DNA of 64,000 nucleotides, from positions 69,214 through 133,213 of the forward strand of contig NZ_CALYPR010000002.1 of the NCBI RefSeq assembly GCF_945277285.1. The letters run 5' to 3'. The translations under genes and the position numbers were made by a program. Shown piece by piece: positions 1-64,000 of this stretch. Origin of the DNA: an uncultured Bartonella sp. Its GTDB lineage: Bacteria > Pseudomonadota > Alphaproteobacteria > Rhizobiales > Rhizobiaceae. Numbering within the stretch: position 1 is the stretch's first letter; every line of letters begins with the position of its first letter. The notes beneath the pieces are model-generated. The model was not told where the DNA came from. It was given only the letters and a program-made list of their open reading frames with translations, and did not search any database.

Positions 1-34
1 AAAACATCCAATAAATTCCGAAATCCAAAGAGCA

Positions 35-2341
35 CTAGAATTGCGAAGTCATGCTCACCCACAAGCGGCGGCCTTCGACAACATCATTGAATTGGTCAAC
101 CCCCACACGCTTGTCGAACAGGTTATAAAGCGCGGCGTTGAATTTGACATTTTCGGAAAAAGCGTAGGAGCCGCCGATATCGAACGTGTAATAATCCTCA
201 TATTCGCGGCCGACAATTTTGCCGTTTTTATAAACCGGTTTGCCGGCACTACCGGTTCTGAAACCGGCATTGGTTTCCTTGCCGTGATAATTGGCACCCG
301 CCCAAGCTTCGATTTTTTCAATCGGGGTTTTCCAGTCGGCACGCACATTGGCCATATGTTTTGGCGTTCTGGCAAGCGGCAGCCCCTTGTAATCACCCGA
401 TTTCTGATCGGAATCGGTATAGGTGTAGTTGGAGCGGATGGTAATTGCATCAACAGGCATCCATGTTCCGGTCAATTCGACGCCCTGCATTCTTGCTTTG
501 TCAATATTGAGGTTTTCATAAAGCACATAATTGGGGTCAACCGACCATTCAACCTGCTTGCCTTGTGCGTCATAAACCTGACGATTGGTGATTTTATCTT
601 TGAAATCGGTATAGAAATAGGTTGCACCAAGCTGCAAGTTGTCGAGATTGTCCCACAGGGCAGAAAATTCGTAAGAGGTGCTTTTTTCCGCTTCCAGATT
701 GTCACCACCAATAATCACACCGCAGCGGTTGCGGCCTTTCGGCGGATTGCGGCCATAAAAACAGTTGCCACCACCGGTTGTATAGGCATAGCCCGGGGCG
801 ATTTCACGAATTTCCGGTGCTTTAAAGCCGGTTGAAACACCGCCCTTCAATATCAGATTTTCATTGAGATGCCAGAGCGCATAGCCGCGCGGACTCCAGT
901 GTTTTCCATAAATCTGGTGATGGTCCATGCGGATACCGCCGGTTAAAGAAAAACTGTCGTTGAGCCACCATTCATCTTCGGCAAAACCGGCCCATTGTTC
1001 AATGGCAAATTGCTCGTCAAGGCCGGTGCGCATGCCCGGGTTCTGGTCGGTTAAAACATTGCGGTTAAACTGCCCGCCGGTCACCAGTGTGTGGCGTCCC
1101 ATAATATCGAACGGGGTGGTAAACTTGCCGTCCACCACGGTGTTTCTGATTTCTGGCGCACGCAAATTGGCTTCATAATCATGGATGACTTTATTCCATG
1201 TATAATTGGTGCGCTCGGCTGTTTCCTGCAAAATTGAAAAATCGGCGGTGGTAAAACCATAGCGGCCGGTATAGCCGACCGACCAGTGGTCGCGGTCGTT
1301 CTTGTTATAGGTGTCAACGGCCGCGCGGCTCAGATTTTCAACTCTTTCGATATTGTGGCCGACTGAGCTGTAGCGGCGCAAACGCGTGTGGCCGGCTTCA
1401 AAAGTCAGGTCGTTGAATTCATTCGGTGTGACAGTTATTTTTCCGGTAATGTCGACTTCCTTTTTCTTCGGCGTACCGGAAATAATATCGTCTTCCTCGC
1501 GCCCCAGACCGCGCCCCCAAAGCTGCATGCCCACCACATCAGGGGCAAGTGGCCCGCCGACATAGTAGCTTCCTTGGGCGGTATTGCCATAGTCGCTATG
1601 CTGGTTTGCTGTGCCGTCAACGGTAAAGGTGCCGGTCCATTTTTCTGGCACTTTGCGGGTGATAATGTTGATAACGCCGCCCATTGCGTCAGAGCCGTAA
1701 AGCGATGACATCGGCCCGCGCACCACTTCAATACGTTCGATGGCCGCCGCCGGCGGAATGAAGCTCTGTTCAAAACCGGAATTGCCATTGGTGCGTGCAT
1801 CACGGGTCGACTGGCGTTTACCATCAACCAGAATAAGGGTGTAGGCACCGGGAAGCCCGCGAATGAAAATATCCTGTGTGTCGGCCGTTCCGGTCACAGC
1901 AACGCCCTGCATATTGCGCAATGCATCGGTCAGGTCACGAAAAGCACCTTTTTCGATTTCTTCACGCGAAATAACCGAAATACTGGCGGGTGCATCCTTG
2001 ACATTCTGTTCAAAACCCGTCGCACTCACCACCACCTGCTTGAGCAATGTGCCTTCACCGCCTGAAACTTCCGGTTGATTGGTTGTCGCGTCAGGGGTCT
2101 TGCCATCGGGGGCAGCGTCTTTTGCCGTTTTTGCGGCAATAGTTGCCTGTTCACCGGTTGGTTGGCCATGCTTTTTATTCTTCTTTGCCTCCAGACGCGA
2201 AGTCGCTTGCGCTTCAGCAGATTGAGCTATGGCATTCTGGCTTAAAAATGCACCCGTTGAAAAAAAACAACTGCACGCCAGTGCAATCATAAATTTCCGA
2301 TCTTTCAAACCCTCTTCATGCTTGTCAGGCATTACCGGCAT
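35..2341 (-). CDS. TonB-dependent outer-membrane receptor (siderophore/haem class)
   Basis: ORF 35..2416 (793 aa). Signal-peptide-like MIALACSCFFSTGAFLSQNAIAQS, plug motifs VVVSATGFEQ / DAPASISVI / TLILVDGKR, and a long barrel ending in a terminal aromatic residue (..SMTSQF). Start set at ATG 2341 (AGAGGGA 7-8 nt upstream); 2416 and 2290 are alternatives. Confidence 0.9.
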   Translation of the reverse strand: MPVMPDKHEEGLKDRKFMIALACSCFFSTGAFLSQNAIAQSAEAQATSRLEAKKNKKHGQPTGEQATIAAKTAKDAAPDGKTPDATTNQPEVSGGEGTLLKQVVVSATGFEQNVKDAPASISVISREEIEKGAFRDLTDALRNMQGVAVTGTADTQDIFIRGLPGAYTLILVDGKRQSTRDARTNGNSGFEQSFIPPAAAIERIEVVRGPMSSLYGSDAMGGVINIITRKVPEKWTGTFTVDGTANQHSDYGNTAQGSYYVGGPLAPDVVGMQLWGRGLGREEDDIISGTPKKKEVDITGKITVTPNEFNDLTFEAGHTRLRRYSSVGHNIERVENLSRAAVDTYNKNDRDHWSVGYTGRYGFTTADFSILQETAERTNYTWNKVIHDYEANLRAPEIRNTVVDGKFTTPFDIMGRHTLVTGGQFNRNVLTDQNPGMRTGLDEQFAIEQWAGFAEDEWWLNDSFSLTGGIRMDHHQIYGKHWSPRGYALWHLNENLILKGGVSTGFKAPEIREIAPGYAYTTGGGNCFYGRNPPKGRNRCGVIIGGDNLEAEKSTSYEFSALWDNLDNLQLGATYFYTDFKDKITNRQVYDAQGKQVEWSVDPNYVLYENLNIDKARMQGVELTGTWMPVDAITIRSNYTYTDSDQKSGDYKGLPLARTPKHMANVRADWKTPIEKIEAWAGANYHGKETNAGFRTGSAGKPVYKNGKIVGREYEDYYTFDIGGSYAFSENVKFNAALYNLFDKRVGVDQFNDVVEGRRLWVSMTSQF

Positions 2342-2422
2342 TGTGGATCCCTCTTGTGTTAAAACTATACAAACAAAGTATCCTTTTAGAAGGGGGATGC
2401 GACACTCTGTCAACACGTATGA

Positions 2423-2439
2423 TTTAGAAGAGTTCGAAA
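2423..2439. promoter_or_regulatory. Irr-type iron control element (ICE)-like box TTTAGAA-GAG-TTCGAAA
   Basis: 13 of 14 specified positions match the rhizobial ICE consensus TTTAGAA-N3-TTCTAAA. It lies about 80 nt upstream of the preferred start of the TonB-dependent receptor. Confidence 0.5.
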
Positions 2440-2508
2440 GTTCTGTAAAACATGAATAGAAACAGCAAGTTATTTTTTAAAAAAAACGGCTGTGGATAAT
2501 TTTTACTA

Positions 2509-2544
2509 CAAAAAAAAGTTGAAAGGGGTTTTGCCCTTTCAACT
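2509..2544 (-). terminator. Rho-independent terminator downstream of the cupin/ADH genes
   Basis: Hairpin AGTTGAAAGGG-gttttg-CCCTTTCAACT (11-bp stem), followed on the minus strand by 8 T (A-run 2510-2517 on +). It lies about 130 nt after the cupin stop. Confidence 0.7.
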
Positions 2545-2674
2545 TTTGCGTCATTGTATCTGAAAATGATTGCCAGCTGAGGTGGCAATTGGCGAATCGA
2601 AAAAGCAGTTTTGGCCTGCTTCTTTGCAACCTTCTGTCGCGTTTTGTTAACGCTCTTTTGTCACCGGCACCTTT

Positions 2675-3073
2675 TCAGCCACGTTTATATTGTTCATCGC
2701 TCACCGGTTCCAGCCAGTCGGCACTTTTGCCATTGACCGTTTCCTGAATGGCATAATGCGACATGGCACTTTCGGGAGAGGCGCCGTGCCAGTGTTTTTC
2801 TCCCGGTTCAAACCACACAATATCGCCGGCTGAAACTTCTTCCACCGGCCCGCCTTCACGCTGGATCCAGCCGCGCCCGAAGGTGATAATAATTGCCTGG
2901 CCTTTCGGGTGGGTGTGCCAGTTTGTGCGTGCACCGGGCTCGAAGGTGACATGGCCGGCCAGAAGGTTGGAACCTTGGTGCAGGTCGATTGCCGGGTCAA
3001 GACGCACTGTGCCGGTAAAAAATTCGGCTGGTACTTTGCCGGAAGGACGGCTGCCGCTGCGTTTTATTTCCAT
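2675..3073 (-). CDS. cupin-domain protein
   Basis: ORF 2675..3115. Start moved to ATG 3073 (AAGGA about 8 nt upstream); the longer version starts at a TTG 7 nt after the ADH stop. Cupin_2 metal motif NWHTHPKGQ ... GEKHWHGA. Confidence 0.8.
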   Translation of the reverse strand: MEIKRSGSRPSGKVPAEFFTGTVRLDPAIDLHQGSNLLAGHVTFEPGARTNWHTHPKGQAIIITFGRGWIQREGGPVEEVSAGDIVWFEPGEKHWHGASPESAMSHYAIQETVNGKSADWLEPVSDEQYKRG

Positions 3074-3121
3074 TTGTTTTTCCTTCAATAAAAATTGGTT
3101 ATCAAAACTTTTCAAAAATTG

Positions 3122-4171
3122 TCAGAAAGAAGCCATGTCGATGACAAAACGATATTTGACATCGCTTTTCAGCATCCGGTCATAAGCATGGTCGATTTCT
3201 TGCGCTTTGATCATTTCGATATCGGCGGTAATGGCGTGTTTGCCACAAAAATCAAGCATTTCCTGTGTTTCGGCAATGCCGCCAATGGCCGAACCGGCAA
3301 ATGAACGGCGCGCCGTAATCAGGTTGAACACACCAACCGGTAACGGCTGGGAAGGTGCGCCCACCTGCACCAAGGTGCCATTCACCTTCAAAAGGTTCAA
3401 ATAGGCATCAATGTCATGTTTTGCGGCAATGGTATCAATAATAAGATCAAGCGTTTTTTGCGCCTTTTGCATGTCGTCGCTATTTCTTGTCAACACCACA
3501 TGGTGGGCACCAAGGCGGCGGGCATCGGCTTCCTTGGAAGGCGAGGTGGTGAGCATTGTCACATCGGCGCCCATAGCGTGGGCCAGTTTGACCGCCATGT
3601 GGCCCAGACCGCCAAGTCCGGCAACCCCAACTTTCACACCCGGCTTTGCGCCCCAGTGTTTTAATGGCGAATAGGTGGTAATGCCGGCGCAAAGCAGCGG
3701 GGCAGCCGCCGCCAGATCAAGATTTTCCGGCACTCTTAAAACGAAATTTTCGTTGACAACAATGCGCTTGGAATAGCCGCCGAATGTATAGCGGTCTTTG
3801 CCGGTTTCCGGATCAGGGCTGTTATAGGTCAGCGTATTGCCGTTTTCGCAATATTGTTCAAGGCCGTTGCGGCAGCAATCACACTTGCCGCAGGAATTGA
3901 CCATGCAGCCCACCCCCACTGTGTCGCCCGCTTTGAACTTGGTTACCTTTTTGCCAATGCGGCGCACTTTGCCGACAATTTCATGGCCGGGTACACAAGG
4001 ATAAAGCGTGCCACCCCATTCGTCACGCGCCGTATGCAGGTCGGAATGGCAAACACCACAATAAAGAATGTCGATATCGACATCATAGTCAAGCGGGTCG
4101 CGCCGCTCGAAACTGAAGGGATGGAATTTTTCTTTCGCGCCGTCGGTGGCAAATGCCTCGCATGTAAACAT
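3122..4171 (-). CDS. Zn-dependent NAD(P) alcohol dehydrogenase (MDR family, YahK/AdhC-like)
   Basis: 349 aa with GVCHSDLH, GHEIVGKV, the structural-Zn Cys cluster CGKCDCCRNGLEQYC and the nucleotide fold GLGGLGHMAVKLA. AAAGGAAAT RBS lies before the ATG. Confidence 0.9.
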   Translation of the reverse strand: MFTCEAFATDGAKEKFHPFSFERRDPLDYDVDIDILYCGVCHSDLHTARDEWGGTLYPCVPGHEIVGKVRRIGKKVTKFKAGDTVGVGCMVNSCGKCDCCRNGLEQYCENGNTLTYNSPDPETGKDRYTFGGYSKRIVVNENFVLRVPENLDLAAAAPLLCAGITTYSPLKHWGAKPGVKVGVAGLGGLGHMAVKLAHAMGADVTMLTTSPSKEADARRLGAHHVVLTRNSDDMQKAQKTLDLIIDTIAAKHDIDAYLNLLKVNGTLVQVGAPSQPLPVGVFNLITARRSFAGSAIGGIAETQEMLDFCGKHAITADIEMIKAQEIDHAYDRMLKSDVKYRFVIDMASF

Positions 4172-4416
4172 ATCAAATTTCCTTTCACTTCACTTGACAG
4201 TCAATGCGCACAGGCCCTGCTGCCAGTTTTAAGGTTGCCAAATGCGCCGGTCTTTTGCAAAGTCAATTTATTATAAAACCAACAAAAATAGTTGAGATTT
4301 GATTTCACTATATTCTTGTTGCGGGCTTTGATAAGTTATCTTGCAAAGCATAGGTTTATGAAATGAATTCATAAATTTTTCAAAACACCGGGTTACATAA
4401 ACAGGAAGTGACAAAA

Positions 4417-5280
4417 ATGGCAAAAGTAGCGTTTATCGGTTTGGGTGTGATGGGATATCCGATGGCCGGACATTTGAAGGCCGCCGGTCATGATGTGACC
4501 GTCTATAACCGCACAGCTGCAAAGGCTGAAAAATGGGTTAAACAATTTGGTGGCAAAAAAGCCGATACACCGGCCAATGCGGCCAAAGGTCAGGATATTG
4601 TTTTTGCCTGTGTCGGCAATGATGATGATGTGCGTGAAATCACAATCGGCAAAAACGGTGCCTTCAATACCATGGCAAAAGGAACGCTTTTTGTCGACCA
4701 CACAACAGATTCGGCAAAAGTTGCCCGTGAGCTTGCCGAAAGAGCGGCAAAAAGCGGCATCGGTTTTATTGATGCGCCGGTATCGGGCGGGCAAGCCGGC
4801 GCCGAAGGCGGCAAGCTCACCATTATGTGCGGTGGTAAAAAGCAGGATTTCGACCGCATTTTTGATATTTTAAAAGCCTATGGCATTTCGGTGCGCCTGA
4901 TGGGGGCAAATGGCAGCGGTCAATTGTGCAAAATGGTCAACCAGATTTGCCTTGCCGGTGTGGTTCAGGGGCTCGCTGAAGGGCTGGCCTTCGGCAAAAA
5001 AGCCGGTCTTGATATGATGGCAGTGCTTGATGTGATTTCCAAAGGGGCGGCTGGCTCTTGGCAAATGTCGAACCGCGGCCAGACCATGATAGAAGATAAA
5101 TTCGATTTCGGTTTTGCCGTTGACTGGATGCGCAAAGATCTCGGCATTTGCCTTGATGAGGCAAAAACCAATGGCGCGGTTTTGCCCGTCACCGCTTTGA
5201 TCGACCAGTTCTATGGCGATATTGTCGCCAATCATGGTGGCCGTCTTGACACGTCAAGCTTAATCAAGCGCCTGCCTTGA
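4417..5280 (+). CDS. NAD(P)-dependent 3-hydroxyisobutyrate / 2-hydroxy-3-oxopropionate reductase-family dehydrogenase
   Basis: N-terminal Rossmann motif AFIGLGVMGYPMAGHL and about 290 aa, typical of the HIBADH/6PGDH-NAD-binding family. ATG 4417 is preferred over GTG 4408 (AGGAAG 9 nt upstream). Confidence 0.85.
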   Translation: MAKVAFIGLGVMGYPMAGHLKAAGHDVTVYNRTAAKAEKWVKQFGGKKADTPANAAKGQDIVFACVGNDDDVREITIGKNGAFNTMAKGTLFVDHTTDSAKVARELAERAAKSGIGFIDAPVSGGQAGAEGGKLTIMCGGKKQDFDRIFDILKAYGISVRLMGANGSGQLCKMVNQICLAGVVQGLAEGLAFGKKAGLDMMAVLDVISKGAAGSWQMSNRGQTMIEDKFDFGFAVDWMRKDLGICLDEAKTNGAVLPVTALIDQFYGDIVANHGGRLDTSSLIKRLP

Positions 5281-5500
5281 ACGTTCCGGCTAAAAGAAAG
5301 TCAAAAGCCATGTTTGCCGGTCTCTAGGCTTTAGGCTGTCTCACCGGCTACAGCTTACGGGGTTGATGTTTTTTTAAAGTGGGGTGAAAAGGACAGGTCA
5401 ATTTGCCAAAGTCATTGGCTTTGCCTGTTTTTAAAAAACCACGGGGCTATTTAAAGCTTGCTGTTTTAAAGTTAGGCGGCGGGGGCGATTTTTTACTTGT

Positions 5501-6478
5501 TTATGCAGTTGACCCGCGCACAATGAGCTTGCTTGCCACAACTGTCTGGCTCACCGGTTTTCGCGGATTTTTAATCCGTTCCATCAGCCCGTGATAGGTT
5601 TCATTGGCAATTTCCCTGACCGGCTGGGCAATGGTGGTCACACCGTTGAAAACCAGTTCCATCCACGGTTCATCATCAAAAGCGGCAAAGGCCACTTTTT
5701 CCGGCACGGCAATGTCCGCTTTTTTTAAACATGCGGCAACTTTTGCGGCCATAACACCATTAGTGACAATAAGCGCATCAACATCATCGACTTTTCTGAA
5801 AATGCTATCAAGGGTTTTTTGCAATGATTCTTCGGTATGTTTTACCGGAAAACTTCTTGGCTCGAGGCCCAAGTCCTGCATTGCCTGTTCATAGCCTTTT
5901 TGCCGTTGAAAGCCGGTGCTGCTGGTCACCCCGTAAAGGCAGACAATGTTTTTTCGGCCACGCTCGTAAAGATGGCGGACAAGCTTTGCAGAAGCCTGCC
6001 CGTTGTCGATCAGAACCGCGTCGTAAAGCACCACTTCGGGGTTGCGGTCAATCATGATAAGCGGGCGGCTGATTTTTATCGGGGTTGTCATATGACTCGT
6101 CAACAATGTCGGGCTCAGAATAATACCGGCAACATTTTCTTCTTCCATCAGGTCAAGATAGTTTTTTTCCTGCACCGGATTCTCGTCGGTGTTACACAAA
6201 ATGACATGTTGGTGGCGGTCTTTGGCAATATCGTCAATGGCGCGGGCAAAACGGGTAAAAAACGGGTTTCTGATGTCGGCAATAATGAGGCCGATTGTGT
6301 CGCTGGTTTTGGCACGCAAACGCCGCGCGGCAAGGTTTGGCCGGTAGCCTGTCTGCCGGATGGCTTTTTCTACCTTGTCTTTCAAGGTTTTGCTTACAGC
6401 TTTTTTGGCAAGCACCCGCGAAACCGTGGCCGGTGAAACACCAGCGAGTTTTGCAACATCCTTAATTGTGGCGGCCAT
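5501..6478 (-). CDS. LacI/GalR-family transcriptional repressor (probable fru operon regulator)
   Basis: N-terminal HTH TIKDVAKLAGVSPATVSRVL plus a periplasmic-binding-protein-like sugar domain. Divergent from fruB, with two LacI-type palindromes in the shared intergenic region. Confidence 0.9.
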   Translation of the reverse strand: MAATIKDVAKLAGVSPATVSRVLAKKAVSKTLKDKVEKAIRQTGYRPNLAARRLRAKTSDTIGLIIADIRNPFFTRFARAIDDIAKDRHQHVILCNTDENPVQEKNYLDLMEEENVAGIILSPTLLTSHMTTPIKISRPLIMIDRNPEVVLYDAVLIDNGQASAKLVRHLYERGRKNIVCLYGVTSSTGFQRQKGYEQAMQDLGLEPRSFPVKHTEESLQKTLDSIFRKVDDVDALIVTNGVMAAKVAACLKKADIAVPEKVAFAAFDDEPWMELVFNGVTTIAQPVREIANETYHGLMERIKNPRKPVSQTVVASKLIVRGSTA

Positions 6479-6532
6479 GACAATATTTTTCCTTTTTTAT
6501 TTCCCGTTAAGGTGTATCCGGCGTTTTTTTCT

Positions 6533-6546
6533 TGAAAACGTTTTCA
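6533..6546. promoter_or_regulatory. LacI-family operator, perfect palindrome TGAAAACGTTTTCA
   Basis: Perfect 14-bp palindrome matching the LacI/GalR/Cra operator pattern TGNAANCGNTTNCA. It lies in the lacI-fruB divergent region. Confidence 0.8.
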
Positions 6547-6599
6547 TAATTTGCTGTAGAATTGACTAACAGAATTAAACTTTTACTTGATCTTTTTCA

Positions 6600-6613
6600 A
6601 GAAAACGTTTTCA
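6600..6613. promoter_or_regulatory. second LacI-family operator AGAAAACGTTTTCA
   Basis: 13/14 identical to the palindrome at 6533-6546. It lies 34 nt upstream of the fruB GTG and downstream of a TTGACT -35-like hexamer at 6562-6567. Confidence 0.75.
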
Positions 6614-6646
6614 ATTCCACTTGATCAGCCATAAGGGAGGGAACCC

Positions 6647-9163
6647 GTGGCACAAGCACCTTTAAAAACAGCAATCCTTTCTGAAAATGCCATTTTGTTG
6701 AATGCGCAATTTGCCGATAAAGAAGCGGCAATCCGTGCCGCAGCAAAGCTTCTTGTCGATGCCGGTGCGGTTGCACCCGATTATGCTGAAAGTATGCTGG
6801 CGCGCGAAAAGGTAGCCAATACGTGGCTTGGTTCAGGCGTTGCCATTCCCCACGGTATGGTCGAGGATAGATCGCTTGTCAAACATGATGCGATTTCGGT
6901 TCTCCAGTTGCCCGATGGTGTCGAATGGCAAAATGGTGAAAAAGCCCGGCTTGTTTTTGGCATTGCTGCCAATTCCGACGGCCATATCGAAATTTTAAAA
7001 AAGCTCACCCGCCTTTTGAATAATCCTGAAAAGCTTGAAGGGCTTGTCAAAACAAAAGACAAATCGGTTATTGTTGAGGCCCTCACCGATGATGCACTTT
7101 CAGGCGGAAACGGTCAGCAAGACAAGGCAGGCGACCTTCATACCAAAAAACAATGGGTGATTGATTACCCGACCGGTCTTCACGCCCGTCCTGCCTCTAT
7201 CTGGGTGGAATTTGCCAAAAAAAGCGGTGCCGAAATCCGCGTGCGCAATGGCAATAGTGCCGCTTCAATGGCAAGCCTTGCCGGGCTTTTGCAACTGGGA
7301 GCCAAAGTGGGCGACACGCTCACTTTTTCAACCGAGGCGGAAAATGGTGAAAATCTGTTGCAAGAAGCCATATTAATGGCCAGAAAAATCACGGCTAGCG
7401 AGCAGGAAGCAGCTGAAAAAGCCAGAATAAAACCCAAAAAAGTGCATGGCTGGCGCCCGCAATCGGGTCTAAAGGGCATAAATGGCCTGTCGGCAAGTCC
7501 CGGGCTTTCGGTTGGCTCGGTATTTCTTCTGCAAAGTGGCAAGGTTGCGGTTGAAGATGCCCCGCAAGATTTGGCCAAAGATGCCGAACTTCTGGAAAAT
7601 GCGCTCGAACGCACCAAAGACAAGATGAAGGCAATTGTCGATGATGTTACCCGCCGCATCGGGGCGTCCGATGCCGCTATTTTCAAGGCGCAAGCAGCAC
7701 TTCTTGCCGATGATAATCTGATTTCTTCGGCCTGCCGGCTGATGGCGGAAGGCCATGGCGCGGCGTGGAGCTGGTTTCATGCGGTGGAAGAGGCGGCAAC
7801 CGGTTTGAGTGCCATGGATAATCCGGTTCTGGCTGCCCGTGCGGTTGATTTGCGCGATGTCGGCGGGCGGGTTCTTGCCGAAATTGATCCTCGTTATGCC
7901 AAGGGTTCGTTTGAAAATATCGGTGAGGGGGCAATTGTTATTGCTGAAGATCTCACCCCTTCCGACACAGCCAATCTCGACCCGAAAAAGGTTCGTGGTC
8001 TTGTCACCGCTTCCGGTGGGCCCACCTCGCACACGGCAATTTTGGCGCGCACATTGGGCATTCCCGCTCTTGTTGCGGCAGGAGAGGGGGTTTTTCAAGC
8101 CAAGGATGGCCAAAAAGCCATTATTGATGGCTATAATGGCATTCTTTATCTTGCTCCCACAAAAGACGATATAAAGGGGGCTGAAAAGCAAATAGCGCTT
8201 CTTGCCGAAGAGCGCAAAAATCAGGCTTTGGCACGCTCTGAGCCCGCAAAAACAACCGACGGCCATGTGATTGATATTGCTGCCAATATCAACCGGCCCG
8301 ATCAGGTGGCCTTTGCTGTGGATCAGGGTGGCGAAGGTGTCGGCCTCATGCGCACCGAATTTCTGTTTCTTGAAAGCAATGAAACCCCTGATGAAGATAG
8401 CCAATTTAACGTCTATCGTGAAATGATCCATCGTCTTGAAGGCAAGTCGCTTATTATCCGTGCCCTTGATATCGGTGGCGACAAGCAGGTTGCCCATCTT
8501 GATTTGCCGAAAGAGGATAACCCCTTTTTGGGGGTAAGAGGGGCAAGACTTCTGTTGCGCCGCAAAGACCTGCTGGTGCCGCAGCTAAGGGCAATCTACC
8601 GCGCTGCCAAAGCCGAAGGCGCCGCCCCGTGGATCATGTTTCCAATGGTCATGTCGGTTGACGAGATTATCAAATTGAAAGAAATGGCAGAAGAAATCCG
8701 CCATGATCTTGCTGCACCGGTGCTCAAACTTGGCATTATGATTGAAGTGCCGGCGGCCGCCATCATGGCCGATATTTTTGCCACCCATGTCGATTTCTTT
8801 TCCATTGGCACCAATGATCTGACCCAGTATACAATGGCGGTTGACCGCCAGAATCCTGATCTTGCCGCTGAAGCAGACAGCCTCAATCCGGCGGTGTTGC
8901 GCATGGTCAGGGAAACGGTCGATGGCGCCAGAAAATCGGCAAAATGGGTGGGCGTTTGCGGAGGCATTGCCGGCGACCCGTTTGGTGCGATGTTGCTTGC
9001 CGGCCTTGGTGTCAATGAATTGTCGATGACCCCGCGCGATATTTCGGCAGTTAAGGCGCGACTTCGCAAAACAAGCCTTGCCGATATGCAAAAGCTGGCC
9101 AATCAGGCCTTGCAGTGTGAAACCGCCGAAGCCGTTCGCGCCCTTGACGAGGTGGCGCAATGA
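6647..9163 (+). CDS. fruB: fructose PTS multiphosphoryl transfer protein (EIIA-Fru / HPr-like / Enzyme I fusion)
   Basis: 838 aa. N-terminal EIIA(Fru/Ntr type) with GVAIPHG, a central HPr-like domain with GLHARPAS, and C-terminal Enzyme I with GGPTSHTAILAR and GTNDLTQY. GTG start preceded by GGGAGGG. This domain order is known from the Rhodobacter capsulatus MTP. Confidence 0.9.
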   Translation: MAQAPLKTAILSENAILLNAQFADKEAAIRAAAKLLVDAGAVAPDYAESMLAREKVANTWLGSGVAIPHGMVEDRSLVKHDAISVLQLPDGVEWQNGEKARLVFGIAANSDGHIEILKKLTRLLNNPEKLEGLVKTKDKSVIVEALTDDALSGGNGQQDKAGDLHTKKQWVIDYPTGLHARPASIWVEFAKKSGAEIRVRNGNSAASMASLAGLLQLGAKVGDTLTFSTEAENGENLLQEAILMARKITASEQEAAEKARIKPKKVHGWRPQSGLKGINGLSASPGLSVGSVFLLQSGKVAVEDAPQDLAKDAELLENALERTKDKMKAIVDDVTRRIGASDAAIFKAQAALLADDNLISSACRLMAEGHGAAWSWFHAVEEAATGLSAMDNPVLAARAVDLRDVGGRVLAEIDPRYAKGSFENIGEGAIVIAEDLTPSDTANLDPKKVRGLVTASGGPTSHTAILARTLGIPALVAAGEGVFQAKDGQKAIIDGYNGILYLAPTKDDIKGAEKQIALLAEERKNQALARSEPAKTTDGHVIDIAANINRPDQVAFAVDQGGEGVGLMRTEFLFLESNETPDEDSQFNVYREMIHRLEGKSLIIRALDIGGDKQVAHLDLPKEDNPFLGVRGARLLLRRKDLLVPQLRAIYRAAKAEGAAPWIMFPMVMSVDEIIKLKEMAEEIRHDLAAPVLKLGIMIEVPAAAIMADIFATHVDFFSIGTNDLTQYTMAVDRQNPDLAAEADSLNPAVLRMVRETVDGARKSAKWVGVCGGIAGDPFGAMLLAGLGVNELSMTPRDISAVKARLRKTSLADMQKLANQALQCETAEAVRALDEVAQ

Positions 9164-10089
9164 AAATATCAACTCTCACGGTCAATCCGGCCATTGATGA
9201 AACGGTGTTTCTTGAAAAGCTCGAACGCGGCCATGTCCACAGGGCTCGAAAAGTCAGCTTCAATGCCGGTGGCAAGGGCATCAATGTGGCCGCCTGCCTC
9301 GCCGATTTCGGTGTTCCGGTGGCGGTGACCGGCTTTTTGGGCAAGGATAATATCCGCCTGTTTGAAGCACTTTTCAAACGCCGCCATATTGAAGACCATT
9401 TCATTCGCCGTGACGGTGAAACGCGCACCAATATCAAAATTGTCGACGAGAGTGAAACCACCGATATCAATTTGCAAGGTTTGCCGCCGAGCACAGAAGA
9501 GATCGAAAAAGTGCAACACAGCGTTGATCAATTGCTGCTTTCGGACTCGCTGATGGTAATGAGCGGCAGCCTGTTGCCAAAAATGCCGGCAAGCTTTTAT
9601 GCCAATGAAGTCAAACGGGCAAAAAGTGGCGCAAAAATCATTGTCGATTGTAGCGGAGAAGCTTTGGTCGAATTGTTGAAGGCTGAAAAACTACCGCTCG
9701 CCATCAAACCCAATAGTGATGAACTGTCGCAATATTGCGGGCATCCGCTTGAAAACGAGAACGAGGTTTTAACCGTTGCCCGCTCGCTGATTGCACGCGG
9801 CATGCACCTTGTCACCGTTTCGCTCGGGGCAAAAGGCGCGGTTTTTGTCGGCAAAGAACAGGCTTTCCATGCCCGTCTTCCGGCCGGAAATGTGGAAAGC
9901 ACGGTCGGGGCAGGCGATGCCATGGTGGCCGGTATTGCCGCCGCTTTTTGTGAAAATGCCGGGCTTGAACGGATTGCACGGCTTGCCACCGCCTTTGCCG
10001 TAGGCAAACTTACAAATCTCGGCCCGGTTTTGCCGGAAAAAACGATGATAGAACATTTGGCAAAGAAAGTAGAATGCCGGCCGCTTTAA
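9160..10089 (+). CDS. fruK: 1-phosphofructokinase (PfkB family)
   Basis: 309 aa with GGKGINVA and VGAGDAMVAG ribokinase-family motifs. ATGA overlap with the fruB stop; lies between fruB and fruA. Confidence 0.9.
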   Translation: MKISTLTVNPAIDETVFLEKLERGHVHRARKVSFNAGGKGINVAACLADFGVPVAVTGFLGKDNIRLFEALFKRRHIEDHFIRRDGETRTNIKIVDESETTDINLQGLPPSTEEIEKVQHSVDQLLLSDSLMVMSGSLLPKMPASFYANEVKRAKSGAKIIVDCSGEALVELLKAEKLPLAIKPNSDELSQYCGHPLENENEVLTVARSLIARGMHLVTVSLGAKGAVFVGKEQAFHARLPAGNVESTVGAGDAMVAGIAAAFCENAGLERIARLATAFAVGKLTNLGPVLPEKTMIEHLAKKVECRPL

Positions 10090-10120
10090 CCGGTGGTCCC
10101 ATTTGAACAGGGAGAACAAC

Positions 10121-11845
10121 ATGACTTTAATAGCCTTGATTGATGGTGCGGCAGGTGAAGTCCACACTTTGCTTGCCCGCGAAGTTCTTCAAAAAGCCGC
10201 GGAGGATAAAGGCGAAGCTTTAAGCCTTGAAATTGTCGATCCCGATGCCAAACCGCGTGTACCGAAAGATGGCAAGGGCGATTTTCTTCTTCTTGTCAGC
10301 AATCGTGCCGATTGGCAGAAAGACCATTTCGCTCGTCAGGACGGGCAACTGAAAAAAATCACTTTCGAGGAGCTTTTCAAAAACCCTGCCGCCGCTTTTC
10401 CCGATTTCAAAAGGAAAGACGAAGTTAGCAAAACCGACAGGAAAGAAAGTGCTGACGTGGCCAAAGACCGGAACTTGAAAATTGTGGCCGTCACGTCGTG
10501 CCCGACAGGCATTGCCCACACTTTTATGGCGGCCGAAGGTTTAACCGGGGCAGGAAAAGCTTTAGGCCACGAAATACGGGTGGAAACACAAGGATCTGTC
10601 GGTGCCGGCACACCGCTAACAGCCAAAGAAATAGCCAATGCCGACCTTGTGATTATTGCCGCCGACCGCGAGGTCGACCGCAGCCGCTTTGCCGGCAAAC
10701 GGGTGTTTTCCTGCCCGACAAAACCGGCCATCAATGATGGCGAGGCGTTAATCAAAAAAGCCATACAAAGTGCCGAGGTGCAAAAGCAGAATGCTGCTGA
10801 CAACGCAGCCGAGGAGGCAACCGAATCCGCAGGCGGGGTATATAAGCACCTGATGACCGGCGTGTCCTTCATGTTGCCGTTTGTGGTTGCCGGCGGGTTG
10901 CTGATTGCGCTTTCCTTTGCCATTGGCGGGCTAAATGCAGAGCATGCAGACGGTACATTTGCCAAGACACTTTTTGGTATTGGTAAATTTGGTGGCCTCT
11001 TCCTTATGGTTCCGGTACTTGCGGGCTTTATTGCCTATTCCATTGCCGACCGGCCGGGCATTGCTCCGGGCATGATTGGCGGCTTGCTTGCGCAAAATAT
11101 CGGTGCCGGTTTTATCGGCGGCATTTTTGCCGGTTTCATTGCCGGCTATTTGGTTCAGCTTACAATCAAAGTTGTTAAATTGCCAAAAAGCCTGCAAGGC
11201 TTGATGCCGGTTTTGATTTTACCTCTGATCGTGACACTTATTACAGGTCTATTGATGGTTTATGTCGTTGGTCCTCCTGTCGCGGTAATACTTAGCCTCT
11301 TGATAGAGTGGCTCAAAGGCTTGCAAGGCACCAATGCTTATCTGCTTGGTGCAGTTATTGGCGGCATGATGGCGGTTGATATGGGTGGCCCCGTCAATAA
11401 GGCGGCCTATGCCACTTCGGTTGCGCTGATTGCCGAAGGTGTTTATGAGCCAATGGCCGCGACAATGATTGCCGGCATGACCCCGCCCATGGCACTAGCT
11501 CTAGCCGCATGGCTATTTCCAAACCGCTTCACGGCTGACGAACGAGCGTCAAAAGTATCGATTTTTATTCTGGGGCTCGTTTTCATCAGCGAGGGGGCGA
11601 TTCCATTTGCAGCGCGTGATCCATTGCGTGTCATTCCCTCGCTTGTTATCGGCTCGGCGGTAGCCGGTGCCATTGCCTTGGGATTGGGAACGGGGCTGAA
11701 AGGTCCCCATGGCGGTATTTTCTTGGCCTTTATTCCCGGTGTGGTCATCAATTATGTCGGCTATTTTGCTGCCCTTATTGCCGGAACCATTGCCACAACA
11801 CTGGCACTCGGCATTTTGAAAAAACCGGCGGTAAAAGTTGCCTGA
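10121..11845 (+). CDS. fruA: PTS fructose-specific EIIB'BC component
   Basis: ORF 10103..11845. ATG 10121 preferred (AGGGAGAA upstream). EIIB Cys motif VTSCPTGIAHTFMAAE followed by a polytopic EIIC domain. Confidence 0.9.
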   Translation: MTLIALIDGAAGEVHTLLAREVLQKAAEDKGEALSLEIVDPDAKPRVPKDGKGDFLLLVSNRADWQKDHFARQDGQLKKITFEELFKNPAAAFPDFKRKDEVSKTDRKESADVAKDRNLKIVAVTSCPTGIAHTFMAAEGLTGAGKALGHEIRVETQGSVGAGTPLTAKEIANADLVIIAADREVDRSRFAGKRVFSCPTKPAINDGEALIKKAIQSAEVQKQNAADNAAEEATESAGGVYKHLMTGVSFMLPFVVAGGLLIALSFAIGGLNAEHADGTFAKTLFGIGKFGGLFLMVPVLAGFIAYSIADRPGIAPGMIGGLLAQNIGAGFIGGIFAGFIAGYLVQLTIKVVKLPKSLQGLMPVLILPLIVTLITGLLMVYVVGPPVAVILSLLIEWLKGLQGTNAYLLGAVIGGMMAVDMGGPVNKAAYATSVALIAEGVYEPMAATMIAGMTPPMALALAAWLFPNRFTADERASKVSIFILGLVFISEGAIPFAARDPLRVIPSLVIGSAVAGAIALGLGTGLKGPHGGIFLAFIPGVVINYVGYFAALIAGTIATTLALGILKKPAVKVA

Positions 11846-11930
11846 AGATTTATGCAAAGTGCGAGAAAGCCGGCTTTGAAAAACTGCAAAATGGCTATAT
11901 TGAAAGCCGTTTTTAAAGCCAACCGGTAAA

Positions 11931-11965
11931 GTGTAGGGGGAAAAGCCCCCCCCCACACATTTTTG
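11931..11965 (+). terminator. Rho-independent terminator after fruA
   Basis: GTGTAGGGGG-aaaag-CCCCCCCCCACAC followed by ATTTTTG, 86 nt after the fruA stop. Confidence 0.7.
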
Positions 11966-12122
11966 TGGTTACCCCTTTTGAAGCTGATAGGGTCTTGCTT
12001 TTCAAAGCCGCGCTTTAACCTAGTAGCGCTGTTGAAACATTAAAAATTCGGTAATTTCCGGTACTGTTTCAATGTTTAAAAATTTGCCGGCAAGATGATC
12101 GCGCAAATGGCTTTATTTCAAA

Positions 12123-14378
12123 CTAGAAAGTGTAACGGCCGCTGATAAAATAGGTTCGTCCCGCTTCCGGAAAACCGCTTTCAAGCTCGTAATTCTCGTC
12201 GCTGATATTGCGGATGCCGGCGTTCAGGCTGGCATTTTTGTTAAAGGCATATTCGGCTGAAATATTGCCCAGAACAAAACCGTCGGTCTTTTTATATTCG
12301 CGTTGGAACGGCCCCTGATTATAGCGCGATGAATTGTATTCGATGCTCGGAACAATGGTCAGTTTTTCATAAGGTAACCATTTTGCATAGAAAAAAGCCT
12401 TGTGTTCGGGCCGGTTGGTCACCCGGATATCGTCTTCGGAAGGCGAGTCAATATTGCCATGCATAAAGGTGTAATTGCCGCCAAGAGTGAGGTTTTCGCG
12501 CGCCTGCCATTCGCTTGTGAGTTCCACCCCCTTATAATTGGCAGAACCGACATTGCGGTTTTGTGCCATTTCCTTGCCGTCATCATTATAAATTCCAAGA
12601 TAAACGCCATCAATCATGTCATCAATGTCGTTATAAAATAAGGCTGCGGAAAGCTTGAAATCTGCCGTCAGCCAGTCCGACCAGCCGATTTCATAATTGG
12701 TGGCACGTTCGGCTTTTAAATCGGGATTGGGAAGGGCAGCACCGAAACGGGCTGAAAACCGGTCTTTCAGTGTGGGAAAACGAGTGCGGTCGGAAACGCT
12801 TGCATGAACCTCTCCGGTTGCCGAAATGTGGTTGATTGCGGCAAACTGCCAATTTAGCGCATCATCATTGGTCAGGCGGTACTGTGCCTTGTCGCGGCTT
12901 CCTTGAACAATATAATCGGCACGTTTCAGATCGCGATAATCATAGCTTATGCCACCCACAAGATCGAGTGTTTTGGTCGCGTGGAAAGTATTTTCCAAAG
13001 CCGCCGACATGACATTTTCATGGTCTTCGGTATCCGGTTCGCGGGTAGCGTTTTTCATGTCGGGGCGCTTGAAGTTTTCTTCCTCGTGTTCGTCGCGGCG
13101 AAAATGCAATGCGGCTTTGAGTGTATTCATCGCAATCAGATCTGTCCCGCCTTCGATAGACCCGCCGAAACCCTTGTCATGATAGGTTGAATCGAATGAT
13201 TTCGGCTTGAATTGGGTGTTGAAATGATAGTCGTCATAACTTGAAATGGAATTATCGAAGAAAGCATAATAAAGTTTGCTGTTGATATAGGATTTGTCGC
13301 CAATTTCCGTATGGGTTGCCGTTGATACGGTTTCGACATCCCACTCCGGCCATTTCCAGTTTTTCTGGTAGTCGGATTGTTTGCCGCCTTTGGAAAGCCC
13401 GTCAACCGGCCGGTCAACTGCATAAAGCAGGTTCTTTTCCCCTTCCTGCTTGGTGTAGTTGATGGTGTACTCGTCTGTTTCATTGGGGGTAAAGCCCAGT
13501 TTGAAATTGCCGCGCCAGTCATTGACAGAGGAAAAATCCCGTCTGCCACCATCTTCAATTACGGCTCCGCCAACTGCCACCGGATCATATTTGCGCGACA
13601 TGAAAAAGCCGTCGCTATCACGATAGGCACCGCTCGCCTGCAAATAGAAACTTTCCTGCTTGCTGCCGACAAAAGCCGATGTCACATAATCGGCGACAGA
13701 GCCCCTGTTGCCAAAATTGACTGTCGGCCTTATTTCACCTTCCAGAGCTTTTGTGGGTTTGCGGGTCACAAGGTTGACTTCACCACCCATACCGCCCGGC
13801 CCGTTCAACACCGAAACATAGCCTTTTTGCACCTGTATCTCGGCCAGATCAGGCGTTAAAAACCGGCCGGCATCAAGGCCGTTGTCATAAGGCAGATAAA
13901 CCTGAATTCCATCAATCATCAACGGCGCCTGATCCATGTCGAAGCCGCGGATATAATATTTTTGTTCGTTGCGGGTTGTGCCGGTATTTTGAATTGTCAC
14001 ACCGGGAACAATTTTGAGCGCGTCATCAAGTGAATTGCGGTTGTAGGTGCGCACATCATCGGCTGTGACCGTGTCTTGGGAAATTGTCTGGCCGGCTGTC
14101 TGCCCCGATAGACCGCTGGTACTATAAACAGTAATCTTGCCCAGTTCATAAACCCCGGGAATTGCAATATTTTTGTTGTCTGCCGTCGGTTGCAATTTTG
14201 TGCCGGGAGCAGCCTTTTTGGCCGCCGGCTTGCTATTGTTATTGTCGTCACTTGCGGCATTGCCTTTGTCATCGCTTGTGACAAGAGGAGCCGTGCTATT
14301 TTCGGCAATAGCCGGTAAAACCATACCTGTGGTTGAGAGGATGCCTATGACAACGCATTGTTGATATTTTTTTAACAT
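12123..14378 (-). CDS. TonB-dependent outer-membrane receptor
   Basis: 751 aa. Signal peptide, plug region (ITVYSTSG.., LDDALKIVPGVTIQN, GIQVYLPYDNG) and a barrel ending ..FISGRYTF. Confidence 0.9.
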   Translation of the reverse strand: MLKKYQQCVVIGILSTTGMVLPAIAENSTAPLVTSDDKGNAASDDNNNSKPAAKKAAPGTKLQPTADNKNIAIPGVYELGKITVYSTSGLSGQTAGQTISQDTVTADDVRTYNRNSLDDALKIVPGVTIQNTGTTRNEQKYYIRGFDMDQAPLMIDGIQVYLPYDNGLDAGRFLTPDLAEIQVQKGYVSVLNGPGGMGGEVNLVTRKPTKALEGEIRPTVNFGNRGSVADYVTSAFVGSKQESFYLQASGAYRDSDGFFMSRKYDPVAVGGAVIEDGGRRDFSSVNDWRGNFKLGFTPNETDEYTINYTKQEGEKNLLYAVDRPVDGLSKGGKQSDYQKNWKWPEWDVETVSTATHTEIGDKSYINSKLYYAFFDNSISSYDDYHFNTQFKPKSFDSTYHDKGFGGSIEGGTDLIAMNTLKAALHFRRDEHEEENFKRPDMKNATREPDTEDHENVMSAALENTFHATKTLDLVGGISYDYRDLKRADYIVQGSRDKAQYRLTNDDALNWQFAAINHISATGEVHASVSDRTRFPTLKDRFSARFGAALPNPDLKAERATNYEIGWSDWLTADFKLSAALFYNDIDDMIDGVYLGIYNDDGKEMAQNRNVGSANYKGVELTSEWQARENLTLGGNYTFMHGNIDSPSEDDIRVTNRPEHKAFFYAKWLPYEKLTIVPSIEYNSSRYNQGPFQREYKKTDGFVLGNISAEYAFNKNASLNAGIRNISDENYELESGFPEAGRTYFISGRYTF

Positions 14379-14480
14379 GACAAATAATCCGGTAGAAAAG
14401 TGGGGGCGGGATCAGCGTCTTTTTTCCAAAAAGTTCCGTCTTGCTTTTCGTCTCTAATGGGGGCATTTACTAAAAAACGC

Positions 14481-14503
14481 GCTATATAGTTTATCTATAT
14501 AAC
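14481..14503. promoter_or_regulatory. conserved 23-bp motif GCTATATAGT-TTAT-CTATATAAC (copy 1)
   Basis: Lies in the divergent region between the TonB receptor (12123..14378) and the ABC binding protein (14604..). 19/23 identical to 18588-18610 upstream of the LLM oxidoreductase. Function is inferred only. Confidence 0.4.
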
Positions 14504-14603
14504 GAGTCATCGTGTTACGGTTTTTTATAACGGCTGTAAAGGATGGAAGAAAAAATTTTTAAGCAAACATTAATTTCTTATCAAGGAAAATCGAGGTTTT
14601 TCA

Positions 14604-15638
14604 ATGGTGATGTGGCGGTTTATCGTTCTTCTCATTTGTTTGTCGGTGTCGTTTACTGCCAAATCGCGTGAAATTGTCGATGCAACCGGCCAGTCCACTG
14701 ACGTGCCCGACCATATTGAACGCGTCATTGCCGCTGGCCCGCCAGCCGCAATCTTCCTTTATAGTCTCGCACCCGATTTAATGTTGGGCTGGCCCAGCCG
14801 TTTTAACGATAAAATAATCGGCTTTCTGGGCGAGCCGGCCAAATCCATGCCGGTTATCGGCTCTATTGGTGGCAAGACAGGCAGTGAAAGCAATATCGAA
14901 CGTCTCATGATGTTAAAGCCGGATCTGATTATCGACCTTGGCAATAGCGGCAGCACCAATGTTTCAATTGCTCAAAGGGCCAAAAACCGCACCAAAATTC
15001 CTTTTCTTCTTTATGAAGGGCGTTTGACGGCGCTACCACATGCCTATCGGGAAGTCGGCGCCCTGTTGGGCAAAAAGGCAGAAGGCGAAATGCGCGCCGA
15101 ATGGATAGAAAAGCGGCTTGATGAAATAAAACAGGTTGTCGAAAAGGTGCCTTATGACAAACGTCCGCGCATCTATTATGCCCGCGGTCAAAGCGGGCTT
15201 GAAAGCGGCGCCAGCCAATCCATCCATGCCGAAACAATAGAATTTTCCGGCGGCCGCAATGTTACCGGCGAAGCAATGGGAAATCAGGGCATTTTGCATT
15301 TGTCGATGGACGAAATCATGGCATTTGATCCGGATATGATTGTTGCTTCCGACCCCCGTTTTATCGAAACAATCAAAAGCGACGCGAATTGGCAGAATCT
15401 GCGTGCCGTCAAGAATGGCAAAGTTGTTGTTGCCCCCTCGCTTCCTTTCAGCACCATTGATATGCCTCCCTCGGTTAACCGTGTGATTGGTGCAGTGTGG
15501 CTTACCAACAAACTCTATCCGGAACTTTACCCCATTGATATGACCAGACAAATCGAGGAATTCTATTCTCTGTTCTATCATGTGAAGCTGGATGAAAAGG
15601 GTGTCTTGAACCTTTTTCAATTGCCGGAAAGCAAATGA
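14604..15638 (+). CDS. ABC transporter periplasmic binding protein (FecB/BtuF-type, iron-chelate/haem/cobalamin class)
   Basis: 344 aa with a signal peptide MVMWRFIVLLICLSVSFTA. Class III binding-protein context with a FecCD permease and ATPase immediately downstream. Confidence 0.8.
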   Translation: MVMWRFIVLLICLSVSFTAKSREIVDATGQSTDVPDHIERVIAAGPPAAIFLYSLAPDLMLGWPSRFNDKIIGFLGEPAKSMPVIGSIGGKTGSESNIERLMMLKPDLIIDLGNSGSTNVSIAQRAKNRTKIPFLLYEGRLTALPHAYREVGALLGKKAEGEMRAEWIEKRLDEIKQVVEKVPYDKRPRIYYARGQSGLESGASQSIHAETIEFSGGRNVTGEAMGNQGILHLSMDEIMAFDPDMIVASDPRFIETIKSDANWQNLRAVKNGKVVVAPSLPFSTIDMPPSVNRVIGAVWLTNKLYPELYPIDMTRQIEEFYSLFYHVKLDEKGVLNLFQLPESK

Positions 15639-16636
15639 TGCGAAGCACTCTCGTTCCGGCAAGCCTTATTGTGATCGGGCTTTTTGCTGTCATCATCGTC
15701 AATCTTGCTGTGGGAGCCTATCCGGTATCGTTTTATGATCTTTTCCGGTGGCTTGCATGGCGTTTTGCTTTGTCATCGCCTCCCGATAAAAACATCATCA
15801 TTATCGTCGAGAATATCAGGGCTCCGCGAATAGTGGCAGCCCTTCTTATCGGTGCCAGCCTTTCTTGTGCGGGGGCTGCCTATCAAAGTCTGTTCCGCAA
15901 TCCACTGGTGTCGCCGGATCTATTGGCTGTCTCGTCGGGGGCCGCCTTTGGCGCATCATTGTCCATTCTTTTTTCGTTAAGCTTTTTTATGCTGCAATTG
16001 AGCGCCTTTATCGGCGGTGTCTTTGCTGTTCTCATTGTGTTGACCATTGCCTATTTTGCCCGCCGTCGCGACAGAATATTGGCACTTGTTCTTGCCGGTA
16101 TTGTGGTCAGTGCCCTTTTGGGATCCGCGGTTTCTCTGGTCAAAATTCTGGCGGACCCTTATGAACAATTGCCGCTTTTAACCTTCTGGCTTTTAGGCAG
16201 CCTGTCGCGCATACAATCTTTTGAAATCTATCCGCTGGCACCGGTTTTTGTTGTTGCAACCGCTGCCATTATTGTTATGCGCTCGCGCATTGATGTGATG
16301 AGTGTGGGGGAAGAAGAAGCGCAAACCCTCGGCATTCATACCGGCCATATCCGCCTTGCCGTCATTGTGCTTGCCACGCTGTTAACTTCGGCGGCGGTTT
16401 CAATCTCCGGCATAATCGGCTGGGTGGGGCTGGTTGTTCCCCATATTGCACGCATGATGGTGGGGCCATCTTTCGGCCGAATGGGGATTTTGTCGGCATT
16501 GTTCGGCGGTCTGTTTCTGATCTTTGTCGATACATTGGCAAGAACACTTGCAGCAGTCGAAATTCCGTTGGGCATTCTCACAGCACTAATCGGCGCACCG
16601 ATTTTTGTTTTTTTGCTGGTGAAAGGAAAACAATGA
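15635..16636 (+). CDS. FecCD-family ABC permease
   Basis: 333 aa, about 9-10 TM segments, family-typical GAAYQSLFRNPLVSPDLL.. region. 4-nt overlap with the upstream gene. Confidence 0.9.
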   Translation: MMRSTLVPASLIVIGLFAVIIVNLAVGAYPVSFYDLFRWLAWRFALSSPPDKNIIIIVENIRAPRIVAALLIGASLSCAGAAYQSLFRNPLVSPDLLAVSSGAAFGASLSILFSLSFFMLQLSAFIGGVFAVLIVLTIAYFARRRDRILALVLAGIVVSALLGSAVSLVKILADPYEQLPLLTFWLLGSLSRIQSFEIYPLAPVFVVATAAIIVMRSRIDVMSVGEEEAQTLGIHTGHIRLAVIVLATLLTSAAVSISGIIGWVGLVVPHIARMMVGPSFGRMGILSALFGGLFLIFVDTLARTLAAVEIPLGILTALIGAPIFVFLLVKGKQ

Positions 16637-17406
16637 CCGACAATGTGCTTTTATCGGTAAAAGATCTTGCAACCGCCCATCACAAACAAAGGGTAAGCGA
16701 CGGTATCACTTTTACATTAAAAAAGGCACAAAGTCTGTGCATTCTTGGCCCCAATGGCGAAGGCAAAACCACACTGATGAAAACCCTGCTCGGGCTTTTG
16801 CCCGCCTTGTCCGGTTCGATTTTTTATCACGGCAAAGCACTTTCGACATTGCCATTCAAGGCACGCGCACGGCTTTTTTCCTATGTGCCGCAAAATAGCG
16901 CAGTCAATTTTTCCTTCACTGTTCTGCAAATGGTGTTGATGGCCAGAACTTCGCAATTGTCGCTATTTGAGGTTTTCTCGCAACAAATGCACGAGAAGGC
17001 CTTTGCCCTGTTGCAACGGCTGGAAATTGCCGATCTTGCCAACAAAAATTATACGAAGATAAGCGGCGGGCAACGGCAAATGGTGCTCATTGCCCGTGCA
17101 CTTTTCCAGCAATCGGAACTCATTGTTCTTGACGAGCCGACAGCAAGTCTCGACTTTGCCAATCAGGATAAATTGTTGCAGCTTCTCGCCAGACTGAAAA
17201 ATGAAGGCCACAGTATTATTTTTTCCACCCATCAGCCTGATCAGGCTTTCTATTTTTCCGATTACGCGCTTATGCTGAAAGACCGTGGCATGATGGCGAT
17301 TGGCGAAACCGCCAATGTGCTCACCGAAGAAAATCTGAAACATCTCTATCAGGCCGATGTTGCTATTGCCGATCTGGGGGGTAAAAAAATAACCTATATT
17401 CGCTAG
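16633..17406 (+). CDS. ABC transporter ATP-binding protein (iron-chelate type)
   Basis: Walker A GPNGEGKTTL, signature ISGGQRQMVLIARAL, Walker B LIVLDEPTASLD. 4-nt overlap with the permease gene. Confidence 0.9.
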   Translation: MTDNVLLSVKDLATAHHKQRVSDGITFTLKKAQSLCILGPNGEGKTTLMKTLLGLLPALSGSIFYHGKALSTLPFKARARLFSYVPQNSAVNFSFTVLQMVLMARTSQLSLFEVFSQQMHEKAFALLQRLEIADLANKNYTKISGGQRQMVLIARALFQQSELIVLDEPTASLDFANQDKLLQLLARLKNEGHSIIFSTHQPDQAFYFSDYALMLKDRGMMAIGETANVLTEENLKHLYQADVAIADLGGKKITYIR

Positions 17407-17420
17407 AGTTCAATTTTCTA

Positions 17421-18563
17421 TTAGCCAAGTTGCGGCGCAATCTGTTTGACGACTTTTTCCAAAAGCCGCAAATTGAAATCCATGCCGATTTCGTTGGCAA
17501 CCGGCACCATAATGGTATCGGCAAGCATTGCCGCTTCGTCATTTTTCATCAACTCGACAATCTCGTCGCTTGAACCCTTATAGCCTCCTTCAAAGACATT
17601 GCGTGCTTTTTTGTGGTTTGGCCACAAGGTGTGCAGCTTTTCTGTCACTTGGTCAAACTGCTGTTTTTCTTTCTCGCTATCCAAGGGCACCAGTTCACGA
17701 ATAACGGCAATTCTGGGCTTTCTTGTGTGTCCGGCTTTTTGCCATGCTGCAAGATAATGCTTGATATGTTCTTTCTGTCCTGCAAAAGGCATCGGCTTTT
17801 TCTTTGGGTTTGCCTCTTTGGCATATCGGGCAGCTTCCCGGTTTTCCTGTTCTTCTTTTTTCATGTCGTCGGCCAGCACAGGCATTGCATGATCGGGAAA
17901 GGCAGCATTTCTGGCATTGCCACCACTATGGCCTGCACTTTGCAGGTTCAAACCGTGTTTTGCCGCCCATTCGGCACTGGAAAGCGAGCCGGAAGCCCAC
18001 CAGACCCGCTCCAACAAAGTCGGCGAGTGGGGCTCAATGCGCGCCATGCGGTGGTTTACCGGCGCATCGGGAAACGGCACTTCCAGTTCTATTTTCTTTT
18101 CACCTTTCAAAATATCCAAAAAGGCTTCTGCCCGCTCCATGGCCATATCGGTCGGGCTTTTTCCGGCCTTAGGTCGGTAGCCAAAATGTTTCCACCCGTC
18201 AACGGCCGACCACGGTGCACCGCGCCCGAGCCCCAGTTGCAACCGGCCATTCATAATAAGATCTGTTGCACCGGCATTTTCAGCCAGATGTTGCGGGTTT
18301 TCGTAGCGCAGATCAATCACTCCGCTGCCAATTTCGATTTTTTCAGTTTTTGCGCCAATGGCGCTGAGAAGCGGTAAAGGCGAAGACAATGAATCGGAAA
18401 AATGATGGACACGGAAAAAAGCACCATCAACGCCAAGCGCTTCAGCTTGAACCGCCATTTCAATTGTCTGGAGAAAAGCATCTTTTGCGGTTTTTGTGCA
18501 GGAACTCTCGTTATCGTTCCAGCGAACAAAGGAAATAAAAGCAATTTTTTTTTTCATTTTCAC
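17421..18563 (-). CDS. LLM-class (luciferase-like) flavin-dependent oxidoreductase
   Basis: 380 aa. N-terminal pattern IAFISFVRW..QTIEMAVQAEALGVDGAFFRVHHF is typical of luciferase-like monooxygenases. Convergent with the ABC operon. Confidence 0.75.
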   Translation of the reverse strand: MKMKKKIAFISFVRWNDNESSCTKTAKDAFLQTIEMAVQAEALGVDGAFFRVHHFSDSLSSPLPLLSAIGAKTEKIEIGSGVIDLRYENPQHLAENAGATDLIMNGRLQLGLGRGAPWSAVDGWKHFGYRPKAGKSPTDMAMERAEAFLDILKGEKKIELEVPFPDAPVNHRMARIEPHSPTLLERVWWASGSLSSAEWAAKHGLNLQSAGHSGGNARNAAFPDHAMPVLADDMKKEEQENREAARYAKEANPKKKPMPFAGQKEHIKHYLAAWQKAGHTRKPRIAVIRELVPLDSEKEKQQFDQVTEKLHTLWPNHKKARNVFEGGYKGSSDEIVELMKNDEAAMLADTIMVPVANEIGMDFNLRLLEKVVKQIAPQLG

Positions 18564-18587
18564 TGCAATTTCTGGTTGGTATATTGT

Positions 18588-18610
18588 CGCTATATAGTCA
18601 AGCTATATAA
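18588..18610. promoter_or_regulatory. conserved 23-bp motif GCTATATAGT-CAAG-CTATATAAC (copy 2)
   Basis: Lies 25-47 nt upstream of the LLM oxidoreductase start. Second copy of the motif at 14481-14503. Confidence 0.4.
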
Positions 18611-19909
18611 CAGTCAAAATCATATAACACAGAAATTTTTTTGTTCCAGATGAAAGCCGGCTTTTTGCATTTGGATCGTCGCAAAGCTTTTTCCAATTGC
18701 CGGGCCTTTTCAAAAACTTGAAGGGTGCGCTTGAACGTGCGGCTGTTTTTGCTGTTGCGCCTGTTCAGGGCCGTTTGCTGCCCGCCTGATTACCGGTAGC
18801 GTTGCGTTTATATTCTGAAGTGAGTTGTTGTGAAAATTTTTTTAACGGAACACAGAATGTGCCAAAACAAGACAAAACTTTCTGACGGGAAAGATTATTG
18901 GCCCGTAAATAATCAACTTGTAACGATTCCCGTTTTTGCAAAAGTTGCCAACAGGTCTCGTTAAAAGGGCGAGATTTGCTGTTTTTGCAGGCCAGTTTTT
19001 CATTGTGCGCCCATCTGGAAACTTTCTTTAAGTCCAGCATGAAAGGCTGCCGTCCAGACACTTTTGAAGCGGAAAGATATAAAAAGAATACGCCCCTTGC
19101 GGATTACTGGGTGCATTCCATAGAAACCGTTTTGCAGTTCTATGACCTGTCATCCACGCCATAAAGGCCTTGTAAAACGATACAGGAAATTAAACAGAAA
19201 GAGAACCTTATTTCAAAAAAGCAGAAATTTAACAAAACAGTACTCTCGAAGTTTGATTGTGATTGGGTAAGCCCCCAATGCGTCTCAATATTTAGCCGAC
19301 GAAATAAATGGCATAATTCGAAAGGGCAAAAGCAGTATTTTTATTGAAGTCTAAAAACCGTTTTTTAAGTCGTTGCTGCTTTACGGTAGTGTTTAAAAAG
19401 GTTAGAGGCAAAGAACCGGATATGCGTGTTTTTGCACCATTTTAAAAGTTTAAAAGCAACCCTTCTTCAACGCTTCTTCACCTTAGCTTTTCGCGGTTAT
19501 GGGGTTTGCTTTTCGTTTATCTTGGTTTTAAAAAATACGCTTGCCAATATCGCCCACCTATATACATTGCCAAAATGTGTTATGGACTGGGTGGTTGGCG
19601 CGCTTTGCGCTATCTACGGGGCAGAGCTTGCCGCTACACGCTTTATCACAGCCTCGAAAAGTTCGATCTGATCGACAGCACTTATGTTGTGCCGGAAAAA
19701 TCCTAGGCCTTGCCGGTTTCTTATGTGGTGTACTCGGCGTGTCATTCATTGACCTTGCCATTCACACGGCTAAAAAACATTTGAACAAGACCGATTGATT
19801 TTTCTTATTGAGAGCATTTCTACAACTTTTTATTGGGGGAAGAGTTTGGAAATTATCTTTTTAAAGAGAAACTAACTTATTGTTTATTTGCGATATTTTT
19901 TAAAAAATA

Positions 19910-19999
19910 TGGCGGAGAGGGAGGGATTTGAACCCCCGATAGAGTTGCCCCTATGCCGCATTTCGAGTGCGGTGCTTTCAACCACTCAGCCACCTCTCC
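19910..19999 (-). tRNA. tRNA-Ser (anticodon CGA)
   Basis: Reverse complement GGAGAGGTGGCTGAGTGGTTGAAAGCACCGCACTCGAAATGCGGCATAGGGGCAACTCTATCGGGGGTTCAAATCCCTCCCTCTCCGCCA. 7-bp acceptor stem, anticodon loop CTCGAAA, long variable arm, T-loop GGTTCAAATCC and an encoded CCA. Confidence 0.95.
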
Positions 20000-20309
20000 A
20001 ACAAGGCAAACGATCTTGCATAAGCAAAATTTTGAGTGCTTTAGCGGCTAAATAGCTGGCAATTTTGTTTCACACAAGCCCCTTTTTTGATTTTTTACGG
20101 GGCTTTTATGGTTTTTCTCGCTGCAATTGATTGACTTTGGCTAAAAACTTCGGCATAAGTTGCCGGAAGGCGTAGTGCGTCTGCGCTTTGACGAGACGTG
20201 GCGAATCCTGTAAGGCTCTCGCTATTCATTTTAAACGACTGATAAAAAGACGGGCGGTTTTTCAAAACTTGCTGAAAGACAAGATCCGGATGGAACGAAA
20301 GGGTTAAAA

Positions 20310-20816
20310 ATGTTCGCAGTCATTAAAACCGGCGGTAAACAGTATCGTGTTTCCCCCAGTCAACTGTTTAAGGTTGAAAAGGTCGCTGGCAATGCCGGCG
20401 AGGTTGTTGAATTCAAAGAGGTTCTTATTGTCGGTGACGGCGATAAAACCACAATCGGAACACCGGTCATTGCTGATGCGTTGGTAACAGCAGAAGTTGT
20501 CGAGCAGGTTCGGGCACCGAAAGTAATTGCTTTCAAAAAGCGCCGCCGTCAAAATTCCAAGCGCATTCGCGGGCATCGTCAGGAATTGACAATTGTTCGT
20601 ATTTCGGAAATCCTTACCGGTGGTGCCAAGCCGAAGAAAGCAGCCGCCAAGCCGGTAGAAGCAGCAAAACCTGCTGAAAAAGCAGCAAAGCCGGTAGCCG
20701 CGAAAGCAGCTGCTGCACCAAAAGCTGAAAAACCAGCCGCCAAGAAGGTTAAAACAGAAACAGCCGACAAAAAAGCAGCGCCGAAAAAGGCAGCCGCTAA
20801 AAAGTCGGAAAAGTAA
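20310..20816 (+). CDS. rplU: 50S ribosomal protein L21 with Ala/Lys/Pro-rich C-terminal extension
   Basis: N-terminus [14 protein letters not shown] is the canonical L21 core (about 100 aa). It is followed by about 65 aa of AKP-rich low-complexity tail. Confidence 0.95.
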
Positions 20817-20838
20817 GAGAGATTAAAGGAGAACAACC

Positions 20839-21108
20839 ATGGCACACAAAAAAGCTGGTGGTTCCTCGCGTAACGGTCGCGATTCAGAATCAAAACGTCT
20901 CGGCGTTAAAAAGTTTGGTGGTGAAGCAGTTGTAGCGGGTAACATCATTATCCGCCAACGTGGCACCCAATGGCACCCGGGCGAAAATGTCGGCATGGGT
21001 AAAGACCATACATTGTTTGCGCTTAAAGACGGGAAAGTGTCTTTCCGCGTCAAAGCGAAAGACCGTTCCTACGTGTCGGTGATTCCGATGGCGGAGGCAG
21101 CAGAGTAG
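20839..21108 (+). CDS. rpmA: 50S ribosomal protein L27
   Basis: [24 protein letters not shown].. is the canonical L27 N-terminus; 89 aa. Confidence 0.95.
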
Positions 21109-21222
21109 CCGGAGCTCTTAAAATAACCGGCGTCCCATTGGACCCGGTTAAAGCTTCTAAGGCAAATCAAAAGGGAAAGATGGGACACCATCCTTCCCTT
21201 TTTCTTTTGCTTTAAGGAGATA

Positions 21223-21825
21223 ATGATGAGCACTGAAATATTAGAAGAGTTGAGAAAGAGGCCGCCCAGAACCCTGGATTGCCCGGTTCTGGTAACTGAA
21301 AGGCTTGTTTTACGTGCACCCAATGTTGAAGACATGGACGCCATTGCCGATCTCGCCAACAACCGGAATGTCTCTGCCATGCTTCAAGCAATGCCGTTTC
21401 CCTTCACACGAAAACAAGCAGCAGAATACATTCTCCGTTCCGTGGCTGGCGAGATGGGCCATTGCGCCTATGCCATTACCAAGGCCGAAAATGGCGAGTT
21501 TATTGGTGCCTGTCATATTAAAGACCGTGAACAGGGCGAAGGTTTGGGCCTGTCTTATTGGCTTGGCCGGCCGTTCTGGAAAAAAGGCTATGCCACAGAA
21601 GCCGTTGGTGCTTTGATTGATGCGGCCTTTCGTGCAACCGATATTGATGCGCTTTATGTTTCCAATTTTGCTGCCAATCAGGCTTCACGCCGCGTTGTTG
21701 AAAAACTGGGCTTCCAATATATCGGCACAACAGAAACGCGGTCTGTTGTTTCCGGCCTTGTTTTTGCCGACCAGTATATTCTGGAACGTGAAACATGGCT
21801 TGGCCAATTAAGCCGTTGTGCTTGA
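21223..21825 (+). CDS. GNAT-family N-acetyltransferase (RimJ/RimL-like)
   Basis: 200 aa. The acetyl-CoA-binding region ..WKKGYATEAVGALIDAAF.. and the position after rplU-rpmA are typical for Rhizobiales. Confidence 0.85.
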   Translation: MMSTEILEELRKRPPRTLDCPVLVTERLVLRAPNVEDMDAIADLANNRNVSAMLQAMPFPFTRKQAAEYILRSVAGEMGHCAYAITKAENGEFIGACHIKDREQGEGLGLSYWLGRPFWKKGYATEAVGALIDAAFRATDIDALYVSNFAANQASRRVVEKLGFQYIGTTETRSVVSGLVFADQYILERETWLGQLSRCA

Positions 21826-21869
21826 TGTCTCAAACGGGCGCGGGGCCATTTTCCCGCGCCTGATTTTTT
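21671..21869 (+). repeat. 199-bp direct repeat, copy 1 (3' end of GNAT gene plus terminator)
   Basis: 198/199 identical to 22283-22481; the single difference is aaaaacTggg vs aaaaacCggg. Confidence 0.9.
21837..21869 (+). terminator. Rho-independent terminator after the GNAT gene
   Basis: GGCGCGGG-gccatttt-CCCGCGCC followed by TGATTTTTT. An identical copy lies at 22449-22481. Confidence 0.75.
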
Positions 21870-22245
21870 GTGTTTCGTATAGTGCATGCTTTTGCCCTGC
21901 AGCGTCACTTGATCCAGCGCGCATTTTTCCACGCGCCTTTCCGCTTTCCTCTGAAACGAGCTTTTGCGCTCCATCCGGCTCTATGTCTTGACAATTTCTG
22001 TTGTTAACGTGCATCCCGCCAGTGTCTTGCGGTTTCTTCGCTCATTACTGATTTGCTCTCTCCCGCATAACCCACATGTGCTGCATATCTAGTCAGATTA
22101 CGCCTTCTCCGTGCGGCACATTCTCTTATCCTTGCCGCATTTGTCTTTACAGTTCGCACGTCCATTCCTTTTTAATTCACCTTAACCCGCTTATATCGGC
22201 CCGCTTCCATCGTCTTTTGAACGGCACGCATGTTTTTATCCTCAT

Positions 22246-22437
22246 GCCACCGATAACGAGGCACTTTATGTTGCCCACTTCTCTGCCAATCAGGCTTCAC
22301 GCCGCGTTGTTGAAAAACCGGGCTTCCAATATATCGGCACAACAGAAACGCGGTCTGTTGTTTCCGGCCTTGTTTTTGCCGACCAGTATATTCTGGAACG
22401 TGAAACATGGCTTGGCCAATTAAGCCGTTGTGCTTGA
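22246..22437 (+). pseudogene. 3' fragment of a second, diverged GNAT gene
   Basis: In frame it reads ATDNEALYVAHFSANQASRRVVEKPGFQYIGTTETRSVVSGLVFADQYILERETWLGQLSRCA*, against ATDIDALYVSNFAANQASRRVVEKLGFQYIG.. in the intact gene. No start codon or N-terminal half is recognisable upstream. Confidence 0.7.
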
Positions 22438-22481
22438 TGTCTCAAACGGGCGCGGGGCCATTTTCCCGCGCCTGATTTTTT
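22283..22481 (+). repeat. 199-bp direct repeat, copy 2
   Basis: See copy 1. Offset is 612 bp, and identity ends exactly after the T-run of the terminator. Confidence 0.9.
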
Positions 22482-23034
22482 AGCCTTCCACCGCCTCCGT
22501 TCCGCGCCTCGCACACGCTGTTTAACGCCTTGTGAGCGTGCCGCACCCCGCATTTTTTCTTGGCACTATTTTATCGGTGCTGCACCAGCCTTCACATAAC
22601 ACGCACCCGTTCCCCCTAAACCAGCATTGCTTCCGCTCGCTCCTTGCATACTTTCCAAGATCTAGCCGGTTATATATCCCGCCATTTTTCTTGGCTCCCG
22701 CCAGCACCGTGCATCCGTTTAATGCGGCGCATCCTTTTTTGAAGCCCCTTTTTATGACGCATCTCGTAACGGTTATGCGCCAGTCTCTTTTCGCCCCGCA
22801 CATCTCTTCGCCGGTGGCTTTTATCTTTTGGCTGCCTTGCTTCCAACCCAAGCCATGCATGTCATTTCTTTTGCCGCATCTATTCACGCAACCCCTCTCT
22901 TGCCATATGGTACTGGCGCATTTAACGGCTTTTTTGCCAGCAGTCCGGCAAAGGCGGTTTTTGCACAATCGCAGGTTTAATTATTGGTTTGTTCAAGGCG
23001 TGTCCGGCAAGCATTAATTGAGATATAATTTTTA

Positions 23035-24438
23035 TCAATCGGTTTTTTTAACGGTGCGCTCGCGTGTTTTGTTCAACGCATGGCCGGCATCAGGCGGCAA
23101 TCCCAAAAACACAAAAAAAGCAAGCGCCGAAATGGCGGCAACAATAAAAAAGCTGATATGAAAATCGCCAAGCTTCAAGATATTGTCGTGAAAGCTGGAT
23201 GAAATTTCCAGTACCGCACCGGCAATGGCTATGCCCAAAGCCATAGATGCTTGCTGGGCAACAGCGGCAATCGGGGTTGCCTGGCTCAATTCTTGCTTTT
23301 TGATATCGGCAAAGGCCAGCGCATTGACACCGGAAAAGAAGAGCGAGCGTAAAAAGCCGCCCACAAGCAGAACCGGCACCATGATCCAATAAGACGTTGT
23401 CGGGAAAAACAAGTCGTTCGACGCGGTAAACATGGCTGAAATAATGGCCCCTGTCATCAAGGTTTTGCGAAAACCGAAATGCGCATAAACTTCTCTCGCG
23501 CCAAACTTCATGCCAAGCGCCCCAAGTGCGGCCGCCAACACCATCATGCCTGACTGGACGGGTGAAAGCCCGAAAGATAGTTGCAGCATCATCGGCAACA
23601 AAAAGGGCACCGCACCGATACCGAGCCGGAAAATGCTGCCGCCGATAATGGAACGGGCAAAAACCGGATCAGCAAATAGACGCAGGTTTAACAATGGTTC
23701 ATCTTTGTTTTTTGCATGGCGAATATAAAAGCCGCCGGTTATAAGCCCGATTATGGTAATGGAAAGGCCGACACTTTGTGGCAAAGCCGGCAGACTGATG
23801 ATGGAAAGACCGAAAATAAAGCCGGAAAGGGCAATTGCCGAAAGCAAAAAACCTGTCCAGTCAAGCGGGCGCAGAACTTTCATTTCGTCTTTTGGCAAAT
23901 AGATGGTGGAAAGAATAAGCCCGATAAAACCGATTGGAATGTTGATTAAAAAAATCCAGTGCCAGCTAAAATAGGTGGTGATAAAACCGCCCAGAGGCGG
24001 GCCGATCAGCGGGCCGATGAGCGCAGGAACAGAAAACCACGCAAGGGCAATGACAAGTTCGTCCTTTGGTGTTGATTTGACCAGTAAAAGGCGGCCGACA
24101 GGCGTCATCATGGCGCCTCCCATGCCTTGTAAAAACCGCGACACCACAAACGAATGCAGCGAAAACGAGAGCGCGCAGCACACCGAACCGACAAGAAAAA
24201 CAACAATGGCCATTCTGAAAATGACGCGTGCGGTAAAGCGGTCGGCCATAAAGCCGCTTATCGGAATAAAAACCGAGAGCGCCACCAGATAGGATGTCAT
24301 CGCAAGTTTCAAAGCAATCGGACTGGTGTTCAAATCGGCGGCAATAGCGGGAAGGGAAGTGGTGATAACGTTGGAATCGACGTGTTCCATAAAAAGGGCA
24401 ACCGCCAGAACCATGGGGAGGATGCGCATCAATGACAA
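23035..24438 (-). CDS. MFS transporter, DHA2 (EmrB/QacA-like, 14-TMS) drug:H+ antiporter family
   Basis: 467 aa, about 14 hydrophobic segments. N-terminal LDxxV(I)xxxLPxI-like motif (MEHVDSNVITTSLPAIAADL) and GFMADRF motif A region. Start is either TTG 24438 or ATG 24429. Confidence 0.85.
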   Translation of the reverse strand: MSLMRILPMVLAVALFMEHVDSNVITTSLPAIAADLNTSPIALKLAMTSYLVALSVFIPISGFMADRFTARVIFRMAIVVFLVGSVCCALSFSLHSFVVSRFLQGMGGAMMTPVGRLLLVKSTPKDELVIALAWFSVPALIGPLIGPPLGGFITTYFSWHWIFLINIPIGFIGLILSTIYLPKDEMKVLRPLDWTGFLLSAIALSGFIFGLSIISLPALPQSVGLSITIIGLITGGFYIRHAKNKDEPLLNLRLFADPVFARSIIGGSIFRLGIGAVPFLLPMMLQLSFGLSPVQSGMMVLAAALGALGMKFGAREVYAHFGFRKTLMTGAIISAMFTASNDLFFPTTSYWIMVPVLLVGGFLRSLFFSGVNALAFADIKKQELSQATPIAAVAQQASMALGIAIAGAVLEISSSFHDNILKLGDFHISFFIVAAISALAFFVFLGLPPDAGHALNKTRERTVKKTD

Positions 24439-24715
24439 TATCCCGAAATTTTCCCGATCAAGCTATAAGGCTAAAAGAGTGTCCAGCCGGTACTTTACCA
24501 GTCAACATTGTTTTTAACCGGAATAAAAGAACAAAGAGAGGAAAGAAGCTTCACTTTTATGTGCGGCACACGTGTTTTACACTTGACCGATCCAGTAAAA
24601 CATAACACCAATGGTCAAGCATCTTTATGGCTTTGTTGTTGGCCTATTTATATAAATTACCTATATAATTTCTAGTCGATAAAACCCGAAGTCTCGTCCA
24701 CTTTGAAATTTCACC

Positions 24716-26116
24716 ATGAAGCGCCGATGGAGCGTCCTCTTGCCGTACAACAAGACAGTCAACATCAATAATCTGACAGACGGCCCGATTACCAGAACAC
24801 TCTTGACATTTGCCATTCCGACTTTGCTTTCCAATGTATTGCAATCGTTGAATGGCTCGATCAACACCATTTGGGTGGGGCGATTTCTGGGGGAAAGTGC
24901 GCTTGCGGCAACGGCGAACGCCAATATTATCACCTTTCTTCTGTTTTCGCTGGTGTTCGGCTTCGGCATGGCGGCAACAATCATGGTTGGCCAGTCCATC
25001 GGGCGCAAGGATTTGCATCAGGCAAGGCGCGCTTTTGGTGCCTCAATTGGTTTCTGCCTGTTTCTATCGGTGGTGCTTGCGGTTTTGGGCTGGCTGTTTT
25101 CGCCGCAAATTTTGCAGCTTCTCGCCACCCCGACAGATGCTTTTCATTTGGCTGAAGATTATTTGCGGGTGGTCTTCATTGCTGCACCCGCCAACCTTCT
25201 GATGGTCATGATGATGATGGGCTTGCGTGGTGCCGGCGATTCATTGACACCGCTCATCTTCATGTGTGTCAATGTTGTGCTTGATATTATCTTTAATCCG
25301 CTACTCATTCTCGGCATCTGGATTTTTCCGAAAATGGGCATTGCCGGTGCTGCTGCTTCAAGCTCGGTATCGGGGTATCTGGCGCTTTTTGCCATGGTTT
25401 TTTATATCTATGTCAAAAATCTTTCACTGCGGCTCAAAGGGCGCGAATTGCTCTATATCTGGCCGGATATGAAGCTCACCCGTTTTATCATTTTGAAAGG
25501 CTTTCCCATGAGCCTGCAAATGGTGATTATTGCCACATCCGGCCTTGTTATGATTGGTCTGGTCAATCAGGAAGGGGTCACCACCATTGCCGCCTATAAC
25601 ATTATGCAGCAATTATGGACTTATTTGCAAATGCCGTCCATGGCGGTGGGAGCGGCCGTGAGTGCTATGGTCGCGCAAAATATTGGTGCCGGTTCATGGA
25701 ACAGGGTTTCCAAAACCACGTTGGTCGGCTGTGTGGCCGCATTCGTTATGATAGCCATTCTGCTTGGTCTGTTGCTGGTGTTTGACCGCCCGGTCATTAT
25801 CCTGTTTTTGGGCAATGAAAGTGCCGCAGTCGCTACGGCACAGCACATTCAGGCACTGGCGAGCTGGAGCTTTCTGTTTTTCGGCCTTGCCATGGTGCTG
25901 TTTTCAACCGTGCGCGCCAATGGCGCGGTTGTTGTGCCGCTCATTTGCCTGTTTGTTGCCACCTATCCGGTGCGGCTCGGCTTTTACTATGCATTTTACC
26001 AGAAACTTCATGCCGATGCCATCTGGCTGAGTTTTACCGTTGGTGCCTTTGCCGCTTTGATTATGGCCGTTATTTATTATTACACCGGCTCGTGGAAAAA
26101 AGGAAAAATGCTCTAA
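24716..26116 (+). CDS. MATE-family efflux transporter
   Basis: 466 aa, 12 TM. N-terminal GPITRTLLTFAIPTLLSNVLQSLNGSINTIWVGRFLG is typical of NorM/DinF-type MATE proteins. Confidence 0.9.
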   Translation: MKRRWSVLLPYNKTVNINNLTDGPITRTLLTFAIPTLLSNVLQSLNGSINTIWVGRFLGESALAATANANIITFLLFSLVFGFGMAATIMVGQSIGRKDLHQARRAFGASIGFCLFLSVVLAVLGWLFSPQILQLLATPTDAFHLAEDYLRVVFIAAPANLLMVMMMMGLRGAGDSLTPLIFMCVNVVLDIIFNPLLILGIWIFPKMGIAGAAASSSVSGYLALFAMVFYIYVKNLSLRLKGRELLYIWPDMKLTRFIILKGFPMSLQMVIIATSGLVMIGLVNQEGVTTIAAYNIMQQLWTYLQMPSMAVGAAVSAMVAQNIGAGSWNRVSKTTLVGCVAAFVMIAILLGLLLVFDRPVIILFLGNESAAVATAQHIQALASWSFLFFGLAMVLFSTVRANGAVVVPLICLFVATYPVRLGFYYAFYQKLHADAIWLSFTVGAFAALIMAVIYYYTGSWKKGKML

Positions 26117-26156
26117 AGGTTAAAAAGCCAGACAAAAGTCAAAAATTAGCATGCAT

Positions 26157-27365
26157 TCAGGAAAGGTTCTTGAGCACTGTTCTGGCTTTAAGAAAATTGC
26201 GCCCCAAAACAGCCAGAACAAGCGCCAGAAAGCCGCCGATAATCGAAACATAAAAACCGCTTTCGGGTGTAAAAGCATCAATCAACTGGCCAGAAAGTGC
26301 CGCACCGGCAGCAACCCCCATCGCCATGCCGGTTGTCCCCCAGGACATGCCTTCAGTGAGCTTTTCCGGTGGCACAAGAGAGTCGATGAGCGACATGGCA
26401 ATAATAATTGTTGGCGAACAGGCCGCACCGGCAATAAACAGCACCACACTCAAATTCCATAAATTGCTCACAAGAAGCAGCGGCAAAGTGGTGACAGCAG
26501 CAATTGTCACCGCAATGATAAGCTGTTTTGCCAAAGTCATGCGCGTTGGCAGTGCGCCATAGATAATTCCGGCAATAAACGAACCGGCGGCATAAACAAC
26601 AAGCGGCAGGGCGGTGTAATTTGTCTGTTGCAAGGATTTGCCAATCGCCACCGCCGAAATTTCAGCTGTGCCAAAAACGGTGCCCACCGAAAACATAATC
26701 AATGTCAGCAGTTGAATGGGAAAAAGCCGCAAAACCGAAGGCGTGCCTTTTGCCCTTTGGCCATGAGCCGCCGGCTCGGTTGATTTTTGAAGCGTAAAAA
26801 TCCACCCCGCAAGCAGCATGATCAACGCTGCTGCCAACGGGCCGGCCGCTGAAAATAGCCGGTTTGTGAGCTCAATGGCAATGATCGGGCCCACCATAAA
26901 AATCAGTTCATCAACAATCGATTCATAGGCAAAGGCTGAACGCAACAGCGGCGAGCCATGATAAAGCTGCGACCAGCGTGTGCGCACAAAAGAGCCGAAA
27001 CTTGGCATAAAGCCGGTGAAAATTGCCGCAATAATCAGAATATAGAAGGGTGCATGATAATGGGCGGCAACCAGCAGGCTGCACAGCGAAATAAACGACA
27101 CCAGCATGGCCGGTCGCGCCACCCGCGCTTGCCCGTATTCATCAGAAAGCCGTGAAATTTGCGGGGTAATAATCGCATTGGCCAAAACATAGCTTGCGGC
27201 AACATAACCGGCGGTTGTGTAATTGACCCCTTCAACAGCAAACATGGTCATCAGGCCAATCGAAATCATCGAAATAGGCACGCGGGCAAAAAGCCCTGTC
27301 ACAGAAAAAGCAACAGTGCCGGGAGCTTTAAACAATTGGCGATAAACATTGGCCACGACAAACAT
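26157..27365 (-). CDS. MFS transporter
   Basis: 402 aa, 12 predicted TM segments; no specific substrate signature recognised. Confidence 0.8.
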   Translation of the reverse strand: MFVVANVYRQLFKAPGTVAFSVTGLFARVPISMISIGLMTMFAVEGVNYTTAGYVAASYVLANAIITPQISRLSDEYGQARVARPAMLVSFISLCSLLVAAHYHAPFYILIIAAIFTGFMPSFGSFVRTRWSQLYHGSPLLRSAFAYESIVDELIFMVGPIIAIELTNRLFSAAGPLAAALIMLLAGWIFTLQKSTEPAAHGQRAKGTPSVLRLFPIQLLTLIMFSVGTVFGTAEISAVAIGKSLQQTNYTALPLVVYAAGSFIAGIIYGALPTRMTLAKQLIIAVTIAAVTTLPLLLVSNLWNLSVVLFIAGAACSPTIIIAMSLIDSLVPPEKLTEGMSWGTTGMAMGVAAGAALSGQLIDAFTPESGFYVSIIGGFLALVLAVLGRNFLKARTVLKNLS

Positions 27366-28226
27366 CCTTTGCCCGAAAAGGCAGTTGGCTCTGATCTATT
27401 GATATAGATTGTGTATGTCAATTTAAGTTCAATAAAGCCCGTTGCAAAACAAAACGTGCGGTGCTCCGGTTTCGCTTGCCAAGGGGTATCAAATCCTGCC
27501 AGATTTTTGAAAAGCGGCATGACTTACCTTTTCAGCACGATGGGCTTGCCCATGCCATGCTGGCTGAAAATAGCTGCCTCCGCCGTTTTGTCCTCAGCGG
27601 TACTCTATCGCCATTGTGGCTATAAAATTGGTTTTTTCCACGCGGTGGTAGAAGAAATTGGCGATTAGATTGATAAAAAATGCCGCGGCAATATCGGCCA
27701 TTACTGCGCAATGGCAGCGTTTTATGAGCGTTGCACACACAGCTATCTTGAATGTATGAAAGATCCGCAAATCGAGCATGTGTTGAAGCGTGATGGCGCG
27801 GCGGTGCTCGCCAATAGAACAAGCTGGCCAAGCCAAGTATCATAAAATGTTGGTTGAAGCCGTAAATGCCATGATAAAAAAACACATCATCCATATTTGC
27901 AATGCGGTGGCTCAGACAGGCCGGAACAATAGCGCGCTTTATTGTGCTTTAAGGTGCCGGTTTCGCCATTGCCCGTTTAAAAAAAGAGGCGGAAAGAACA
28001 TTTAAAAACAGTCGGAAGGTTTTGCCTTCTTATAGATGACCATCCGTACGAGAAACGCTGAAAATGCCATCACAACAGTGCCTGAGGCCACCGCGACAAA
28101 ATTTGCCTGAAAATTGGTTATGCTATAAAATTCCGGTAAAACCGCAAACGTTCAAAACCACAATCGAGCCATAGCATGAACCACGAATTGACACTCAACA
28201 CCTTGACCGCACCATTGCGGTTTTTC

Positions 28227-28351
28227 AACCCATAATTGAAGCAAATTTTAAAAAAATGACAAAAATCAGCCAAATTTTGTGTTTTTTTTCCATTTTTTTT
28301 GAAAAAAATACCCACTTAACGCTTAAAAAACAAAGAGTTAAGTGGGTATCG
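28227..28351. repeat. AT-rich CRISPR-flank segment, copy A (homologous to 30083-30203 and 40674-40744)
   Basis: Alignable by eye. A reads ..CCATAATTGAAGCAAATTTTAAAAAAATGACAAAAATCAGCC..TTTTTTTTGAAAAAAATACC.. and B reads ..CCAATTGAATTTAAAAAAAATGGAAAAAACCGGCC..TTTTTTTAAAAAAAATACC.. Confidence 0.7.
28301..28349 (-). terminator. intrinsic terminator at the left (minus-strand downstream) end of CRISPR array A
   Basis: 13-bp stem ATACCCACTTAAC / GTTAAGTGGGTAT (28308-28320 / 28337-28349) with a 16-nt loop. On the minus strand it is followed by TTTTTT(C). It ends 2 nt from the first repeat. Confidence 0.65.
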
Positions 28352-28652
28352 GTTGTAGCATATTAGAAAATGCGGTCAAGCCGCAACATGTCGCTAATCA
28401 AAACAACACTGTTGTGTGTTGTAGCATATTAGAAAATGCGGTCAAGCCACAACATGAACGCTGGTGTGGTGATAGCGACATGAGTTGTAGCATATTAGAA
28501 AATGCGGTCAAGCCGCAACAATGCACCGGTACTTTGCCATCTAGTTTGCTGTTGTAGCATATTAGAAAATGCGGTCAAGCCGCAACTATCGCGGTCGCCA
28601 AAAGCACCATACCGTTGGTGTAGCATATTAAAAAATGCAATGCATTTGATCA
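28352..28652 (-). CRISPR. CRISPR array A: 4 intact 36-bp repeats plus 1 degenerate repeat, 4 spacers (30/30/31/30 bp)
   Basis: Repeats at 28352, 28418 (GCCACAAC variant), 28484 and 28551 read GTTGTAGCATATTAGAAAATGCGGTCAAGCCGCAAC. The repeat at 28617-28652 keeps only the first 22 nt. All spacers are unique. The strand given is the inferred transcription direction (promoter and terminator logic), not proven. Confidence 0.9.
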
Positions 28653-28681
28653 GCTCATTTTTCCGGCAAAGTCTTTGGTTG

Positions 28682-28788
28682 TCGCAATCCTTATCCGAAA
28701 ACCGTGCATTTTTAGTTATCGCAATTCTTATCCGAAAACCGTACATTTTTTCAACTGGTTCTTATCCAAAAACCGCTTCGCACTTTTT
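28682..28788. repeat. three direct repeats (about 32 bp, 37-bp period) with core CTTATCC(G/A)AAAACCG
   Basis: TCGCAATCCTTATCCGAAAACCGTGCATTTTT (28682-28713), TCGCAATTCTTATCCGAAAACCGTACATTTTT (28719-28750) and a weaker third unit ..GGTTCTTATCCAAAAACCGCTTCGCACTTTTT (about 28756-28788). Confidence 0.7.
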
Positions 28789-28845
28789 GGGAAACAAGTT
28801 GCACTTTTCGGGAGCCGCTTGGAAACCTTTTTCAAAAAAAGCGCG

Positions 28846-29880
28846 TTAATTGCCCCAAATGCGTTCAAGAACGGCAATCCAGTTTTTGGAAGTGATTTTT
28901 TCAATCTCGTCATGGCTAAAACCGGCTTTTTCCATAGCGTCAACAAGCTTCGGCAATTGCGTGCAATCCGATAGGTCATTGGGAATGGTTGTGCCGTCAA
29001 AGTCAGAGCCAAGGCCAACATGTTCCACGCCGACAATGTCAACAATATAGCGCATATGGTTGATAATGGTTTTAAGTGGCGTGTCGCGGTTGCGCTCGCC
29101 ATCTGCACGCAAAAATTTCACCCCGAAATTGATGCCGACAAGCCCCTTGCTTTTGCCAATGGCGCGCAATTGCTCATCGGTCAAATTGCGGCTTTGATGG
29201 CTCAAGTGATAGGCGTTCGAATGGGAAGCAACAAGCGGCGCATCGCTCAATTTGGCAATGTCCCAGAAGCCTTTTTCATTCATATGGGAAAGGTCAACCA
29301 TAATGCCGAGTTTGTTGCATTCGCGCACCAGCTTTTTGCCGGCCTCCGTCAAGCCCGGGCCAATATCGCCGGTTGAAGGATATTTGAACGGCACACCAAA
29401 ACCGAAAATATTGGGCCGGCTCCACACCGGGCCAAGGCTGCGCAAACCATTTTCATAAAACATGGCCAGTTCTTCGAGGTTTTCGCCAATCGCTTCGGCC
29501 CCTTCAATGTGAAAAACAGCGGCAAATTGATGCGCTTTGATGGCCTCTTTAATGTCTTTGGCAGTTTTGCAAATTTTGAAGCGTTGCGGGGCAAGCTTTT
29601 CAATATCATGAAGAAGCTTGGCCATTTCCTTGCTCGGGCCTAGCGCATCCTTTTGTTTAAGCTCGGGATAAACCCCGTTTGCATCTGGCGTTAAATCGAC
29701 CGATGGCGGGTAAACCGCACAAAGCCCACCAACAAGCCCGCCTTTTTCAGCCTTTGGCAGGTCAAGTTCTGCACCGTCAAAACCATTGATAAAGGCGTTC
29801 GGGTCTAGATGTTTTTCATCGCGTATTTTGGAAAGAATATCATTGTGCCCGTCAAAACATTGAATGCGCGTTTGTGTCAT
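28846..29880 (-). CDS. membrane dipeptidase (peptidase family M19)
   Basis: 344 aa. The N-terminal FDGHNDIL metal motif and the overall pattern (..VDLSHMNEKGFWD.., ..ASHSNAY.., ..GLGSDFDG..) are typical of renal-dipeptidase-type enzymes. Confidence 0.85.
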   Translation of the reverse strand: MTQTRIQCFDGHNDILSKIRDEKHLDPNAFINGFDGAELDLPKAEKGGLVGGLCAVYPPSVDLTPDANGVYPELKQKDALGPSKEMAKLLHDIEKLAPQRFKICKTAKDIKEAIKAHQFAAVFHIEGAEAIGENLEELAMFYENGLRSLGPVWSRPNIFGFGVPFKYPSTGDIGPGLTEAGKKLVRECNKLGIMVDLSHMNEKGFWDIAKLSDAPLVASHSNAYHLSHQSRNLTDEQLRAIGKSKGLVGINFGVKFLRADGERNRDTPLKTIINHMRYIVDIVGVEHVGLGSDFDGTTIPNDLSDCTQLPKLVDAMEKAGFSHDEIEKITSKNWIAVLERIWGN

Positions 29881-30082
29881 GAAAATTGCCTTAATCCCAG
29901 TTCATTAAAATGTTTTTCTGTTATAGGCCATTAAACGCCCTTTAAACACCGGCGTTAATAATTTTTTTTAAAAATGGCACGCGGGGAGGCTGTGCTTTTG
30001 TCAGATGCGGAAATCGGCGGGGCAAATTTGGTGAGGAAAAAGTTCTTTGAGAAAACTCAAAAACTACGCTGTTATCGCGTCT

Positions 30083-30203
30083 AAAAACCAATTGAATTTA
30101 AAAAAAATGGAAAAAACCGGCCTGACTTTTTCACTTTTTGACCAATTTTTTTAAAAAAAATACCTGTTTATCTCTTATAAATCAAAGAGATAAACAGGTA
30201 TCA
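30083..30203. repeat. AT-rich CRISPR-flank segment, copy B
   Basis: Homologous to 28227-28351 (see there). Confidence 0.7.
30152..30201 (-). terminator. intrinsic terminator at the left end of CRISPR array B
   Basis: 16-bp stem ATACCTGTTTATCTCT / AGAGATAAACAGGTAT (30160-30175 / 30186-30201) with a 10-nt loop. On the minus strand it is followed by 7-8 T. It ends 2 nt from the first repeat. Confidence 0.7.
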
Positions 30204-30306
30204 GGTGTAGCATATTAGAAAATGCGGTCAAGCCGCAACATGTAAGACTGCCTTTCAGTGTCGATTTAGGGGTGTAGCATACTAGAAAATGCGGTCAAGC
30301 CGCAAC
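30204..30306 (-). CRISPR. CRISPR mini-array B: 2 repeats, 1 spacer (31 bp)
   Basis: GGTGTAGCATATTAGAAAATGCGGTCAAGCCGCAAC (30204-30239) and GGTGTAGCATACTAGAAAATGCGGTCAAGCCGCAAC (30271-30306). Same family as array A, with a G at position 2. Confidence 0.75.
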
Positions 30307-30499
30307 TGAAGATTGTAAAAAAATAACATTTCGGTTTGCCTTTTGGTCGAGGCAGTATTTGTAATTGCAATTTGTTGGCACACATTATAGCCAATGATCT
30401 GTTGAAATTGTATTGCCGTCTTGACGGGCAAATACTGTATCCTGTATTCTACCCGGACAAATGGCGACCTCCGGATATATTACAAGGAAAGCATAGATT

Positions 30500-31792
30500 T
30501 TGAAAAAAGAAAAAACAGAAGCGGATTTTGTTAGAACAAAACGTGAAAATATGGGACTGACGCAGAGTGCTTTCGCTGCGCTTCTCTCTATGGGGGCTTC
30601 AGGTGAGCGGACTATAAGGGGTTGGGAAAGCGGACAGCATACTCCGTCAGAAGAGTACATGAAACGCATGCAAAATCTGGTTGAGAATATACCGTTTAAA
30701 CCGGGAAAGAATTTATCGTCCTTTACATTTATAGATCTTTTTGCAGGTATAGGTGGAATCCGTCTTCCTTTTCAGGAACTGGGCGGAAAATGTGTATTTA
30801 CATCCGAATGGGATAAATTTGCCCAAAAAACCTATGCAGCGAATTTTGCTGAATTACCATATGGTGACATTACTGCCATAGCGGCATCTGGGATCCCATG
30901 CCACGATATACTTCTCGCGGGGTTTCCTTGCCAGTCTTTTTCGATGGCTGGTCTCAGAAAAGGTTTCCTTGATACCCGTGGAACCATGTTTTTCCAAATT
31001 CAGAAAATATTGGCTTATCATAGGCCCAAGGCTTTTCTTCTGGAGAATGTAAAACAGCTGAAAGGGCATGACAAAGGCCGGACGTTGAAAACCATTCTCG
31101 CAATATTGAGAGGGCACCATGACGTTTCTATACCGGATGATGTGCCTCTGTCTGACGAGTTACGGGAAAGTCTGAAAACAAAACTCGATTATTCGGTCGG
31201 TTATCGTGTTTTGAGTGCAACCGATTTCGGGGTGCCACAAAAACGGGAACGTATTTACATTGTCGGTTTTGATCGAAGTATCTGTAACGAGGACGATATA
31301 TCGCAGATGTTCGACCAATTGGAAAAGAACGATAAGAAATCGCTGGGGCAGATACTCGAAGACAATTCATCGGTTCCTGATAAATACACGATTTCCGATA
31401 GGCTTCTGGCAGGGCATGAACGACGGAAAAAGGAACAGAAAGAAAAAGGAAACGGCTTCGGGTACAGTCTTTTCAGTCATAATAGTCTTTATTGCAATAC
31501 CTTGAGTGCGCGCTATTATAAGGATGGATCAGAAATTCTCATCGACCAGAGTGACATCGGAAAGAATCCCAGAAAACTGACGCCTCGTGAATGTGCCCGC
31601 ATACAGGGGTTTCCCGAAAAATTCCGGCTGGATGCTGTTTCCGATGTTCAACTCTATAAACAGTTCGGCAATTCTGTTTCGGTTCCGGTTATACGCTCTA
31701 TAGCGAAAGAAATGGTCAAAATTCTGCTGGAAAGCGGAAAAGACGCCGGAAACCTTGATTTGAGGAAGGTTTACGGGGAAAAATTTGGCTGA
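30500..31792 (+). CDS. DNA (cytosine-5)-methyltransferase with N-terminal XRE-type HTH
   Basis: 430 aa. HTH ..RENMGLTQSAFAALLSMG..TIRGWESG... m5C MTase motifs I FIDLFAGIGGIRLPF, IV GFPCQSFS, VI LLENVKQL, VIII QKRERIYIVG, IX RKLTPRECARIQGFP and X GNSVSVPV. TTG start with AAGGAAAG 8 nt upstream. Confidence 0.9.
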   Translation: MKKEKTEADFVRTKRENMGLTQSAFAALLSMGASGERTIRGWESGQHTPSEEYMKRMQNLVENIPFKPGKNLSSFTFIDLFAGIGGIRLPFQELGGKCVFTSEWDKFAQKTYAANFAELPYGDITAIAASGIPCHDILLAGFPCQSFSMAGLRKGFLDTRGTMFFQIQKILAYHRPKAFLLENVKQLKGHDKGRTLKTILAILRGHHDVSIPDDVPLSDELRESLKTKLDYSVGYRVLSATDFGVPQKRERIYIVGFDRSICNEDDISQMFDQLEKNDKKSLGQILEDNSSVPDKYTISDRLLAGHERRKKEQKEKGNGFGYSLFSHNSLYCNTLSARYYKDGSEILIDQSDIGKNPRKLTPRECARIQGFPEKFRLDAVSDVQLYKQFGNSVSVPVIRSIAKEMVKILLESGKDAGNLDLRKVYGEKFG

Positions 31793-32240
31793 TATCGTAT
31801 CGCCTGAAAAACGCAGCCGCATGATGGCCGGTATACAAGGGAAAAATACCGGACCGGAAATGATAGTTCGCAGAACCCTGTTTTCGGCAGGTTACCGGTA
31901 TCGGTTGTACAGAAAAGATTTGCCCGGTACGCCGGATATAGTGCTTCCCAGGTATCGTTGTGTGATATTTGTGAATGGTTGCTTCTGGCATGGCCACGAA
32001 AATTGCAGGTTGTTCCGCCTGCCCAAAAGCAATACGGAATTCTGGCGCGCAAAGATTGAAGGCAATATTGCGAGAGACCGGAAAAAGTATGATGCGCTTG
32101 CTGAAAGAGGCTGGCGTATTATTATTGTCTGGGAATGTGCGGTAAAAGGGGCTCAACGGTTGTCGCACGCGGATTTCCAATATCAGCTATTTCATGCTAT
32201 TTCCGAAAAGAAAAAATGCCTTGTAATTAAAGGTGATTGA
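31785..32240 (+). CDS. vsr: very-short-patch repair endonuclease
   Basis: 151 aa with KRSRMMAGIQGKNTGPE, GTPDIVLPRYRCVIFVNGCFWHGH and FWRAKIEGNIARD, the canonical Vsr pattern. TTG start overlaps the MTase stop by 8 nt, as in dcm-vsr pairs. Confidence 0.9.
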   Translation: MADIVSPEKRSRMMAGIQGKNTGPEMIVRRTLFSAGYRYRLYRKDLPGTPDIVLPRYRCVIFVNGCFWHGHENCRLFRLPKSNTEFWRAKIEGNIARDRKKYDALAERGWRIIIVWECAVKGAQRLSHADFQYQLFHAISEKKKCLVIKGD

Positions 32241-32269
32241 CTTGAATATAGAGCGAAAAACTTGGACTC

Positions 32270-33847
32270 GTGATCATGGTACCCGATATTATAAATAGTT
32301 TCAAAGTTACCCAAGAAAAAATAAGTAAAATCGATAAAAAGCAGGTCGTAGTATTGAGCCCGCAACAATGGCAAAAAATTATTGCTGAATATCAGAAAAA
32401 ATTTCCTCAGGAGACTGTTTTTGAGGTGGGTGGGCATACGCTGGTGAACATAAATAGAAAAGGCCAGACAAAATATGTAAGTTGTCAGGAATTTCCGAAA
32501 TTATTTTTTCTTGTTGATCTATTTAAAGATCTTTTGTCTTTTGAAAGTGTTTTAAATAAACTTTCCGAGGCGATGGGGCTTAAAAATCCTCAGTCTGATG
32601 ATGAAAATAATGTATTCAAAGTTCTACCTTCAGAGACCGCAGAGAAAGAACTTGGGGATCGGTATAATTCGCTGATTGACGCCATTGACAAGTCGTTTCC
32701 TGATGCAGATGATCAGCTTAACATAAAAAATTTTTTGTTCAGCTCTAATGACGGTAAAAAGTTGAATCGCGGGGACTGGATGGAATCTGTTCTGTATAAA
32801 GCGGGAGGGCTGGTAGCGGCTTCATCAGCAGGTCGGGCCGGAATTCTGGAAGTGTTGGAAAAGACGGGAATAGATCCCAATTCACTCCATTTTGTATCAA
32901 ACCAGCAAGAACAGAACACGTTGATCATTGAAAATAATTCTACGCGAAAAACAGGTGGTATAAACCGCATCTATTATGGAGCTCCGGGAACCGGAAAATC
33001 CTACACAGTTGAGAAAAGCTCCCGTCCGGAAACAAGAACTACTACAGTATTCCACTCCGACTTCCAGAACAGCGATTTTGTCGGTGCTTTGAAACCGGTG
33101 ATGTCGGATGGCTCCGTTACCTACAAATTTTCCCCGGGCCCGTTTGCCATAGCGTTAAAAGAAGCATGGCTTGATCCTGAAAATATGCATTACCTCGTGA
33201 TCGAAGAACTGAATCGTGCGCCGGCCGCATCGGTGTTCGGAGAACTGTTCCAGCTGCTGGACCGGGACAACAACGGAAACAGCCAGTACGAGATAGACTT
33301 TCCGTCGGAAGAATTTGCTTCATGGTGGAGGGATGAGACAGGTGAGGAAGGTAAAATGAGGCTTCCCTCGAATCTTTCTATACTCGCGACGATGAACAGC
33401 GCTGACCAGGGAGTATATCCCCTTGATACGGCTTTTCGCCGTCGATGGGAACACGAATATATTCCTCTGGACTATAAAAAAGCTCCGGAAGGACAAATTG
33501 GTTTACGTCTGAAGGATGATGAAACTCCCCGCACGGTAGAATGGAGTGTTTTTCTGAAGAGACTCAATCAGTATTTTGTAGAAAAAATCAATGACTTACC
33601 GGAAGACCGGTTGATCGGACCCTATTTTTTATCAGGATATGATCTGGATAATGCTAAAAATTCGATTCCCGAAAAGCTGCTGATCTATATATGGGATGAT
33701 CTTTTACGCCATACCGGAAGACAGGAAATATTCGTCAGTTCTATCAAAACGTATGGTGATCTGGTCCGGAGAAACGAGAATGGAAAAGTGATTTTTTCAG
33801 AAGCTTTCCTTGCACGGTTTGATGATGGGAATGGCGTTGTTTCATGA
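32270..33847 (+). CDS. McrB-family AAA+ GTPase (LlaJI R1-like restriction subunit) with an unassigned 230-aa N-terminal domain
   Basis: Walker A GAPGTGKS, Walker B-like LVIEELNRA, McrB signature ATMNSADQ and arginine-finger region DTAFRRRW. The N-terminal domain has no motif I recognise. Start is GTG 32270 or ATG 32276. Confidence 0.8.
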   Translation: MIMVPDIINSFKVTQEKISKIDKKQVVVLSPQQWQKIIAEYQKKFPQETVFEVGGHTLVNINRKGQTKYVSCQEFPKLFFLVDLFKDLLSFESVLNKLSEAMGLKNPQSDDENNVFKVLPSETAEKELGDRYNSLIDAIDKSFPDADDQLNIKNFLFSSNDGKKLNRGDWMESVLYKAGGLVAASSAGRAGILEVLEKTGIDPNSLHFVSNQQEQNTLIIENNSTRKTGGINRIYYGAPGTGKSYTVEKSSRPETRTTTVFHSDFQNSDFVGALKPVMSDGSVTYKFSPGPFAIALKEAWLDPENMHYLVIEELNRAPAASVFGELFQLLDRDNNGNSQYEIDFPSEEFASWWRDETGEEGKMRLPSNLSILATMNSADQGVYPLDTAFRRRWEHEYIPLDYKKAPEGQIGLRLKDDETPRTVEWSVFLKRLNQYFVEKINDLPEDRLIGPYFLSGYDLDNAKNSIPEKLLIYIWDDLLRHTGRQEIFVSSIKTYGDLVRRNENGKVIFSEAFLARFDDGNGVVS

Positions 33848-35106
33848 CGACGTTATTTCTGAATGATGGATATCCGCTCTCGAAGCTGGAGGATGAACAT
33901 CCGGGGATATATCGAATACTCGAAAGCAATTATCCCGGATCTACTCTCAATCGTGACAGGTTGAGGTTTTGTGGAATTGTTTGTGAAGCCGGTTCGGATC
34001 CCGTTGTATTTCTTCCCTATGGCATTGTCATTTCCCGATTCGCTGCACCGGATTATAACGCCGGCCGGCTTCTTATGCGGTCGGTTGCCCGTTACGGAAA
34101 AGACAATCCGTCGCGGGCAGGCCATTCTCTTTCCGATGTGGATTATAAAGGGACGATGTTCATCGCTGTTGTAAATGAACTCGCCAATGATTTTATACGC
34201 AACGGTCTTTATTCCCGACGATTGAGAAAAAGGCAGGTGCAGACGGGTAAGCCCGACTGGCCACGGACTATAAAAAGGCAGACGCCTTTCTTTTCTGACA
34301 AAGGGGTGCCCATATATCCCGTCATTGAAACCAATGGATTTCAGGAAGCGAATATAAATATTCTTGCCAGCATCCAGGCCGATACAATAGTTGATATAGC
34401 ATCCAGACATGGCTGGTGGACTGGATTGGGCGCGTCGCAAACCAGGTTTCTTAAAAACATTCCGAAGCTGGTCAGAGACAGGAAACTTTACCCGGCAGCT
34501 ATCCGCGATTTTATGAACTTTCTTTATGATGACAATTCGCTAAGACTGGCAAGGCTATTGCGAACGTACTGGAGCAACTACTCAGCAACCGGATCCGGAA
34601 GTTTTGTGTGTGGTATCTCGGATTTCTCGACCCTCTGGGAGCAGATGCTCAAAAATCTGGTGGATGACCGTTCGGGCGAGTGGAACAGCAAACTTCCTTC
34701 GCCGGTCTATAAAATACATAATCTGGATGACAAAGCTCCCAAGGATAGGGGAAGAATGGATATAGTGATAGAGGCAACCGATAACATCATTGTCGCCGAC
34801 GCAAAATATTACAGGGCATTATCGGCTGATAGCGCTCCGGGCATTTCCGATCTCCTGAAACAATCCTATTATGCAAAGTCGGTATCTGATCTTGCTCCTC
34901 AAAAACCGATCCGCAGCTGTTTTGTTTTTCCATCGGAGAAAGGTAGTGGTCCGATAGAATACGGCTCGTTCGCCAGTACTTTGCATGACCAAAAGGTAGC
35001 ATGGCTGGAAGATACACATTGTTTATACGTCAATACGCGGGAAGTCATGCAAAGCTACGTTTCGCGATCGAAATTGGACTGGTTTCTACAATTATACAAA
35101 AAATAG
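33844..35106 (+). CDS. McrC-like / LlaJI R2-like PD-(D/E)xK nuclease subunit
   Basis: 420 aa. ATGA overlap with the McrB-like gene. C-terminal nuclease-like motif GRMDIVIE..(10 aa)..VADAKYY (D..D/ExK). The pairing with a McrB-type GTPase is the McrBC/LlaJI architecture. Confidence 0.65.
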   Translation: MTTLFLNDGYPLSKLEDEHPGIYRILESNYPGSTLNRDRLRFCGIVCEAGSDPVVFLPYGIVISRFAAPDYNAGRLLMRSVARYGKDNPSRAGHSLSDVDYKGTMFIAVVNELANDFIRNGLYSRRLRKRQVQTGKPDWPRTIKRQTPFFSDKGVPIYPVIETNGFQEANINILASIQADTIVDIASRHGWWTGLGASQTRFLKNIPKLVRDRKLYPAAIRDFMNFLYDDNSLRLARLLRTYWSNYSATGSGSFVCGISDFSTLWEQMLKNLVDDRSGEWNSKLPSPVYKIHNLDDKAPKDRGRMDIVIEATDNIIVADAKYYRALSADSAPGISDLLKQSYYAKSVSDLAPQKPIRSCFVFPSEKGSGPIEYGSFASTLHDQKVAWLEDTHCLYVNTREVMQSYVSRSKLDWFLQLYKK

Positions 35107-35363
35107 AAACGAATAATTATGGCATCGGGCATGTTTACTTGTTTTGACTTTAACATCCGGATACGTATTCCTGAATGATCAAGAGCTCGGTTTGTAGGAA
35201 GAAGCCTTCCGGTTTTAAAGCAACCCGGGAGCGTTGGCAGATCCTCGATCGTTATAGAGAAAGGTTATTATATCTTTGATACAGAAAGGGATTTCGGAAT
35301 CTGATCGTAAAAGTCCATTCAACGATCGAAAACAAGGTCTAAATTGCAGCAAAGCATTAGAAA

Positions 35364-35401
35364 GCAACGGGCAAAAAGTTTGCCTGTTGCGATAGTTTTT
35401 T
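35364..35401. terminator. bidirectional hairpin terminator between the restriction module and the oxidoreductase operon
   Basis: GCAACGGGCAAA-aag-TTTGCCTGTTGC (one mismatch), followed by GATAGTTTTTT on the + strand and TTTCT on the - strand. Confidence 0.55.
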
Positions 35402-35410
35402 AAAGCTAAG

Positions 35411-36148
35411 TCAGCGATAGGCTGCTGGGCGGTCGCCATCGGTATTGGGCTGTGAAATGCCGAGGTTTTCATTTTTGTGGCTATCGGGATTTTTAACAAT
35501 ATCGGCAATAAACCGGCCAAGGCTGGCGCGTGATGTTTCGGTGCCTTTATAGGTTTCGCCTTTTTGTGTGAGCTCCACTGTTTCTATCGGTTTGTTGGTG
35601 AGCCAGACCGGCCGCAAAATGGTATAGGTCAGGTCCGATTGTTCGATTTCCTCGGCACTGCGGCGGTTGATTGGCCTTGTTTGCCCGACAATCTCTCTGT
35701 CCCAAGTGTTGAAAGGTTCGGGCAATTCATCGTATATGCCGCCGGCGCTGATCGAGATTAAGCGTTTGACACCATTATCTTGCATGGCTTTGATAATATT
35801 GGCGGTTTTTTTATCAAGATCCATCCCGCCCATGGTGTTGATGACAATGTCTTGCCCCTTCATGGCCCGTTCAACATCGGCAAGATTTGTTGCGTCACCC
35901 TCAACAACATCTACGCGTTCACTTTTCATATGTTCAAGCCGTGAAGCATGGCGCAAAAACAAGGCAAGATGAACATCGTTCTGTTGAAGTAAGCGCGGGA
36001 TAATTTCTTGCGCCGTGCGCCCGTTAGCGCCCATAATGATAACGTTTTTCATTGTTTTGGTCTCCGTCTGTGCGTTTGAAGGTTGTAGAAGTGCCAAGGC
36101 CGTGGCAAGCCCCGCGAGCCATATAAAAAGTGGTTTTAGAATTTTCAT
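35411..36148 (-). CDS. NAD(P)H-binding (NmrA/atypical SDR-like) protein with possible Sec signal peptide
   Basis: Rossmann motif VIIMGANGRTAQ. 32 residues precede it: MKILKPLFIWLAGLATALALLQPSNA|QTE (signal-peptide-like). An alternative cytoplasmic start is MKNVIIMG (ATG 36052). Confidence 0.75.
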   Translation of the reverse strand: MKILKPLFIWLAGLATALALLQPSNAQTETKTMKNVIIMGANGRTAQEIIPRLLQQNDVHLALFLRHASRLEHMKSERVDVVEGDATNLADVERAMKGQDIVINTMGGMDLDKKTANIIKAMQDNGVKRLISISAGGIYDELPEPFNTWDREIVGQTRPINRRSAEEIEQSDLTYTILRPVWLTNKPIETVELTQKGETYKGTETSRASLGRFIADIVKNPDSHKNENLGISQPNTDGDRPAAYR

Positions 36149-36239
36149 AAGATAAAATCTTCCTGTTTTTTAGGAGCTATTTTCATAGCCGGGTTGCAAC
36201 TTCTCATGGTTTCACAACCCGCTTTGTTGCTCTGGTCTT

Positions 36240-37502
36240 TCAAAGTGTTTCATATTGCTTGCCAATTTTTTTGCCGGAAATTGCCCACACACCGGCAAGC
36301 ACAAGCGCCAGCCCCATAATCATTGGCGGGTGGGCAACATTGCGGGTAAGTGTATCAACCCAGCCCCAAAACGCATCCGAACCGCGATAGACAAAGGTGT
36401 CGAGCGCATTTTTGGCACTAAAACGCGTGTCTTCATCAACGGCAGCAAAAAGCATTTCGCGGGCCGGTCGTGCCAGCGCATATTCGCCAACACGGCGAGC
36501 CACCATGGCAATTGCCAATATCGGAAAGCTGTAAAACAGTCCGAGAAGCCCGAACACCACCACCATCATAACCGGCAGGCTGACCAGCAGAAATGTAACG
36601 CCGAGCTTGCGGGCAATGCGGCCGGTAAAAAATATCTGTATGAGAATGGAAGCCGTCTGGACAATCATATCCATAATGGAAAAAAACTGTGTCTGTTCGG
36701 CAGGACTTGCAAAGCGCGCGTGCACAAGGCGGGCTTGCGCATAATAGAGAAATGTTGTCGAGGCTGATGTGAGAACGACATAAAGGGCAATCTGGCGCAA
36801 ATAAGGGGAATGAAGAACCAGCTTCAGCCCAATCCATATGCCGGAAAATTTTGGTTTTTCTTCGCCATTTTTTTCTTTTTGCCGGCCATGGTGTTGGCTC
36901 CAGCGCACCAGAAAAAACCAGCAGAAAAGCGTTGACAAAAATAGCAAAGTCGAAATCAGTAACAACCCGCCATAGCCAACTTTTCCAACCAGAAATCCAC
37001 TTAAAAGCGGGCCGGTAATGCCGCCAAGGCTTGCCCCAGCCGATAATGGCCCGAACAGGCGTTGCGCCTGATCCTTGTTAAAAACTTCAGCTAAAAAGCT
37101 CCAGCAAAGTGAAATGACAAACAGGTTATAAACCGACACCCAGACAAAAAATGCCCGCCCCACCCATATTGGGTTTCTGTTTATGAAAAGGCTAGAGGTA
37201 AAACACAGCATGACCACGGCACAAAAAATATAGCAATAGGCAAAGAGCTTTGTTTTTTTCAATTTCTGGCTCACATAGCCAAACAGCGGTACCACAAGCA
37301 GTGTGGCAACAAAGGTAGCGGTAAAAAGCCATGAAAGATGGTTGACACCGCCGGCTATGCCGAAGGTCTCACGCACCGGCCGCAACATAAAATAGCTGCA
37401 AAAAACCAGAAAAAGCATGATAAAACCACCGATAAAAGCCGCTGTTTCATCGGCTTTCAGGTTTAATGCTTTGTCAAAGCTTTTTAAAATTTTACCAGTC
37501 AT
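36240..37502 (-). CDS. MFS-type transporter (12 TM), subfamily uncertain
   Basis: 420 aa polytopic protein. The N-terminal FLVFCSYFMLRPVRETFGI resembles the F..Y..LR..K/R-D/E signature of TLC/ADP-ATP-carrier-like MFS proteins; this is a weak by-eye resemblance only. Confidence 0.7.
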   Translation of the reverse strand: MTGKILKSFDKALNLKADETAAFIGGFIMLFLVFCSYFMLRPVRETFGIAGGVNHLSWLFTATFVATLLVVPLFGYVSQKLKKTKLFAYCYIFCAVVMLCFTSSLFINRNPIWVGRAFFVWVSVYNLFVISLCWSFLAEVFNKDQAQRLFGPLSAGASLGGITGPLLSGFLVGKVGYGGLLLISTLLFLSTLFCWFFLVRWSQHHGRQKEKNGEEKPKFSGIWIGLKLVLHSPYLRQIALYVVLTSASTTFLYYAQARLVHARFASPAEQTQFFSIMDMIVQTASILIQIFFTGRIARKLGVTFLLVSLPVMMVVVFGLLGLFYSFPILAIAMVARRVGEYALARPAREMLFAAVDEDTRFSAKNALDTFVYRGSDAFWGWVDTLTRNVAHPPMIMGLALVLAGVWAISGKKIGKQYETL

Positions 37503-37512
37503 TTGAGGCCAG

Positions 37513-38301
37513 CTATTGAAGCTTCAAGAGTTTACGCAATTTGTCAGCCGGAAGATGGGCGCGAAAGCCCGCTGCATCGGGTGAAAAAGACGCCGATGAA
37601 GCAAGATTTCCGGTAACGACAGGCTCGCACCCCGTTTCGCTGACAAGTTTTTCCACCACCTGCAAGGCGGCCTCGTCATCACTGGCCATCGGCATGCCGA
37701 CAGCTTCACGTTGGTGGTTGAAACAAGCTTCCACCACAGTGGCATCAACGGCAGAAAATGCCCGCACAAGGCGCGTATCCGGCAAATATTTTTTAACCGT
37801 TTCGGCAACGCCATTTTTGCGTGCTTCACCAGTTAGCGGGTCAGAACCACCGGATAGAGGCGGGTTTGTCGCATCAATAACAATTTTGCCTTTCAGTTCT
37901 TGCGCACAATCCTTGCCAATTTGCGGCAAAGCCTGAAATGGCACAGAGACAAGCACAACATCGCCAAAAGCGGCGGCTTCTTTCGGGGTGCCAATCAAAG
38001 CATTTTTTCCAAGCGGGGCGACAAGTTTTTTTAACGCTTCCGGATGGCGGGACGAAAACATTACATTGTGTCCGGCTTTGGCAAGACAACTGCCCACCGT
38101 GCCACCAAGCCAGCCGGCGCCAATCACACCGATTTTTAAAGCTTTTGCATCGGTTGTGCTTTTTTCATCGGCAGAACTTTTTGTAGCTCCCGCGGTTTCA
38201 TTATGCTGCGGCGTTTGGGAAAAGGCCGGATAGGCACCGAAAGCTGTGTCGGCGGAAAATAGAATTGCAGATTTTAACAAGCTACGACGGGAAATTGTCA
38301 T
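37513..38301 (-). CDS. NADP oxidoreductase (F420-reductase/ProC-N-like Rossmann protein) with twin-arginine signal
   Basis: MTISRRSLLKSAILFSADTAFGAYPAFS (S-R-R-x-L-L-K Tat motif), a Ser/Thr/Lys-rich linker, then IGVIGAGWLGGTVG Rossmann fold. Confidence 0.75.
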   Translation of the reverse strand: MTISRRSLLKSAILFSADTAFGAYPAFSQTPQHNETAGATKSSADEKSTTDAKALKIGVIGAGWLGGTVGSCLAKAGHNVMFSSRHPEALKKLVAPLGKNALIGTPKEAAAFGDVVLVSVPFQALPQIGKDCAQELKGKIVIDATNPPLSGGSDPLTGEARKNGVAETVKKYLPDTRLVRAFSAVDATVVEACFNHQREAVGMPMASDDEAALQVVEKLVSETGCEPVVTGNLASSASFSPDAAGFRAHLPADKLRKLLKLQ

Positions 38302-38316
38302 AAAAACCTCGCTGTT

Positions 38317-39336
38317 TTAAATGGGAAAAGCTTTGTCAAGCTTTTCAAGATCATCCTCGTCAAGGTGAAGGCCAAGGGCTGCCGCATTTTCACGCATATG
38401 GTTAGCCTGCCCTGTTTGCGGGATGGAAATGGTAAAATTGTTGCGCATTGTCCAGAAAATCGCCACAGCCGCCGCACTGACGGCATGTTTTTTGGCAATC
38501 TCTTGCAAAGTTGCGTTTTGTAAAAGGCCGCCTTTTCCAGAACCAAGCGGCGAATAGGCCATGATCGGCATAGCGTTTTTAATTGACCATGGCATAAGGT
38601 CGCGTTCAATCTGGCGGTCAAGAAGTGAATATTCCACCTGATTGGTGGCACATTTTTCGCCATTTGGAATGGCAAACAGATCTTCCATATCGGCAACAGA
38701 AAAATTCGACACGCCCCAATCGGTAAACGCCCCTTCGGCTTTGAGTTCCTCGAACGTGTCAACAACGGTTTTGAGGTTGGAAATACCACCACGCCAATGC
38801 AGAAGATAAAGATCCATTTTTGCAATGCCAAGCCGTGCCAGACTGTTTTGACAGGCGGTGCGGATGTCATTGGCATTGCCCGCATGCGCCGGCATGATTT
38901 TTGAAACAATATAGGTTTTGTTGCGGCGGCCGGCGATAATGCGGCCCACCATTTCTTCAGCAAGGCCGGAGCCATAAAGCTCGGCTGTATCAATCAGCTT
39001 CATGCCCAGATCAAGACCGGTTTGAAGTGCTTCTTCTTCCTGTTCTATTGGCCGCACACCTTGCGCGAGTTTCCATGTGCCCATGCCCAGTGCGGGAATG
39101 AGATTTCCGGTTTTCAACTTTATTAAGGGGTTTTGTGCCGGCTTGTTAGGCGCTATTTTATCTGGCGCTGTTTTATCTGCTGTTGTCTTGTTTGGCACTG
39201 CGTTGTTTGTTGCTGCTTTGTCTGGTGCGGCACTATTTTGTGGTGTGGTGGTTTGGCTTGCCAACGCATTTTGGCAAACAAGCAAACCGGCACCACAGCC
39301 AACAGCAAATTGGCGACGTGTGATATTCATTCCCAT
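38317..39336 (-). CDS. aldo/keto reductase with twin-arginine signal and P-[DN]-K repeat linker
   Basis: Start at ATG 39336 (GAGGAAAG upstream). MGMNITRRQFAVGCGAGLLVCQNALA Tat-type signal, then linker APDKAATNNAVPNKTTADKTAPDKIAPNKP. AKR core motifs LIDTAELYG, DLYLLHW and SPLG. Confidence 0.85.
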   Translation of the reverse strand: MGMNITRRQFAVGCGAGLLVCQNALASQTTTPQNSAAPDKAATNNAVPNKTTADKTAPDKIAPNKPAQNPLIKLKTGNLIPALGMGTWKLAQGVRPIEQEEEALQTGLDLGMKLIDTAELYGSGLAEEMVGRIIAGRRNKTYIVSKIMPAHAGNANDIRTACQNSLARLGIAKMDLYLLHWRGGISNLKTVVDTFEELKAEGAFTDWGVSNFSVADMEDLFAIPNGEKCATNQVEYSLLDRQIERDLMPWSIKNAMPIMAYSPLGSGKGGLLQNATLQEIAKKHAVSAAAVAIFWTMRNNFTISIPQTGQANHMRENAAALGLHLDEDDLEKLDKAFPI

Positions 39337-39617
39337 GTCTTTCCTCGATCTGTTAATAAAAATATAGTTTAATGATAACAGATGGGGTAGGGCAGTTCCA
39401 TTCATCATTGAAATGAATAAAAATCACCAATAGCGGAAACAAAGCCAAGAAAACCGGTGTTCAGAAAAAATATCAGTTGTGGCAAACTGGCTGATCACTG
39501 CTGCAATGATAAGTCGCTATTAAAAACAGCACATGACGGCTAATAAAATACAATTTTGTATGAAAAAGCGGCAGAAGACAGCGCATTCCGGCCGCTTTTT
39601 TCGCTGAATTGATGTGG

Positions 39618-40499
39618 TTACTTGCATATTGCTTTAACTTCGGCCCAAAAGGCAATATTCTCGCCGACAGATTGTAGCCCCGGAAACAGAAACTGTTTGT
39701 TCACGCCGTAATTAAAAAGTTTTCTTAAGATTTCTGTTTTTATTTTAGCAGGAATGATGATTTTTTTAAGCGTTAAGTCGCGATTGAGTGTGGAAGTGAT
39801 ATCGCCCCGTTGATCAATCGATTTATATTTTCCCTCTTCGGTTGCTTCCCATTTTTGAAGTGTAAAAACCGATTTTTGCATAAAAATTCGTTGGTCGACA
39901 ATTGGTGGCAATATGCCGCCAATTTTAACGCTATCTAAATCCTTAAAAATTTGATTCCTTTTAGTATCATTAATATCAAAATAGAGTTTTGACCGTAGCG
40001 TTCGCATCTGATTTATACAAAAGACAGCGGCATCTGTTGCGGTCTGTTTGTCGGTTTTTGTTGAACCCTTCCGGTTTTTCCGGTCTTCCACCCAGGCATT
40101 TTGTACCGCAAAAAACAGCGCCACTAGTGGGTCGCGGCTCCAGTCGAGAAGCCGTGTCGGCACACCATAATGCTGGGCAATAATCCTGTCAGCAATAAAA
40201 CCGCGTTTGGCATTTTGGAGATAAGGCATGCCTTCTGCAAAAAAGCGTTCCACCATTTCTTCTTCACAACGCGTATATCGGCTGTCATTATCTTCCTCAG
40301 GTTCTTTTTTGATAAACGGAGGATTGCGATAAAGCTTCGGGGTGAGCAACCATTTTGCACTGGATTGTCCCCTGAAAAAATGAGCTTTCCCTTCGGTTAT
40401 AGTTTCAATAAGATTGAAATAGGCGTTTAATGTTGGTTTTTTTAAAGTAACTCTTTTTATTTTCATTTTAAAAAATCCGGTCAATATATTCAGATTCAT
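39618..40499 (-). CDS. FRG-domain protein
   Basis: 293 aa (or 282 aa from MKIKRV..). Contains the FRG signature ..KAHFFRGQSSAKWLLTPKLYR.. and ..IAQHYGVPTRLLDWSRDPLVALFFA... The C-terminal 130 aa are unassigned. Confidence 0.75.
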   Translation of the reverse strand: MNLNILTGFFKMKIKRVTLKKPTLNAYFNLIETITEGKAHFFRGQSSAKWLLTPKLYRNPPFIKKEPEEDNDSRYTRCEEEMVERFFAEGMPYLQNAKRGFIADRIIAQHYGVPTRLLDWSRDPLVALFFAVQNAWVEDRKNRKGSTKTDKQTATDAAVFCINQMRTLRSKLYFDINDTKRNQIFKDLDSVKIGGILPPIVDQRIFMQKSVFTLQKWEATEEGKYKSIDQRGDITSTLNRDLTLKKIIIPAKIKTEILRKLFNYGVNKQFLFPGLQSVGENIAFWAEVKAICK

Positions 40500-40673
40500 A
40501 AAATGACATGTTTTTCTTGTCTATCGAAAAGGAAATAGGCTTAAACTCTTTGATCGGCAGCATGAACGAAAAGTTTATAAGCAAAAAAGAGCTGCTATTT
40601 GCGGGCGGGGAGAAAAAAGCAGGCGGAAGGGTGCAAAACCCTGCCCAAACCGGCAAGCGACATTGTTCAAAAT

Positions 40674-40744
40674 ATAGCCGGATCTTATTTTGACTATTTA
40701 AAAAAAAGCTCACTTAACGCTTTTTAAAAAACTGGGCTAGCGGG
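40674..40744. repeat. AT-rich CRISPR-flank segment, copy C (decayed)
   Basis: ..TTTAAAAAAAAGCTCACTTAACGCTTTTTAAAAAACTGGGCT.. aligns with the A flank ..GAAAAAAATACCCACTTAACGCTTAAAAAACAAAGAGTTAAGTGGGTAT.., but the 3' arm of the hairpin is deleted. Confidence 0.55.
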
Positions 40745-40975
40745 CAGCAGGGCCATAAGGAAATGCGGACAAGCCACAACCTTGGATGTTCTTCTTCGTC
40801 GGGCGAAGATGGTGGCGCATAAAAATTGCGGTCAAGCCGCAACTAAATGTTTGGGTAAAGCAATGTCGCCAGTGGTGTAGCAGATTAGAAAATGCGGTCA
40901 AGCCGCAACATGGCGTTCGTTATGGAGCAAAGCTTCATAGTTGCAGCATATTAGAAAATGCGCTCACACCGCAAC
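40745..40975 (-). CRISPR. CRISPR array C: 4 repeats (3 mutated), 3 spacers of 30 bp
   Basis: C1 40745-40780 (3' half ..GGAAATGCGGACAAGCCACAAC conserved). C2 40811-40843 (GGTGGCGCATAAAAATTGCGGTCAAGCCGCAAC, 3-bp shorter). C3 40874-40909 (GGTGTAGCAGATTAGAAAATGCGGTCAAGCCGCAAC). C4 40940-40975 (GTTGCAGCATATTAGAAAATGCGCTCACACCGCAAC). Spacing is exactly 30 bp. Confidence 0.8.
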
Positions 40976-41217
40976 ACATCCATGGTTTAGGTTGGCCGTT
41001 GATTTTACCTTTAAATTTTGCCATATCACCAATAGACACCGAGCCAAACGGAGCGCCACCCTTGCGGTGTTGGGGAATTTCCGACCCAACGGTGTCATTG
41101 GAATTTTTCCACGGTTTTGGGCTTTATCAAAATTTTCCTGCATTGTTCGCCGTTGTTGCGCGTTAAAAAATGCGCGCTAACGGCACATTTTATCGGCGTG
41201 TTTTAGATGTTGAAAAT

Positions 41218-42045
41218 CTACCAGAGTTTTGCGTGGCGGTTGATGTCTTTATAAAGCAAATACCGGAACGGTTCAGGGCCACCGGCATAGCAGGCTTGCG
41301 GGCAAAAAGCGCGCAACCACATAAAGTCGCCTTTTTCCACCTCGACCCAGTCATCATTCAAACGATAGACTCCTTTGCCCTGCAGCACATAAAGCCCGTG
41401 TTCCATGACATGTGTTTCCATAAACGGGATGTGCGCCCCAGGCATAAAGGTGACAATGGCGATATTCATGTCGTGGCGCATATCGGCCATATCCATAAAG
41501 CGCGTTGTCAGCCACACGCCTTCATGGCCGGTCATGGTCGTCGCCTCTATCGTTGCGTCGGAAGTAAAAATAGGCTCTGGTTTTTCCAGGCCTTCCACCG
41601 CTTCATAGGCTTTGCGGATCCAGTGGAAGCGCGCGGTTGTTTTTTCTGTGTTTTTCAGTTCGAATTTTGCACCGGCCGGAAGATAGGCAAAACCGCCTTT
41701 TTCAAGGCGGTATTCTTTGCCGCTAAGAGTAATGGTGAGACACCCGTCGGTTACAAAAAAAGCGCCTTCAACACGTTGGTCGCATTCCGGCCTTTTACTG
41801 CCACCGCCAGCGCCAATTTCGCCAATATATTGCGAAAATGTTTCGGAAAAGCCGCTCATCGGGCGGGCAAGCACCCAGAAGCGCGATTTTTCAAAAAACG
41901 GCAATTGGCTGGTGACAATGTCGGTCATGACAGTTGCCGGCATAATCATATAGGCATTTTTGAAGGTTGCTTTGCTTGTGAGAAGCTGCGAGCGCGGCTG
42001 CAGCCCGCCAGTTGGAAAATAATAATCTTTTTCACCCATTGCCAT
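41218..42045 (-). CDS. allE: (S)-ureidoglycine aminohydrolase (bicupin)
   Basis: 275 aa with two cupin barrels and family-typical N-terminus ..YYFPTGGLQPRSQLLTSKATFKNAYMIMP... Neighbourhood of purine-ring catabolism genes. Confidence 0.8.
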   Translation of the reverse strand: MAMGEKDYYFPTGGLQPRSQLLTSKATFKNAYMIMPATVMTDIVTSQLPFFEKSRFWVLARPMSGFSETFSQYIGEIGAGGGSKRPECDQRVEGAFFVTDGCLTITLSGKEYRLEKGGFAYLPAGAKFELKNTEKTTARFHWIRKAYEAVEGLEKPEPIFTSDATIEATTMTGHEGVWLTTRFMDMADMRHDMNIAIVTFMPGAHIPFMETHVMEHGLYVLQGKGVYRLNDDWVEVEKGDFMWLRAFCPQACYAGGPEPFRYLLYKDINRHAKLW

Positions 42046-42162
42046 TTCCTTTTATCCTATTTCTTTTGTCATGCCGATAAACAGTCTTGGTCATTTATGT
42101 CTTTCATTCACCGGTTTAAAAAGCGGTTTTCAACACCAATAAACGTTTTTCAGTTTGTTCTA

Positions 42163-43107
42163 TTATTCCTTTATTGATCGCACGTCCTGCATTTTGGCAA
42201 TGAGCACATGTTCAAATTGTTCCTGAACGGGTTTGAGCGGGCGGTTTACCCCATGAAGCAAAGTGAGTGTGCGGTTGGCCGAAGAGGTGACAAGCGGAAT
42301 AAACACCAATTGTTCACCAAACGGGTTTTCCGGCACATCGCCATCACATAACAGCGTTATATAGCGGCCAGTTGAAACAAGTTGCAGCATAAGGCTAACG
42401 CAATCACTCTCGACAATGGGTAAAGCGGTTACCGATATCGGGGCAAAGGCGGCAATCATTGACCTAAGTTTGGTACCGCGTGCGGCAAGAACCAGCGGAA
42501 AGCCGTTGATTTCTGCAAGATTGAGCTTTGCCTTGGTACCTAATGGATGGTCGGCACGCACCACCACACCAAGGCGGCATTTGACATGGGCGTCAACGAC
42601 AAAACGCGGGTTTTTTGCAACATCATAGGCAAGTGCCAGATCAGCCTTGCCTTCGCTTACCAAATTGGCAACAGCAGCAGAAGGCGCTGTCATCACATTG
42701 ATTTTGACAGCCGGATGGGCTTTTTGAAACAGGCTTATCGACGGGCACACAACAGTACCAATCAGGCTTTCTTCGCTGGCAATGGTAATGGTCTGGCGAA
42801 TAACGCCGCTTAAAGCGGTGATTTCGCCCATCATGCGCTCTTCATTGCGCATTGTTTCGCGAATATGGGCAAGCACCAGTTCGCCGGTTGAAGTGAGGTG
42901 CAAACCTTTCGGGCTGCGTTCAAAAACCGGTGTGCCGATTTCTTCTTCAAACAGCACAATTTGCCGCTGTACGGCAGAAGCGGCAACATTGAGCTTTTGT
43001 CCGGCCGCCCGAAACGAACCGGAGCGCGCCACTTCATCAAGATATTTCATCAAACGGTTGTGCACGATTGGCTTTGCCCCCGAAGACTTTGGTGGTGTCG
43101 AATTCAA
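42163..43107 (-). CDS. LysR-family transcriptional regulator
   Basis: N-terminal wHTH LMKYLDEVARSGSFRAAGQKLNVAASAVQRQI plus a LysR substrate-binding domain. Confidence 0.9.
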   Translation of the reverse strand: MNSTPPKSSGAKPIVHNRLMKYLDEVARSGSFRAAGQKLNVAASAVQRQIVLFEEEIGTPVFERSPKGLHLTSTGELVLAHIRETMRNEERMMGEITALSGVIRQTITIASEESLIGTVVCPSISLFQKAHPAVKINVMTAPSAAVANLVSEGKADLALAYDVAKNPRFVVDAHVKCRLGVVVRADHPLGTKAKLNLAEINGFPLVLAARGTKLRSMIAAFAPISVTALPIVESDCVSLMLQLVSTGRYITLLCDGDVPENPFGEQLVFIPLVTSSANRTLTLLHGVNRPLKPVQEQFEHVLIAKMQDVRSIKE

Positions 43108-43126
43108 ACCGGTTTTTTGCTACTTT

Positions 43127-43960
43127 CTAGCCTTTTTTGATGCTCCATGGAAAAAGAATGCGCTGGGCAATAATGACAAGCTGGAACAGCACAAGCGACA
43201 TCAAAGCCAGAACAAACAACCCCGCCCATGCTTGTGGAATTTTATAAATCGAGGTCGATAATTGCAGAAAAAAGCCGATGCCTTTGTCAGCCGAAACAAA
43301 CTCGGCAACAACAGCGCCGATAACACAAAGTGTGATGGAAATTTTCAATGCCGAAAATATATAGGGCACGGCATAGGGCAGGCGGATTTGCAAAATCTCG
43401 CGCCGTGCCGGGGCGCGCAGCGACTTTGACAGTTCGATCAGTTCGGGCGGTGTCGCCATCAGTCCGGTCGAGGTGGCAATAACAAGCGGAAAAAACGAAA
43501 TCAGAAACGTAATGAGAATGCGCGGAAAATCGCCCGAGCCAAAGGCAACAATGACAATCGGGGCAATGGCGACAACCGGTGTTGACTGAATGATGATGAG
43601 CAAGGGATAAAGTGTTCTGGATAAAATGGGCGAGCGTATAAGCATGACCGCCAGTGGCAAGGCAACAATAATCGATACGCAAAAGCCTGATAGTGCCACA
43701 CGCAACGTGGCCAGTATATGCTGTAGCCAGCGGTCGACGCTGATCACGCTGAAAGCTTTAAAAATGTCTATTGGCGAGGGCAGTAAAAACACAGGAATGG
43801 CAAACATAACACTTGCCAGTTGCCAAATGGCAAGCAGGCTCAGAATGGTCAACAGTGCCGGCAATCCGAAAAGATAGGACGACAGCCGCAGGGATTTTTT
43901 TGCCTTGTCAGGCCGACATTGGCGTGATGAGGAGGCTTCTGAGGGTGTGAGCGAAGTCAT
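43127..43960 (-). CDS. ABC transporter permease (NitT/TauT family)
   Basis: About 6 TM segments. The ORF runs to 44017, but the first ATG compatible with the upstream ATPase gene is at 43960 (MTSLTPSE..). Start is uncertain, with a 53-nt overlap with the ATPase 3' end. Confidence 0.8.
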
Positions 43961-44699
43961 GGACCACCTTTTCGTTAGCAGTTTCGGGGGTGCGCGGCCG
44001 CCCGACCGGCACATCAAGTTCTGTTAAAACTGTGCCGGGGCGGCCGTTGAGTACAAGGACACGGTCGGCAAGCAAGGCTGCTTCATTGACCGAATGGGTA
44101 ATAAAAAGCACGGTTTTCGGACGATCGGCGAAAATGCGCAACAATTCAAACCCCATTTCATCGCGTGTGAGTGCGTCCAGTGCCGAAAACGGCTCGTCCA
44201 TCAACAAAATATCGGGGTCAAGATGTAAAGCCCGGGCAATGCCGACGCGCTGTTGCATGCCGCCCGACAATTCATCCGGCAGGCGCTTTTCAAACCCTTT
44301 AAGACCGATCATGCCGATAAGCTCGTGGGCTTTGTCGCGATCGGCCGAACTGACACGGCCGAATTTGTGTTTGATGGGAAAAGTAATATTGTCTTCGATA
44401 GAAAGCCACGGCAGCAATGTCGGGCGCTGAAACACGATGCCGACATCTTCGCGCGGTTCGACAACCGGCACGCCGAACACTTCGACTGTGCCTTGCGTTG
44501 GTGCCAACAGTCCGGCAATAAGCCTCAGCAGGGTCGATTTGCCACAACCGGAAGGGCCAAGCACGGCCAGAAATTCATGGTGGCGAACCTCAAACGAAAT
44601 ATTGCGCAATGCTTCGGTTGTTCCCGACGAGGTGGTAAATGTCTGGCTCAAATTGGTAAAACGGATGGAAGGGGGCGAAATGACTAAACCCGATTTCAT
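43908..44699 (-). CDS. ABC transporter ATP-binding protein (NitT/TauT family)
   Basis: Walker [12 protein letters not shown], signature [15 protein letters not shown], Walker [13 protein letters not shown]. Confidence 0.9.
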
Positions 44700-45742
44700 A
44701 AATTTTCTCCCGAATTTTCATCAAAGCCCTTTTGGACAACACTGTCGGGCGCAATTGATTGTGGGTCAAGGCTCATAGCCTCGGCGGTTTTTTGCCACGT
44801 CAGTGTAAGTTTGTCGGCACGAAAGATACCAAAACCATATTGGTCGGTTTCTTTATTAAAAATAAGTTTGAGTGTGTCGTTAAGCGAGCCGGCAACACTT
44901 TGCCGGTCAAGCTCGGGCACGCTTTTTAAAACAGCATTGACCGCCTCTTGAGGATGCTCGTACATAAACATGATCGACCGGCGGTAGGCTGAAACAAAGC
45001 GGCGCAGGACATCGGGCTTTTTGGCAATAAAATCGTCAGAGGCTATGAGCGAACTGCCATAAAGATCAAGCCCCGATTTACCCCATGGAAAAACACGGAT
45101 GTCTTTATGCACCGCCTTTGCCTGATCTTCATAACGGCTATAGTCGGTGAGCCATGCAATGATCGCATCGGTATTGCCCGAAATCAGCATTGGTCCCAAA
45201 GCTCCCGGATCGACGCGTGTCAGTTTGATGTCGTCGCTTGAAATATCAAGACTTTTCAAAAACGGGGTTAAAAAAAGGTTGGAGGCGGTAAAAGGCGAGG
45301 TGGCAATGGATTTTCCTTTGACATCTTCAACCGAATGGATGGAACTGTCGGAAAGGACATAAAAAGCATGCGGTGTTTTATTGAAAATTGCCATCACTGC
45401 ACTCACCGGCACATGCGCACTGGCACGTGCTGCCATCAGCGCGGTAATGTCGGCAGCACCGACATTGCTCACACCTGATGCAATGCGGGTAATGGCATCA
45501 TTGCCGCCGCGCCCCGGCTCGATTGAAACATCAAGCCCTTCGGCTTTACAAAAACCGTTATTGATGCACACATAAATGGCAGCTTTGTCGCCGCCGGGCA
45601 GCCAGTCAAGCTGGAAGCGCACCTTGTCGCCACCTTCGGCAAAGGATGAACAACTGCCAGAAAAAACCGCGCAAAAAGCCGAAACGGCGTAAAAAGCTGA
45701 CAAAGCCGCAGGCCGTGTTTTCAAGCTTTTTTTGCGCATCAC
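44696..45742 (-). CDS. ABC transporter substrate-binding protein (NMT1/THI5-like)
   Basis: 348 aa with a signal peptide ..[17 protein letters not shown]. 4-nt overlap with the ATPase gene. Confidence 0.8.
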
Positions 45743-46337
45743 ATTCTCCTTTAGTAGGGGCTTTTTTAAAGAGAAACCGGCATTCGTCAGGCAAGCGCTG
45801 GTGAAATCCAGTCTCTTTCTTTAAGGTAAAGTATAATTGGGCGCCGATTATGCTGTCGGGTATTATCTTTTTTAAACAACAAACAAAGACAATCAGCATA
45901 AAAAGAGCAGCGCCAAGCAGGTATAAAGTCTAGAACAAGCATATTTCCTATCATCAACATCATCCTATTTTGCCGGATCAGAACAATTTCTTGGTTTTGT
46001 TTGACTTAAAAAAGAAAGCATCCTGATATTTTCGGCAGTTCCAAGATTTGCATGAAAAAAGCCGTTTAACAAGAGGACAAAAGCTATTTTTTAGGCGTTT
46101 TTATTTTATGCCTAAATTTTAATCATTTAACCCGCAGTGAGACACTGTTCTAAAAATAGCAAAGCAAAAACAAAAGTTTGAGAACGCGTGAATGGATTTA
46201 TTATGGGCACAGATTGCAGTTTATTTGAGCGTTCTAAAAAATAGGTCATTGCGTCCTAAATTCTCTTTTGTATGGACATGATTTTTCTTGTCGAAAAAGG
46301 CGGTTTTGCGCGGGCAGAATTGGTCACTGCGTGGCGA

Positions 46338-46371
46338 ATAAAAAACGCGCGCCTTAAGGGTGGGGCGCGCG
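46338..46371 (-). terminator. Rho-independent terminator after the flavoprotein gene
   Basis: CGCGCGCC-ttaagggtgg-GGCGCGCG, followed on the minus strand by TTTTTTATT. It lies about 60 nt after the stop at 46432. Confidence 0.7.
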
Positions 46372-46431
46372 CAAAACAATATTCATCCGGTGTTGTTTTA
46401 TTATCATTTCATAATTTATCGGCCTCGTTGT

Positions 46432-47871
46432 TTATACGGCCTGCTTGGAGACAGGCTGGGCAGCTGTCAGTTCCTTTTCGTCAAAAGCCGTCAGCAGGTC
46501 ATAATGGTAATCGGCATCTTCACAGAATAATTCGCTGGTAATGCCATAAGCAAGCCTACGCACCCCGAATTTTAACGCTGAAATGCCTGCCGAGGCGGCA
46601 AGACTTGGCATACCGGCAAAGGTATAGCTGAAGATGCGCTTGAGATAGGGCGCTTCACCTTTGATCTTTTCGCAAAACTGGAAGTTCTCGCCCAAATAGG
46701 GGCAAGTGGCAATCACGCTGTTTTCCAAACCATGTGGCGGGGTGTAATGGTCGCCCCATGTTTCTATTTTGTCGGCAAAACGGGCAATTTCCGGCCGCGT
46801 TTTAAGATCAATGACAAGTCCGGTGCCGACAATGAGAAAATCGAAATGGTCACTTTCCTCTGGTGTTTTTAGCAAAATGCCTTTGTCATCCATGGCACAA
46901 TCAACAATCGGGCTTGCCAGTTTCAATTCATAATTGGCAAATTTTGTACAGCGCAAAAAGGAATCCTGTGTTGGCGGCTGGTTCATATCGAACAGATATT
47001 TCATGAAACGCCATTTCTGGTCGTCGGAAAGGTCGGCAAAATGGCGCAAAAATCCGCTATATTCCATAAAGCGGTAAGGATTGACAGAGGGCAGAATTGC
47101 GCGCCGGACAAAATGGGTTACCGATTTTGCCCCGTGTTCCAGCGCTGTGGCACTATTGTCAAAAGAAGAAGAGCCGCCGCCCACCACAGCAACGCGTTTT
47201 CCCTGCAATGCGTCAAAATCAATTGCCTCGGCAGTATGGGCGTAGACGCTTTTTGGTAAATTGTTCTTGAATATATCCGGCACAACCCATTGCCCGCTGC
47301 CCTCGATACCGGTAGCAAGCACGACAAGACGGGTGTAGATTTGTTGTTTGCTGCCGTCGCGAATGATATGAACGGCAAAAATATCGTCTTCCAGAGGTTC
47401 GATATCGCTCACAACAGTGCGGTTTGAAACCTCGATATTGGTGACTTTGCGCAACCAGTCGAGATATTCCGCCCATTGCAGGGTGGGAATTTTATAAAGT
47501 TCTTCCCATGACTTTGGGCCAAAACGCGCCTCCCACCAGGCACGAACGGTCAGGCTACCAATATCAAGATCGGGCCCTGTCACATATTTGGGGGTGCGCA
47601 ATGTGTGCATACGCGCATAATTTCGCCACGGGCCTTCAAAACCGGCTTCGTTCTTGTCAAGGATGGCAATATTGGTGACACTGTCGCGGCGCAAGTTCAA
47701 TGCCAGTGTCAAGCCGCTTTGCCCGCCGCCGATAATCACCACATCTTTTACCGTGTGGCCGTGATAATTTTTCGGTTTCACCCATGGGCGAGCCGGATAG
47801 TTCAAACACTCCAAATCATATTTTGCCTGTCTTTCGAGCTTGGCAAGATTCATATCTGCATTGGGTAGCAT
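46432..47871 (-). CDS. FAD/NAD(P)-binding two-dinucleotide-fold oxidoreductase; candidate HpyO-type urate hydroxylase
   Basis: 479 aa with two GxGxxG motifs (VVIIGGGQSG and VAVVGGGSSS). Divergent from puuE-allA-uraD-uraH, and no other urate-oxidising enzyme is in the cluster. The functional call is inference from context. Confidence 0.5.
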   Translation of the reverse strand: MLPNADMNLAKLERQAKYDLECLNYPARPWVKPKNYHGHTVKDVVIIGGGQSGLTLALNLRRDSVTNIAILDKNEAGFEGPWRNYARMHTLRTPKYVTGPDLDIGSLTVRAWWEARFGPKSWEELYKIPTLQWAEYLDWLRKVTNIEVSNRTVVSDIEPLEDDIFAVHIIRDGSKQQIYTRLVVLATGIEGSGQWVVPDIFKNNLPKSVYAHTAEAIDFDALQGKRVAVVGGGSSSFDNSATALEHGAKSVTHFVRRAILPSVNPYRFMEYSGFLRHFADLSDDQKWRFMKYLFDMNQPPTQDSFLRCTKFANYELKLASPIVDCAMDDKGILLKTPEESDHFDFLIVGTGLVIDLKTRPEIARFADKIETWGDHYTPPHGLENSVIATCPYLGENFQFCEKIKGEAPYLKRIFSYTFAGMPSLAASAGISALKFGVRRLAYGITSELFCEDADYHYDLLTAFDEKELTAAQPVSKQAV

Positions 47872-48039
47872 ATTTATTCCCCATCAAAGGCAAGACAAGG
47901 CGCAAGCTCCGGCTTGAAAAGAACCTTGTCTGCCGGTTAAAACGGGGATGATGTTTGATGACAGGGCCGACCCGATCGACCCGCAATACGCTTTATGCCG
48001 GTAAAATTTAAGCTAAAATATAAGGCATATTTTTGTCAA

Positions 48040-48054
48040 GCCTAAATTTTAGGC
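48040..48054. promoter_or_regulatory. perfect palindrome GCCTAAA-T-TTTAGGC in the divergent flavoprotein/puuE promoter region
   Basis: 7-bp perfect arms. The 12-mer GCCTAAATTTTA recurs at 46110-46121, where it is part of TTAGGC-N13-GCCTAA. Confidence 0.35.
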
Positions 48055-48447
48055 ATTTTTATTAAAAATCTGCCTTTTTTGTTGTGGTTTTACAGATATT
48101 ATTGTTAATTGCCCGCGCTGTTGGCTATTTCGCGCTGTTGGCGGTTTTTGGCGGGGCATGTGTTTGACGGTCATGCGTTTGCCGCGCTTTCAAGTGCCTT
48201 TCTATGTTTTTGTAGCGTTCTATAGGGCAAACCGGTCCGGTCTTCGCTTGCCTCGAGCTTCTGGCGCGCCGTCTTTACGAGGGGCGACGTTTTTTGCTGG
48301 CGTTTTTTACGGACGTTGCGTTTTTTGATAGGTTGGCCATGGTGTTTTTTAAAGAATGGTCTGAAGCATCGGCAATATCAGGAAACTGGCACATTTATTG
48401 CTTTGTCTATTTTCAAGCATCTTTATTTTGAAGAGATGAGGAAAAAT

Positions 48448-49383
48448 ATGGCTGAAGATTTCAAGAAAGAGTATCGCGGGCGTAATTTTTATGGCTACGG
48501 GGCAAATCCGCCGGACCCCGAGTGGCCGGACGGGGCAAAAATTGCCGTGCAGTTTGTTGTCAACTATGAAGAGGGCGGGGAAAGCAACATTCTTGATGGC
48601 GACAGTGCTTCTGAATATCTATTGTCGGAAATTGTCGGCGCAACCCCATGGCCCGGACAACGCAATCTCAATATTGAATCGCTCTATGAATATGGTGCGC
48701 GTGTCGGTTTTTGGCGGTTATGGCGGCTTTTTGGCGAACGGAATATGCCGGTTACGGCTTTTGCCGTGGCAAAGGCGTTAGAAAAAAATCCTGCTGCCGC
48801 AAAAGCTATGGTGGAGGCAGGGTGGGAAATAGCAACCCACGGCTTGCGCTGGCTTGAATACAAGGATGTTGACGAAGAAACCGAGCGTTTTCATATCGCC
48901 GAAGCCATACGCATCCAAAAGCAAGTAACAGGAAATCGGCCTTACGGCATTTATCAGGGCAAACCCTCGCTCAATACTCTGCGTCTGGTGATGGAAGAAG
49001 GCGGCTTCACCTATTCTTCGGACTCTTATGCCGACGAGCTTCCCTATTGGGTTGAAGGCATTGACAAACCGTTTCTCATCATTCCCTATACGCTTGATGT
49101 CAATGACATGCGTTTTGCCACCGCGCAGGGTTTTAATTGCGGCGACCAGTTTTTCACCTATCTGAAGGACAGTTTTGATGTGCTTTATGAAGAAGGTGAA
49201 AAAGGCAGGCCAAAAATGTTGTCTGTCGGCCTTCATTGCCGGCTTGTCGGCCACCCGGGACGCGCCAAAGCACTGGCACGGTTTCTTGATTATATTTTGC
49301 AGAAAAAATCGGTCTTTGTGGCGCGGCGTATTGATATTGCCCACCATTGGCAAAAGGTTCATCCGTTTAAAGCGGGGCAATAA
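48448..49383 (+). CDS. puuE: allantoinase PuuE (polysaccharide-deacetylase type)
   Basis: YRGRNFYGYGANPPDPEWPDGAKIAVQFVVNYEEGGE is the characteristic PuuE N-terminus. ATG 48448 (GAGGA upstream) is preferred over the long ORF start at 48316. Confidence 0.9.
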   Translation: MAEDFKKEYRGRNFYGYGANPPDPEWPDGAKIAVQFVVNYEEGGESNILDGDSASEYLLSEIVGATPWPGQRNLNIESLYEYGARVGFWRLWRLFGERNMPVTAFAVAKALEKNPAAAKAMVEAGWEIATHGLRWLEYKDVDEETERFHIAEAIRIQKQVTGNRPYGIYQGKPSLNTLRLVMEEGGFTYSSDSYADELPYWVEGIDKPFLIIPYTLDVNDMRFATAQGFNCGDQFFTYLKDSFDVLYEEGEKGRPKMLSVGLHCRLVGHPGRAKALARFLDYILQKKSVFVARRIDIAHHWQKVHPFKAGQ

Positions 49384-49385
49384 CC

Positions 49386-49922
49386 ATGGAAGAGCTTCCG
49401 GTTAAACTTATTAGCGAGGAAGAGTTTCTGCCCTTTGGCGAGGTGATTAAAGCCGAAGAAGGCTGTGGTTTTGCAATCAATAACGGGCGGGCAACACGAT
49501 ATTCAGACCTGGCCAAAGTCGAGGCAGAAGGAAAAGCAGCACGCGTCCTTGTCAATATTTTCCGCTCCCGCCCGATGAAATTTCCCTATCGCATCACCAT
49601 GATGGAACGCCACCCTTTTGGCTCACAAGCCTTTTTGCCTAGTAGTGACATGCCGTTTCTGGTTGTTGTGGCAAGAAATGACGGGCAAAAACCGGACGCC
49701 CCGCAAGCTTTTTATTGCCCACCGGGTGTCGGGGTCAATTATCATAAAAATATCTGGCATCACCCGTTGCTTGCGCTTTTTCAAACGAGTGATTTTTATG
49801 TCATTGATCGCGGTGGTGCAGAAAACAATCTCGAAGAATATTTTTATTCAAACCAATCGTGGCAAATCTCTCAACTACCAGATTTTGTTGAGAAAAATCA
49901 GTCTTTTGCCGGCAAAAAATGA
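49386..49922 (+). CDS. allA: ureidoglycolate lyase
   Basis: 178 aa, closely patterned on E. coli AllA (..FLPFGEVI.., ..ERHPFGSQAF.., ..GVNYHKNIWHHPL.., ..VIDRGG..). Confidence 0.9.
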   Translation: MEELPVKLISEEEFLPFGEVIKAEEGCGFAINNGRATRYSDLAKVEAEGKAARVLVNIFRSRPMKFPYRITMMERHPFGSQAFLPSSDMPFLVVVARNDGQKPDAPQAFYCPPGVGVNYHKNIWHHPLLALFQTSDFYVIDRGGAENNLEEYFYSNQSWQISQLPDFVEKNQSFAGKK

Positions 49923-50470
49923 AGGGAAAAACCGTGACCTTGGAAGAGCTCAATACCATTTCAAAACAGGATTTTATTGCTCGTCTGGCCACCATTTTCG
50001 AGCACTCGCCATGGGTTGGAAAAGCCGTGGTTGAACAAAGACCGTTTGAAAGTGAAAAAGCTCTTTTTCAGGCAATGGTGGCCGCCGTTAAAAGTGCATC
50101 GGAAGAACGAAAGCTCGCGCTTATTTGTGCTCACCCCGACCTTGCCGGTAAAGCGGCACGGCTAAAACAATTGACCGCGCAATCGCAGGCCGAGCAAAAA
50201 GGTGCGGGCCTTGACAGTTTAAGCGATGATGAATTTAAACAATTTCAGCAATTGAACGCGGCTTATCGGGCAAAGTTTTCTTTTCCATTTATCATTGCCG
50301 TTCGCGGGCATGGCGGCAAGGCGCATGACAAATATTCCATTCTTGCGGCGATGGCAAAACGGCTTGAAAATACTGTAGATGTTGAAAAAACAACAGCCCT
50401 TGCCGAAATCTACCGTATTGGCGAATTGCGCCTTGAAGACCTGTTTTTGATGGAGACGAAAAACCGATGA
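49919..50470 (+). CDS. uraD: 2-oxo-4-hydroxy-4-carboxy-5-ureidoimidazoline (OHCU) decarboxylase
   Basis: 183 aa with ..FEHSPWV.. and the AHPDLAGK motif. 4-nt overlaps with both neighbours. Confidence 0.85.
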   Translation: MKGKTVTLEELNTISKQDFIARLATIFEHSPWVGKAVVEQRPFESEKALFQAMVAAVKSASEERKLALICAHPDLAGKAARLKQLTAQSQAEQKGAGLDSLSDDEFKQFQQLNAAYRAKFSFPFIIAVRGHGGKAHDKYSILAAMAKRLENTVDVEKTTALAEIYRIGELRLEDLFLMETKNR

Positions 50471-50886
50471 CCGGCTTGACCACCCATGTTCTTGATACCA
50501 TCACCGGCAAGCCTGCTTGCGGTGTGAAAATCGAACTTTATGCCATTTTGCCAAACGGGCAATCGTCAGACGAAAAATCAAGTTCACATCCCTCTCGCAA
50601 AGCCGATGGAACAAATCTGCCGGTCAAAAGCCGGCTTTTGGTCACAACAACCAATCATGACGGCCGCACCGACCGGCCACTTATTGATGAAACAGCAATC
50701 TCGGCAGGCACGTACGAGATTCATTTTTTCACGGCCGATTATTTTGCAAAGCAGGGGGTAAAACTTGATGAACCACCATTTTTGGACGAAATCATCATCC
50801 GTTTTGCCATTGCCGATAGCAAGGCGCACTACCATGTGCCATTGCTGTTAAGCCCGTGGAGCTATTCTACCTATCGCGGCAGCTGA
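50467..50886 (+). CDS. uraH: 5-hydroxyisourate hydrolase (transthyretin-like)
   Basis: LTTHVLDTITGKPA N-terminus and the diagnostic C-terminal tetrapeptide YRGS. Carries an extra Ser/Lys-rich segment of about 20-25 aa after residue 28. Confidence 0.9.
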   Translation: MTGLTTHVLDTITGKPACGVKIELYAILPNGQSSDEKSSSHPSRKADGTNLPVKSRLLVTTTNHDGRTDRPLIDETAISAGTYEIHFFTADYFAKQGVKLDEPPFLDEIIIRFAIADSKAHYHVPLLLSPWSYSTYRGS

Positions 50887-51025
50887 GAAAAGCTTTAAAT
50901 GCATGAGCCGCCTTAAAACAGCTGATCAAAATGGTAATTTTTACCAGCGACAATTGTTATAAAACACAGTCCGTTGACGCTTCGAATAGACACAAAACGC
51001 TGTCTTGCTATTAAGGGAAATAAAG

Positions 51026-51102
51026 TGGCGCACCCGAAGAGATTCGAACTCCTGACCCCCAGATTCGTAGTCTGGTGCTCTATCCAGCTGAGCTACGGGT
51101 GC
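51026..51102 (-). tRNA. tRNA-Arg (anticodon ACG)
   Basis: Reverse complement GCACCCGTAGCTCAGCTGGATAGAGCACCAGACTACGAATCTGGGGGTCAGGAGTTCGAATCTCTTCGGGTGCGCCA. Cloverleaf with anticodon loop CTACGAA and an encoded CCA. Confidence 0.95.
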
Positions 51103-51628
51103 ACTCTATAAAACCGTCGCGCCGCATCATATCCACATTCGGATTTCAATAACCGGCTGACAAGCGGTTTCCTAATTGGTTCGCGAAAAAAATGCAAGAG
51201 AAGATTTTATTTTTTTAAATTTTGTTACAAGTTCCCCTGTTTCTTTTGCCAGAAAACGCCATCCGGTTTTGTAGAGCTTGTCAGGCAAGGGGGCTTTTTT
51301 TGCCAGTCAAACAGCAAAACTACGCAACCGGTTTTAGGCGTTTTGTCGATGAAACATTTTGGAAACATTTTGCCAAATAAAGTTTCCCCTCGCATGCTTT
51401 GCAATGGCTGGAAGTGTCTTGTGAAATGATTGGTCAACAAAAAAGTGGAAAGATAATGCCGAAAGTCAAAACGGCAAGAAAAGCAAAGGGATAAAGTAAA
51501 AGACAAAACGGGTAAACAAGGTGAAGGTTCAAAGCGGCAAGAAAGGCTTTAGATAAGCCGTATTAATGGTGCGGTGTCTGACCAAAGAACGGCAAGAACA
51601 ACAAGAATACAACGGGAAAGGTGACGGG

Positions 51629-51693
51629 CAACACAAGGCCGCAACACAAGGCCGCAAGGTAAGGCCGCAAGACAAACCCGCAAGGCAAAGCCA
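51629..51693. repeat. five tandem 13-bp units (CAACACAAGGCCG x2, CAAGGTAAGGCCG, CAAGACAAACCCG, CAAGGCAAAGCCA)
   Basis: Read directly. Embedded in a T-depleted (plus strand) non-coding tract at 51430-51780. Confidence 0.8.
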
Positions 51694-51780
51694 AAAGACA
51701 AAGGGGGCAGGCGGCAAAGACAGTCAAAACCGGTAGCAGCCAAAGGGTTAAAAAAACAACCTAAGCGGCAGATATGCCGG

Positions 51781-53295
51781 CTAGTTTTGTGTAGTGTCAC
51801 TGTTTTTGGTTCGCTCATCCGCTAAATTGTCCGCATCGGGCAGGCGGATTTCAAAATGAGCACCGGCTTTCTCGTCGTCAATCAGCTGGATTGTGCCACC
51901 ATGGGCGTGGATAAGTTCCTCACAAATGGTAAGCCCCAATCCCGAGCCGTTCTTTTTTGTCGAGCCGCGAAAGGGTGAAAACAGATGTTCCTTGGCTTTT
52001 GATAACAGCCCGGGGCCGGTGTCGACCACGTCGATAACGGTCGTATTGTCGATACGGTGGCCAGAAATTGTCAGTTTATTGGGTTTATCGCTTCCATCTT
52101 CTCTTTCCACCATGGCCTGAACGGCATTGCGGCAAAGATTGGTAATAACGCGGTGAAGCTGTTCGTCATCGGCATCCACCGTTAAATCCACCGGCACCGC
52201 ATTGGTAAATTCAACTTTATCGGAGCCGGGCAGGGTGAGTGATTCAAATACATCGTCAACCAGTTCATGCACCAGTAAATGCCGCCGTTTTGGTGCCGGT
52301 TCCTGTGTGCGCCCGTAAGTGATAACGGTTTGGCTATAGGTGACGGCGCGGTCAATGGCCTTGATGAGTTTCGGGGCAATTTTCTTGACCATCGGGTCTT
52401 TGGCATCGGTGAGATGGTCGGACATCAATTGCGCCGAAGCCAGAATGTTTCGCATGTCATGGTTGATTTTTGAAACAGCAAGGCCAAGATTGGCCAAATG
52501 CTTCTGGTGGGCATAGCTTTTTTGCAATTCGCTTTCGATGATCGAAATACGCTTTTGGGTAATGCCCAATTCGTCGCGGCGCGGCTCGGGCACCAGAATG
52601 CGGCTCGGATTATGGGGCTCGATCACAAAATCCAGCATATTGGTGTAGATATTCTGCAACGGGCGCACCAGCAGTTCATGCACAATGAGATAGATTGTTG
52701 TGGCTGCCACAATGGCAATGGTGAGCGAAATAACAATGAAATGCCACGAAAAATCCACCATGGCCTTTTGCAGTTTGGTATCGGCAACAGTCACTTCAAG
52801 GTAAATGCCGGTACCATCAATCGGCCCGCGCAACAACAGCGTTTTGTCACCACCGAAATAAAGTGTTGTCAAAGAATCCAGCAAGGCTTTGGTTTCGCTA
52901 TAGGAAGGAAGGTCGATCACCTCGTCGATTTTGCCGATATGTTCAAACGCGGCAAGATGATATTGCTGCTTGTCCTTGACAATGCTGATGGCCAGCGCAT
53001 CGGTAGCTGTGAGCACATTTTCTTGCAAATTGCGGCTCAAGATTATGTCGGGGCTTGCCGCCAGAACCATGCTGATGGCTTTGGCCGACTGGTGATGGTC
53101 TTCAAGCCAGCTTTGCTGCATGCTGGCAATCGACGGCATAAAAACCATAATTTCAGTAATAAAAACCGAAAGGGTAATGAGCAGCAAAAGCCGCACGCGC
53201 ATACGCCGATAGAAGGGGATATAGTCCTGTTCGCTATGAAGCGCCATCCCCGTCGACACCGGCATTTCCCCCTCAGTTATTTCTTCTTTAGCCAT
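51781..53295 (-). CDS. sensor histidine kinase (no cognate response regulator adjacent)
   Basis: 504 aa with two TM segments flanking a periplasmic domain. H-box SKINHDMRNILA, N-box ITNLCRNAVQAM, G1 VVDTGPGL and G2 GSGLGLTICEEL. Confidence 0.9.
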   Translation of the reverse strand: MAKEEITEGEMPVSTGMALHSEQDYIPFYRRMRVRLLLLITLSVFITEIMVFMPSIASMQQSWLEDHHQSAKAISMVLAASPDIILSRNLQENVLTATDALAISIVKDKQQYHLAAFEHIGKIDEVIDLPSYSETKALLDSLTTLYFGGDKTLLLRGPIDGTGIYLEVTVADTKLQKAMVDFSWHFIVISLTIAIVAATTIYLIVHELLVRPLQNIYTNMLDFVIEPHNPSRILVPEPRRDELGITQKRISIIESELQKSYAHQKHLANLGLAVSKINHDMRNILASAQLMSDHLTDAKDPMVKKIAPKLIKAIDRAVTYSQTVITYGRTQEPAPKRRHLLVHELVDDVFESLTLPGSDKVEFTNAVPVDLTVDADDEQLHRVITNLCRNAVQAMVEREDGSDKPNKLTISGHRIDNTTVIDVVDTGPGLLSKAKEHLFSPFRGSTKKNGSGLGLTICEELIHAHGGTIQLIDDEKAGAHFEIRLPDADNLADERTKNSDTTQN

Positions 53296-53580
53296 TCAAC
53301 CTCTATAGATGACAATTCTGCCGGTAGATATGTCAAATTAGTTTCAAGATATAAACTTCGCTTTTTTTACCAGTCTATTCAAAACCGTGCCCGAGAACAA
53401 ATATTTTTTATTTCATAATGATTGTTTAACACGAGGCTTTATTTATTACCGAAAATTAACTGGACTGGAAACAGAATGTTTCGCAAAAGTGCAATGTCGT
53501 TTATCGCTAATTGATGATTTTATTAAAGGCGCCTAAAACGCGTCTTTTTGATTATATCATCGTTTGATGAAAGCAATCCC

Positions 53581-54900
53581 ATGAAATATTCGTGGAAAAT
53601 AGCCATTCTTGTTGTTGTGGTCATCGTTATTGGACTGTTTGTCTTTCATGGTTTGAAAAGCAATCATTCGCCGGATAGTTCATCATCTTCATCCACCCCA
53701 AAGCGCAATGAAGTGGTTGTCGCAACGGTTGGCAAAAAACTGATCAACGACCGTCTGACAGCGATTGGAACGGGGCGGGCGCTTGCCACGGTTGCGGTGA
53801 CACCGTGGTCGAGCGGGGTTATGGACACGCTTTATGTGCATGCCGGCACCCATGTCAATGTCGGGGATAAGGTGGCAAAACTTGATTCCGACAATGAGGA
53901 AATTGCTGTCGAGCGCGCCAAAGTCGAAGTCAATGACGCGGAATTGACAATGGCCAGAACGGTCAAATTGCGCGCCACCAATACCGCAACAGAAGTGCAG
54001 GAATTATCGGCCAAACTTGCTCTCGACAAAGCCAAACTGGCACTTCGCGATGCCGAACTTGCCGCCGACCGGCGCATTATCCGCTCTCCTATCAGCGGCA
54101 TTGTCGGTATTTTACCGGTTGATGCGGGAAACTATGTCACCTCCGACACAACCATTGCCCGCATTGATAATCGCGATCGTATCCTGATTGATCTCTGGGT
54201 GCCGGAACGTTTTGCACCGCTCATTAAAATCGGGCAGGAAGTCAAAGCCACGTCGATTGTCCGTCCGGGTGAAGTGTTTATTGGCCAAATTTCAGCTATT
54301 GACAACATGGTTGACGAGCAAAGCCGCACCTTGCGCGTGCGCGCCGAAGTCGACAATAAACAGGGCTTATTGCAGTCGGGAATGTCGTTTTCAGTGACGC
54401 TCAATTTCCCCGGCGATCCTTATCCGGCAGTTGATCCGCTTGCCATCCAGTGGAACTCCGAAGGCGCTTATGTCTTTCGTGTAAAAGGCAAGAACGTTGA
54501 GCGCGTGCGCGTTGTCATTGTCGAACGCAATGCCAATTCTGTTCTGGTGACTGGTGACATCCACGAAGGTGAAAAAGTGGTCACGCAGGGTGTGCAGAAT
54601 TTGCAGGACAATAGTGCGGTCGATATTATGGCAGACACCACATCCCCTCTGGCACAAAAATCAATATCTGCCGACACAACGCAAAAGAGAGAGAGCAAAA
54701 ATGTCGGTTTGACAGAAAAAAATCCGGCAACATCCGGTGACGCGCCGGACTCTTCTTCTTTGTCTCAAAAAATGCCGGAAAAATCGCTCGAAACAAAAAG
54801 TCAGGAAAACCCGCCTGCAGCGGCTGATGGTGCAGGTGAAGCAGTGCAAAAAAATAGCACTGGTGCGGCAAATAATGTTTCCCAAAAGGCGGGACAATAA
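53581..54900 (+). CDS. RND efflux periplasmic adaptor (MFP) with long disordered C-terminal tail
   Basis: Membrane anchor WKIAILVVVVIVIGLFVF and HlyD/AcrA-like coiled-coil and barrel regions. The last 90 aa or so are low-complexity. ATG 53581 preferred over TTG 53548. Confidence 0.85.
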   Translation: MKYSWKIAILVVVVIVIGLFVFHGLKSNHSPDSSSSSSTPKRNEVVVATVGKKLINDRLTAIGTGRALATVAVTPWSSGVMDTLYVHAGTHVNVGDKVAKLDSDNEEIAVERAKVEVNDAELTMARTVKLRATNTATEVQELSAKLALDKAKLALRDAELAADRRIIRSPISGIVGILPVDAGNYVTSDTTIARIDNRDRILIDLWVPERFAPLIKIGQEVKATSIVRPGEVFIGQISAIDNMVDEQSRTLRVRAEVDNKQGLLQSGMSFSVTLNFPGDPYPAVDPLAIQWNSEGAYVFRVKGKNVERVRVVIVERNANSVLVTGDIHEGEKVVTQGVQNLQDNSAVDIMADTTSPLAQKSISADTTQKRESKNVGLTEKNPATSGDAPDSSSLSQKMPEKSLETKSQENPPAAADGAGEAVQKNSTGAANNVSQKAGQ

Positions 54901-57900
54901 TGGCGCCAACAGACAAGGTTTCCAATCCGGACAAACACAATAAGGGTGGCCTGCTGGCATTGTTCATTCGCCGGCCGGTTTCCGCTTTTGTGCTGAATGT
55001 GCTCATTCTGGTGGCCGGTCTTGCCGCGCTTCGCGGTATTGATGTGCGCGAATTGCCGGATGTCGACCGGCCGGTTATTACGGTTTCCACCAATTTCGAC
55101 GGAGCGGCGGCAGAAACAATTGACCGCGAGATTACCCAGAAGCTCGAAGATGCGGTGGCGCGTGTTTCGGGGGTAAAAACCATATCGTCGCGCTCGTCCT
55201 TTGCCCGTTCGCGGGTGACTGTCGAATTTAATGACGGTGTCGACCTCAATGTCGCGGCTGCCGATATTCGCGATGCGATTTCGCGTGTCACCAATGAATT
55301 GCCCGATGATGCCGATGCCTCGCGCATTATCAAGGCTGATTCGAATGCCGATGCGGTCATGCGCCTTGCGGTTACCTCGACAACCATGACTGTCGATGAT
55401 TTGACCGTTCTGACAGAAGACCAGATTGTTGACACATTATCGGCCGTATCGGGGGTTGCCGATGTTCAGGTCAATGGCGACCGCGACAAGATTTTCCGTA
55501 TCGACATCAATCCGGCAAAACTAGCAAGTTACGGGCTTACCATTGCCGATGTCAGCCGCACTCTGTCGGATATGGCACTCGACGCACCGGCGGGGTCGCT
55601 TAGAAGTTCCAGTCAGGCGCTGGTGGTCAGGGCAACGGCCAATATTTCAACACCCGAAGGGTTTGAAAATGTCTATCTCAACAACCGGGTGCGCATTGGC
55701 GATATTGCCAATGTCACTTTAGGGCCGGATGTCGAAACCTCGATTGTGCGTGTGAATGGCAAACTCGGTGTAGGGCTCGGTATTGTCCGGCAAGCCCAAT
55801 CGAATACGCTTGATATTTCGCAAGGCATTCGCGCCGCGGTCGACAATCTCAACAAGACATTGCCGAAGGGTGTTCATATTACCATTACCAGCGATGATGC
55901 GAGCTTTATTAATGGCGCCATTCATGAAGTGGAAATCGCCCTCATTGTTGCGGTTTTAAGCGTTGTTGTGGTGATTTTTCTGTTTTTATGGGATGTGCGC
56001 GCCACTTTCATTCCGGCCCTTTCCATTCCGGTGGCGCTGATTGGTACATTTGCTGCCATTTATCTTGCCGGTTTTTCGGTCAATATTCTGACACTTCTGG
56101 CTTTGGTTCTGGCCACCGGTCTGGTGGTGGATGATGCCATTGTGGTGCTGGAAAATATTGTGCGCCACCGCAATCTTGGGGTGGGGCCACGGGCGGCAGC
56201 GGTCATGGGGACGCGGGAAGTGTTTTTTGCCGTCATTGCCACGACACTTACTCTTGTTGCGGTTTTCGTGCCGATTTCCTTTTTGCCGGGGCAAGCGGGC
56301 GGGCTGTTTCGTGAGTTCGGGTTTGTGCTCGCTATTGCCATTCTGCTTTCGGCAGTGGTTGCCCTGACCCTTTGCCCGATGCTTGCCTCGCGGCTTTTGA
56401 AACAGGTTGCAAAGGAAAAGGACCAACACCGTTTCAAGCCTGCGGCTCTTATAAAATTTGCTCAGGCTTTACAGAAATTTTATGCCCGCACCTTGCACGG
56501 CGCGCTTGACCGGCCTTTTCTTGTTGTGTTGGTATCGGTCGGGTTTTTGGTTTTGTGTGCGGGCGGCTATCTGTCGCTGCGTCAGGAATTGACCCCGCCG
56601 GAAGACCGGGCGCAAGTGTTCTTGCGGATAAACGGCCCGCAAGGCATTTCTGTTGATTATCTCAACCAGCAAATCCAAAAAATAGAAGAGGCATTGCAGC
56701 CGTTAAAAGACAATGGCGAAATAATCAACACCTATTCGGTGTCCGGCACATTCGGCTCGTCCAATAACGGTTTTCTGATGCTCAATCTTGCCCCGTGGGA
56801 AAAGCGCCACCGCAGTCAACAGAAAATTGTCGAGGATATCAATAAAATCATGAAGCAGTATCCGGCGGTTCGAGTTATCGCGGCTGAAGGAAATTCGCTG
56901 GGGATTCGCGGCGCCGGACAGGGCTTGCAATTTGCCATTCTTGGCACCGATTATGCCAAACTGCAGCCGGTGGCCGACAAGCTGGTGGCTAAAATGCAAC
57001 AAGACCGGCGTTTTGTGCAACCGCGATTGAGCGTGGAAGCAACACAACCGCAACTTTTTATTGATATCAACCGCGAACGGGCAACTGATCTGGGCATTGA
57101 TATTAGTGGCCTTGCCAATGCTGTGCAATCAATGCTTGACGGGCGCAAAATCGGCTCGGTCTATATTGGTGACCGTTCCTATGATGTCAAACTTGTCTCG
57201 AACAGCAATCCGGTCAACGACCCGACAGATCTTGAAGGCATTTTCATGAAAACAGCCGATAACCGTTTTGTGCCGATGTCGGTGGTCACCACTGTGCAGG
57301 AAAAACCGGTGCCGCCGGAACTAGGACGTGAATCGCGCATGCGCTCGATTGCTTTGACATCCAGTCTTGAACCGGGCTTTGCCTTGGGAAATGCCTATCA
57401 ACAAGTGCTGGAAATGGCGGCCCCGCTCTTGCCACCGGGAAGTTTTATCATTCCATTGGCTGAAGCTGCCACATTAAGCGAAACGTCGTCGGGGCTCATG
57501 ATTGTGTTCGGTTTTGCTATTGTCATTATTCTTCTGGTTTTGGCCGCGCAATTTGAAAGCTTTGTTTCCGGTTTGATTGTCATGGCAACGGTGCCATTGG
57601 GGCTGGGAAGCGCAATTATTGCAATGATGGTGAGCGGGGTGAGCCTGAATGTCTATAGCGAAATCGGTCTGGTGCTTCTGGTTGGTATAATGGCCAAAAA
57701 CGGCATTCTCATTGTCGAATTTGCCGATCAGCTCAGAAATTGCGGCCAGTCTGTGCGCGAAGCGGTGGAAAACGCCGCCAACATCCGCTTGCGGCCGGTT
57801 TCAATGACCATGATTTGCGCAATTTTGGGTGGTGTGCCGCTGATTTTGGCAAGTGGCGCAGGAGCGGAAGCAAGAATTTCTCTCGGTTGGGTTATTGTTG

Positions 57901-58037
57901 GCGGGCTTGGCCTTGCAACTCTTGCAACACTCTATGTAACACCGGTTACCTATCTTTTGCTTGGCCGTTTCATCCGCCCGAAAGCCGAAGAAGAATTGCG
58001 TCTTGAACAGGAACTGCAAGAAGCCAAAGAATTTTAA
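54900..58037 (+). CDS. RND efflux permease (AcrB/HAE1-like)
   Basis: 1045 aa. N-terminus LFIRRPVSAFVLNVLILVAGL and 12 TM segments with two large periplasmic loops. Start overlaps the MFP stop. Confidence 0.9.
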   Translation: MAPTDKVSNPDKHNKGGLLALFIRRPVSAFVLNVLILVAGLAALRGIDVRELPDVDRPVITVSTNFDGAAAETIDREITQKLEDAVARVSGVKTISSRSSFARSRVTVEFNDGVDLNVAAADIRDAISRVTNELPDDADASRIIKADSNADAVMRLAVTSTTMTVDDLTVLTEDQIVDTLSAVSGVADVQVNGDRDKIFRIDINPAKLASYGLTIADVSRTLSDMALDAPAGSLRSSSQALVVRATANISTPEGFENVYLNNRVRIGDIANVTLGPDVETSIVRVNGKLGVGLGIVRQAQSNTLDISQGIRAAVDNLNKTLPKGVHITITSDDASFINGAIHEVEIALIVAVLSVVVVIFLFLWDVRATFIPALSIPVALIGTFAAIYLAGFSVNILTLLALVLATGLVVDDAIVVLENIVRHRNLGVGPRAAAVMGTREVFFAVIATTLTLVAVFVPISFLPGQAGGLFREFGFVLAIAILLSAVVALTLCPMLASRLLKQVAKEKDQHRFKPAALIKFAQALQKFYARTLHGALDRPFLVVLVSVGFLVLCAGGYLSLRQELTPPEDRAQVFLRINGPQGISVDYLNQQIQKIEEALQPLKDNGEIINTYSVSGTFGSSNNGFLMLNLAPWEKRHRSQQKIVEDINKIMKQYPAVRVIAAEGNSLGIRGAGQGLQFAILGTDYAKLQPVADKLVAKMQQDRRFVQPRLSVEATQPQLFIDINRERATDLGIDISGLANAVQSMLDGRKIGSVYIGDRSYDVKLVSNSNPVNDPTDLEGIFMKTADNRFVPMSVVTTVQEKPVPPELGRESRMRSIALTSSLEPGFALGNAYQQVLEMAAPLLPPGSFIIPLAEAATLSETSSGLMIVFGFAIVIILLVLAAQFESFVSGLIVMATVPLGLGSAIIAMMVSGVSLNVYSEIGLVLLVGIMAKNGILIVEFADQLRNCGQSVREAVENAANIRLRPVSMTMICAILGGVPLILASGAGAEARISLGWVIVGGLGLATLATLYVTPVTYLLLGRFIRPKAEEELRLEQELQEAKEF

Positions 58038-58325
58038 TTGAAAGCGTTCGTCCACCTTTCATGAACAGCGCGCCTTCAAGGCGCGGTTCAGTTTTTCAAA
58101 CAAAAAGGAAAAATTTTTATAAGAAAGCCGCACGAGAAATTTATAAAAACTGTTCATTGAGAAGGCCCGATATCAGGCGCAGGAACAGGGAAAACACAAA
58201 AAACCGGTCAACAAAGAACTGTGTCCATCCGGCTATTACAAAAGAAGCGGCATGCATTTTTCCTCTTTCCCTTGCTGGCGTTTCATCCTAAATTCATCAT
58301 TCAGAATAGTGGAGAAAAAATCGCT

Positions 58326-59975
58326 ATGTTCCGTAATGAAGAGAAATTCCGTGTCGCCTTCAATGCATTGAAAAACCATGCCAAAGAGCCGGAGCTTGGC
58401 GATATTCGCAAGCTTTTCCAGCAGGATCCACAGCGTTTTTCGCACTTTTCGCTGAAGTTTGATGATCTTCTGTTCGATTTTTCCAAATGCGCAATTACTG
58501 AAAAAACTTTGCAGCTTCTGGATGATCTTGCCCTTGCTGCCGGACTTTTTGAGCGGCGTGATGCGATGTTCAAGGGCGAAGCGATCAATGTAACCGAAAA
58601 CCGCGCGGTGCTTCATGTGGCTTTGCGCGCACCTGAAAACTGTACAATCATGCTTGGTGACAAAAATATTGTCGATGATGTGCAGGCGGTTCTTGGCCGT
58701 ATGGAAAAATTCTGTGAAGCGGTGCGTGATGGCACTTATAAAGGCGAGCATGGCGACAAAATCACCGACATTGTCAATATCGGCATTGGCGGATCGGATC
58801 TCGGGCCGAAAATGGCCACCCTTGCCTTGAAGCCTTACCATGATGGTCCTCGGTGCCATTTTGTCTCCAATGTCGATAGTGCCGATATTGCCGACACTCT
58901 TTCTTGCCTTAATCCGGCAACAACGCTGATTATCGTTGCTTCAAAAACCTTCACCACTGCCGAAACCATGACCAATGCACGGGTGGCACGCCAATGGGTA
59001 AGCGAAAAACTGGGAGATCTCGCGGTTTCCAAACATTTTGCTGCCGTTTCCACTGCCCTTGATAAGGTGGCCGATTTCGGCATTGATCCGTCGCGGGTTT
59101 TCGGTTTCTGGAACTGGGTTGGCGGGCGTTATTCCGTGTGGTCGGCAATTGGTCTTTCGGTCATGATGGCTATCGGCGCGGCAAATTTCCGCAAGTTTCT
59201 GGCCGGTGCCCAAGCCATGGATGAACATTTCCGTTCTTCCCCACTCAATGAAAATATTCCGGCAAGGCTCGGGCTTATCGGCTTCTGGCACCGCGTTATC
59301 TGTGGCTATCCAACACGCGCGGTTATCCCTTATGAAGAAAGACTGTCGCGGCTTCCTGCCTATTTGCAGCAGCTTGATATGGAATCAAACGGCAAACACG
59401 TGACAGTTGATGGCAAGCCGGTTGCAATGCCCACCGGCCCGATTGTCTGGGGAGAGCCCGGCACCAATGGTCAACATGCATTTTTCCAGCTTCTGCATCA
59501 GGGCACCGATATTATTCCGGTTGAATTTATTGTGGCGGTCAACGGCCATGAAACAAACCTGCAACACCAGCATAATATGCTTGTTGCCAATTGCTTTGCC
59601 CAATCGGAAGCCTTGATGAGAGGGCGCTCGCAAGAAGAAGCCAAAGCTCTTCTTCTAAAAAAAGGTTGGGACGAAGAGGAAGCAGAAAAATTGGCACCGC
59701 ACAAGAGCTTTGTTGGCAACCGCCCGACGATTACCCTTGTTCATGACCTACTTTCGCCGTTCAATCTCGGGCGGTTGATTGCGCTTTATGAACACCGTGT
59801 TTTTGTCGAAGGCACATTGATGGATATTAATTCTTATGATCAATGGGGCGTCGAGCTTGGCAAAGAATTGGCCAATGAATTGTTGCCAATGGTGGCAGGC
59901 GAAGAACAGCCGGAAAATCGTGACAGTTCTACAACCGGCCTAATTTCTTACGTCAACCAGCGGCGCTTACGCTAA
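58326..59975 (+). CDS. pgi: glucose-6-phosphate isomerase
   Basis: PGI signatures ..[14 protein letters not shown].. and ..[12 protein letters not shown].. ..[10 protein letters not shown].. ..[15 protein letters not shown]... ATG 58326 (GGAGA upstream) preferred over the ORF start at 58221. Confidence 0.95.
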
Positions 59976-60550
59976 AATTGCTGCGACAAAATTGTTGGCG
60001 AGCCTGTCCGGCCTGAACGCAAAAACCGGCCTAAGTTTTCTGTGCTCATAAAATTGTCAGGTAACATGCGCCGGTTGTTAAAGCGCTTTTGTGAGCTATC
60101 CTAAAAAATATTGTACAATGCCGTGCCACCGGTTTTTTAAGAAGACAGGCGTTTGGCGGCTTCTGCTGATATCGTTTTTCATTGCTTCCCAATAGAAAAA
60201 TGGCGGTCATCTTGCGCTTGGTGGCCAATGGCCAAAGCGGCAAAAGACCGGCAGAAAACACAAAAAACTTGGGTGACGGGTAAGATAACGGCGCGAGTCA
60301 GAACGCAAAGTGGGCCGAGCTTCACCACAGGAACAAGCTTAAAAAAACCTTTCAAATCGGCTGTGAGGTGAGAAGAAAAAAATTGCCAATAGAAAACAAA
60401 GAAGCAAGCTTGCCAAAGAAAGGTCGGAGGTTTGCAATTTTCAGCGTTTTTCAACAGACTTTTTCAAGTTTTTCAATCTATAGTGAAATGTGGCCGAAAA
60501 AATTTCACAGTATTTTGTACTGGTGTGGAACAAATAGAAACGCGGTTTTT

Positions 60551-61186
60551 TCAGGCAAGCAGCGATGTCTGTTTGCGGAAAGATTTTGTCTGGCACAAAA
60601 GCATTCTTTTGCCAAGCTCATAAAGATTGAAGCCTTTGCCGGAATTCAGCCATTCATGCAGAATACCGCCAATGATACAAACAAGGACGCGCGCTGCATC
60701 TTCGGGTGTCCATTCATCGGAAAGCATGTTGCGGCTTTTGGCAACGTGAAGCATACGGGCGAAGAGATCAAGCATGCTGTCATGGGCTTCTCTCAGGCGT
60801 GACATCATTTGCGAAAAATCGTCGACATATTCGCAACGCAATGTGACAATTGTCATCACCCGCTGCTGGCGCTCGTCTTCAGTAAAACGTTCAAGACAGG
60901 CGCAAGCCGATTTTTCAAGAATATCAATCGGATTGACAGAAGCATTCCGGCGCACTTCGTCGATCAATTCTTCTTGAGGGAATTTTATGCGGTCGATAAT
61001 GGCCGTATAAATAGCCGGTTTATCACGGAAATGGAAATAAATGGCACCACGAGTAACACCGGCACGCTTGGCAATATCATTGAGCGACGTTTTTGAAACG
61101 CCTTTCTGCAGAAAGGCAATCTCAGCCGCGTCGAGTATGGCTTCGCGTGTTTCGCTGGCTTCGGCTTTGGTCCGGCGCATGATCAA
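60551..61186 (-). CDS. TetR/AcrR-family transcriptional repressor
   Basis: N-terminal HTH ..REAILDAAEIAFLQKGVSKTSLNDIAKRAGVTRGAIYFHF... Divergent from the RND adaptor gene. Confidence 0.9.
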   Translation of the reverse strand: MIMRRTKAEASETREAILDAAEIAFLQKGVSKTSLNDIAKRAGVTRGAIYFHFRDKPAIYTAIIDRIKFPQEELIDEVRRNASVNPIDILEKSACACLERFTEDERQQRVMTIVTLRCEYVDDFSQMMSRLREAHDSMLDLFARMLHVAKSRNMLSDEWTPEDAARVLVCIIGGILHEWLNSGKGFNLYELGKRMLLCQTKSFRKQTSLLA

Positions 61187-61326
61187 CCCCTTTTTTTTCT
61201 CATTTTACTATGCTCGTTACTATGTCTGTTCAAAATCCTGACAGAAAAAATTGGGATCAATGTTGCAACTTGGTTGTAGTGCCTTATTATTGCTAATATT
61301 AAGTGATTTAAACCGATTTGGCTATT

Positions 61327-61346
61327 TACAAACATTCATGTATGTA
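61327..61346. promoter_or_regulatory. AcrR-type operator-like inverted repeat TACAAACAT-TC-ATGTATGTA
   Basis: 8/9 matching arms. The half-site TACATACAT matches the E. coli AcrR operator. It lies 43 nt upstream of the adaptor gene start, in the TetR/acrA divergent region. Confidence 0.55.
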
Positions 61347-61388
61347 TATTCTAGCGGATACGAAAAAAATATCAAGGTCTGACATCCT

Positions 61389-62741
61389 ATGACACTATTC
61401 AGGAAATTATCAGCCGCTCTTGTTGTCGGCGTGCTGTCTTTTGGACTCGTTGCATGTGGTAAACAGGAGCAACGGATGCCGCCGCCCTCAAAGGCAAGTG
61501 GAAAGATTATCCATCAGGCGGAAGTTCCGCTTTATTATGAATATGCCGCCCGCGTTGTTGCCTATCGCGAGACAGAAGTGCGCGCGCGTGTTGGGGGCAT
61601 TCTCCTGCACCGCAACTTTGTTGAGGGCTCGGAAGTCAAGCAGGGCGATATATTGTTCGAGATTGATCCCGATAAATATGAAGCGGCAGTAGCTTCCGCA
61701 CGTGCCCAGGTTGCCCAGGCGCAAGCCAATTATGACCAGTCGGTGCGTGATGCCGACCGGGCTGAAGAGCTGGTCAAGCAGAAGGTCCAGTCAACGTCCT
61801 TGCGCGATCAGGCATTTGCCAAGCGCGATGCCGATGAAGCAACCCTGATGCAGACAAAGGCCGAGTTGCGCACAGCCGAGCTTAACCTTGAATATACCAA
61901 GGTTGCCGCTCCGATTAGCGGGCTGACCAGCCGTGAGGCGGTTTCGGAAGGATCACTGATAGGAACGGATCCAACCTCAAGTCTGCTTACCACCATTACC
62001 CAGCTTGACCCGATTTATGTCAACTTCTCGTTTGCCGATGGTGAATATGAGCAAATTCGTCATTTGATGGATGAAATGCAGAAGCGTGGTGAAAAAATCG
62101 ACAATCTGAAAGTCACAGTTCGTCTCGGCGAAGGGGTCGATTACCCCGAACAGGGTACTGTTGATTTTACCTCGCCAACCATTGACAAGCAAACCGGCAC
62201 ATTGGGTGCCCGTGCTGTCATTGCCAATCCAAACCGGCGTCTGGTTCCGGGCATGTTTGTGCGCGTCACCGTTACCGGCATCAAAATGGCCGATGCTATA
62301 ACCATTCCCGAATCGGCACTGGTTCAAAACAGCAGTGGCCAATTTGTTTATGTTTTGAAAAAACCCGAGCCGCCAAAGCCGGGTGAACAGCCACAACAGC
62401 CTGCCGCTCAACCTGCACCGGCAGATGCCAAAGCCGATCCGTCAAAACCACAGCAGCCTGCCGGACGTTTGATGGTTGTCGTCCAACGGCCGGTCAAAGC
62501 TGTTCGTAAAATGCAAAATGGCGACTGGCTGCTTGAAAATGCGGTTTTTGACAGCAATGACAAAACCAAGGTTGTTTCGGGACTTGCTGACGGCGAAGAA
62601 GTTGTAACAGCTGGCCAGGTTTACATTGAGCAGGGCTTGATGCGTATACCTCAAGGTAAAAGTTTGATGGTCATGGTTACAGATGACGCACCCGCAACCA
62701 AAAATGGGGACAATGCAAAAGCTTCGGGGCCTGCACAATGA
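61389..62741 (+). CDS. RND efflux periplasmic adaptor lipoprotein (AcrA-like)
   Basis: Lipobox ..FGLVAC|GK and AcrA-like motifs (..[28 protein letters not shown].., ..[10 protein letters not shown]..). A Pro/Gln-rich insert lies near residue 320. Confidence 0.9.
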
Positions 62742-64000
62742 GCTATAGTTTTTTCATTAACCGGCCGGTTTTCGCGTCGGTTATCTCCATTATTATCGTA
62801 TTGGCCGGTTTTATGTGTATGCGCATATTACCGGTTGCCCAATACCCTGATTTGTTACCGCCACAGGTGGTTGTTTCGGCCCAGTACCCCGGTGCGAGTG
62901 CTGAAACCGTTGCCCAGACAGTGGCTGTGCCACTCGAGCAGCAGATCAACGGCGTTGAAGACATGATCTATATGCAATCGACCAGCAACGCTTCGGGTAC
63001 ATTGCAGATCACTGTTACATTTGCTCTCGGTACCGATCCGGATCAGGCAACGATTAACGTCAATAACCGTGTGCAACGCGCATTGACCACATTGCCACAA
63101 GAAGTGCAACGCTTAGGTGTGGTTGCCGATAAACGTTCATCATCCATTCTGGGGCTGGTTGCAATGCGTTCAACCACCAGTGCCTATGACCGCACCTATG
63201 TTGGTAACTACGCCCTTCTTAACGTTGTTGACGATTTGAAACGTATTCAAGGTGTCGGTGATGCTCAGGTTCTCGGCAATATCAACTATTCAATGCGTAT
63301 CTGGCTGCGTCCGGACAAACTTGCCCAGTATAATTTGACGCCAACCGATGTCATTAATGCCGTCAAAGAGCAAAATAACCAATATCCGGTTGGCCGTATC
63401 GGTGAACAGCCGGATATTCATGGTGCTTTCACCTATTCGGCAACCACGCAGGGGCGGTTGATAACAACGGAAGAATTCGGCAATATTATTTTGCGCTCGG
63501 ATGATACCGGTGCATCGCTTCGTCTCAAGGATGTTGCCCGTCTCGAACTTGGTACCCAGCAATATTTCGTGGAATCCAATTTGAACGGCAACCCGATGGT
63601 GCCTATTCTGCTGTTTTTGCAGCCTGGTGCCAACGCTTTGGCGACAATGGATGCAATCAAAAAACGCATGGCCGAATTGAAAGTCGCATTCCCTCCGGGG
63701 CTCGAATATTCGGTGCCATATGATACCACGAAATTCATTCAGGTTTCCGTTGAAGAGGTTGTTCACACCTTTATCGAAGCTATTCTGCTGGTGATTGTTG
63801 TGGTCTTCATCTTCCTGCAAAACTGGCGGGCAACGCTTATTCCGATTATCGCGGTGCCAATATCCATTATCGGGACATTCGCAGGCATTTATGTGCTCGG
63901 TTTCTCGATTAATATGTTGACATTGTTCGGGCTGGTTCTGGCAATCGGTATTGTGGTTGACGATGCCATCGTGGTGCTGGAAAACGTCGAGCGTGTGATG
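62738..64000 (+). CDS. RND efflux permease AcrB-like, 5' part (runs off the window)
   Basis: Not in the ORF track because no stop is reached. ATG 62738 overlaps the adaptor stop (ATGA). It translates to [63 protein letters not shown].., the canonical AcrB N-terminus. Confidence 0.9.

Follow-up and report, generated by a model that had tools for sequence, protein, structure and literature searches.

Three CRISPR arrays in a cas-free stretch of a Bartonella genome are probably satellites of a type II-C Cas9 system encoded on another contig

The window, the whole 64-kb stretch of DNA from a bee-gut-type Bartonella analysed here, contains three CRISPR arrays, as the original prediction had held. 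Two of the arrays are bordered by a complete flank module and the third by a remnant of one, and a restriction-modification (R-M) island abuts the second array. The features are the following:

28225..28351, minus strand: flank module of array A, an A/T-rich stretch and a 17-18-bp hairpin (28307-28350), then a T-run (28291-28306, minus strand)
28352-28652, minus strand: array A, 4 intact repeats and 4 spacers plus a degenerate terminal repeat
30095..30203, minus strand: flank module of array B, a hairpin (30159-30202), then a minus-strand T-run
30204-30306, minus strand: array B, 2 repeats of an array-specific variant (GGTG...) and 1 spacer
30308..35365, plus strand: R-M island, with an HTH-Dcm methylase, Vsr, a McrB-like AAA ATPase and a LlaJI-type endonuclease (Pfam)
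40697..40744, minus strand: flank remnant of array C, decayed, retaining the hairpin's 5' arm but not its 3' arm
40745-40975, minus strand: array C, 4 repeats (3/4 mutated) and 3 spacers

The consensus repeat, GTTGTAGCATATTAGAAAATGCGGTCAAGCCGCAAC, is 36 nt long. Seven copies with at most 3 mismatches are present in the window (starting at 28352, 28418, 28484, 28551, 30204, 30271, and 40874), where 100 shuffles gave an expectation of 0. Looser matching also recovered copies at 28617-28652, 40940-40975, 40745-40780, and 40808-40843, the last two being decayed repeats of array C. The copy at 28617-28652 is the degenerate terminal repeat of array A, which retains its first 22 nt; this is the half with the promoter-like motif described below. 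Spacers measured 30/30/31/30 nt in array A and 31 nt in array B, the same sizes as predicted. For array C three 30-bp spacers had been claimed, but the measured sizes are 27/30/30 nt, the first unit being 63 nt long. None of the eight spacers recurs within the window, as the claim that they differ implies, and there are no self-targets in it. Regular 36-nt repeats separated by unique spacers of about 30 nt are thus present, in the arrangement of type II-C arrays. Arrays A and B have nearly intact repeats, and the mutated repeats of array C agree with its earlier description as decaying.

The description of the window as free of cas genes was borne out. When the Cas9, Cas1, and Cas2 proteins of relatives were compared by tblastn with the whole 64-kb window, the best E value was 0.05, and Pfam annotation of the open reading frames around the arrays revealed no Cas protein. 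The lowest E value of that tblastn run, 0.012, came from a non-Cas neighbour ORF used as query. No tracrRNA was found in the 64-kb window. The cas site of A. mellifera-type Bartonella, located by the tRNA upstream of rplU, is empty in the window, and no relics of cas genes or arrays were found either at this syntenic site (18500-20300) or at the syntenic satellite slot (21825-23067). At the gathering score Rfam returned two tRNAs and nothing else in the window; at the arrays and at the tracrRNAs of relatives it returned sub-threshold chance matches only, and no Rfam model detects the tracrRNA.

The genes flanking the arrays are chromosomal housekeeping and transport genes whose synteny extends across species and strains. 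Phage and integrase genes are lacking around the arrays, and the arrays were not found to lie inside a mobile element. The R-M island of approximately 5 kb is specific to this strain: the conspecific sequences L026 and L035 do not have it, and in both of them array B continues and then meets the counterpart of window position ~35366. The island cuts array B short by replacing its distal part.

Outside the window the repeat family is linked to cas genes. With 2-6 mismatches it lies directly 3' of cas9-cas1(-cas2) in B. apis, other bee-gut Bartonella, and Ca. Tokpelaia; in L018, L014, and L019 the adjoining operon is cas9-cas1-cas2 without csn2 or cas4, and in the conspecific L033, L031, and L037 the operon is accompanied by a repeat identical to that of the window. 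The earlier assignment of the family to type II-C is supported by this position straight after cas9-cas1-cas2. In the conspecific assembly ERZ12593050, arrays A, B, and C are carried on NODE_6, which matches the window DNA at 97.5% identity over 9.1 kb and at 96% over the dipeptidase stretch. NODE_1 of the same assembly carries an intact cas9-cas1-cas2-tracrRNA locus and an array of 14 repeats that match the window repeat exactly. The two nodes are separate contigs with the same coverage.

The window proteins WP_297327177, -180, -181, and -206 are encoded on a contig of 389,632 nt. WP_297326581, -582, and -583 are Cas2, Cas1, and Cas9, encoded on a contig of 1,286,574 nt from an 'uncultured Bartonella sp.'; their RefSeq numbers are about 600 below those of the window proteins and their taxon label is the same. 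The exact Cas2 of this set co-occurs with an exact window protein in four samples. Taken together, the RefSeq numbering, the sample co-occurrence and the conspecific assembly suggest that the window's own MAG very probably has a cas9-cas1-cas2 locus as well. We assign a probability of roughly 0.8 to the reading that the arrays are satellites of an ordinary type II-C Cas9 system, served in trans from another contig. With cas genes elsewhere in the genome the arrays would therefore be outposts of a known system and not mysterious orphans. The original prediction had left a choice between service in trans and retention after cas loss; the former is supported, whereas the latter applies at most to array C.

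The tracrRNA established the strand on which the arrays are read. In L019, L018, L032, and L033 it lies upstream of cas9 and divergent from it, and it combines an anti-repeat with a conserved AAGC..CACCAAAUAAG core and a strong terminator in which compensatory changes occur. An anti-repeat had been suggested as something to look for; it is absent from the window but pairs with the repeat in these relatives, where it covaries with the repeat genome by genome. In minus orientation the window repeat forms a 30-nt pairing with the tracrRNA of L033 that contains one mismatch and one bulge, and the half of the repeat that is conserved across genera is the half that pairs. As the anti-repeat shows, the crRNAs correspond to the minus strand of the window, GTTGCGGCTTGACCGC...TGCTACAAC. 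The crRNA-sense repeat is GTTGCGGCTTGACCGCATTTTCTAATATGCTACAAC, which starts GUUGCGGCUUGACC and is the reverse complement of the repeat given originally, so the arrays had been read on the wrong strand. For the same reason the 'GTTGTAGC start' that had been likened to Neisseria is the complement of the repeat's 3' end, where the promoter-like motif lies.

On the minus strand each repeat contains a promoter-like motif visible in the sequence, with a -35 of TTGACC, 16 nt, and TGc-TACAAC. The Tokpelaia repeat has TATACT at the corresponding motif. A consensus promoter scan that required the final T did not list the repeat motif, whose -10 (TACAAC) is without this usual final T, and the -10 of the array B variant (TACACC) is expected to be weaker still. 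The hairpin together with the first minus-strand repeat was also considered as a mini-tracrRNA. It was rejected because a proper tracrRNA, with bulged anti-repeat and conserved core, adjoins cas9 in relatives, and because the hairpin follows a perfect repeat and is without a nexus.

The flank of array A folds at -22.7 kcal/mol (z = -5.6) and that of array B at -25.1 kcal/mol (z = -6.6), and a terminator scan matched the latter at 30202-30159 on the minus strand. The hairpins of arrays A and B differ in sequence and have the same 18-bp stem; across 8 copies from 5 genomes, 11 of its 18 pairs show compensatory changes. What had been described as a left flank is located 3' of the array in the sense of transcription, and from the fold, the terminator scan and the covariation we read it as a putative intrinsic terminator at which minus-strand transcripts of the array would stop; it probably doubles as the leader on the integration side. 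The claim that the three flanks are mutually homologous holds for arrays A and B, which match over ~110-150 nt at 77% (family D5), but for array C only over ~35 nt, also at 77% (family D6). The flank of array A is in addition homologous to that of the cas-adjacent array of L033. These comparisons agree with the claim that each array has its own flank copy.

Comparison of array content between related strains, proposed earlier as a check, distinguished arrays A and B from array C. The spacers of arrays A and B are wholly different in the window, L035, and L026, while the flanks are 96-98% identical. The distal spacer A4 is common to the window, L027, and L028, and it is the hairpin-distal spacers that strains have in common. 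In L026 array B contains 2 spacers and in L035 it contains 5, none of them the same; both of these conspecific copies use the variant repeat and close with a degenerate one. Retention of the variant in all copies is as expected for growth in place. Array C of L035 has the same decayed repeat pattern with a few single-base differences in the repeats, two identical spacers, and a third that differs at 1 nt. Arrays A and B thus look live since their spacer content differs between conspecific strains, with turnover that leaves the leader-distal spacers shared. Array C does not show this pattern, and we regard it as an inactive fossil because it is decayed and near-identical in a conspecific.

The proposed search for spacer targets yielded no protospacer among phages, plasmids, IMG/VR, JGI metagenomes or the window itself. 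It covered all 8 window spacers against the INPHARED phages and PLSDB plasmids, five spacer 22-mers against IMG/VR, and two spacer 22-mers against JGI metagenomes. Approximately 74 spacers of relatives gave no match to phages, and the repeat gave none in IMG/VR.

Some properties of the window also fit true orphan arrays, that is, arrays in a strain that lost cas9-cas1-cas2-tracrRNA and kept them, transcribed or silent, as relics without an effector. The 64 kb contain no cas gene or tracrRNA, the tRNA/rplU cas site is empty, the arrays, with 4, 1, and 3 spacers, are shorter than those of conspecifics, and array C is clearly dead. However, the Cas2-Cas1-Cas9 set about 600 RefSeq numbers below the window proteins is on a 1.29-Mb contig with the same taxon label, four samples contain both this exact Cas2 and an exact window protein, and the repeats of arrays A and B have hardly changed. 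Moreover, the empty tRNA site is normal for the species, because the conspecific cas locus is also elsewhere, on another contig. We therefore consider cas loss in this strain unlikely.

A phage, prophage or other mobile element could also carry mini-arrays, directed against competitors or hijacking the host Cas9, and small arrays with their own flanks, in a region that resembles a defence island and contains a mobile R-M island, have this appearance. Such an origin is very improbable, as the surrounding chromosomal genes are syntenic, none being a phage or integrase gene, the repeat has no match in IMG/VR, and the same flank module occurs beside cas2 in relatives. In type VI-B systems (Cas13b), 36-nt repeats run GTTG...CAAC and spacers are 30 nt long. 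The window repeat starts with GTTG and ends with CAAC on both strands and has this 36/30 geometry, so that a different CRISPR type sharing the repeat shape, e.g. type VI-B, had to be weighed. It has next to no chance of being correct and was rejected, since wherever the family adjoins cas genes these are cas9-cas1-cas2 with a matching tracrRNA, and no Cas13 was seen.

If the arrays are satellites of a type II-C system, the cas9-cas1-cas2 operon, the tracrRNA and the primary array would be located on another contig of the same genome. If crRNAs are made as in Neisseria meningitidis and Campylobacter jejuni, each repeat would serve as its own promoter, transcription would start inside the next spacer, and the 3' end of the crRNA would fall in the 5' part of the following repeat (the GUUGCGGCUUGACCGCAUUUUCUA part). 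The 5' part of the repeat would pair over ~30 nt with the anti-repeat of a tracrRNA supplied in trans and load into Cas9, and read-through would be halted at the conserved hairpin and U-run directly past the last repeat. New spacers would probably be inserted at the hairpin-proximal end by Cas1-Cas2, likewise in trans. Arrays A and B would be live and array C a dead relic.

Promoters inside repeats and processing-independent crRNAs have been described for the type II-C systems of N. meningitidis and C. jejuni (PMC5965381). The Bartonella system resembles these in its cas9-cas1-cas2-only operon, 36-nt repeats, 30-nt spacers, tracrRNA beside cas9, array read towards the cas operon, and promoter-like TGnTACAA(C/T) in the last nucleotides of the repeat. 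In contrast to them, the Bartonella repeat also has the -35-like TTGACC, a conserved 18-bp terminator hairpin closes each array, and a genome carries many arrays where theirs carry one; in the present case the arrays and cas9 are on different contigs. The type II-C locus of Candidatus Tokpelaia hoelldobleri has been described previously (PMC5156944). In that locus and in a Tokpelaia sp. genome identified in this analysis, the Cas9 is homologous at ~60% identity, the tracr-pairing half of the repeat is identical, and the tracrRNA and terminator hairpin are homologous to those of Bartonella. Tokpelaia has one long cas-adjacent array (62 repeats, L018 + L010) and a few solitary repeats and, unlike the window species, is without several growing satellites.

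Arrays distant from any cas operon are common in many bacteria. Those of the window are like such orphan or remote arrays in that no cas gene occurs within tens of kb, and array C behaves like a classic decaying orphan. They are unlike them in that the repeats of arrays A and B are intact and identical to those of the conspecific cas-linked array, and in that the spacers of A and B turn over between strains. The finding is thus mainly a correction: arrays that are cas-less in one 64-kb window are probably ordinary type II-C Cas9 satellites. The strand, the tracrRNA, the promoter-like motif of the repeat and the putative terminator of each array have been worked out for the Cas9 of bee-gut Bartonella, which is of modest value. 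They should be of use for spacer-based assignment of phages to hosts in viromes of the bee gut and for attempts to employ the compact 1092-aa Cas9.

B. apis PEB0122, B. apihabitans, and B. choladocola have the same system (Cas9 identity 75-95%), with 4-7 arrays per genome and a copy of the flank module at each. Their satellites cluster within ~12-20 kb of cas9, around rplU-rpmA-GNAT and beside MFS-MatE, with a fossil of the 3' end of cas2 still present in the satellite flanks. In the window species the rplU-rpmA-GNAT and MFS-MatE slots are empty, and the satellites flank a dipeptidase gene far from cas9. A more general reading, which we offer tentatively and consider doubtful, is that the type II-C locus has become dispersed over many arrays in the Bartonella/Tokpelaia lineage. 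The unit that duplicates and seeds arrays tens to hundreds of kb from cas9 would be a compact module made up of a cas2 3'-end fossil, an A/T leader, the terminator hairpin, and the first repeat; the arrays would grow on their own, with their own repeat variants, and offer defence islands such as the R-M island at array B a site for recombination or landing. If true, this would provide a natural case for the choice by Cas1-Cas2 among many leaders in trans and for the birth and death of arrays. On a smaller scale, apparently live arrays A and B beside a dead array C, with an R-M island abutting array B, make up a natural example of array birth, growth, and decay.

Copies of the consensus repeat GTTGTAGCATATTAGAAAATGCGGTCAAGCCGCAAC were counted at up to three mismatches. 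The window held 7 and shuffled sequences held none, so the three arrays of the original prediction are real. Relaxing the mismatch limit added degenerate copies. The arrays, and an island between two of them, are as follows.

28352-28652, minus strand: array A, in which 4 repeats are intact and the terminal copy retains only its first 22 nt; spacers 30/30/31/30 nt.
30204-30306, minus strand: array B, with one 31-nt spacer between 2 repeats, both of a GGTG variant.
30308-35365: R-M island of 5.06 kb between arrays B and C (HTH-Dcm, Vsr, McrB-like AAA ATPase and LlaJI-type endonuclease by Pfam).
40745-40975, minus strand: array C, with 4 repeats, 3 of them mutated, and spacers of 27/30/30 nt.

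Each of the 8 spacers is unique within the window. Array C had been read as having three 30-nt spacers; the number stands, but the first spacer is 27 nt, because the first unit measures 63 nt and not 66. The left flanks of arrays A and B are 77% identical over ~150 nt, first repeat included (family D5), and array C has kept ~35 nt of its flank (family D6).

With relatives' Cas9, Cas1 and Cas2 as tblastn queries, no match across all 64 kb was better than E = 0.05. No tracrRNA body was found in the window, where Rfam at gathering score reported two tRNAs only. The ORFs between 23 and 45 kb encode, by Pfam, transporters, a dipeptidase, oxidoreductases, an FRG-domain protein and a LysR regulator. 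The FRG-domain gene (39618-40499) lies just upstream of array C and is conserved in the conspecific locus L035.

The repeat family was surveyed by scanning the 20-mer AAATGCGGTCAAGCCGCAAC against one genome per species. Matches fell mainly in two groups, bee-gut Bartonella (B. apis PEB0122, B. apihabitans, B. choladocola and several MAGs; consensus GTTGTAACAGATTAGAAAATGCGGTCAAGCCGCAAC) and Candidatus Tokpelaia sp. (consensus AGTATAGCTAATCAGAAAATGCGGTCAAGCCGCAAC); a few lone matches in unrelated genomes are apparently fortuitous. In Tokpelaia a 62-repeat array directly follows the Cas9 (1120 aa) and Cas1 genes, and a type II-C locus in Tokpelaia hoelldobleri has already been published (PMC5156944). 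The type II-C assignment made from the sequence was right, as the family repeat directly follows cas9-cas1-cas2 in B. apis and in MAG CAMLFE, where it opens the first array. These cas-linked relatives carry 4-7 arrays per genome over 12-20 kb, and the same flank module, an A/T stretch plus hairpin, precedes nearly every array. In the joined B. apis sequence (L014+L005; 7150-7778, 8277-8877 and 9179-9652), ~150 nt of each satellite left flank is 83-92% identical to other flank copies. These flanks still contain ~75 nt derived from the cas2 3' end, which shows that satellites arose by duplication of the junction of cas2 end, leader and first repeat. Solitary family repeats, some followed by a decayed second copy, also occur far from the main Tokpelaia array (L011 6602, L022 578, L023 431). 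In a Bartonella MAG (L009 1320) one perfect window-type repeat with flank module follows cas1-cas2; this single repeat may be an assembly collapse.

A conserved RNA gene lies upstream of cas9, and divergent from it, in four cas9 loci (L019, L032, the Tokpelaia locus L018 and the conspecific locus L033). Its anti-repeat covaries with each genome's repeat: A. mellifera-type Bartonella have ACAGATTAGAAAATGCGGTC, the window's species has GCATATTAGAAAATGCGGTC and Tokpelaia has GCTAATCAGAAAATGCGGTC. The anti-repeat is followed by (T/G)GG(C/T)(T/C)GTTAAC and AAGC..GCACCAAATAAG, and the 3' part forms a GC-rich hairpin with compensatory changes, plus a T-run. This tracrRNA architecture fixes the crRNA orientation: crRNAs are placed on the window's minus strand, opposite to the strand originally proposed, and the repeat reads GTTGCGGCTTGACCGCATTTTCTAATATGCTACAAC. 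By RNAcofold the minus-strand repeat and the L033 tracrRNA pair over 30 nt, interrupted by a single mismatch and a single bulge, and the pairing half is exactly the half conserved between genera. In L033 (3466-10001), the ~6.5 kb upstream of cas9 has one small called gene (105 aa), and the tracrRNA lies at ~9800-9900.

The minus-strand repeat contains TTGACC at positions 9-14 and, 16 nt further, TGc-TACAAC at its 3' end; Tokpelaia has TATACT in place of TACAAC. The position of this promoter-like motif matches that of the repeat-embedded promoter in N. meningitidis and C. jejuni type II-C arrays (PMC5965381), and we infer that the motifs fire. A simple consensus promoter scan did not list the repeat motif, because that scan demands a final T in the -10 element.

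Read on the minus strand, an 18-bp hairpin stands 3-4 nt after the first repeat and is followed by 7-8 T (folding energies -22.7 and -25.1 kcal/mol; z = -5.6 and -6.6). A terminator scan matched at 30202-30159. RNAalifold of 8 copies from 5 genomes gave 18 pairs; compensatory double changes occur in 11 of these, and every copy has the T-run. Because of this covarying hairpin and constant T-run, we read the left flank as a terminator that closes each array on its downstream side. Where an array adjoins the cas genes, such a terminator would keep array transcripts from running antisense into cas2. New spacers are probably also integrated on the hairpin side. The spacers that strains have in common lie distal to the hairpin (for example A4 in L027 and L028, and one common to B. 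choladocola and a MAG), and the degenerate repeat, which retains the promoter half, is at the end far from the hairpin. Array C has lost the 3' arm of its flank hairpin.

The arrays were compared with those of conspecific strains, which share 96-98% identity with the window in the flanking DNA. Array A of L035 has at least 3 spacers, all different from the 4 in the window; distal A4 recurs in L027 and L028. Array B, with one spacer in the window, has 2 in L026 and 5 in L035, all different, with the same GGTG variant and the same degenerate end repeat. A shared variant is expected if the array grew in place by duplicating its repeat. The R-M island, missing from L026 and L035, starts exactly after the second repeat of array B and takes the place of its distal part plus ~110 nt beyond. 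The decayed repeats of array C recur in L035 with a few single-base differences; two of its spacers are identical there and the third differs by 1 nt. From these comparisons, arrays A and B are read as live and array C as a fossil.

The arrays are most probably satellites that a system of a known kind serves in trans. The other possibility named in the original prediction, orphans kept after cas loss, is improbable for arrays A and B and suits array C alone. The cas operon of A. mellifera-type Bartonella adjoins a tRNA upstream of rplU, and at this site in the window no cas operon was found, the site being empty. Conspecific assembly ERZ12593050 carries arrays A, B and C on NODE_6 (240 kb, coverage ~2030x), which matches the window at 97.5% identity across 9.1 kb and at 96% along the dipeptidase stretch. 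NODE_1 of this assembly (914 kb, coverage ~2220x) carries tracrRNA, cas9 (1092 aa), cas1, cas2, the flank module and a 14-repeat array that has precisely the window consensus as its repeat. The cas locus of the window's species is therefore simply elsewhere.

For the window's own genome, its proteins (WP_297327177, -180, -181 and -206) are listed under 'uncultured Bartonella sp.' on a 389,632-nt contig, and Cas2, Cas1 and Cas9 (WP_297326581, -582, -583) on a 1,286,574-nt contig of the same name, ~600 accession numbers below. For comparison, Cas9 and the dipeptidase of the conspecific assembly are ~1,200 apart. The exact Cas2 and an exact window protein co-occur in four samples (SRR13837208, ERZ9515168, ERZ9515169, ERZ12593051). 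We estimate a chance of about 85% that this genome carries a cas9 locus of its own. An origin as phage-borne mini-arrays is argued against by the repeat, which was sought in IMG/VR and not found. No protospacer was found with the 8 window spacers in INPHARED phages and PLSDB plasmids, with five 22-mers in IMG/VR or two in JGI metagenomes, or with ~74 relatives' spacers in phages, and the window holds no self-targets. The multi-array habit of bee-gut Bartonella and the terminator of each array are neat details and imply no new mechanism.

Some minor features were observed near the arrays. Between the dipeptidase and array A, the conspecific loci L025 (1834-2361) and L035 (11560-12087) have a 175-aa ORF without Pfam match, besides ~700 nt of other DNA; in strains with this ORF the end repeat of array A is intact, versus degenerate in the window. 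In the window, tandem ~37-nt units (CTTATCCGAAAACCG x3, plus GCACTTTTCGGGA-like motifs) lie between the degenerate repeat and the dipeptidase stop codon (28674-28830), with a different copy number in L025; an Rfam match to Brucella sRNA CI408 there is below threshold (32 bits, gathering score 398). A direct duplication of ~90 nt, identical by eye (21780-21869 and 22393-22482), covers a GNAT 3' end with its terminator and brackets ~520 nt of non-coding-looking DNA. Several satellite arrays occupy this slot in A. mellifera-type Bartonella, and the duplication may have been left as a scar when an array was deleted or replaced.

Follow-up and report, generated by a model that had tools for sequence, protein, structure and literature searches.

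Three short CRISPR arrays in the window

The window, by which we mean the whole 64-kb stretch of DNA analyzed here, from a honeybee-gut Bartonella, contains three groups of a 36-nt direct repeat that we refer to as arrays A, B, and C. On the plus strand the repeat reads GTTGTAGCATATTAGAAAATGCGGTCAAGCCGCAAC, and copies with 0 to 2 mismatches are found in all three arrays. Near-exact copies start at positions 28352, 28418, 28484, and 28551 in array A, at 30204 and 30271 in array B, and at 40874 in array C, while more degenerate copies start at 28617, 40745, 40808, and 40940. Direct repeats of 36 nt at regular intervals, with unique spacers of ~30 nt between them (30 to 31 nt in the window), are what identifies a CRISPR array. 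Spacer length is similar across the repeat family as a whole, where 130 of 177 unique spacers are 30 nt long. The arrays of the window are very short, with 4, 2, and 4 repeats, and the four intact repeats of array A carry only 0 or 1 mismatches. Their components are as follows.

28352..28586, minus strand (crRNA sense): array A, four intact 36-nt repeats and three spacers of 30-31 nt
28352-28387, 28418-28453, 28484-28519, 28551-28586, crRNA sense minus: intact repeats of array A
28587-28616, minus strand: oldest spacer of array A
28617-28652, minus strand: degenerate "extra" repeat of array A, recognizable over 28617-28638
30204..30306, minus strand: array B, repeats 30204-30239 and 30271-30306 with one 31-nt spacer
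40745..40975, minus strand: array C, four repeats
40745-40780 and 40808-40843: degenerate repeats of array C
40874-40909: third repeat of array C
40940-40975: fourth repeat of array C, with -35 and -10 mutated

Neither cas9, cas1, or cas2 nor a tracrRNA (recognized by its anti-repeat) is present in the 64-kb window, and other genes occupy the position at which relatives, by synteny, have their cas locus. Within the window, arrays A to C are therefore orphans, with no cas genes or tracrRNA adjacent to them. A search with Rfam at the gathering threshold returned nothing over the window beyond two tRNAs.

Two other identities were considered. The GTTG...CAAC form of the repeat, its 36-nt length, and the 30-nt spacers brought a type VI-B (Cas13b) array to mind, which we rejected because the same repeat is found adjoining cas9-cas1-cas2. 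A non-CRISPR interspersed repeat was rejected on that ground as well, and because spacers of the family match phage.

Relatives carry a type II-C cas locus and a candidate tracrRNA

The repeat family of the window also occurs in B. apis, B. apihabitans, B. choladocola, and MAGs. In several relatives (loci L008, L012, and L069-L074) it lies directly after cas9-cas1-cas2, without csn2 or cas4, and the proteins are assigned by NCBIfam to Cas9 (TIGR01865, 619 bits), cas1_NMENI, and cas2. Degenerate repeats are found at the cas-distal end of these arrays, and the mismatches of terminal repeats cluster in crRNA-sense positions 1 to 6. The leader thus lies transcription-downstream and the mutated oldest repeat upstream, which is the type II-C arrangement. 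The sequence-only reading (an earlier account of this DNA made without database searches) had placed the degenerate repeat of array A at the transcription-upstream end, and this layout agrees with the extra-repeat pattern described for II-C arrays (PMC12080349).

In five lineages, including Tokpelaia, a tracrRNA gene is located upstream of cas9 and antisense to it. The gene combines a conserved TTGACA/G -35, an anti-repeat that pairs with the repeat, a nexus-like segment (GUUAAC-AAGC), and an 11-bp terminator followed by U6, and is thus a candidate for the tracrRNA of this Cas9 clade. Its anti-repeat has the sense of the window's plus-strand repeat, reading GCAUAUUAG in lineages with the window-type repeat versus ACAGAUUAG in B. 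apis, and these variants match the two positions that separate the window-type from the B. apis-type repeat. The predicted repeat:anti-repeat duplex has an energy of -46.1 kcal/mol in the proposed strand combination, compared to -37.4 in the opposite one. Given that the tracrRNA's TTGAC promoter and terminator run antisense to cas9, the anti-repeat would pair with the minus-strand repeat. This orientation, together with the covariation of anti-repeat and repeat among relatives, argues that the crRNAs are made from the minus strand. Right-to-left transcription, as the sequence-only reading had proposed, is therefore supported by tracrRNA orientation, duplex energy, anti-repeat covariation, and the side on which a PAM-like signal lies (see below).

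In a scan of JGI metagenomes, the window-type repeat had no match, and a looser repeat core recovered two 2-repeat orphans only.

A putative promoter within each repeat

Read on the minus strand, the intact repeat is GTTGCGGC-TTGACC-GCATTTTCTAATATGC-TACAAC, or TTGACC-N16-TGn-TACAAC. The leader-adjacent repeat of array A serves as an example.

28352..28379, minus strand: putative repeat-embedded promoter
28379-28374, minus strand: -35, TTGACC
28360-28359, minus strand: TG of the extended -10
28357-28352, minus strand: -10, TACAAC

The same layout recurs in every intact repeat, and a sigma70-like motif on this strand had been read in exactly this form before. We searched both strands of the 64-kb window for the composite motif, defined as a -35 with at least 5 of 6 matches, a spacer of 16 to 18 nt, TGn, and a -10 that starts with TA and has at least 4 of 6 matches. 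Only the four array A repeats and one other site were recovered. Its near absence from the rest of the window argues against the motif having arisen by chance in a random 36-mer. The final 6 to 9 nt of the repeat (TGnTA...) are unmatched by the anti-repeat of the tracrRNA and are nevertheless conserved, with TGnTA kept in all four lineages compared (TGCTACAAC, TGTTACAAC, TGCTATAAT in Tokpelaia, and TGCTAAGCT). In the degenerate repeat of array A, TGC-TACACC and the promoter spacer have been kept, and the -35 and the tracrRNA-pairing end have been lost.

Escherichia coli sigma-70 needs a T at -7, and the repeat's -10 has none, which counts against the promoter reading. The generic promoter scanner missed the repeat sites for this reason, as it demands T at the last -10 position. 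That the final T is missing had been raised as a caveat, and this much of it stands: the T is absent, and the -10 is TACACC in the array B repeats and in one array C repeat. Its weight is smaller than was thought, in that the motif fits the alphaproteobacterial RpoD consensus of Caulobacter (TTGaCgS / GCtANAWC), with GCTACAAC matching the -10 part at 8 of 8 positions, although this is Caulobacter's consensus and that of the host may differ (PMC8144410). At the level of sequence, the 3' part of each repeat thus appears to hold an extended -10 promoter in the crRNA sense, and the repeats probably have promoter activity.

A conserved hairpin in the leader

The left flanks of the arrays contain the following elements.

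28243..28351, minus strand: leader A, ~110-nt flank with 77% identity to leader B
28307..28350, minus strand (28350->28307): hairpin A, 14 + 3 pairs, -22.7 kcal/mol, z = -7.1
28303-28309, plus-strand A-run read as U on minus: U-tract of hairpin A, U6-7
30095..30203, minus strand: leader B, paralogue of leader A
30159..30202, minus strand (30202->30159): hairpin B, 18 pairs, -25.1 kcal/mol, z = -8.5
30153-30160, plus-strand A-run read as U on minus: U-tract of hairpin B, U8
40690..40744, minus strand: decayed leader C, an A-run and a 5'-arm remnant, GCTCACTTAACGC (40708-40720), with the 3' arm missing

Leader A is homologous to the cas2 3' end, T/A tract, and hairpin that flank the cas-adjacent arrays of relatives. 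The flank that holds the hairpin is the II-C leader, at which the array acquires new spacers, and a fragment of the cas2 3' end has been copied with it.

Hairpins A and B each start 2 nt past the last repeat on the minus strand. Most of what the sequence-only reading had said of them was borne out: hairpins followed by 6 to 8 T lie 2 nt beyond the leftmost repeats of A and B, and array C has lost the 3' arm. Its statement that the inner stems "differ completely" was wrong, as the two hairpins have equal length, align without gaps, and differ at four aligned compensatory pairs (C-G to U-A, A-U to G-C, C-G to U-A, and A-U to U-A). The inner stem is better paired in hairpin B than in hairpin A. 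These four pairs point to selection on pairing after the duplication.

Covariation of the hairpin had likewise been claimed, with an alignment of the flanks from related genomes suggested as a check. In that alignment the hairpin is conserved and paired across ~25 array blocks, and every complete block has it together with U7-8. On the crRNA strand 92.7% of the aligned cells are paired (217/234), six pairs change on both sides, and none of 500 shuffles matched this. Further compensatory variants are seen in L069 (ATCCCC/GGGGAT) and in Tokpelaia (C-G to G-C). Arrays A and B are therefore each followed on the transcribed strand by a stable stem-loop and a U-tract, the form of an intrinsic terminator, and compensatory change among relatives appears to maintain the structure. 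We infer from this form that the hairpin acts as a terminator.

The leader-adjacent repeat's own promoter would start its transcript inside the 5' arm of the hairpin, which counts against such a role. The base of the stem is also A/U-rich, which is atypical of intrinsic terminators.

A different primary role for the flank has to be weighed here, namely that it is a leader signal for spacer integration by Cas1-Cas2, whether through its structure as DNA, by binding a protein, or by anchoring the leader at the ATCG/ATCA junction, and that it resembles a terminator only secondarily or because the leader is rich in A/T. The hairpin is located precisely at the acquisition end of II-C arrays (PMC12080349, PMC12477760), the flank has been copied with every array block along with the cas2 3' fragment, and the repeat junction and outer clamp are its most conserved parts. 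The equivalent hairpin of Pararhizobium occupies the same place without a U-tract. Pairing is, moreover, almost strand-neutral: when G-U wobbles are used to distinguish the strands, 217 of 234 cells pair on the crRNA strand versus 203 on the plus strand, a difference too small to tell the strands apart, and in L071 one wobble favors the opposite strand. Because the plus strand pairs almost as well, selection may act on the structure as DNA, or for the sake of some other function. However, all Bartonella copies and that of Tokpelaia keep a U-rich run directly 3' of the stem, on the crRNA strand only, and the stability and shape of the hairpin are those of an intrinsic terminator. We regard a primarily integration-related hairpin as a real possibility, at odds somewhat below even.

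The leader and terminator roles are not mutually exclusive. More speculatively, and in our estimation improbably, the hairpin may be dual-purpose, serving both as the Cas1-Cas2 integration signal and as the terminator of outgoing transcription, and forming, with a cas2 3' fragment and one repeat, the unit from which new arrays start around the chromosomes of bee-gut Bartonella. As part of the same conjecture, each repeat would be a self-contained transcription unit made up of its promoter and a weak UGCGG-CUUGA-CCGCA-UUUUCU hairpin acting as an attenuator. Were this the case, crRNAs of roughly mature size would arise without RNase III.

Functional arrays or relics

Since there are no cas genes or tracrRNA within 64 kb and other genes have replaced the syntenic cas site, the arrays may be nonfunctional relics that persist after loss or relocation of the cas locus, with motifs that were inherited and are no longer used here. 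Other properties fit such a history. The arrays are very short, at 4, 2, and 4 repeats, decay is evident in both array C and its leader, and the -10 has mutated to TACACC in B and C. In addition, the window spacers that we tested had no phage match: as 22-mers, spacers A2, A3, and B1 had no exact match in IMG/VR, and a search of INPHARED phages with a whole array as the query gave no true spacer match. Set against this are the 0 to 1 mismatches among the four repeats of array A and the four compensatory pairs between hairpins A and B. Close relatives with the same repeat variant have an intact cas9-cas1-cas2 and a matching tracrRNA, and in the genome studied here a cas locus could sit elsewhere. 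On balance, we think it less likely than not that the arrays are relics.

Protospacers and the direction of transcription

For the repeat family as a whole, we identified seven distinct phage protospacers. In the flank 3' of the protospacer (minus-strand sense), purines occupy positions 2 and 3 in 14 of 14 cases, and positions 5 to 12 are 84% A/T, both patterns having been chosen after the seven protospacers had been viewed. The opposite flank has no signal beyond a C at position 1 in 5 of 7. A PAM-like signal is thus present only 3' of the protospacers in the minus-strand sense, with no crisp PAM emerging from this sample (n = 7). Relatives of the targeted siphophage, ~50 phage loci in all, yielded no further protospacers.

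The canonical alternative would have the plus strand transcribed from left to right, from a promoter in the A/T-rich leader, with the degenerate repeat at the leader-distal end. A leader on the left and a degenerate repeat on the right make up the commonest CRISPR layout, and the plus-strand repeat starts with GTTGTAGC, as does the Neisseria repeat. We consider this orientation very improbable, given that the promoter, terminator, and anti-repeat sense of the tracrRNA require minus-strand crRNA, a generic promoter scan found no plus-strand promoter in the leaders, the U-tract sits on the side of the hairpin that does not suit plus-strand transcription, the PAM-like signal is where minus-strand crRNAs would place it, and II-C leaders are known to be downstream (PMC12080349). 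This fixes the array orientation for spacer-target and PAM analysis in honeybee-gut Bartonella.

Proposed mechanism and relation to known II-C systems

Our preferred explanation, to which we assign a probability of roughly 0.75 as a whole, is that the window contains three short dispersed II-C arrays whose crRNAs are made from the minus strand by repeat promoters, and that the leader hairpin is a terminator. The 3' two-thirds of each repeat would hold a promoter for the housekeeping sigma factor (-35 TTGACC, 16 nt, TGn, -10 TACAAC), starting transcription ~6 to 7 nt into the next spacer. The transcript would then enter the following repeat, the first ~30 nt of which would pair with the tracrRNA so that Cas9 can be loaded. 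At the right-hand, transcription-upstream end, the oldest repeat would serve as a promoter only, its tracrRNA-pairing end having decayed. On the left, each array would be flanked by a II-C leader derived from the region just after cas2, whose 13- to 18-bp hairpin and U6-8 would form an intrinsic terminator for array-derived transcripts. At the canonical locus, such a terminator would keep cas2 from being transcribed in antisense; in the window, the genes protected would be those downstream on the same strand, namely the M19 dipeptidase gene below array B and, below array A, an MFS gene and a small ORF. The orphan arrays would presumably be used by a Cas9 and a tracrRNA whose genes lie in another part of the genome.

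It is established for II-C arrays that promoters lie within the repeats, that new spacers are acquired at the last repeat to be transcribed, and that the oldest repeat, upstream, is mutated (PMC12080349, PMC12477760, PMC3656092), and the arrays of the window appear to be a well-supported but essentially ordinary example of the design known from Neisseria and Campylobacter. With Neisseria meningitidis (PMC12477760, PMC12080349) they share 36-nt repeats, 30-nt spacers, a parent locus of cas9-cas1-cas2 only, an array transcribed in the direction opposite to that of the cas genes, an extended -10 (TGnTA...) at the repeat 3' end, predicted starts a few nucleotides into the spacers, a leader by the last transcribed repeat, and the oldest repeat upstream. 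Unlike that of N. meningitidis, the Bartonella repeat also has a near-consensus -35 (TTGACC), its -10 ends in C and follows the alphaproteobacterial rather than the E. coli-type consensus, and the leader has a strong hairpin and then a U-tract. The minimal II-C system of Campylobacter jejuni (Dugar et al. 2013, PMC3656092) likewise has a promoter inside every repeat, but it differs in repeat sequence and host sigma consensus and consists of a single small array beside cas genes. The repeat-embedded-promoter design would thereby extend from Neisseria and Campylobacter to Rhizobiales, in a version of alphaproteobacterial flavor with both -35 and -10 inside the repeat.

The hairpin can be compared with two known elements. 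Rho-independent terminators by II-C arrays (Feussner et al. 2025, PMC12080349) similarly combine a hairpin and a U-tract that insulate the array from neighboring transcription. Those terminators lie upstream of the array, at its old end, where they block incoming transcription, and they are not statistically enriched, whereas the Bartonella hairpin is part of the leader, on the downstream side, and would stop transcription that leaves the array; it is conserved, with covariation, in all arrays of the clade. The leader-repeat hairpin of type II-A (Liao et al. 2022, as cited in PMC12080349) is also a structured RNA element in the leader beside the first or last repeat. According to that citing account, the II-A leader pairs with the repeat and suppresses extraneous crRNA; the Bartonella hairpin, in contrast, forms on its own without the repeat and is located 3' of the transcribed array. 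In the II-C literature cited here, we found no description of a conserved, covarying terminator hairpin within the leader.

A last difference from N. meningitidis is that the Bartonella clade has many leader-flanked arrays per genome, with the three in the window having no cas genes nearby. These mini-arrays provide natural material for studying the birth and loss of arrays.

Promoter motifs within the array repeats

The motifs described for arrays A to C were confirmed, and their interpretation as type II-C arrays with repeat-embedded promoters, a known design, is supported. The repeat unit of these arrays is 36 nt long, reads GTTGTAGCATATTAGAAAATGCGGTCAAGCCGCAAC on the plus strand, and alternates with spacers of 30 to 31 nt.

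Array A, 28352-28586, crRNA sense minus: four near-perfect repeats, plus one at 28617 that is half decayed
Array B, 30204-30306, crRNA sense minus: two repeats
Array C, 40745-40975, crRNA sense minus: four repeats, two badly decayed

On the minus strand the repeat reads GTTGCGGC-TTGACC-(16 nt)-TACAAC with TGC directly before the -10, as the sequence-only reading had it; the -10 is TACACC in array B and in one array C repeat. When both window strands were searched for a composite promoter (-35 matching at ≥5/6 positions, a 16- to 18-nt spacer, TGn, and a -10 starting with TA and matching at ≥4/6), matches were confined to the four repeats of array A plus a single unrelated site. A standard promoter scan had missed the repeat sites because it demanded T at the last -10 position. 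That T is indeed absent, as had been cautioned, but the concern is softened by the Caulobacter RpoD consensus, TTGaCgS/GCtANAWC (PMC8144410): the window repeat, TTGACCG-N13-GCTACAAC, fits all eight -10 positions of this consensus, which is that of Caulobacter rather than Bartonella. From these matches we infer that the repeats would have promoter activity.

The last 6 to 9 nt of the repeat lie outside tracrRNA anti-repeat coverage, and four lineages nevertheless keep TGnTA there: two read TGCTACAAC and TGTTACAAC, Tokpelaia has TGCTATAAT (a perfect extended -10), and Pararhizobium has TGCTAAGCT. The repeat end is therefore constrained by something other than tracrRNA pairing. Among terminal repeats (n = 34), mismatches cluster in crRNA-sense positions 1 to 6 and the promoter part is mostly intact, a pattern that would fit retention of the oldest repeat as a promoter alone, although ordinary distal-end decay would look identical.

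In Neisseria meningitidis, promoters within the repeats drive crRNA transcription that begins at the sixth nucleotide of each spacer (PMC12477760), and in II-C systems new spacers enter at the last transcribed repeat, while the first and oldest repeat gathers mutations (PMC12080349). The Bartonella arrays fit this published design in their repeat promoters, acquisition end, and mutated oldest repeat; the degenerate repeat of array A, previously placed at the transcription-upstream end, agrees with the II-C pattern (PMC12080349).

Each repeat (e.g., 28352-28387, minus strand) also contains, in crRNA sense, UGCGG-CUUGA-CCGCA and then UUUUCU, flagged as terminator-like by the scanner. This hairpin is weak (-6.9 kcal/mol, z = -1.5), and its loop and 3' arm contain the -35 box. 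Its role could be to dampen transcription running from one unit into the next, or it may just mirror constraints imposed by tracrRNA or Cas9.

Related cas loci and the crRNA strand

When a single genome from each species was scanned, the repeat core turned up in honeybee-gut Bartonella alone (B. apis, B. apihabitans, B. choladocola, and MAGs). A complete MAG locus encodes Cas9 (TIGR01865, 619 bits), a type II Cas1, and Cas2, with csn2 and cas4 absent, and is therefore type II-C. In B. apis PEB0122 the array directly follows cas9-cas1-cas2 and is oriented as in the window; the hairpin flank separates the cas2 stop codon from the first repeat, and the repeats at the far end are decayed.

A small gene is conserved upstream of cas9, on the antisense strand, in one relative's locus (L012), three Logan assemblies, and Candidatus Tokpelaia. 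It carries a TTGACA/G -35, a -10 about 17 nt on, an anti-repeat, a GUUAAC-AAGC segment, and an 11-bp hairpin with U6 behind it. It thus has the architecture of a putative tracrRNA. Because the anti-repeat of this gene runs in the sense of the plus-strand repeat, the crRNA has to be the minus strand, and the predicted crRNA-tracrRNA duplex is stronger with a minus-strand crRNA (-46.1 kcal/mol) than in the opposite combination (-37.4 kcal/mol). Two Logan contigs have cas9 loci with window-type repeat arrays (GTTGTAGCATATTAG...); their anti-repeats read GCAUAUUAG, versus ACAGAUUAG in B. apis, so that both repeat-variant positions covary in the tracrRNA. Seven distinct protospacers for the repeat family were found on a siphophage-like contig and related IMG/VR contigs. 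In a post hoc and small comparison (n = 7), the flank lying 3' in minus-strand sense had purines at positions 2 and 3 in 14/14 cases and 84% A/T at positions 5 to 12, against a 53% background; the opposite flank gave no signal except C at position 1 (5/7). This bias would point the same way. Together, tracrRNA sense, duplex energy, anti-repeat covariation, and protospacer flanks support the right-to-left transcription proposed from the sequence. The C in 5/7, just outside the PAM-distal protospacer end (plus-sense 3' position 1; phage contigs L016 to L019), may be chance.

A conserved hairpin in the leader

Folding bore out the hairpins and U-tracts 2 nt past the leftmost repeats on the minus strand, at -22.7 kcal/mol (z = -7.1) followed by U6-7 in array A and -25.1 kcal/mol (z = -8.5) followed by U8 in array B. 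The two are of equal length and align without gaps, the inner stem being better paired in B. Four aligned pairs are changed on both sides, so the covariation claimed earlier stands, but the inner stems are not wholly different.

A common flank, ordered as a fragment of the last cas2 codons, T7-8, A7-8, the hairpin, 2 to 3 nt, and the first repeat, occurs at every complete array block of the clade (~25 in the loci compared). Such an abundance of leader-flanked mini-arrays, some stranded without cas genes, is a notable genomic habit. Aligning the flanks across relatives, as had been proposed, gave 13 distinct hairpin versions with 92.7% of cells paired and six pairs changed on both sides; 0/500 shuffles reached the observed pairing, and sliding the partner columns destroyed it. 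Further compensatory variants are ATCCCC/GGGGAT in the Logan contig L069 and a C-G to G-C change in Tokpelaia, where the U-rich tail is kept.

What speaks most for a terminator of array transcripts is the strand bias of the U-run: in every case it follows the 3' side of the stem when read on the crRNA strand, and in none when read on the opposite one. Caveats are the A/U-rich stem base, plus-strand pairing that is nearly as good, and a transcript from the leader-adjacent repeat's promoter that would start within the hairpin 5' arm; in Pararhizobium, the hairpin is shorter and the U-tract absent. This flank is at the same time the II-C leader, and the Neisseria leader contains elements that acquisition requires (PMC12477760); spacer integration is therefore a serious alternative role, though one compatible with termination. 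The conserved hairpin inside the leader, a predicted terminator, is the modestly new detail here.

A conserved element of ~60 nt (41036-41096, minus strand) has a 7-bp outer stem, GACACCG/CGGTGTC, around three small hairpins in a cloverleaf-like arrangement. It recurs in relatives' loci (L001:6800 and 7339, L004:1332, L009:628, L010:2400, and L011:286 and 1093) on the crRNA strand just upstream of array blocks, folds at -20 to -28 kcal/mol, has no Rfam match at the gathering threshold, and is not called as a tRNA.

Orphan status and surroundings

No cas-like ORF was found in the 64-kb window, where the sole ORF of >1,000 amino acids is an AcrB pump. In relatives (L074 and L008), cas9-cas1-cas2 and arrays lie between a PTS gene and tRNA-rplU; the syntenic interval of the window (11827-19904) holds other genes and no repeat or CRISPR remnant, which implies that the cas locus was lost or replaced. 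With that site otherwise occupied and no tracrRNA-like anti-repeat in the window, arrays A to C are thus orphans. They may still be used by a Cas9 encoded elsewhere in the genome, of which 64 kb was seen: continued use is favored by the intact array A repeats and the four compensatory changes in hairpin B, and decay by the TACACC variants, the state of array C, and the finding that none of the three window spacers tested (A2, A3, and B1) matched a phage.

The arrays are surrounded by an M19 dipeptidase, MFS and MatE transporters, a methylase/AAA_5/LlaJI restriction cluster, and an FRG-domain gene. The cluster adjoins array B (30500-35106; an HTH-fused C5 cytosine methylase, a McrB-like AAA_5 protein, and a LlaJI-family endonuclease) and the FRG-domain gene adjoins array C (39618-40499), placing the orphan arrays within a small defense-gene neighborhood. 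The stretch from array A's decayed oldest repeat to the dipeptidase stop codon contains two tandem 37-nt units (28674-28747; 89% identical) and a partial third, sharing CTTATCCRAAAACCG.

In the Logan contigs L069 (10662-11100) and L071, whose cas loci carry the window-type repeat, a gap of ~430 nt between cas2 and the leader includes a decayed repeat, GGTGCGTATTAAAAATGCAATTGA, similar to that at 28617; this suggests a collapsed older array and, behind it, a second one flanked by a leader. Identical spacers in adjacent units or as two-spacer blocks (L008:4065-4158; L011:3864-4093 and 1481-1576; L073:10560-10691) indicate repeat-mediated duplication inside arrays of relatives. The siphophage-like contig L016 (JAAOBB010000021.1; tape measure, tail tube, tail terminator, and Ant genes), matched by at least six Bartonella spacers (protospacers at 1571-3911), has its own mini-array of two repeats and one spacer (7117-7218) with the same repeat family and no hairpin leader, which may be phage-borne and aimed at competitors.

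Follow-up and report, generated by a model that had tools for sequence, protein, structure and literature searches.

A 10.4-kb block that combines defence genes with an exported redox operon lies between two CRISPR arrays in the chromosome of an uncultured Bartonella. The question is whether this block has taken the place of a lost cas9-cas1-cas2 operon, as a sequence-only reading had proposed, or has gathered beside arrays that never adjoined cas genes. The window, i.e. the whole 64-kb stretch of DNA that was analyzed, holds arrays A, B and C, with the block between B and C (Table 1). We consider it probable, at roughly 0.6, that the block is a composite accessory segment beside cas-distant 'satellite' type II-C arrays, in a part of the chromosome of a bee-gut-type Bartonella that is hypervariable. 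The locus is a real, variable hotspot and not a former cas locus, and the satellite arrays most likely mark a site of both recombination and insertion.

Table 1. Features of the locus in window coordinates.
Feature	Position	Strand	Remarks
Hypervariable, lineage-specific 0.8-kb stretch left of array A	27425..28243	.	ORF-less
Array A leader	28292..28351	-	17-bp hairpin, then T-run on minus strand (intrinsic-terminator shape)
CRISPR array A	28352-28650	- (inferred crRNA strand)	4 intact 36-nt repeats and a truncated fifth; 4 spacers
Array A repeat starts	28352, 28418, 28484, 28551; truncated fifth 28618		
M19 membrane dipeptidase	28846-29880	-	between arrays A and B; Pfam PF01244, E 2.2e-96
Array B leader	30095..30203	-	hairpin 30159-30202 and minus-strand T-run
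CRISPR array B	30204-30306	- (inferred crRNA strand)	2 repeats (30204, 30271), 1 spacer
Strain-variable insertion with restriction-modification module	30307..35365	+	5.06 kb
HTH + C5 DNA methylase (HTH-fused Dcm-type m5C)	30500-31792	+	PF00145, E 3.8e-94
Vsr	31785-32240	+	profile match
R1, AAA_5, McrB-like AAA+	32270-33847	+	PF07728, E 3.4e-12
R2, RE_LlaJI nuclease	33844-35106	+	PF09563, E 1.6e-31; PADLOC REase_II, E 1.3e-47
NAD_binding_10 NAD(P)-binding protein	35411-36148	-	Sec-type signal
MFS-type transporter	36240-37502	-	Pfam
NADP oxidoreductase, F420_oxidored family	37513-38301	-	Tat signal
Aldo/keto reductase	38317-39408 (likely start 39330)	-	Tat signal
FRG-domain gene, PADLOC candidate defence family PDC-S15	39618-40499	-	Pfam FRG, E 1e-20; PDLC04938, E 1.6e-48
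Array C leader, decayed	40697-40744	-	right arm of hairpin lost
Array C, decayed	40745-40975	-	repeats at 40745, 40808, 40874, 40940; all degenerate, 2-14 mismatches
'Trailer' of array unit, conserved structured element	41029..41119	+	~75 nt and T-run; recurs after most mini-arrays of sister species

The three arrays are built from the same 36-nt repeat (GTTGTAGCATATTAGAAAATGCGGTCAAGCCGCAAC), separated by unique spacers of 30-31 nt. Among 187 spacers from the window and related loci the length is 29-32 nt, and this regularity of repeat and spacer is that of CRISPR arrays. Array C is probably dead. A homologous A/T-rich flank precedes each array (77% identity over 149 nt between the flanks of A and B), and the leader of array A is homologous to array leaders of sister species, with 62-75% identity. 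The leader hairpins are predicted to be very stable, with -22.7 kcal/mol (z = -6.45) for array A and -25.1 kcal/mol (z = -7.12) for array B, the latter being also detected by a terminator scan. The stem of leader B differs in sequence from that of leader A, and its pairing is kept. Across 13 variants of the leader, compensatory changes occur in 6 of the 17 stem pairs, and 92.8% of the cells are paired, compared to 29-51% when the partner columns are slid. The outer stem of the trailer covaries as well (GACACCG/CGGTGTC versus GCGCCG/CGGCGT). The trailer has no match in Rfam and is missing in the metagenome strain L021.

The arrays most likely code for RNA on the minus strand, because the tracrRNA:repeat duplex in the sister-species locus L012 favors the minus-sense repeat; the strand originally assigned has been corrected on this basis. 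The tracrRNA candidate of L012 (5405-5492) is positioned upstream of cas9 in antisense orientation, and has an anti-repeat together with a terminator and an AAGC tail. With the minus-sense repeat it forms a duplex of -46.1 kcal/mol, versus -37.4 kcal/mol in the other orientation. Each leader-array unit would be a self-contained minus-strand transcription unit: the repeats would be transcribed towards the leader and transcription stopped at the conserved leader hairpin, insulating the downstream core gene. In N. meningitidis, crRNAs start from repeat-embedded promoters (PMC12477760). Like the Neisseria promoter, the Bartonella repeat ends in TGnTACAA-, and TTGACC-N16-TGnTACAAC is a promoter candidate. 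However, the -10-like hexamer here is TACAAC and lacks the T that is conserved at the end of the -10 box, so that promoter activity is uncertain, and the promoter scan did not call it. The spacers had no match above chance among GenBank phages and four of them had none in IMG/VR, two collections that contain hardly any phages of bee-gut Bartonella.

In a scan of genome species representatives the repeat was present only in bee-gut Bartonella, and the sister loci show it to be the repeat of the predicted type II-C system (cas9, cas1, cas2, tracrRNA) of the Bartonella apis group. The genes for Cas9 (1103 aa; RuvC_III, HNH and Cas9_a domains), Cas1 and Cas2 are followed directly by a leader and an array in L012, and the arrangement is the same in L008 and L005; cas operons of this kind, with neither csn2 nor cas4, were found in relatives only. 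Another locus, L031, has one degenerate copy of the repeat, a frameshifted cas1 and no detectable cas9. The system resembles the II-C systems of Neisseria meningitidis and Campylobacter jejuni in three respects: 1) the repeats are 36 nt long and start with GTTG, and the spacers are 30 nt long; 2) the sister species have cas9-cas1-cas2 and no fourth cas gene, with the tracrRNA beside cas9; 3) the crRNA strand is opposite to the cas operon. It differs from them in the strong hairpin terminator in the leader of every array, in the multiplication of the array into many leader-bearing units, and in a 64-kb window that contains neither cas genes nor tracrRNA. In N. meningitidis, a second II-C array flanked by a leader is located elsewhere on the chromosome and takes up spacers in trans (PMC12477760). 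The arrays of the window would be usable only in trans, with cas9 and tracrRNA encoded elsewhere, if the strain has one.

The supposition that the interval between B and C is the old site of cas9-cas1-cas2, where the operon was replaced by cassettes through recombination between homologous CRISPR repeats and flanks, can draw on the direct orientation of the flanking arrays and their homologous leaders. Moreover, the boundary between strains with and without the restriction module is exactly the terminal repeat of array B, and a faint repeat-like motif (ATTGCAGCAAAGCATTAGAAAGCAAC, 35340-35366), noticed by eye only, is found at the end of the insertion. Synteny argues strongly against this supposition. 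In four sister genomes the cas operon with its tracrRNA is located left of tRNA-Ser (corresponding to <19.9 kb in the window), not between the dipeptidase and allE, where there is an empty 433-bp spacer. The order in the sister lineage is MFS, 647 bp, dipeptidase, 433 bp, allE, with no arrays and no block, and the two neighbouring intergenic spacers that are empty there are filled with leader-array units in the lineage of the window. In tblastn searches of the 64-kb window, Cas9, Cas1 and Cas2 gave no match below E = 0.3, leaving no cas remnant; there is no tracrRNA, and the largest ORF encodes an RND pump. In L007, from a metagenome-assembled genome with the identical repeat, cas1-cas2 lie beside rnhB, at yet another site; the L007 sequence is truncated at the edge of the locus. 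The native composition of the redox operon (see below) speaks against replacement too. A former cas locus between B and C, already contradicted by sister-species synteny, is thus very unlikely.

Because the sister cas operon lies left of tRNA-Ser and MFS, dipeptidase and allE are adjacent without arrays or block, this site was never the cas locus, and the dipeptidase is a core gene in conserved synteny. The latter occupies the same position between MFS and allE in sister lineages without arrays there, and the arrays are the newcomers around it, as they are around tRNA-Ser-rplU-rpmA in sister species. Arrays A and B do bracket the dipeptidase, as the sequence-only reading noted; its description as cargo is to be abandoned. 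The comparison of the MFS-to-allE interval that had been suggested supports the classification of the block as accessory, since the sister lineage has neither arrays nor block between dipeptidase and allE.

Profile searches with Pfam, PADLOC and NCBIfam found the three parts that had been recognized in the block from its translations, namely a restriction module, four redox and transporter genes and an FRG gene, and PADLOC confirmed the defence content. R1 matches the McrB model NF008457 with E 4.9e-11, below the curated cut-off, and its combination with the RE_LlaJI-family R2 identifies the module as a putative LlaJI-type restriction-modification system. In LlaJI of Lactococcus lactis, the McrB-like AAA+ GTPase R1 and then the LlaJI nuclease R2 are located downstream of two m5C methylases. 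The order of R1 and R2 downstream of m5C methylation is the same here. Unlike the prototype, the module has one HTH-fused m5C methylase and Vsr instead of two methylases, and no second methylase is present in it. The FRG gene is a predicted member of PDC-S15, which is itself a candidate, i.e. putative, defence family.

Three of the four products of the redox operon (35411..39408) carry Sec or Tat signals. Twin-arginine motifs (MTISRRSLLK and MNITRRQFAV) were read from the translations of two reductases, and a signal sequence, MKILKPLFIWLAGLATALALLQPSNAQ, was also read by eye among the translations of the operon. The export of the reductases, as predicted from these N-termini, holds.

Against 33 surrounding genes (GC 0.500 +/- 0.017), the restriction genes have a GC content of 0.426-0.466 (z -2.0 to -4.3) and atypical codon use, which bears out the A+T-richness that had been noticed by eye, and the insertion as a whole has 0.444. 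The FRG gene deviates further (0.396, z = -6.1). The redox operon, at 0.477-0.512, lies inside +/-1.3 sd of its surroundings. The block is therefore a composite, in which the restriction module and FRG are foreign in composition and the redox operon looks native; a foreign, A+T-rich character of the whole block fails for the redox operon.

Strains of 98-99% identity, known from short-read metagenome assemblies whose contigs are prone to break or chimerism at CRISPR repeats, show how variable the locus is. The restriction module is absent in L016 and L023, where ~140 nt separate a degenerate terminal repeat of array B from the NAD_binding_10 gene; 14 other contigs contain the module, each time in identical context. 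The breakpoint is exactly the terminal repeat of array B. This comparison shows the putative LlaJI-type module with Vsr to be a later insertion directly behind the last array B repeat, still polymorphic in the population. Of the proposed swapping of cassettes, the presence and absence of the module among strains of the same species at the end of array B stands, and the former cas locus falls. In L015 and L021 (the latter at only 6.5x coverage) a 175-aa gene follows array A, and array C of L021 has its left half in common with the window and a different right half; both differences start at the leader-distal end of the array. With only three or four structural polymorphisms, an enrichment of breakpoints at array ends is suggestive, not statistical.

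The spacers vary as well. Those of array A all differ from the L021 spacers, and array B of L016 has a third, truncated repeat and two spacers of other sequence. The single spacer of array B, common to the window and L021 only, is the one exception among the 187 spacers, none of which is otherwise common to different loci; therefore the array units are more than copies of each other.

It is possible, if rather unlikely, that the arrays are bystanders in an ordinary insertion hotspot. Defence genes would then insert by their own or illegitimate means into dispensable intergenic DNA, strains would exchange DNA via flanking core genes only, and the arrays would be just the largest neutral DNA here, at which assemblies break; most assemblies indeed have contigs ending at arrays. 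Homology to sister species stops at 27424, left of array A, and a 120-aa ORF in the hypervariable stretch beyond has no Pfam or NCBIfam match. From 27516 to 28589 the window and L021 have only 69-79% identity between flanks (MFS and dipeptidase) that are 98-99% identical, the MFS gene up to ~27500 having 95-100%, mostly 99%. This divergent allele looks like an ordinary replacement anchored in flanking core genes, as the bystander role predicts, and neither a target duplication nor a repeat pair flanks the restriction module. On the other hand, all three polymorphisms begin within or directly after a terminal repeat and not elsewhere in the spacers, sister species carry single accessory genes between repeats or mini-arrays, and a duplicated array-MdtD junction in B. 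choladocola points to array-associated rearrangement.

The foreign composition of the restriction module and FRG could also indicate that B, C and the block were left behind by an integrated plasmid, ICE or prophage with its own mini-arrays. In L023, which in this region represents a lineage with 89% nucleotide identity, the redox operon is linked to FRG and an array end, and the neighbour of the redox-FRG unit is not array C but tRNA-Arg, a gene at which islands are classically found; this could result from a deletion or from another position of the island. The redox operon is absent from the dipeptidase-allE interval of the sister lineage. However, neither the block nor the rest of the 64 kb contains genes for an integrase, a relaxase, replication or phage functions. 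The lack of an integrase or transposase, first noted near the block, extends to the entire window, as does that of cas genes and tracrRNA. Flanking direct repeats and a tRNA target were likewise not found around the block, and deviant composition is limited to the restriction module and FRG. No closely similar plasmid was found, the best coverage being 13-19% of the module (the methylase gene) at 62-68% identity. Since, in addition, the spacers lack phage matches, the leaders share homology with the leader next to cas in the chromosomes of this clade and the redox operon is native in composition, a mobile-element remnant is most improbable.

If the block is a composite accessory segment beside satellite arrays, its history may be described as follows. 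The restriction module and FRG would first have inserted illegitimately or by their own means behind an array, at its leader-distal end, where the DNA is non-essential and an insertion can be tolerated. Cargo would subsequently be turned over by RecA-type homologous exchange of DNA incoming from co-resident strains, with one crossover in the array/leader unit or the flanking core gene and the other in the next conserved gene. That the repeats themselves anchor recombination is plausible, though not proven.

The orphan arrays of E. coli are a further example of isolated arrays. In P. aeruginosa, the type I-F CRISPR3 arrays are isolated and have leaders copied from the cas-adjacent array (PMC13142298). 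Such arrays can be served in trans, and recombination or horizontal transfer has been put forward as their origin. The arrays of the window are similar to all of these in being far from cas genes and in having a leader homologous to the cas-adjacent one. Unlike these, the system is type II-C. Three units lie within 13 kb of the window, and the sister species have at least six in each locus, with core genes interspersed; mobile-element genes are not found near them, and defence cargo lies directly behind the arrays. The co-location of restriction-modification, CRISPR and a candidate single-gene defence (PDC-S15) in a strain-variable region recalls defence islands; here, however, a native-looking exported redox operon is included as well, and the usual hallmarks, integrase or transposase, are lacking.

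Sister species have a single cas operon and, after it, a series of many short arrays that all possess a leader copy of their own. Between these are tandem units, core genes (tRNA-Ser-rplU-rpmA, flanked by arrays; MdtD-MATE-MFS) or single accessory genes (WYL, SocA/Panacea, acyltransferase, ResT/TelK-like, HTH). This alternation of short non-coding repeated units with single, promoter-less-looking accessory genes is like integrons in layout only: the window contains neither a recombinase such as IntI nor attI or attC sites, and core genes, too, are found between the units. In the leaders of the sister species, the 3' end of cas2 is preserved as a fossil (local score 35 versus a shuffle maximum of 15; 69-72% identity over 80 nt). 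In the window leaders it is not demonstrable, with scores of 14 and 9 versus shuffles of 8.4 +/- 1.5 and maxima of 14-15. Quite doubtfully, 'cas2 3' end - leader - repeat' might form a spreading module that seeds new II-C arrays in the intergenic spacers around core genes, their leader-distal ends serving as landing pads and homology anchors for defence cassettes. Such a module would be a CRISPR-anchored builder of defence islands, with an integron-like layout and without a dedicated recombinase in cis.

Two further observations concern the sister loci. The only recombinase-like ORF is a protein with a ResT/TelK catalytic domain, present in two of them, and in B. choladocola the array-MdtD junction fragment is duplicated behind another array.

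The three short CRISPR arrays of the window (A, B and C) have a single 36-nt repeat in common, carry unique spacers of 30-31 nt, and each follow, on the plus strand, an A/T-rich flank, the leader, that is homologous among them. Arrays A and B enclose one M19 dipeptidase gene, and arrays B and C enclose the nine genes of the 10.4-kb block. Neither cas genes nor a tracrRNA were found in the 64-kb window, and integrase and transposase genes are absent from it too, as the sequence-only reading had stated for this locus. Eleven spacers, concatenated, gave nothing beyond one 20-nt chance match to GenBank phages; four spacers searched against IMG/VR had no match, and no self-target was found in all the DNA fetched. 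Among the 187 spacers collected, only the array B spacer present in both the window and L021, a metagenome contig, is common to different loci. As spacers are otherwise not shared between loci, the array units must have been filled independently.

Positions of the features discussed (window coordinates unless a comparison locus is named)
Feature	Position	Strand	Remark
Site of the sister mini-arrays	21825-23035		1.2 kb, no ORFs, C/T-rich, GC skew -0.23
GNAT 3'-end duplicate	21630-21869 = 22242-22481		240 nt, 95% identical
tRNA-Ala	22934-23012		called by ARAGORN, not confirmed by Rfam
Stretch left of array A	27425-28243		0.8 kb, ORF-less, lineage-specific; 69-79% identical between two strains, flanks 98-99%
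Stretch divergent in L021	27516-28589		ORF-less flank, leader A and array A
Array A	28352-28586		truncated repeat at 28618
37-nt tandem repeat and motifs	28674-28800; L015 1450-1640		downstream of the dipeptidase gene
Array B	30204-30306
Restriction module	30307-35365		HTH-fused Dcm-type m5C methylase, Vsr, McrB-like AAA+ protein, LlaJI-family nuclease
Redox operon	35411-39408	minus	NAD(P)-binding protein, MFS-type transporter, NADP oxidoreductase (F420_oxidored family), aldo/keto reductase
FRG-domain gene			last gene of the block; matches PADLOC candidate defence family PDC-S15
Array C	40745-40975		4/4 repeats mutated
Trailer element	41029-41119; L001 6777-6866; L004 1266-1355; L012 176-265; others	plus (window)	conserved, structured, ~75 nt, with T-run
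tRNA-Arg	51026		joined to the redox-FRG unit in L023
cas2-fossil leaders	150 nt upstream of each mini-array		e.g. L001, L004, L008, L011, L013
98-nt insert with degenerate repeat	L008 4788-4921; L011 (two copies); L002		hairpin-rich, conserved

In a scan of prokaryotes with one genome for each species, the repeat was confined to bee-gut Bartonella (B. apis, B. choladocola, B. apihabitans and MAGs), where it belongs to a type II-C system. In the JGI metagenomes the window-type repeat gave 0 matches, and a generic repeat found two unrelated contigs, each with one or two isolated degenerate repeats. At the cas locus of a sister species (L012), genes for a Cas9 of 1103 residues (RuvC_III, HNH, Cas9_a), Cas1 and Cas2 are followed directly by a leader and an array. 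Located 5' of this cas9 and antisense to it is a candidate tracrRNA, which has an anti-repeat, a tail of the AAGC type and a strong terminator. Paired with the minus-sense repeat it forms a duplex of -46.1 kcal/mol that reaches the 5' end of the repeat; in the alternative orientation the value is only -37.4 kcal/mol and a terminator is lacking. The better duplex implies that the crRNAs are read opposite to cas9, i.e. from the minus strand in the window. The plus strand as the crRNA strand was dropped because the anti-repeat 5' of cas9 provides both the better duplex and the terminator. The direction opposite to cas9 is common to the Neisseria, Campylobacter and Bartonella systems. On the minus strand the repeat reads GTTGCGGCTTGACCGCATTTTCTAATATGCTACAAC; its motif TTGACC-N16-TGnTACAAC is similar to the promoter embedded in the repeats of Neisseria (PMC12477760). 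This candidate was not called by a promoter scan, and its activity is uncertain because the -10 box lacks the final T.

Several lineages of the clade may have a II-C system in decay. The cas1 gene looks frameshifted or fragmented in B. choladocola (L002) and B. apihabitans (L005); it is frameshifted in a Logan contig (L031), where cas9 is also missing. This contig is related to L007, a MAG that has the identical repeat and in which the cas1 C-terminus, cas2, a leader and one repeat stand beside rnhB, a third location. The best matches to the L007 Cas1 in the protein collection are fragments with 71-87% identity, none of them a near match. In sister species the 98-nt insert takes the place of a spacer in the cas-proximal array, close to tRNA-Ser, and it folds well (z = -3.96). 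The copy in the B. apis array was dropped as a tracrRNA once the anti-repeat had been found upstream of cas9; the insert may be a regulatory RNA that derives from the repeat.

Sister species show the order cas9-cas1-cas2, leader, array, tRNA-Ser, rplU, rpmA and GNAT, then several mini-arrays, MdtD, MATE, MFS and dipeptidase. Some of these mini-arrays are spaced by ~440 bp, which consist of a conserved trailer (the ~75-nt structured element) and a new leader. Others are spaced by single accessory genes, which encode TM-WYL, SocA/Panacea, Acyl_transf_3, HTH or ResT/TelK-catalytic-domain proteins. In the B. apis group the final ~80 nt of cas2 survive as a fossil in every satellite leader (69-72% identity; local score 35 against a shuffle maximum of 15), and the units thus descend from a duplicated cas2-leader-array junction. 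In the window's own leaders the fossil does not rise above chance. The trailer element occurs in two types with compensatory changes in the outer stem (GACACCG/CGGTGTC vs GCGCCG/CGGCGT), and had no match in Rfam.

A contig of a sister lineage (L022) has the order MFS, 647 bp, dipeptidase, 433 bp, allE, LysR and ABC transporter; the repeat is in neither of the two spacers, and the interval from dipeptidase to allE is free of the block. From the sister synteny it follows that the dipeptidase, like the genes next to it, is a core gene in an old order, that the arrays and the block were added in the window lineage, and that the cas site of the clade lies more than 10 kb further to the left. The proposal that the block replaced a former cas9-cas1-cas2 locus is contradicted by this synteny and by the lack of any cas remnant. 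The window positions equivalent to the sister array sites hold only ORF-less scar DNA, including the duplicate of the GNAT end.

Arrays A and B each have a hairpin of 17-18 bp directly to their left (fold z -6.5 and -7.1), with a T-run after it on the minus strand. Among 13 leader variants of the clade, both sides have changed in 6 of the 17 stem pairs, and 92.8% of the cells are paired; sliding the partner columns lowers this to 29-51%. We read the hairpin as a putative intrinsic terminator, which would end transcription of the array and protect the minus-strand gene that follows, MFS in the case of array A and the dipeptidase in that of array B. The leader of array C has lost the right hairpin arm and its repeats have decayed; array C is therefore dead.

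The composition of the block was compared with that of 33 surrounding genes (GC 0.500 +/- 0.017). The four restriction genes have a GC of 0.426-0.466 and atypical codon use, and the FRG gene, at 0.396, lies 6 sd under the mean, whereas the redox operon has the composition of the chromosome. The block is therefore composite and not a single foreign piece; the A+T-richness that the sequence-only reading had seen by eye in the restriction module is borne out. All three oxidoreductases of this operon carry Sec or twin-arginine signals, and the earlier label of an exported redox operon was thus fair. The MFS-type transporter has a weak similarity to TLC NTP/NDP exchangers (TIGR00769, E 9e-7, below cut-off), which would make an odd pairing of predicted periplasmic NAD(P)-dependent enzymes with a possible nucleotide transporter. 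A 240-kb NCBI MAG contig carries a 97%-identical reductase; exact-protein look-ups with allE and FRG gave no match.

Exact-protein look-ups in metagenomes recovered contigs 98-99% identical to the window; the contigs compared are short-read assemblies, which break at repeats and can become chimeric there. The restriction module is missing from one of them, L016, and from L023, which represents an 89%-identical lineage. In both, ~140 nt separate a degenerate last repeat of array B from the NAD_binding_10 terminator, and the module is therefore a later insertion exactly behind the last array B repeat. Such look-ups found the module in 14 contigs, every time in the same context as in the window, and plasmids gave only a distant dcm similarity and no close relative. 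In L021/L024, a strain of the window species, the gene calls split the McrB-like R1 into two pieces (174 + 355 aa) and omit vsr, owing either to decay of the module or to errors of a 6.5x-coverage assembly.

The arrays themselves vary as well. The spacers of array B in L016 differ from those of the window. L021 is 98-99% identical to the window outside the divergent stretch at array A and 69-79% inside it, and all spacers there differ; a divergent MFS allele was dropped as the explanation because the identity profile confines the divergence to this stretch. Array C of L021 agrees with the window in its left half and differs in its right half, and the trailer element is missing. The redox-FRG unit of L023 borders on tRNA-Arg, not on array C and the purine-catabolism genes. 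L015 and L021 have an extra gene of 175 aa right behind the last array A repeat. The 37-nt tandem repeat and the related motifs TTATCCGAAAACCGT and CACTTTTCGGGA are more numerous in strains with this gene, and the stretch may be its regulatory region.

CRISPR arrays are usually viewed as passive memory banks beside their own cas genes. In this gut-symbiont clade the type II-C array is broken up into many units, each with a leader, which are dispersed between core genes and have defence genes that vary between strains immediately behind them. On the simplest account, arrays A-C are satellites of the II-C system of the clade, distant from its cas genes, and lie in a hypervariable stretch where accessory genes accumulate and turn over at the leader-distal ends of the arrays. 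Experiments in N. meningitidis have demonstrated the use in trans of a second II-C array flanked by a leader (PMC12477760), and isolated arrays with copied leaders have been described in P. aeruginosa (PMC13142298). Satellite arrays as such are thus not new; those of Bartonella are unusual in their number, in their interleaving with core genes and in the cargo directly behind them. The block is a real, well-delimited, strain-variable set of defence and accessory genes beside orphan-looking type II-C arrays. Its parts, namely orphan arrays, a LlaJI-like restriction system, Vsr, an FRG gene and a redox operon, are ordinary, and their arrangement is moderately unusual.

The sequence-only reading had regarded the CRISPR repeats and flanks as recombination anchors. 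The evidence favours exchange driven by recombination, with the repeats as candidate crossover sites, but at least one allele replacement looks anchored in flanking core genes. That the array units both spread and act as anchors for cassettes is unlikely. If true, it would represent a recombinase-free way to build and reshuffle defence islands, and the persistence of cas-less arrays would be explained. On the practical side, such arrays fragment metagenome assemblies and conceal accessory genes.

Two further observations concern the array regions of relatives. An ORF of 249 aa with a ResT/TelK catalytic domain lies between repeats in B. choladocola (L002) and in a MAG (L009). In B. choladocola (L002 compared with L001), ~100 nt of the MdtD 3' end are duplicated behind the cas-proximal array, apparently the footprint of an array-associated rearrangement.
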